DNA of 13,612 nt from Archangiaceae bacterium. GTDB taxonomy: Bacteria > Myxococcota > Myxococcia > Myxococcales > Myxococcaceae. The stretch is taken from positions 1 through 13,612 of the forward strand of contig JAYVCD010000321.1 in the NCBI GenBank assembly GCA_043750125.1. Direction: 5' to 3'. The translations under genes were made by a program, and so were the position numbers. Below are positions 1 through 13,612 of this stretch, in pieces. The notes below the pieces were generated by a model. It was not told the DNA's origin. It did no database searches and was given only the letters and a program-made list of their open reading frames with translations. Position 1 is the stretch's first letter; every line of letters begins with the position of its first letter.

Positions 1-575
1 CCGACAACGGTTACCGTGCTCAGCGGCTCGCCAAACATCCTGCGGGCTTCTTCTCGCAGCGCGCGCGCCACACTCGGATCGGCCGAGGTGACCGCGATCG
101 CGTGTTCGCCGACGACGGTGATCGCCACGCCCTTCAGATACAGCGGGCAGGGGATGCGCTCGAAGTTGTTGGCCATCGCGAACGCGAGGTGGCAGCGCAT
201 CTGAGTCGCGATCGTCCTTGTCGTCGGGGCCGACTTGAAATGCAGCACGACGCCGTCGGCGCGTTCTTCGACCCTGTCGAGGTGCGGCGCGAGCAGCGGA
301 CAAGAGGTCCGCTCGGGATCCGAGATTCCCCAGCAAGCGTCGTCCTGGAAGTTCTCGAGCTGCCTGGCTGCGTTGAGGTGTTTGAAGGCCGAGGCCATCT
401 TACGGTCGGCCTCGGCGAGGTTTGCATCGCTCGGCTCGTACGAGGTCGAGCGCTCGGCCGCGGCAATCTCGACGGCGGCCGCTTTCCGGTGCTCGTCGCC
501 TGTCAGTTCAGTGTGTGCGCACCGGGTCAGGCTGAAGAGAACTGCCACCAACAAGGCCGCGTTCGATTCGGTCAT
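1..575 (-). CDS. Hypothetical exported protein / putative lipoprotein with conserved-looking Cys motifs; runs off the left edge (3' partial)
   Basis: Absent from the ORF track because it has no stop in the window. My translation from ATG 575 stays open for 191 codons: MTESNAALLVAVLFSLTRCAHTELTGDEHRKAAA...QLENFQDDACWGISDPERTSCPLL...QMRCHLAFAMANNFERIPCPLYLKGV. SD GGAGGTG at 587-581, GC-rich third positions, and a hydrophobic N-terminus ending in an atypical lipobox (LTRC). Confidence 0.8.
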   Translation of the reverse strand, partial: MTESNAALLVAVLFSLTRCAHTELTGDEHRKAAAVEIAAAERSTSYEPSDANLAEADRKMASAFKHLNAARQLENFQDDACWGISDPERTSCPLLAPHLDRVEERADGVVLHFKSAPTTRTIATQMRCHLAFAMANNFERIPCPLYLKGVAITVVGEHAIAVTSADPSVARALREEARRMFGEPLSTVTVV

Positions 576-607
576 CAGGCCACCTCCGCAAGAGCGGGCG
601 GCTAGAG

Positions 608-623
608 TGCAGCGGGCGTACCG
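608..623 (-). promoter_or_regulatory. Putative sigma54 -24/-12 promoter for the gene starting at 575
   Basis: The minus strand reads CGGTACGCCCGCTGCA, with exact GG-N10-GC spacing and a close match to TGGCACG-N4-TTGC. It is intergenic, 32 nt upstream of the ATG. Confidence 0.55.
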
Positions 624-661
624 CTTGTGTTCCCGCCTGTATCCATTCCCCTGCGATTGGG

Positions 662-677
662 TGGCATAACGGCTGCT
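662..677 (+). promoter_or_regulatory. Putative sigma54 -24/-12 promoter, divergent from the 608-623 site
   Basis: TGGCATAACGGCTGCT, exact GG-N10-GC spacing, intergenic. Confidence 0.55.
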
Positions 678-763
678 TAGTTCCGCCCCGCGGGTCTGGC
701 CTGACCAACCCCGATTGCAGATCGCGAGGCTGACAGAGGGTTTTGTAGCTTGAAACAAGGGGA

Positions 764-1165
764 TTGATCCGCACCCTCGGGTACGCCGTCTACACCGGAG
801 CCGACATTGGTGAGTGCCTCGAAACCGCGAGTGCCATACACGACGGCGACATGGACAGTTGGTCCCGCGAATGGTTCCAGACGTCCGAGCGTATCGCAGC
901 GATTGGGGAAACGTGCCACGAGTGCGGCCGAGACATCAGCGCACGCGAGGCGTGGCTTCGCGCCTCCAACTATTACCGTGCCGCCGAGTTCTTCCTGGTT
1001 GCCCTTTTCCCCGATGACCCCCGCGCGAAAAAAGGCAGCACAGCGCAGCCGCGAGACGTTCGCTGCGGCGGGTACCTTGGTGCCCGCGCTGCAGCGTTCG
1101 AGCACAGACTTGCGGCTTTGATCCTGGACCCCGGCTTCTGGTCGTTTGCAGATGTGGTGCGGGGG
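764..1165 (+). pseudogene. Alpha/beta-hydrolase remnant (FrsA / 2,6-dihydroxypseudooxynicotine-hydrolase-like); 5'-truncated, frameshifted and internally deleted
   Basis: The family N-terminal motifs RTLG...GADIGEC, W..EW and AREAWLRASNYYRAAEFF are present. The expected continuation (AAQRSRETFAAA) is in the +1 frame after the A6 run at 1028-1033. At 1067 the sequence jumps to GGYLGARAAAFEHRLAALILDPG, the segment that normally follows the G-x-S-x nucleophile. The catalytic Ser and the C-terminal half are missing. End coordinate approximate. Confidence 0.75.
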
Positions 1166-1272
1166 AAGACGCCCGAACTCGTCCTTGGCCTAAAGGGCGT
1201 CCCCGCCGAGGAGGCCGCGATGGCGATTGGGTATGGCGTTCGAGGGCGAAGAATCGACATCGCCCTACCGGT

Positions 1273-1971
1273 GAGCGACGGAACAGGCTCTCGCCAAGGC
1301 AGGGAAGCGCAGGTTGCGAGCCATTTGGCATGTTGAGTCGCCATCGAAGCGACGATGAGGGCAAACGCCTCGTAGTTCGCAAAGAGGCCGTGGCGGCCGG
1401 TGAGCACATAGCCTTCCAGCCACCCTTCGCAGTTGTGCTCGCTCAACACATCCATCACCCGTCCTTCCGCGGACACGTGGTCGTCGATGGCAATGGTTGG
1501 CTCCTGGAAGCAGCGCGTCTCGACGTCGAACACCGCACCAAGCCGATTCGAATTGGTTTCGTCTGGGCAAAAAAGGCGAAAGGTCTTGGGGTTGCGGGAG
1601 TAGTAGATGTCGCGCAGCATTCCCTCGAGCGCTCGCGTCGACTCGTGGTGAACGGAGTCGTGCTCGGGCACAGAAACCGCGTACGCCGCGAAGTCGGGGA
1701 TATCGAGGGGCACGGTGAGCTTCCCGCCGTTTGCGTGAGGATTCTTGCCCATGGGCCGGTCTCCCTTCGGAGCGAGCTCTTTCAAGTGTCTTGCCAGGCG
1801 TCCGCGCTCATCGAAGAGGCGCTCTGGCTGGTGGCTGCGCATCCACGTCTCGAACATCGACAATTGTTTTGGATCGGCCCGCAAGCCTTCAAGAGGCGCG
1901 GTCTCTGCTTCCCCGTCGCCCACCATGGCTACTGCGAGGAGACCAGGATTATCGAAGACCGCGCCGAACGC
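1273..1971 (-). pseudogene. xfp: Phosphoketolase (XFP/XPK) remnant, truncated at both ends with an in-frame internal deletion
   Basis: AFGAVFDNP...VGDGEAETAPLEG (TPP-binding motif), WMRS..PE.LFD, NPHANGG, FRLFCPDETNSNRL, VLSEHNCEGWLEGYVLTGRHGLF..YEAF and QHAKWL...PWR.PVPSL. Only about 233 codons of a roughly 790-aa enzyme remain, with no native start or stop. Confidence 0.9.
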
Positions 1972-1974
1972 CGT

Positions 1975-2138
1975 CGTCGGTCGGTATTCGCTGAAGAAGT
2001 AGCCGCGGCCCGAGCGGTCAGGCCGGGAAGCATTTTCAGCTCGTCGCCTTCCCAACCGGTGAGGCAATGCGGGATAAACTGGTTGCCCTTCATGCCGCTG
2101 ACCGCATCGAACAGAGCGCTTTCCTCGAGCGCGTTGAA
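1975..2138 (-). pseudogene. Short unidentified coding fragment(s), partly resembling an MBL-fold hydrolase segment
   Basis: The minus-strand frame FNALEESALFDAVSGMKGNQFIPHCLTGWEGDELKMLPGLT has coding-like GC3. WEGDELKMLPGLT (2054-2016) recalls the W.G..L.L.PG.T segment before GGHF in one MBL-fold family. It continues after a frame change as DRSGRGYFFSEY. Family call is from memory only. Confidence 0.3.
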
Positions 2139-3980
2139 GTGAGTCGCACCCGCCTGGCACGCTTTGTTTTTGTCGCGCTCAGCTTGAGCGCCAACGCTTT
2201 CGGGCAAGAGCGATACGCCTTGCTGGTCGGAGCCAATGCCGGCTGGTCAGACGATCGGCCGCTGGCCCATGCGGAATCCGATGCCGAACGGGTGCAGCAG
2301 GCCCTGATCGAAGTCGGAGGATTCAAGCCCGAGCGCATCGAGCTGCTGCGGGACCCCGACGGCTCTGAGGTCCGCGCCCGGCTGCGTCGACTCTCAGATC
2401 GCGCCCGCGCGAGCCCTGAGGGCGCGATCGTTTTTTTCTACTACTCCGGTCACGCCGACCAGAAGTACCTCCACCTGCGCGGAATGCCGTTGGGGTGGGA
2501 CGAGCTCGTCGCGGCGCTTCGGGACATGCCGGCCCGGGTGCGAATCGGGTTGTTCGATGCGTGTCGTTCGGGAAGCGTGCTGGCGACCAAGGGGGGAGCT
2601 CCGACGGCGCTCTTCGAAGCCAAGGCCGAGGAGCCCGTTCAGGGGATGGCATTGATTACGTCCTCGGGCGCCGACGAGTTGTCTCAAGAGACGCGCGCGA
2701 TGCAGGGCAGCGTCTTCACCCACCACTTCGTCTCGGGGTTGCGCGGCGCCGCCGACTTCAATCACGACGGTCGGGTCACGCTCGGCGAGGCCTATCGCTA
2801 CAGCTACGAGCGCACCGAGGCGGACACCGCGGCCACTGCAGTGCCCCAGCGCCCGGCATTTCGAATGGAGCTCAAAGGCCAGGGTGAGCTGACCTTGAGT
2901 GAGGTGACCAGGGCCGGCCCCGGCCTCGTGCTGCCCGCGGGTCCGCGACAGCGATACGTGATCGTCGATTCGCGCGAATGGAAGCTGGTGGCCGAAGGCG
3001 TCAGCCGACCGGAATCGGAAGTGGTGCTGTTTCTGGGCGCAGGCGACTATCGGGTGAAGCGGGTGACGCCCGATGCCCTCGAGGTGGCCAGCGTCCACAT
3101 CGAACGGATTCCCGTTTCAACGGCTTCGTTGACGTTCACCCGCGAGCCCCTGTCCGTCGGATTCGTCAAAGGGCGCCCGGAAGCCGTCGACCCGATCATG
3201 CTGCGCGAGTACCGGCGGGCCGAGGGGCTGAGGTTGTTGGCGATGGGCGAAACGGGCGCGGCGCGCGCGGTCTTCGAGGGAATTCTCGCCGACTGGCCCG
3301 GCGACGTGGGCAGCGTTCGGGGCAAAGCCCGGGCCTACGTCCGGGAAGCAGAGACCTGGGAACGGGTCGGGGACCACGCGCGCGAGCTGGTGAGTCTGCA
3401 AGGAGCATTGGGGCTCGAGCCCACGCTCGCCGAAGACCCGGACTTCACCCGTTGGTACCGGCGGATGGTCGAGGCCGAAGCCGAGCAGAAGCGGGACATC
3501 GAAATCAAAAAGAACGTCGACGTTGAGATCTCGCAAAATCCAAGGCTGAAGAAGCGGTGGGGGCTGGGCATCGAGCTGTTCGGCACCCGGGGCAACATCT
3601 GCGCGATGTTTCAAGTGATGTTCTTTTCGCAGCTGGTTACTTCGCTGAGCATTTCGGCGTTCGGGCCGGGCATGGACTTGAGCGTCAAGTGGGTGCCGCT
3701 GGGGTGGCGGGTGTCGCCCTGGATTCAGTTGGGCGGCTATTACAACTTGAGCCAGCTGTGGAACCCCAACAAAGGTCCGGTGGCCACCATCAACGGCCAA
3801 CCGAGCCCGTTCATCGACAGCTGGAACACCGGCGGTCATGCCGACATCGGGGTGCAGTACTTCGGCACGTTGGGCTTCGTCATCGAGGGCGGCATCGGGG
3901 TCCAGATGCACATGGACTTGCACAATGGCGGCGTGGCGTTCATGCCCTGGCCGAACTTCGCGATGAGCTGGTTTTTCTAA
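2139..3980 (+). CDS. Exported caspase-family (peptidase C14, orthocaspase-like) protease with a TPR-like helical region and a C-terminal outer-membrane beta-barrel-like domain
   Basis: RYALLVGAN first strand, catalytic His in FFYYSGHA (2451-2453), catalytic Cys in DACRSG (2562-2564), S.E...GSVFTHH...GLRGAAD, and an EF-hand-like loop DFNHDGRVTLGE (2754-2789). GTG 2139 gives a clean Sec signal peptide (MSRTRLARFVFVALSLSANAFG/Q), which I prefer to ATG 2067. Helical repeats at about 3198-3476, then amphipathic Gly/aromatic strands from about 3558 ending in terminal WFF. Confidence 0.9.
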   Translation: MSRTRLARFVFVALSLSANAFGQERYALLVGANAGWSDDRPLAHAESDAERVQQALIEVGGFKPERIELLRDPDGSEVRARLRRLSDRARASPEGAIVFFYYSGHADQKYLHLRGMPLGWDELVAALRDMPARVRIGLFDACRSGSVLATKGGAPTALFEAKAEEPVQGMALITSSGADELSQETRAMQGSVFTHHFVSGLRGAADFNHDGRVTLGEAYRYSYERTEADTAATAVPQRPAFRMELKGQGELTLSEVTRAGPGLVLPAGPRQRYVIVDSREWKLVAEGVSRPESEVVLFLGAGDYRVKRVTPDALEVASVHIERIPVSTASLTFTREPLSVGFVKGRPEAVDPIMLREYRRAEGLRLLAMGETGAARAVFEGILADWPGDVGSVRGKARAYVREAETWERVGDHARELVSLQGALGLEPTLAEDPDFTRWYRRMVEAEAEQKRDIEIKKNVDVEISQNPRLKKRWGLGIELFGTRGNICAMFQVMFFSQLVTSLSISAFGPGMDLSVKWVPLGWRVSPWIQLGGYYNLSQLWNPNKGPVATINGQPSPFIDSWNTGGHADIGVQYFGTLGFVIEGGIGVQMHMDLHNGGVAFMPWPNFAMSWFF

Positions 3981-3984
3981 AAGC

Positions 3985-4683
3985 TCACTGCTTGATCCAC
4001 TGCAGTTCGCTCACCACCAACCCAGACGGAAAGGGCTGGTTTGCACGCACGGCCTCGAGCAGGGGCTGGAGCGCGAATTCGGAAGCGCCGTAAACGGCGA
4101 AGACCCGCTCGCGACCCAGGGCCGAGTCGAGCTGGGTGGCTGCCGGCAACATCGACTGGTTCGGACGGTAGGCGGCCGCGATCTGCCCGCCCACCGGGTA
4201 GTAGACCGAGACCTGGCCGATGCCATCTTTGGAAAGGATGGCGACGAAGCCCTCGGTGGGAACCCGCAGCTCGAAGCGCACCTCGTCGCCGGGGTGGGTC
4301 ACGGCGCCGTCGGCCAGCTTTTCGCTGCCGCTGGCCGTCTTGCGATGAACGGTGAGGGCGATGGTTCCCTTTGCGGTCCAATCGCTCTCTTTGGCATTGA
4401 GCGCGAACACGCCTGCCAGCACCATCGCTGCCGCCGCGACGAATGCCGGAAGCCACCGCAAGATCCACCGCGATTGCGGCGGCGCTTCGAGCTTTGCGAC
4501 CACCGGCCCGACGGGATGCTTGATGAAGAAGGCGCGGTTGTCGGCCCGGAGATCTTCAAGGCGTGCCCGCTCGGTCGCCGATGCCTGGAGCGCGGCCTCG
4601 ATCGCTTGTCGTTGCTCGGGCTTGAGATCTCCGGCGAGGTACCGCTCGAGCAAGGCGTCGGCAATCGGACGATGGGGACTCAC
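3985..4683 (-). CDS. Membrane-anchored anti-sigma factor-like protein with an extracytoplasmic DUF4384-type domain (232 aa)
   Basis: The GTG start overlaps the sigma-factor stop (GTGA 4683-4680), with SD-like GGAAGG. N-terminal anti-sigma-domain pattern D.LLERYLAGDL..EQR..IE..L, a single TM helix WLPAFVAAAAMVLAGVFAL, then PGDEVRF...GFVAILSKDG.G.VSVYYP and LP....LD...G.ER.FAV as in DUF4384-like domains. Confidence 0.85.
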   Translation of the reverse strand: MSPHRPIADALLERYLAGDLKPEQRQAIEAALQASATERARLEDLRADNRAFFIKHPVGPVVAKLEAPPQSRWILRWLPAFVAAAAMVLAGVFALNAKESDWTAKGTIALTVHRKTASGSEKLADGAVTHPGDEVRFELRVPTEGFVAILSKDGIGQVSVYYPVGGQIAAAYRPNQSMLPAATQLDSALGRERVFAVYGASEFALQPLLEAVRANQPFPSGLVVSELQWIKQ

Positions 4684-5267
4684 GCGGCACCTTCCATCGA
4701 CAACCGGGTCGCGCGTTTTCGACCGCGCTCGGAAAAGGCTTTCAGCACCCGGCCCACCGTCTTGCGCGACAGGTCCAGAGCATCGGCAATCTCGAGGGTC
4801 GAATGACCCTCGACGAAGTACAGCACTGCGATCGTCATCGTCTGCTCGTCTTCGCCTGAAGTGAGCAGCGCCAGATCTTTGGCGGCCTCGACCCTGGCCA
4901 TCGGCTCGACCGGCGAGGCCACCTCGAAGGCAGGATCTTCGGCACCCTCGTCGAATTCGATCGCCCGAAGTTGACCGCTCCAGCGGGCCCGCTTCCGCAG
5001 CCGGTCGAACGATTGATAGGTCGCCATCTGGTACAGCACGGTGAACGGCGCAGCGGCGCCGGTCCATCGGCTGCTCTGGCGCAGGTAATCGAGGAAGACT
5101 TCCTGGGTTACGTCGGCGGCTTCCGCTTCATCGTCGAGCAGCTTGCGCGCGCGCCGAAAAATCGCGGGGGCATACTGGCTGTACAAACTCTTCAGCTTTT
5201 CTGCGTCGGCGGCCACCGCTGGGCTTCTAACATCCCAAAGCGCAGCGTCGGGCACCGAGCAGTTCAT
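4680..5267 (-). CDS. ECF (group IV) sigma-70 family RNA polymerase sigma factor
   Basis: Region 2: LY..YAP.IFRRAR.LL.DEAEAADVTQEVF...LYQMAT...DRLR. Region 4: EGHSTLEIADALDLSRKTVGRVL. 195 aa. An alternative in-frame start is GTG 5216. Confidence 0.93.
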   Translation of the reverse strand: MNCSVPDAALWDVRSPAVAADAEKLKSLYSQYAPAIFRRARKLLDDEAEAADVTQEVFLDYLRQSSRWTGAAAPFTVLYQMATYQSFDRLRKRARWSGQLRAIEFDEGAEDPAFEVASPVEPMARVEAAKDLALLTSGEDEQTMTIAVLYFVEGHSTLEIADALDLSRKTVGRVLKAFSERGRKRATRLSMEGAA

Positions 5268-5310
5268 GAATATGGGTCGCGCGGGATCCGTCGCGCGGGC
5301 CTTTTATTTT

Positions 5311-5340
5311 GTTGTCCCCAAAAGATTGGGTGGGACGACT
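5311..5340. promoter_or_regulatory. Pseudo-palindromic candidate ECF promoter/operator in the divergent intergenic region
   Basis: GTTGTCCC-N13-GGGACGAC is a 7/8 inverted repeat preceded by the AT-rich tract CTTTTATTTT. It reads TGTCCC-N17-CGACT on + and CGTCCC-N17-CAACA on -, which is ECF-like -35/-10 spacing. Function is inferred. Confidence 0.4.
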
Positions 5341-5389
5341 GATGACATGCAAAAGCACATTCAGTGCTGGCGACTCGCGGAGCATCATC

Positions 5390-5728
5390 ATGAAGGTTCT
5401 TCTCGCTGGGCTTTTGGCGTTGGGCATGTTGGCCGGCTGCGGAGGAGGTGGAACCACTCCGCTGCAGGCGTGCAAAGACCAGGGCGCTCAGGAATGTAAG
5501 AAAATGTGGAGCTGCAACAGCCCGGTGAAGATCGGCAATGACGAAGCCAGCTGCATCACCTCGTACGACAGCCTTTGCCAGCTTGCCGCGGCGGGCTGCC
5601 CCACTGGGAAGACGCAGGACTTGTCGAAGGTCCCGGCGTGCATCTCGGACACCGCGAATGCGACCTGCGCCGAGTACAACGCCGGCTCGTACAGGGCGGC
5701 GAACTGCGACGCGGTGAAGTGTAAGTAG
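5390..5728 (+). CDS. Small Cys-rich lipoprotein (112 aa)
   Basis: SD GGAG at 5379-5382, signal peptide II MKVLLAGLLALGMLAG/C with a canonical LAGC lipobox, and 10 further Cys (an even number, compatible with 5 disulfides). Confidence 0.88.
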   Translation: MKVLLAGLLALGMLAGCGGGGTTPLQACKDQGAQECKKMWSCNSPVKIGNDEASCITSYDSLCQLAAAGCPTGKTQDLSKVPACISDTANATCAEYNAGSYRAANCDAVKCK

Positions 5729-5792
5729 CGGGCAGCCCGATGGGGTGAGCGGGGCCGTTTGATCAACGGGGCGTGAAGGCTGCGATTCGGGT

Positions 5793-6662
5793 ATGAGCGC
5801 ATCGGCCTTGACCGACCCCACTGCAGCCCGCGCGACCTGTGCCGTGGTCACCCTTCCGGGCGGCGCGCGGGCGATCAAAGACCGGGCGAGCGGGCAGGTG
5901 ATGCATTGCGGCACGGGCCCTTCGGTCGAGCCGGGCGAAATCTATGTGACTCCTTCGCGCCTGGAGGCCCGGTTGGGGGAAGGGGGCGAGGGGCTGGTCC
6001 TCTTCGACGTGGGGCTGGGCGCCGCGTCCAATGCCCTGGCCGCGTGGCGGGTTTCGGAAGGAGCTCCACCGGGATCACGCAAGCTCGAGATCGTCAGCTT
6101 CGATCACGACCTGCTGCCGCTCGAGCTGGCGCTGCTGCCAGAGAACGCAGAGTCCTTCGGGCTGGCCGACCCCGCGGCCCAGGCCGCCGCCCGTGCGCTG
6201 TTCGCGGTAGGCCGTTTTGAAACCGCGCGAACGGTGTGGCGCCTGGCGCTGGGCGACTTCCCGCAGTGCCTGGCGCTCGAAGGCCAGGCTCGCGCCGACA
6301 TCGTGTTCTGGGACCTCTACTCGGCACGCACCAACCCCGTGCTGTGGACGGTGACGATGTTTGCGCAGCTGCGGCGGGCCTGCCGAGACGGAGCGACGCT
6401 TCACACCACCAGCGCCTCGACCTCGGCCCGCACCGCGATGTTGCTCGGCGGTTTTGCCGTCGGGCGAAGCGTGGGCACCGGCAACCGGGACGAGACGACC
6501 ATTGCCTCGACCCATCACCAGACGCTGACGGCTCCTCTCGACGCGCGCTGGCTGCAGCGATTGGGGCGGTCTTCGGCAGCCTTTCCGTCCGATGTCTCGA
6601 CCGAAGTCGACGCGCGCGCGGCCGCAGTCGCCAGGGTCCAGGGGTTGCCGCAGTTTCTGTGA
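5793..6662 (+). CDS. SAM-dependent methyltransferase, stand-alone MnmC N-terminal-domain-like (mnm5s2U methyltransferase family)
   Basis: Motif I VLFDVGLGAASNA, IVSFDHD, and ADIVFWDLYSARTNPVLWT resembling MnmC D.F.P..NP..W. Also SAST..R.AML.GGF.V..G.G...ETTIA. Confidence 0.75.
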   Translation: MSASALTDPTAARATCAVVTLPGGARAIKDRASGQVMHCGTGPSVEPGEIYVTPSRLEARLGEGGEGLVLFDVGLGAASNALAAWRVSEGAPPGSRKLEIVSFDHDLLPLELALLPENAESFGLADPAAQAAARALFAVGRFETARTVWRLALGDFPQCLALEGQARADIVFWDLYSARTNPVLWTVTMFAQLRRACRDGATLHTTSASTSARTAMLLGGFAVGRSVGTGNRDETTIASTHHQTLTAPLDARWLQRLGRSSAAFPSDVSTEVDARAAAVARVQGLPQFL

Positions 6663-6664
6663 GG

Positions 6665-6680
6665 TGGCGGTCGGTTTGCA
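6665..6680 (+). promoter_or_regulatory. Putative sigma54 -24/-12 promoter for the SDR-derived gene
   Basis: TGGCGGTCGGTTTGCA with GG-N10-GC spacing and a TTTGCA -12 element. It is followed by SD AAGGAG (6709-6714) and ATG 6719. Confidence 0.6.
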
Positions 6681-6718
6681 CCTGAGGTCTGCATCGGCTC
6701 GATTGCAAAGGAGCGCGC

Positions 6719-7174
6719 ATGAAAATCGCCCTGAACACTCCGTACGTCGAGCACTCGAAGAATTCCCTCGCAGTCGAACCGACGAACCTTCCGCCGGTCT
6801 ACGAGCCCCAGGTGGTCGTCAGAGCGATCCTGCATGCCGCGACCCACCCGGTTCGCGAGATCTACGCCGGAGGTTTTGCCAAGGTGACGGCGATCTCGGG
6901 GACCTTTGCTCCGCGGACCACCGACGCGGTGATGAAGCGCACGATGTTCAACGGGCAGAAAAAGCACCAGCCCCGGCAGCGCGATGGGGACGGCGCCCTG
7001 TACGCGCCGGGAAGTGATGGTCGGGTGCGCGGCGACTACACCGGCCGGGTTCTGCGGCACAGTCTGTACACCCGCTTCGCGATGAACCCGGTTCGCAGCG
7101 CGCTGTTGGCTTTGGTGATGGGCGGGGCGGCGCTCGCAGCTTCGCTTCGAAGACGTCGAATCGCCGGGTTGTAA
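6719..7174 (+). pseudogene. Short-chain dehydrogenase/reductase with the Rossmann and catalytic core deleted in frame
   Basis: LNTPYVEHSKN.L.VEP...PPVYEP.VV..AILHAA.HPVREIY.GG is the post-catalytic part of an SDR subfamily with a C-terminal hydrophobic tail. There is no TGxxxGxG or YxxxK, although the SD and start (MKIAL) look native. Confidence 0.8.
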
Positions 7175-7197
7175 AAAACAGTGGTAGGTCGGCGGGC

Positions 7198-7800
7198 ATG
7201 AATCGGTGCTCATGGCTGCTGACGTGCCTGCTGATGTCCGGTTGCGGCGGCTGTTCCCCCGATTCCGTCAAACCTCCCGGCGATCAAGTGATGGGCACCT
7301 TCGTGCTGCACAGCAAGGGGATCTACGCCGCGTGTGGCCTGCCCGGCTTTCCGGCGAACTACGATTTCGAAGGGACCTTCTCGCGCTTCACCGATGGGGG
7401 GCGCGTCTTCTTCACCGTCCAGGGAATTCAGTTCGACGCGGGGTTCGATGGGCAGTTTGCCTCGTACGGTGAAACGGAAAATCGAGGCTTCGACCTGGCC
7501 GACGGGGGCAATTGCAACTCATGCGAGATGAGGTTGGTGCAGACGGGCACGTTGGCCCTGTTGTCGGAATCGCAAAGCAAAGCCCTGGGTGACGTCTGCC
7601 CGACCCATGCTTTGGACGGTGGGGTGCCGGGCCTGAACGAGGACGCGGGCATCGCGCTGCCGGGGACGACCGATGCGGGCTTCGATGCCGTGCGTGCCTG
7701 CGGAGAGCTCAAAGTGTCGATCACCGGTGAAGGCTTCTGCGACCCGGCCTGCTACTCGTGCCAGCTGCAGTACCGCCTCAGTGGCGAGCGGAAGAAGTAA
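7198..7800 (+). CDS. Hypothetical Cys-containing lipoprotein (200 aa)
   Basis: Signal peptide II MNRCSWLLTCLLMSG/C, coding-like GC3, paired Cys (NCNSC, CDPACYSC) and recurrent DGG/DAG motifs. Confidence 0.8.
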   Translation: MNRCSWLLTCLLMSGCGGCSPDSVKPPGDQVMGTFVLHSKGIYAACGLPGFPANYDFEGTFSRFTDGGRVFFTVQGIQFDAGFDGQFASYGETENRGFDLADGGNCNSCEMRLVQTGTLALLSESQSKALGDVCPTHALDGGVPGLNEDAGIALPGTTDAGFDAVRACGELKVSITGEGFCDPACYSCQLQYRLSGERKK

Positions 7801-7859
7801 AGTCACAGTTGTCCGTGGGCCCTCTGCTCGTAACGCGCTGCAACTTCTCCGCCTGCCCG

Positions 7860-7875
7860 CGGCAAGCCTCTTGCT
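7860..7875 (+). promoter_or_regulatory. Putative sigma54 -24/-12 promoter
   Basis: CGGCAAGCCTCTTGCT with GG-N10-GC spacing and a TTGCT -12 element. The predicted transcription start is only a few nt before ATG 7889, so the mRNA would be nearly leaderless. Confidence 0.5.
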
Positions 7876-7888
7876 CGGGACGGCGCCC

Positions 7889-8231
7889 ATGAAGCCCCGT
7901 TTGTCGCTGCTTCTGATTTCCTGCCTCTGGGTCGGGTGTGGTCGTTCGCTCTTCCCGCCCTCGGCTGTCCCCAACCGCAGTGCTGCTCGAAGCAGGCCGA
8001 TTGCACCGGCAGTCAGACCTGCATTCCACCGGGCGCGCCGCTGGGGTGTGGCGCCTGCTTTCCTGCAACGAGCTCGTGCGCCATCGACTCTGATTGCAGC
8101 CCTTCGACGACCGGAAAAATCTGCAAGCCAATCTTTTGCAGCTGCAACGGTTCACTGAGTTGTCAGGACGGTTGTACTGCGAACAGCGACTGTCAGACCG
8201 AAGGAGATGTCTGCAATACGGCACCGGCCCC
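7889..8231 (+). pseudogene. Cys-rich repeat lipoprotein, frameshifted after the signal peptide and 3'-truncated
   Basis: Signal peptide II MKPRLSLLLISCLWVG/C from ATG 7889 is in one frame. The Cys-rich body with three C-x4-DC units (CSKQADC, CAIDSDC, CTANSDC) is in the -1 frame from about 7960 (ORF 7936). The pattern stops at about 8225. Confidence 0.7.
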
Positions 8232-8338
8232 ACCCAGCCCGACATCACGGTCGGGTGCCTGTTCAGTTACCTGCGAATGCGGCTGGCGGAAGCGGTGCCG
8301 GAAAGAAGCTACCCCGGTTGAATCGGCTGACCGACGAG
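8232..8338 (+). pseudogene. Glutathione S-transferase C-terminal fragment
   Basis: TQPDITVGCLFSYLRMRLAEAVPERSYP then, after a -1 shift in the C run at 8312-8315, RLNRLTDE. This fits the GST N-capping box (S/T-x-x-D) and the YP.L motif. Confidence 0.5.
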
Positions 8339-8379
8339 CGCGACCGAGACGATGCCGCTTTGGCCGGCGAACTCGCGGC

Positions 8380-8568
8380 CTACTTCACCAGCAGGTCCGG
8401 TCGGGCCCGCCCGTCGAAGGTGAAGTTCGGCCACTTCGAATCGAAGGTCAGAATTTCGATTCCCTGGGCACTCACCACTGCGGTGTCCTCGATCTTCGCC
8501 CCAGGCAGCGAAGGGTTCCACGCCACGGCGTTCGACGGGCCCAGCCGCAGCTGCGAGTCGGGCCGGGT
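8380..8568 (-). pseudogene. M24 (Xaa-Pro peptidase / creatinase fold) C-terminal fragment
   Basis: AVAWNPSLPGAKIEDTAVVSAQGIEILT.D..WP.....GRARPDLLVK* matches the M24 terminal G.(R/K)IED..VV...G.E.LT motif. The stop is native and the whole 5' part is missing. Confidence 0.75.
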
Positions 8569-8686
8569 CGGTTGCCAGCTGACACCTCTGGGTGTCCTCT
8601 CCGACCAGGCGTTCGACCAGCGCGAGGATGTCGGGATCTTCGAAAACCTCGGGGTCCGCCCACGGAGGCACGAAGGGCAGGGTGAC
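8567..8686 (-). pseudogene. Internal fragment resembling a phytanoyl-CoA dioxygenase (PhyH-like) family protein
   Basis: VTLPFVPPWADPEVFEDPDILALVERLVGEDTQRCQLATD. The P.IL..VE.L.G.D segment precedes the HxD motif in PhyH-like enzymes. 40 codons with no start or stop of their own. Confidence 0.5.
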
Positions 8687-9222
8687 TCAACCTGATCCGG
8701 GCCGGCGCGAACCTGCGGGTGGTCGACGGATTTGATCGTTCGCCGGGCAAGGCGGGCAAGCCGGCCGCCCCGCGCAAGGGCGCGCCCTCGAAGGCCAGCG
8801 GCCCGGGGCCGTCTGCGATTGTCGGCGGCTCGATTCACGCCACCGCTGCGATGAAGCGCCTTGCTGAAGCGGGCAGGCGCGCCGCGATGGGCATGGGTGG
8901 GTACAACAGCCAGGGGTTGTGTGCGACCGGAGTGAGTCGCGCGATCCAGTCGGCGTTGGGGCTTTCGGTTCACGGCAACGGGAACCAGATCGACAACAAC
9001 CTGCCAAAGAACAAGTTCAAGCAGGTGAACATCTCGTTGGCCGAAGCGCTGAAGATCCCCGGGTTGGTTCTGACCTGGGAAAAGACCTCGAGCGCGGCAG
9101 GCAGCATCTACGGACACACCGCGATCACCCTGGGTGATGGTCATTCGTCGTCCAGCGACTTCATCGAGCGCAACACCCACAACACCGGCCGATCGGGCCT
9201 GAAGATCTTCGTTCCGATCTAA
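8686..9222 (+). pseudogene. 5'-truncated LysM-domain protein with a C-terminal papain-like (CHAP/NlpC-like) putative peptidoglycan amidase domain
   Basis: In frame and upstream of the ORF-track start is LNLIRAGANLRV (8686-8721), the end of a LysM motif (N.I..G..L.I/V), preceded directly by TGA. A Pro/Lys/Ala linker follows, then GLCATGVSRA (Cys), YGHTAI (His) and SDF. Confidence 0.7.
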
Positions 9223-9238
9223 GCCTGCCGCGGCAGCG

Positions 9239-10291
9239 CTACGGGTGCGGATGCCGGTGATGGACGTCTGAGGCGTGCGGATGCTCGTGGCTCAACGCTT
9301 CGTGCCGGTGAAGGTGCGAGTGCGCAGGGCCCGCGGGGCCGTGTGGATGGTGTTCATCGTGGGTGTGCAGGTGGTCGTGTTCCAGCGCCTCGTGAAGGTG
9401 CGGGTGTTGGTGGCGGGTCCGCACCAGTACGACGACGCCCAGGATCATCAGCGCGGCCGCGGCGGCTTCCGGCCACGAAGGGCGTTCCCCGAGCAGGGGA
9501 ATGGCCAGCAGCGCCCCGACGTAAGGAGCCGTGGCAAACAATGCCGCCTGGCGCGCCGCCCCCAGCAGCCGCAGGGCCCGGGTCGCCAGCACGATGCTCA
9601 GGCCGTAGCCCAGGCTGCCCACCAAAAGCGCAGCCCCGATCTGCTGCAGGGGCGGGAAGGCCTGATGGGTCACCCTCGCCAGGCCCAGTGAAACGCAGCC
9701 GGCCGCCAGGGACTTGAACCGGGCGCTCGCGACGGGATCTCGCAGCGAGAGGCGTTGGGTGAGGTTGTTGTCCAGCGCCCAGCAGGCACAGGCCCCCACC
9801 ACGGCGGCGATCCCGAGCCCATCGGGTGCCAGCGTCCCGGGGCGGTAGGCGAGCAGCCCCGCGCCGAGAAGAATCAACCCGACCGCAGCCAACTCGCGCC
9901 GACCCAGATGCTCGTGGAAGAGCCCGACCGCGAGGATGATGGTCAACGGTGCTTCCAGATTGAGCAGCAGCGTCGAGGTCAGGCCGGTCAGTCGCTGCAG
10001 CCCCACCAACAAGAGAATCGGGCCCAGGACCCCTCCGAAACCGACGATTCCGGCCAGGAGCGGCGCGTCAGCCCAGCGAAGAGGGGCCTCTGCTGAAGGC
10101 CCGGGCCTGCGAGAAATCATTCGGACGGCGGTCAGCCCGAGCCCCGCTCCCAGGTAGAGAAGACTGGCGAGCGCCAGCGGGCTCGAGCCCGGCAGCAGCA
10201 ATTTCGAAAGCGGAGCGCTGGCCCCGAACAGAGCCGCGGAGGCCAACGCGAGCGCACTGCCCCGGACTTCACTGCGTTCAAAAACCGGCAT
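9239..10291 (-). CDS. EamA/DMT family transporter with a His-rich C-terminal tail (350 aa)
   Basis: About 10 hydrophobic helices in two repeats, with ALASAALFGASAP.SKLLL, LLLNLE, CWALDNNLT, GYGLS and FA.APYVGA. Start ATG 10291 lies 4 nt after the upstream stop and has a GAGG SD. Confidence 0.9.
   Translation of the reverse strand: MPVFERSEVRGSALALASAALFGASAPLSKLLLPGSSPLALASLLYLGAGLGLTAVRMISRRPGPSAEAPLRWADAPLLAGIVGFGGVLGPILLLVGLQRLTGLTSTLLLNLEAPLTIILAVGLFHEHLGRRELAAVGLILLGAGLLAYRPGTLAPDGLGIAAVVGACACWALDNNLTQRLSLRDPVASARFKSLAAGCVSLGLARVTHQAFPPLQQIGAALLVGSLGYGLSIVLATRALRLLGAARQAALFATAPYVGALLAIPLLGERPSWPEAAAAALMILGVVVLVRTRHQHPHLHEALEHDHLHTHDEHHPHGPAGPAHSHLHRHEALSHEHPHASDVHHRHPHP
9242..9412 (-). 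repeat. Duplicated His-rich peptide repeat (HxHxHxHEALxHxHxHxxDxHHxH twice)
   Basis: 22 His in the last 57 residues; the two units are separated by GPAGPA. Confidence 0.85.
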
Positions 10292-10295
10292 CGGG

Positions 10296-11663
10296 CTATT
10301 CGTCCTCGCTCTCGTCTTTTCCCAGGCCATGCTTCCGCACCAGGCGATGCAGGTAGACGCGATCGAGGCCCGCTTCCTTCGCGGCCGCGGTCACGTTGCC
10401 TGAGAAGCGCACCAACAGATCGTCGAGGTAACGCCGCTCGAAGTCGTCGACCAGCTCGTTTTTAGATTCTTTGAACGGCCGATGGCTGGGTCCCTTTTCG
10501 GCACCGGGCGCTCGCTGGTTCGGCGCCAGGGTCTCGAGCGAAGGAAGCTCGGCCATCGAGCCCAACGCGAGCATCCGTTCGACCAGGTTCTTCAGCTCGC
10601 GGACGTTGCCGGGGAAATGGTACGCGCTTAGCGCGGCGCGAAGCTCGGGGCCGATCAGCGAGGGAGACTTCCCCTGCTTCCGGGTAAACGAGTCGATCAG
10701 CAGGTCGAGATCTTCGCGGCGTTCGCGCAGGGGCGGCAGCACCAGCTGTACGGTGAACAGCCGGTGGTACAGATCTTCGCGGAACCGGCCCGCCTTTACT
10801 TCGGCCTTCAAGTCTCGGTGAGTGGCCGCGATGATCCGGAAGTCGATCGTCTTGAAGTCCGAAGAGCCCAGGGGGCGGACTTCTTTTCGCTCGAGCGCGC
10901 GCAGCAGTCGAGGCTGCAGCTCGAGAGGAAGCTCGGCGACCTCGTCGAAGAAGAGCGTGCCCTTGTGTCCCTGCTCGATGAGCCCGACCCGGTCGGCGAC
11001 GGCGCCGGTGAGCGCTCCTTTTCGGTGACCGAACAGCTCAGACTCGATCAGGCTCGCAGTCACCGTCGAGAGGTCCGCCACCAACAGCGGCCCTTTGGCC
11101 CGTGGGCTGGCATCGTGAATCGCGCGGGCGCAGACCTCTTTGCCGGTTCCGGTCTCGCCGGTGATCAGCACCGCGGCGTCGGTGACCGAGACCCGTTCGG
11201 CGAGCGCAAACAGCTGCCGCATCGCGACGCTTTTGCCCAGCATTCCTCCGAAGCTCGTGGATTGTGAGAGCTCTGAGCGGCCGTACCCCACGAAGGCGGG
11301 CAGCAGCTTGAGCATCACCCGGCCGAGGCGAATGATGGCTCCGCTTTGGGCGCTGACCCGATCGAAGCGAACGTTGTCGCAAAACGAGCCATTGGTAGAG
11401 CCGAGATCCGTGAGCTGAACTCCGGCGGCCGTCACCTCGATCATCAGGTGCTCGCGCGAGACCGAACCGTCGACGACGACCAGCTCGCACGATTCGTCTT
11501 TGCCCACCCGGTAGCGGCCGCCCTTGAGCTCGATGCTCTTGCCCAGGTCGGTGCCGGTCACCACCGCCAGTCGCAACGGCACCGCGGTGGACTGGGTGGG
11601 GGCGAGCAGCTTCTCGGTGACGGAGGTCGGCGATTCTTGCGGTACGCGCGTCTTTTCACTCAT
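10296..11663 (-). CDS. FHA-domain sigma54-dependent transcriptional regulator (FHA - AAA+ - Fis HTH)
   Basis: FHA motifs VGK...D.SVSREH and DLGSTNGS, Walker A GETGTGKE, ESELFGH.KGALTGA, Walker B TLFFDEV, GRFREDLYHRL, PGNVREL.N, and HTH GNVTAAAKEAGLDRVYLHRL. Confidence 0.95.
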   Translation of the reverse strand: MSEKTRVPQESPTSVTEKLLAPTQSTAVPLRLAVVTGTDLGKSIELKGGRYRVGKDESCELVVVDGSVSREHLMIEVTAAGVQLTDLGSTNGSFCDNVRFDRVSAQSGAIIRLGRVMLKLLPAFVGYGRSELSQSTSFGGMLGKSVAMRQLFALAERVSVTDAAVLITGETGTGKEVCARAIHDASPRAKGPLLVADLSTVTASLIESELFGHRKGALTGAVADRVGLIEQGHKGTLFFDEVAELPLELQPRLLRALERKEVRPLGSSDFKTIDFRIIAATHRDLKAEVKAGRFREDLYHRLFTVQLVLPPLRERREDLDLLIDSFTRKQGKSPSLIGPELRAALSAYHFPGNVRELKNLVERMLALGSMAELPSLETLAPNQRAPGAEKGPSHRPFKESKNELVDDFERRYLDDLLVRFSGNVTAAAKEAGLDRVYLHRLVRKHGLGKDESEDE

Positions 11664-11781
11664 CGGTTGGCAGGGGGCGAGTCGCGAAGGATCTGAAGGG
11701 TGGTCATGCGGCGGGTCCGAAGGCTCTGCGCTTTTGCCCGATCCAGCAACTGTCGAAACGAGACCGGTGGTGGGTGGGCCG

Positions 11782-12660
11782 TCAGCCCGAGGTCTCCCGG
11801 GTTGCGCAGGACCAGCCGGATTCCCAACAGGGCCAGGACCACGCAGGCACCAGGGTGTGGTCGTGCGACATCATTTGTTTGTTCTTCGCGCCGTAATCGG
11901 TGTTCGCCGTTTCCCGCTCGACCCCAAACGCGCTCGTTCCCGCGTACTCGCGCGGCAGCCATTGATTGCCGAGCACCTTCATCGATCGCTCGTAGGGTCT
12001 GAACCGCGCGCTGCTCGGCGACTGCTGTTCGAACGGCAGCCGGATTTTCCCGCTGCCCACTTCGCCCGGGGCGGCCGTTTCCAGCACCCGGGTGGTGGTC
12101 TGGTCGATCAACCCTCCGCGGGCCTCGACCGCATTTTTGAGCCGGTTGCTCGTCGACGACAGATCTCGGGCGTGCCGCTGCATCTGATAAAATTTGGCCG
12201 CCGCGGCCAGGTCCAGGCTCGTCCAGAGCGGGGTCGGATAGTTGAGGGCCCTGAAGTCGTTGAGCCCGTCGAGCGCAGTCTGAATCTGCCGGGCTTCGCC
12301 GCACGCGCACGAGCGCTGTCTGCAAAGGACGTTGCTGCAGCAGCCATCGAAGTTGCCCTTGATGTCACTGATGCCGGTGCGAACGTTGAAGAGGGCCGAG
12401 CGCACGAAGCTGGCGTAGGCGACCCCCGCGTGGTGTCCGGCCAGCGCGGCTCCGTCGGCGGCGGCAGCGCGGTTGATCACCGACAGGGCGTTGAAATAGC
12501 GCGCCGTGATCACCGCCTGGTTGTAGGCCGAGGCGTCGGCCAGTTCCTGCATTCGCATCCGCTCGCGCGTCCGGTGCGCGAGCGACAGGTTCATGAACAC
12601 GAACAGGCTCAGCACCAGCAGGCACAACGACCAGAGCACCAGGCTTTGTCCCCGGTGCAT
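11782..12660 (-). CDS. Tad/Flp pilus TadG-like (pseudopilin-type N-terminus) protein, possibly 3'-truncated
   Basis: RGQ prepilin-like motif followed by a TM helix (SLVLWSLCLLVLSLFVFMNLSL) and Q..ADASAY..AV..AR.FN.....NRA. ATG 12660 is preferred to 12783. Confidence 0.7.
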   Translation of the reverse strand: MHRGQSLVLWSLCLLVLSLFVFMNLSLAHRTRERMRMQELADASAYNQAVITARYFNALSVINRAAAADGAALAGHHAGVAYASFVRSALFNVRTGISDIKGNFDGCCSNVLCRQRSCACGEARQIQTALDGLNDFRALNYPTPLWTSLDLAAAAKFYQMQRHARDLSSTSNRLKNAVEARGGLIDQTTTRVLETAAPGEVGSGKIRLPFEQQSPSSARFRPYERSMKVLGNQWLPREYAGTSAFGVERETANTDYGAKNKQMMSHDHTLVPAWSWPCWESGWSCATRETSG

Positions 12661-12690
12661 CTTCAGCCCGCTGCGCGTCGGCAGCGGAAA

Positions 12691-13491
12691 TTCAAGCAGG
12701 CGCTCGAGGGGCTGATTGTCCAGCGGCGACTGCCGGCGACCCGCGCTCACGTGGTGCACTGCGTCACCACCCTGTTTCCACACGAGGCGATGAGCCCGCT
12801 CAATGTCGGCGAAGTCGACGCGACGACCCCCCGGGGGACGCTGCTCAAAGACAGCACCGACGTGACGTTGACCGACGAGTCACGCCAGCCGACGTGGACC
12901 CAGTCGATCTCGACCGACCTGCGGCAGATCTTCGAATCGGGACGCTCGCTCGAGCCGCGCATCAGCAGCAGCGGGCTGGTCTTCAAAGCGGTGATCCAGG
13001 CGTGCGAGGCCGCCGCGCAGGGCCCGGGCCTTCAAAAGCTCCAACAGTCGTTTGGGGGGCCGCTGGAAATCGATGTCACCCGCCGAATGCCGACCCGAGA
13101 GGTCAGCCGACTGCTCGAAGCGGCGCTGTCGGTGCTGGGCCTGGCGGGAAGCGACTCGGAGGCTGCGCTCGAGGCGGTGGGCGCGGCGCTCTTCGATGCG
13201 GTGGAAAACACCGCCCAGGGCCGGACCTTGAAGCGAGGCCGGGACGAGTCGGCACAAGCGCTCTGGCCGATGCTGGTCGAGCTGCTGCAGGGGCTGGTGA
13301 GCCCGGGCGAACGCAGGCTCGAGGCGGTGCGACCTCGATTCGCCCGCGTCCTCTTCAAAGACGAGCCGCTGCCGATTGCGCTGTACGTCGGTTGTTTTCG
13401 AAGGTTCCTCTACCGCCACGGGGGCTTCGAGCTGCAGGCGCAGGTCGAGACCGAGTCGGTACACCGTTACGACGTGGTGTTGCGCTGGTGA
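12691..13491 (+). CDS. DUF2378 / TIGR02265-like Myxococcales protein, preceded in frame by what looks like the tail of a Ser/Thr kinase domain (5'-truncated fusion; possible restart at ATG 12790)
   Basis: GLVFKAV, P..E..RLL, AL.AVG, T..GR.L, GERR.....ARV.F...LP...Y.G and terminal Y..V.RW match the family. In-frame upstream FKQALEGLIVQRRLPATRAHVVHCVTTLFPHE resembles the helices that close myxobacterial kinase domains. GAGG lies at 12784-12787 before ATG 12790. Confidence 0.7.
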   Translation, partial: FKQALEGLIVQRRLPATRAHVVHCVTTLFPHEAMSPLNVGEVDATTPRGTLLKDSTDVTLTDESRQPTWTQSISTDLRQIFESGRSLEPRISSSGLVFKAVIQACEAAAQGPGLQKLQQSFGGPLEIDVTRRMPTREVSRLLEAALSVLGLAGSDSEAALEAVGAALFDAVENTAQGRTLKRGRDESAQALWPMLVELLQGLVSPGERRLEAVRPRFARVLFKDEPLPIALYVGCFRRFLYRHGGFELQAQVETESVHRYDVVLRW

Positions 13492-13531
13492 GGCCTGCAG
13501 TGGCAGAGACTCAAACCCCAAGGGGTGCTCA

Positions 13532-13612
13532 ATGGCGCGTTTCAAACTTGTGGTGCCGGTCTTCGCCGTGCTGTGGGCCGGGTGCGCACCGTCGGGCGGC
13601 ACGGCCACCGCG
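13532..13612 (+). CDS. Putative lipoprotein, 5' end only (runs off the right edge)
   Basis: SD-like AGGGG at 13521-13525; MARFKLVVPVFAVLWAG/CAPSGGTATA is a signal peptide II with lipobox WAGC. Confidence 0.7.
   Translation, partial: MARFKLVVPVFAVLWAGCAPSGGTATA

Follow-up and report, generated by a model that had tools for sequence, protein, structure and literature searches.

The window (the whole 13,612-nucleotide stretch analyzed here, from a 460-contig assembly in which assembly errors are possible) encodes, in order, an exported caspase-like protease on the forward strand, an anti-sigma factor and an ECF sigma factor on the reverse strand, and a divergent Cys-rich lipoprotein on the forward strand (Table 1). 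Sequence and open reading frames agree that all four genes are intact, as a reading made from the sequence alone had proposed, and the two junctions it described are plainly legible: a GTGA (4680-4683) couples the sigma and anti-sigma genes, and a 4-nt gap (3981-3984) separates the convergent stop codons of the protease and anti-sigma genes. The same sequence-only reading saw a neighborhood rich in broken genes. This holds for a phosphoketolase remnant (973-2160, reverse strand), which retains only part of XFP_N and XFP and abuts the protease gene; suspicious overlapping frames at 7198-8695 are further candidates.

Table 1. Features of the signaling locus, in window coordinates
Feature	Positions	Strand	Basis
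Exported caspase-like (Peptidase C14) protease, 613 aa, GTG start at 2139	2139-3980	+	Pfam, model, relatives
Catalytic dyad, His105 (YSGH, 2451-2453) and Cys142 (DACRSG, 2562-2564)	2451-2564	+	Alignment, codons read
Flexible post-Cys loop, aa 144-164, with Lys151-Gly152 at 2589-2594	2568-2630	+	pLDDT, alignment
Single-pass anti-sigma factor, 232 aa	3985-4683	-	Pfam (sub-threshold), model, profile search
Juxtamembrane linker Lys105-Gly106 of the anti-sigma factor	4366-4371	-	Family alignment, model
ECF sigma factor, 195 aa, stop overlapping the anti-sigma start (GTGA)	4680-5267	-	Pfam, TIGR02937
Possible promoter for autoregulation of the sigma operon (weaker candidate), AGGCCCG-N15-GCGAC	5276-5302	-	PWM
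Candidate sigma-dependent promoter, TGTCCCC-N15-ACGAC, aimed at the lipoprotein gene	5313-5339	+	Exact motif match
Small Cys-rich lipoprotein, 112 aa, divergent	5390-5728	+	Sequence reading

The protease matches Peptidase_C14 (57.5 bits; cut-off 21.4; E 2e-15). Both features first ascribed to it are present: His105 and Cys142 are unchanged across 60 aligned relatives, and the N-terminus, MSRTRLARFVFVALSLSANAFG, looks like a Sec signal peptide by eye and forms a helix (residues 4-19) in the model. AlphaFold2 (mean pLDDT 84.2) divides the protein into the signal peptide (aa 1-22), a caspase domain (aa 24-246), a beta-sandwich (aa 240-337), a TPR-like helical domain (aa 352-466) and a predicted eight-stranded barrel (aa 474-612) with a terminal WFF; this small C-terminal barrel probably tethers the protease to the outer membrane. 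The same TPR-barrel form is found in more than 1209 full-length relatives. Metacaspases and caspases are the best Foldseek matches of the model, sequence matches in the PDB are metacaspases only, and the nearest solved sequences share the D-x-C before the nucleophile. Metacaspases are described as specific for Arg/Lys (PMC3501461). The loop after the catalytic Cys falls below pLDDT 50, and within it Lys151 and Gly152 are invariant among the 60 aligned relatives. A Lys-Gly pair lies 4-5 residues past DxCxSG in 120/120 family matches and in the post-Cys loop of all 15 cross-phylum caspases. We regard it, from sequence, as a candidate self-processing site.

The anti-sigma factor is modeled (pLDDT 89.7) as a cytoplasmic helical domain (aa 9-66), a transmembrane helix (aa 75-96), a disordered linker (aa 97-108) and a periplasmic Ig-like domain resembling DUF4384 (aa 109-231), so that its sensor domain and the protease would both lie outside the cytoplasm, in keeping with the placement originally proposed. 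Family names are weak for this protein alone because its DUF4384 match (22.1 bits; cut-off 27) and its zf-HC2 match (16.7 bits; cut-off 22.2) are both below the Pfam thresholds. A fold search gave Ig/macroglobulin-like sandwiches with Z around 8, no better than the background of searches of this type. A profile built from its relatives recovered 7159 cluster representatives with the same architecture. In the family alignment the linker carries Lys in 138/151 members, Gly in 141/151 and Arg two residues upstream in 82/151; Arg replaces the strict Lys in only one of the 151. Lys105-Gly106 directly precedes the first strand of the periplasmic domain, a position at which both residues could be structural, and sits beside a segment (aa 97-103) with pLDDT below 50. 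This linker pair is a candidate site-1 cleavage site.

The sigma factor is identified by Sigma70_r2 (E 8.8e-9), Sigma70_ECF (E 2e-5) and TIGR02937 (sigma70-ECF; 57.5 bits, cut-off 42.9). The lipoprotein matched no family in Pfam or NCBIfam; it has an LAGC lipobox with Cys17, 10 further Cys residues and a GGAG 8 nt ahead of the ATG, and its Atlas look-alikes, all below 0.9 and useful as leads only, are Myxococcota lipoproteins. The motif TGTCCCC-N15-xCGAC has a single exact match in the window, 50 nt ahead of the lipoprotein ATG, and seven in the 6.17-Mb genome against one for a reversed control pattern. It recurs with the same spacing 9-36 nt ahead of sigma starts at eight related loci, with a 16-nt spacer 89 nt ahead of the sigma start at another, and 9 nt ahead of Cys-rich lipoprotein starts at six. 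The proposal that the sigma factor drives the divergent lipoprotein thereby gains support from the exact match and the six related lipoprotein loci, and the lipoprotein gene is likely a regulon member; the dependence of its promoter on this sigma factor is what we infer. The sigma factor's own promoter in the window is a weak match, the second-best PWM hit (13.9; shuffled 95th percentile 16.4), which sits within a direct repeat of two copies of CCGCGCGAC (hairpin/direct repeat at 5277-5298). A PWM and exact-pattern scan of the window placed no sigma-type motif ahead of the protease gene.

The linkage of C14 protease, anti-sigma and ECF sigma genes is far stronger than first suggested and reaches well past Myxococcota. 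At 14 loci with full-length anti-sigma orthologs, the sigma gene lies directly upstream in every case; nine have a caspase ortholog within 6 kb (55-61% identical in the catalytic domain), a tenth has a caspase fragment at a contig end, and four have no caspase within the flanks covered, which for one (L006) extend only 657 nt upstream. The host genome itself holds at least five paralogous sigma/anti-sigma/caspase modules (C321, C108, C429, C355 and C231), the last with fragmentary sigma and caspase genes. Across 61 sampled genomes of the phylum, at least 89 of 140 PF00656 matches have an anti-sigma relative no more than 3 kb away, a lower bound because 150 anti-sigma-family matches were listed and 116 further ones lie outside that list; the remaining 51 caspase matches have no anti-sigma nearby among the matches listed. 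At least 32 of the 36 caspase-bearing genomes contain one or more such pairs, and a single genome can have as many as 25 anti-sigma and 17 caspase matches. The anti-sigma gene is directly upstream of the caspase gene on the same strand in at least 80 of the 89 pairs, and the order sigma, anti-sigma, caspase was found at all 16 loci retrieved from Planctomycetota, Gemmatimonadaceae, Latescibacterota, Acidobacteriota, Fibrobacterota, Spirochaetia and Myxococcota. The window's pair is the only convergent one of the 89 among the matches listed. The tail-to-tail layout recurs at one locus (L008; 44% anti-sigma identity), and adjacency is therefore kept even without cotranscription.

One locus in a genome of the same family (L035) pairs an anti-sigma family member with a C14 caspase behind GGDEF, receiver-sigma54 activator and GNAT genes; unlike the window it has no adjacent sigma gene, so the anti-sigma/caspase pair can work without one. 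This layout matches that of the Myxococcus xanthus act operon, which the locus may represent, with ActD a possible family member; one distant member of the anti-sigma family is named "ActD-like protein" by NCBI. The act phenotypes are said, after the 2001 work of Gronewold and Kaiser, to concern the timing of C-signal production.

The linkage itself has been in print since 2012, and the sequence-only reading was right that it came without a demonstrated mechanism. Asplund-Samuelsson et al. (2012, PLoS One, PMC3501461) reported that four of the five metacaspases of M. xanthus DK 1622 are in operons with sigma-70-family factors, with the same operon structure in Anaeromyxobacter, Haliangium, Sorangium, Ralstonia and Fibrobacter. 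Their passages on these operons describe the gene linkage without an anti-sigma factor, DUF4384, a motif, a promoter or a mechanism, and place the metacaspases inside the operon, whereas the window's protease is convergent and outside it. A close known system is DdvS/DdvA of M. xanthus, which likewise comprises an ECF sigma, a single-pass anti-sigma, a periplasmic caspase-fold protease and TPRs (PMC6061681; PMC11506125). The caspase-fold domain of DdvA was proposed to act as a signal-induced site-1 protease, and the truncated anti-sigma was demonstrated to be degraded in an RseP-dependent manner (PMC11506125). In DdvA, however, a CHAT domain is fused to the anti-sigma and putatively cuts in trans within a dimer (PMC6061681; PMC11506125), whereas here the protease is a separate C14 protein with a probable membrane tether of its own, and a small Ig-like domain takes the place of the protease on the anti-sigma. 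In type III-E systems (Cas7-11, Csx29, Csx30, RpoE), Csx29 cuts Csx30 between its sigma-binding N-terminal part and its C-terminal domain, which is DUF4384 in some Csx30 groups (bioRxiv 2022.08.17.504292); the craspase is described as a cytoplasmic, RNA-guided TPR-CHAT protease, in contrast to the extracytoplasmic system of the window, where CRISPR/cas genes are absent. In the E. coli sigmaE pathway, RseA is cut by DegS and then RseP to release sigma (PMC11506125). A periplasmic site-1 cut, an M50 site-2 cut and sigma release are common to that pathway and our proposal, and the genome encodes an M50 RseP-like site-2 candidate; the site-1 candidate here is a caspase-fold cysteine protease encoded with the pair instead of a PDZ serine protease encoded elsewhere, and no RseB analog is seen.

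We put at about 0.5 the probability that the genes in the window belong to a widespread type of envelope signaling module with three parts, in which the protease acts as a site-1 protease on the anti-sigma. This model is built on the intact genes, their modeled topology and linkage, the Lys-Gly motifs, and the promoter motif found ahead of sigma and lipoprotein genes; it adds binding, cleavage at particular sites and a signal. The single-pass anti-sigma would hold the ECF sigma at the inner membrane, with a short flexible linker between the membrane and its Ig-like periplasmic domain. An envelope signal would activate the exported protease, perhaps through cutting of its own Lys-Gly loop, and the active enzyme would serve as a dedicated site-1 protease, cutting the anti-sigma after the near-invariant Lys105. 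The RseP-type site-2 protease would then remove the stub, and the freed sigma would transcribe its own operon and genes behind TGTCCCC-N15-xCGAC, in the window the Cys-rich lipoprotein. Linkage, topology and the lipoprotein motif bear out part of the original interpretation; that the caspase cuts the anti-sigma is the step we infer.

The protease could instead be the sigma factor's output, with the sigma/anti-sigma pair sensing the envelope signal otherwise, through a DegS-like or self-cleaving route. The caspase-like effector would then have its substrates elsewhere in the envelope, among lipoproteins or targets in cell death or remodeling, and the DUF4384-like domain might bind it as an inhibitor or activity monitor. 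The usual operon, in which the protease is cotranscribed with sigma, fits the protease as output equally well: following the anti-sigma gene on the same strand, it would be induced with sigma. Fusions of DUF4384 to protease domains are described as frequent (bioRxiv 2022.08.17.504292), autolytic or cell-death roles were suggested for Myxococcus metacaspases (PMC3501461), and the act-like locus has the membrane protein and caspase without a sigma. We nevertheless consider this account rather unlikely: in the window and at L008 the protease gene is convergent and lacks a sigma-type motif, yet adjacency is kept; the account leaves unexplained the shared Lys-Gly, which in the anti-sigma falls in a flexible linker, at the very place required for a site-1 cut; and a cross-phylum search that covered just the trio showed no further conserved substrate gene alongside it.

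A switch for phage defense or programmed death, on the pattern of DdvS/DdvA or craspase, in which a periplasmic phage signal would act through the caspase on defense or suicide genes, concerns signal and output and is compatible with the site-1 mechanism. Caspase-fold proteases are coupled to ECF sigma factors for defense in both DdvA-DdvS and type III-E systems (PMC11506125; bioRxiv 2022.08.17.504292), and the many paralogs per genome resemble diversifying sensor families. It seems improbable here, given that PADLOC returned only a generic caspase match (6.7e-7) and left the other three proteins without a hit, the window has no CRISPR array or cas domain, and the predicted targets are Cys-rich lipoproteins only. 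It is very unlikely that the window carries a decaying copy, its protease gene inverted out of the operon and its adjacency a functionless remnant. The singular convergent arrangement, the adjoining phosphoketolase remnant and the fragmentary C231 module would suit such decay, but none of the four genes is interrupted, the catalytic and motif residues are invariant, L008 keeps the layout at about 44-60% identity, and the numerous full-length orthologs share the TPR-barrel form.

The window is thus a further member of the sigma/anti-sigma/caspase kind of module, with an unusual tail-to-tail layout, and adds a copy to a kind already in print whose mechanism is uncharacterized. In this module the protease probably cuts the anti-sigma factor, switching on genes such as the neighboring lipoprotein.

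The best-supported reading of the module is a protease-gated ECF switch, to which we give a probability of about 0.5. The exported, membrane-tethered caspase homologue would cut the linker of the anti-sigma, an RseP-type protease would remove the remaining stub, and the sigma would then be released. The gene linkage itself is already in print; the window, contig C321 of a 6.17-Mb assembly in 460 contigs, is an instance of the module in which the layout is convergent, which is unusual, and the protease is of the TPR-barrel form. Its relatives are Myxococcota, and the four genes run without interruption, as the sequence-only reading had observed.

The AlphaFold2 model of the protease, built on 60 relatives, has a mean pLDDT of 84.2. 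Foldseek matches of the catalytic domain are metacaspases and caspases (E 1e-7), the PDB sequence matches are metacaspases only, and the protease shares with them a D-x-C before the nucleophile. His105 and Cys142 are invariant across the alignment of the 60 relatives. The protein combines the caspase-hemoglobinase fold with the His-Cys dyad of Peptidase C14, and scoring of 8000 candidates gave more than 1209 relatives of its full-length form. The strand pattern and terminal aromatic residues suggest that the C-terminal sheet is a small outer-membrane barrel. The beta-sandwich (residues 238-345) was considered as a DUF4384 copy and dropped when hhalign against the anti-sigma domain gave a probability of 0.2%.

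The sequence-only reading made the C14 protease the site-1 protease of the anti-sigma, and its topology agrees with the models: a signal-like helix opens the protease, and in the anti-sigma a TM helix is followed by a beta-sandwich. Residues 97-103 of the linker between them are modelled with pLDDT <50. The cytoplasmic helices (residues 9-66) are predicted with pLDDT >90; the protein scores 16.7 bits against zf-HC2, below the 22.2 cut-off. The window anti-sigma has neither Cys nor His at the positions of the H-x3-C-x2-C zinc ligands; the motif is present in other family members, for example as HLDACAEC-type rows in the alignment of diverse anti-sigmas (A2) and in paralogues on contigs C355, C429 and C231. 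Against DUF4384 (PF14326) the window protein scores 22.1 bits, below the Pfam cut-off of 27, and PF14326 is found in its relatives P0007 (precomputed annotation) and P0129 (60.4 bits). The fold of the sensor domain retrieved only generic Ig/macroglobulin-like sandwiches (Foldseek E ~6e-4, VIA Z <=8.7, the usual noise level). At E <= 1e-3 the anti-sigma profile matches 7159 cluster representatives, and at the stricter E <= 1e-10 it matches 4231. Most of the representatives are 230-260 aa and matched along their full length; longer members scanned for fusions carry only PEGA, GerE and zf-HC2, none of them relevant.

The sigma is an ECF (group 4) factor that has sigma-2 and sigma-4 regions only and exceeds the cut-off of the family model; its region 4 models fall below their cut-offs, and an HTH is found at residues 142-185. 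Its stop codon overlaps the start of the cognate anti-sigma, directly downstream, in GTGA at 4680-4683. The protease gene runs towards the anti-sigma gene, 4 nt separating the two stop codons, so the protease gene is adjacent to the anti-sigma gene but not co-transcribed with it.

Features of the window and of related loci (L, related loci; G and C, genomes and contigs; G000 is the genome of the window)
Feature	Position	Strand	Description
Phosphoketolase remnant	973-2160	-	395-aa frame; only XFP_N end and first two-thirds of XFP recognisable
Protease	2139-3980	+	613 aa; Peptidase C14, Pfam 57.5 bits (cut-off 21.4)
Protease, N-terminal part	aa 1-337		Model: N-terminal signal-like helix; caspase domain aa 24-246; beta-sandwich aa 240-337
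Protease, C-terminal part	aa 352-612		Model: TPR-like helical domain aa 352-466; eight-stranded sheet aa 474-612 ending WFF
Anti-sigma	3985-4683	-	232 aa; model pLDDT 89.7
Anti-sigma layout	aa 9-231		Model: cytoplasmic helices 9-66; TM helix 75-96; linker 97-108; beta-sandwich 109-231
ECF sigma	4680-5267	-	TIGR02937 57.5 bits (cut-off 42.9); Sigma70_r2 35.5 (cut-off 24)
Partial motif match	5276-5302	-	AGGCCCG-N15-GCGAC, upstream of the sigma
Direct repeat	5277-5298	+	CCGCGCGAC, in the sigma-lipoprotein spacer
Exact motif	5313-5339	+	50 nt before lipoprotein ATG
Lipoprotein	5390-5728	+	112 aa; LAGC lipobox and ten further Cys; no family match
MnmC2-like SAM methyltransferase	5793-6662	+	Methyltransf_30, E 3e-13
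Overlapping open frames	7198-8695	+	Four frames in different phases; no Pfam match
CHAP-like frame	8719-9222		Weak
EamA transporter	9239-10330	-
FHA-sigma54 activator	10296-11663	-
DUF2378 protein	11524-13491	+
Site-2 (M50/RseP) protease	G000:C28:20576-22165		PF02163 full-length match, E 4.3e-66
Paralogous module	G000:C231:5736-7678	-	Sigma, anti-sigma, caspase
Exact motif copy	G000:C31:3690-3716	-	13 nt before lipoprotein gene
C31 lipoprotein	G000:C31:1799-3676	-	625 aa; Cys-rich N-terminus, Gly-rich stretch
Large Cys-rich lipoprotein, L002	10418-11827	+	Motif-linked
Large Cys-rich lipoprotein, L003	10399-11817	+	Motif-linked
Large Cys-rich lipoprotein, L004	5939 onward	+	Motif-linked
Large Cys-rich lipoprotein, L014	11138-12571	+	Motif-linked
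L035 (G009:C72:17000-27000)	733-7971	-	GGDEF protein, receiver-sigma54 activator, GNAT acetyltransferase, DUF4384-like family member, C14 caspase

The linkage of sigma, anti-sigma and caspase is conserved well beyond the window. When species-representative genomes were scanned with the anti-sigma alignment, full-length orthologues turned up at 14 loci, all in Myxococcota. By tblastn, the sigma lies directly upstream of the anti-sigma in all 14, and nine have a caspase orthologue in their 6-kb flanks, with a catalytic domain 55-61% identical. One further locus (L007) has a barrel fragment of the caspase at a contig end, and no caspase orthologue was found in the available flanks of L001, L006, L011 and L012, the upstream flank of L006 being only 657 nt. 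In five loci (L002, L003, L004, L013 and L014) the protease is the next gene after the anti-sigma and has the same orientation; in L009 and L005 the orientation is again shared but the protease is farther downstream. It is upstream in L010, and tail-to-tail with the anti-sigma, like the window, in L008. The form of the protease with TPR and barrel is found in the window, L008 and L010, and a shorter form ending in two hydrophobic helices in L002, L003, L004, L009, L013 and L014.

Paralogues in the same genome repeat the pattern. Three of its four DUF4384-like matches adjoin a C14 match, and contigs C108, C429 and C355 each carry a sigma/anti-sigma/caspase set, that on C355 with 4-nt overlaps. 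On C231 the anti-sigma is intact (267 aa), but both its partners look broken: the sigma frame has 144 aa and an aberrant end, and the caspase is a 178-aa fragment beginning at the DAC motif. Lipoprotein genes flank the C108 module (before the sigma and after the caspase) and the C355 module (after the caspase); they are not obviously interrelated.

Across a phylum sample of 61 genomes, 39 have anti-sigma profile matches, up to 25 in one genome, and 36 have PF00656 matches. At least 89 of 140 caspase matches lie within 3 kb of an anti-sigma match among the 150 anti-sigma matches listed, a lower bound, with a further 116 anti-sigma matches outside those 150. With ~4 anti-sigma matches assumed in each 5-Mb genome and a span of 6 kb, a rough estimate predicts less than one such pair in total by chance. 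Among the 89 listed pairs, the anti-sigma is directly upstream on the same strand in 80, with 63-372 nt between the matched stretches; it is downstream in five, three pairs are divergent, and the single convergent pair is the window itself. A search seeded from a Latescibacterota family member gave 16 loci in Planctomycetota, Gemmatimonadaceae, Latescibacterota, Acidobacteriota, Fibrobacterota and Spirochaetia, with one in Myxococcota. Purpose-built HMMs place sigma, anti-sigma and caspase in that order on one strand in all 16, with caspase-domain E-values of 1e-47 to 1e-61. The conserved neighbourhood on which the sequence-only reading depended is therefore found among orthologues, among paralogues, in the phylum sample and in other phyla.

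In another genome of the same family as that of the window, the act-like locus L035 encodes a DUF4384-like protein and a 751-aa caspase in an act-operon-like row that has no sigma gene, and the same coordinate pattern recurs at G049:C53. The pair of membrane protein and caspase can thus stand without an adjacent sigma, which suggests that the conserved core is this pair and not the sigma. A locus search seeded with an 'ActD-like' protein reached only two MAG loci.

Both partners of this pair carry a conserved Lys-Gly. Among 48 diverse anti-sigmas aligned, a nearly invariant Lys-Gly comes just after the TM helix, and in the model it belongs to the linker and immediately precedes the first strand. 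Of 151 members, 138 have Lys at position 105 and one has Arg there, 141 have Gly at position 106, and in 82 an Arg stands two residues upstream. In the protease, Lys151-Gly152 is invariant and lies within the only long low-confidence loop (residues 144-164), after the catalytic Cys, which is where caspase processing takes place. KG follows DxCxSG by 4-5 residues in 120 of 120 protease family matches, most often as TRKGG, and TRxKGG or TRLKGG is present in 15 of 15 cross-phylum caspases. Metacaspases are reported to cut after Arg or Lys (PMC3501461). Because the Lys-Gly is conserved in both proteins, matches this specificity and in the protease occupies the processing loop, we infer that both sites are candidate cleavage sites; the strict Lys could instead have a structural role.

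These motifs allow the protease-gated switch to be drawn more closely. The exported caspases may be dedicated site-1 proteases that activate themselves between Lys and Gly of the TRxKGG loop after the Cys and then cut the anti-sigma at the membrane-proximal RxKG, again after the Lys, so that an outer-membrane-tethered TPR protease would relay an envelope signal to the inner-membrane sigma switch; we hold this version tentatively, at somewhat under even odds. The genome encodes a site-2 protease that could be matched over the full length of PF02163. Co-folding of protease residues 23-470 with anti-sigma residues 97-232 (alignments A3 and A2) gave no answer (score 0.00) and is neutral on binding. 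The main rival, which we hold clearly less likely than the protease-gated switch, makes the protease an output of the sigma, with the DUF4384-like domain sensing or restraining it. The usual operon order fits such an output equally well; the adjacency persists in the tail-to-tail layout of the window and L008, which argues for a relation at the protein level over mere co-transcription.

The sigma was expected by the sequence-only reading to transcribe the divergent Cys-rich lipoprotein gene. A TGTCCCC-like element, 15 nt and xCGAC precede the sigma start in eight related loci (L002-L005, L009, L010, L013 and L014), ending 9-36 nt before it, and L012 has a sigma-type motif with a 16-nt spacer 89 nt before its sigma start. 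The exact motif occurs once in the window, before the lipoprotein gene, which also has GGAG 8 nt upstream of its ATG; the whole genome has seven exact matches vs one for the reversed control pattern. At <=1 mismatch, the 14 related loci have 15 matches, all on the strand of the sigma: seven before sigma genes, six before large Cys-rich lipoproteins and two elsewhere in L007. The lipoprotein-linked copies stand 9 nt before the ATG, ~5-7 kb downstream, in L002, L003, L004, L009, L013 and L014. The two best PWM matches in the window both fall within the 122-nt sigma-lipoprotein spacer, with scores of 14.1 and 13.9 that are not above the 95th percentile of shuffled sequence (16.4), and with <=2 mismatches the window has about as many copies of the motif as shuffled sequence does (8 vs a mean of 7.06); the promoter case consequently rests on the exact-pattern counts and on recurrence in relatives. 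No sigma-type motif was found before the protease gene in the window.

Since the motif precedes such genes, the idea that the sigma drives a Cys-rich lipoprotein gains support; the particular lipoprotein of the window is not conserved. Its only matches are weak, to the first 55 residues of the L013 and L014 lipoproteins, and among 13 loci examined a divergent lipoprotein stands beside the sigma only in L003 and L004. The large lipoproteins of L002, L003, L004 and L014 are 470-478 aa with repeated C-x-x-C and DGCGG motifs; no Pfam family was found for the motif-linked lipoproteins of the related loci, and blastp found no homology between the C31 lipoprotein and the others.

The direct repeat in the spacer shares sequence with the weak candidate promoter of the sigma. 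It could also form a hairpin, and a T-run comes after it, so that it may serve as a binding site for a regulator or as an element resembling a terminator. On the far side of the lipoprotein gene, the methyltransferase gene has the same orientation and begins only 65 nt past the lipoprotein stop, and for this reason might be co-transcribed with it from the sigma-type promoter. The frame of the phosphoketolase remnant reaches 22 nt into the start region of the protease gene, and no XFP_C was found downstream of it. The overlapping frames at 7198-8695 are possibly one or more frameshifted genes or assembly errors. The DUF2378 protein near the end of the window belongs to a type typical of myxobacteria.

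Related arrangements are known. In M. xanthus four of five metacaspases are reported in operons with sigma-70 factors, such operons also occur in five other genera, and cell-death roles have been suggested (PMC3501461). The sigma/metacaspase operon of Asplund-Samuelsson 2012 is absent from the window but formed by the paralogues on C108, C429 and C355. For DdvA, of a Myxococcus sigma system, a fused periplasmic TPR-CHAT has been proposed, not shown, as the site-1 protease (PMC11506125, PMC6061681), and RseP dependence has been shown for truncated DdvA (PMC11506125). The window anti-sigma differs in being 232 aa with only an Ig-like domain, the TPR and protease being on a separate C14 protein. 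In type III-E systems (craspase), Csx29 cuts the sigma-binding Csx30 (bioRxiv 2022.08.17.504292); in contrast, the window has no cas or CHAT domain in the 26 frames scanned and no repeat array, and PADLOC on its proteins returned only a generic caspase match. Neither caspase nor C14 nor DUF4384 appears in the main text of the ECF classification paper, and the accessible part of its supplement names DUF4384 once, for ECF25 anti-sigmas (PMC7826278). Full-text searches found no paper describing a mechanism that joins a caspase, C14 protease or orthocaspase with an ECF sigma or a DUF4384 anti-sigma.

Bacterial caspase homologues are abundant, but to our knowledge hardly any has an established substrate or role. 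For many groups of ECF sigma factors, a major class of signalling protein, we know of no trigger. The conserved trio brings together a protease with an invariant active site, an anti-sigma with a near-invariant linker Lys-Gly and a sigma for which a promoter and lipoprotein targets can be recognised, and it allows a direct and cheap test with one protease, one 136-residue substrate and one Lys. If the protease-gated switch is true, it would define a physiological substrate for a bacterial caspase relative for the first time and add a new class of site-1 protease to regulated intramembrane proteolysis. The caspase site-1 module would occur in at least seven phyla and be amplified as much as ~20-fold within individual myxobacterial genomes, and the observations on DdvA and craspase would join into one theme, that of caspase-fold proteases releasing sigma factors.
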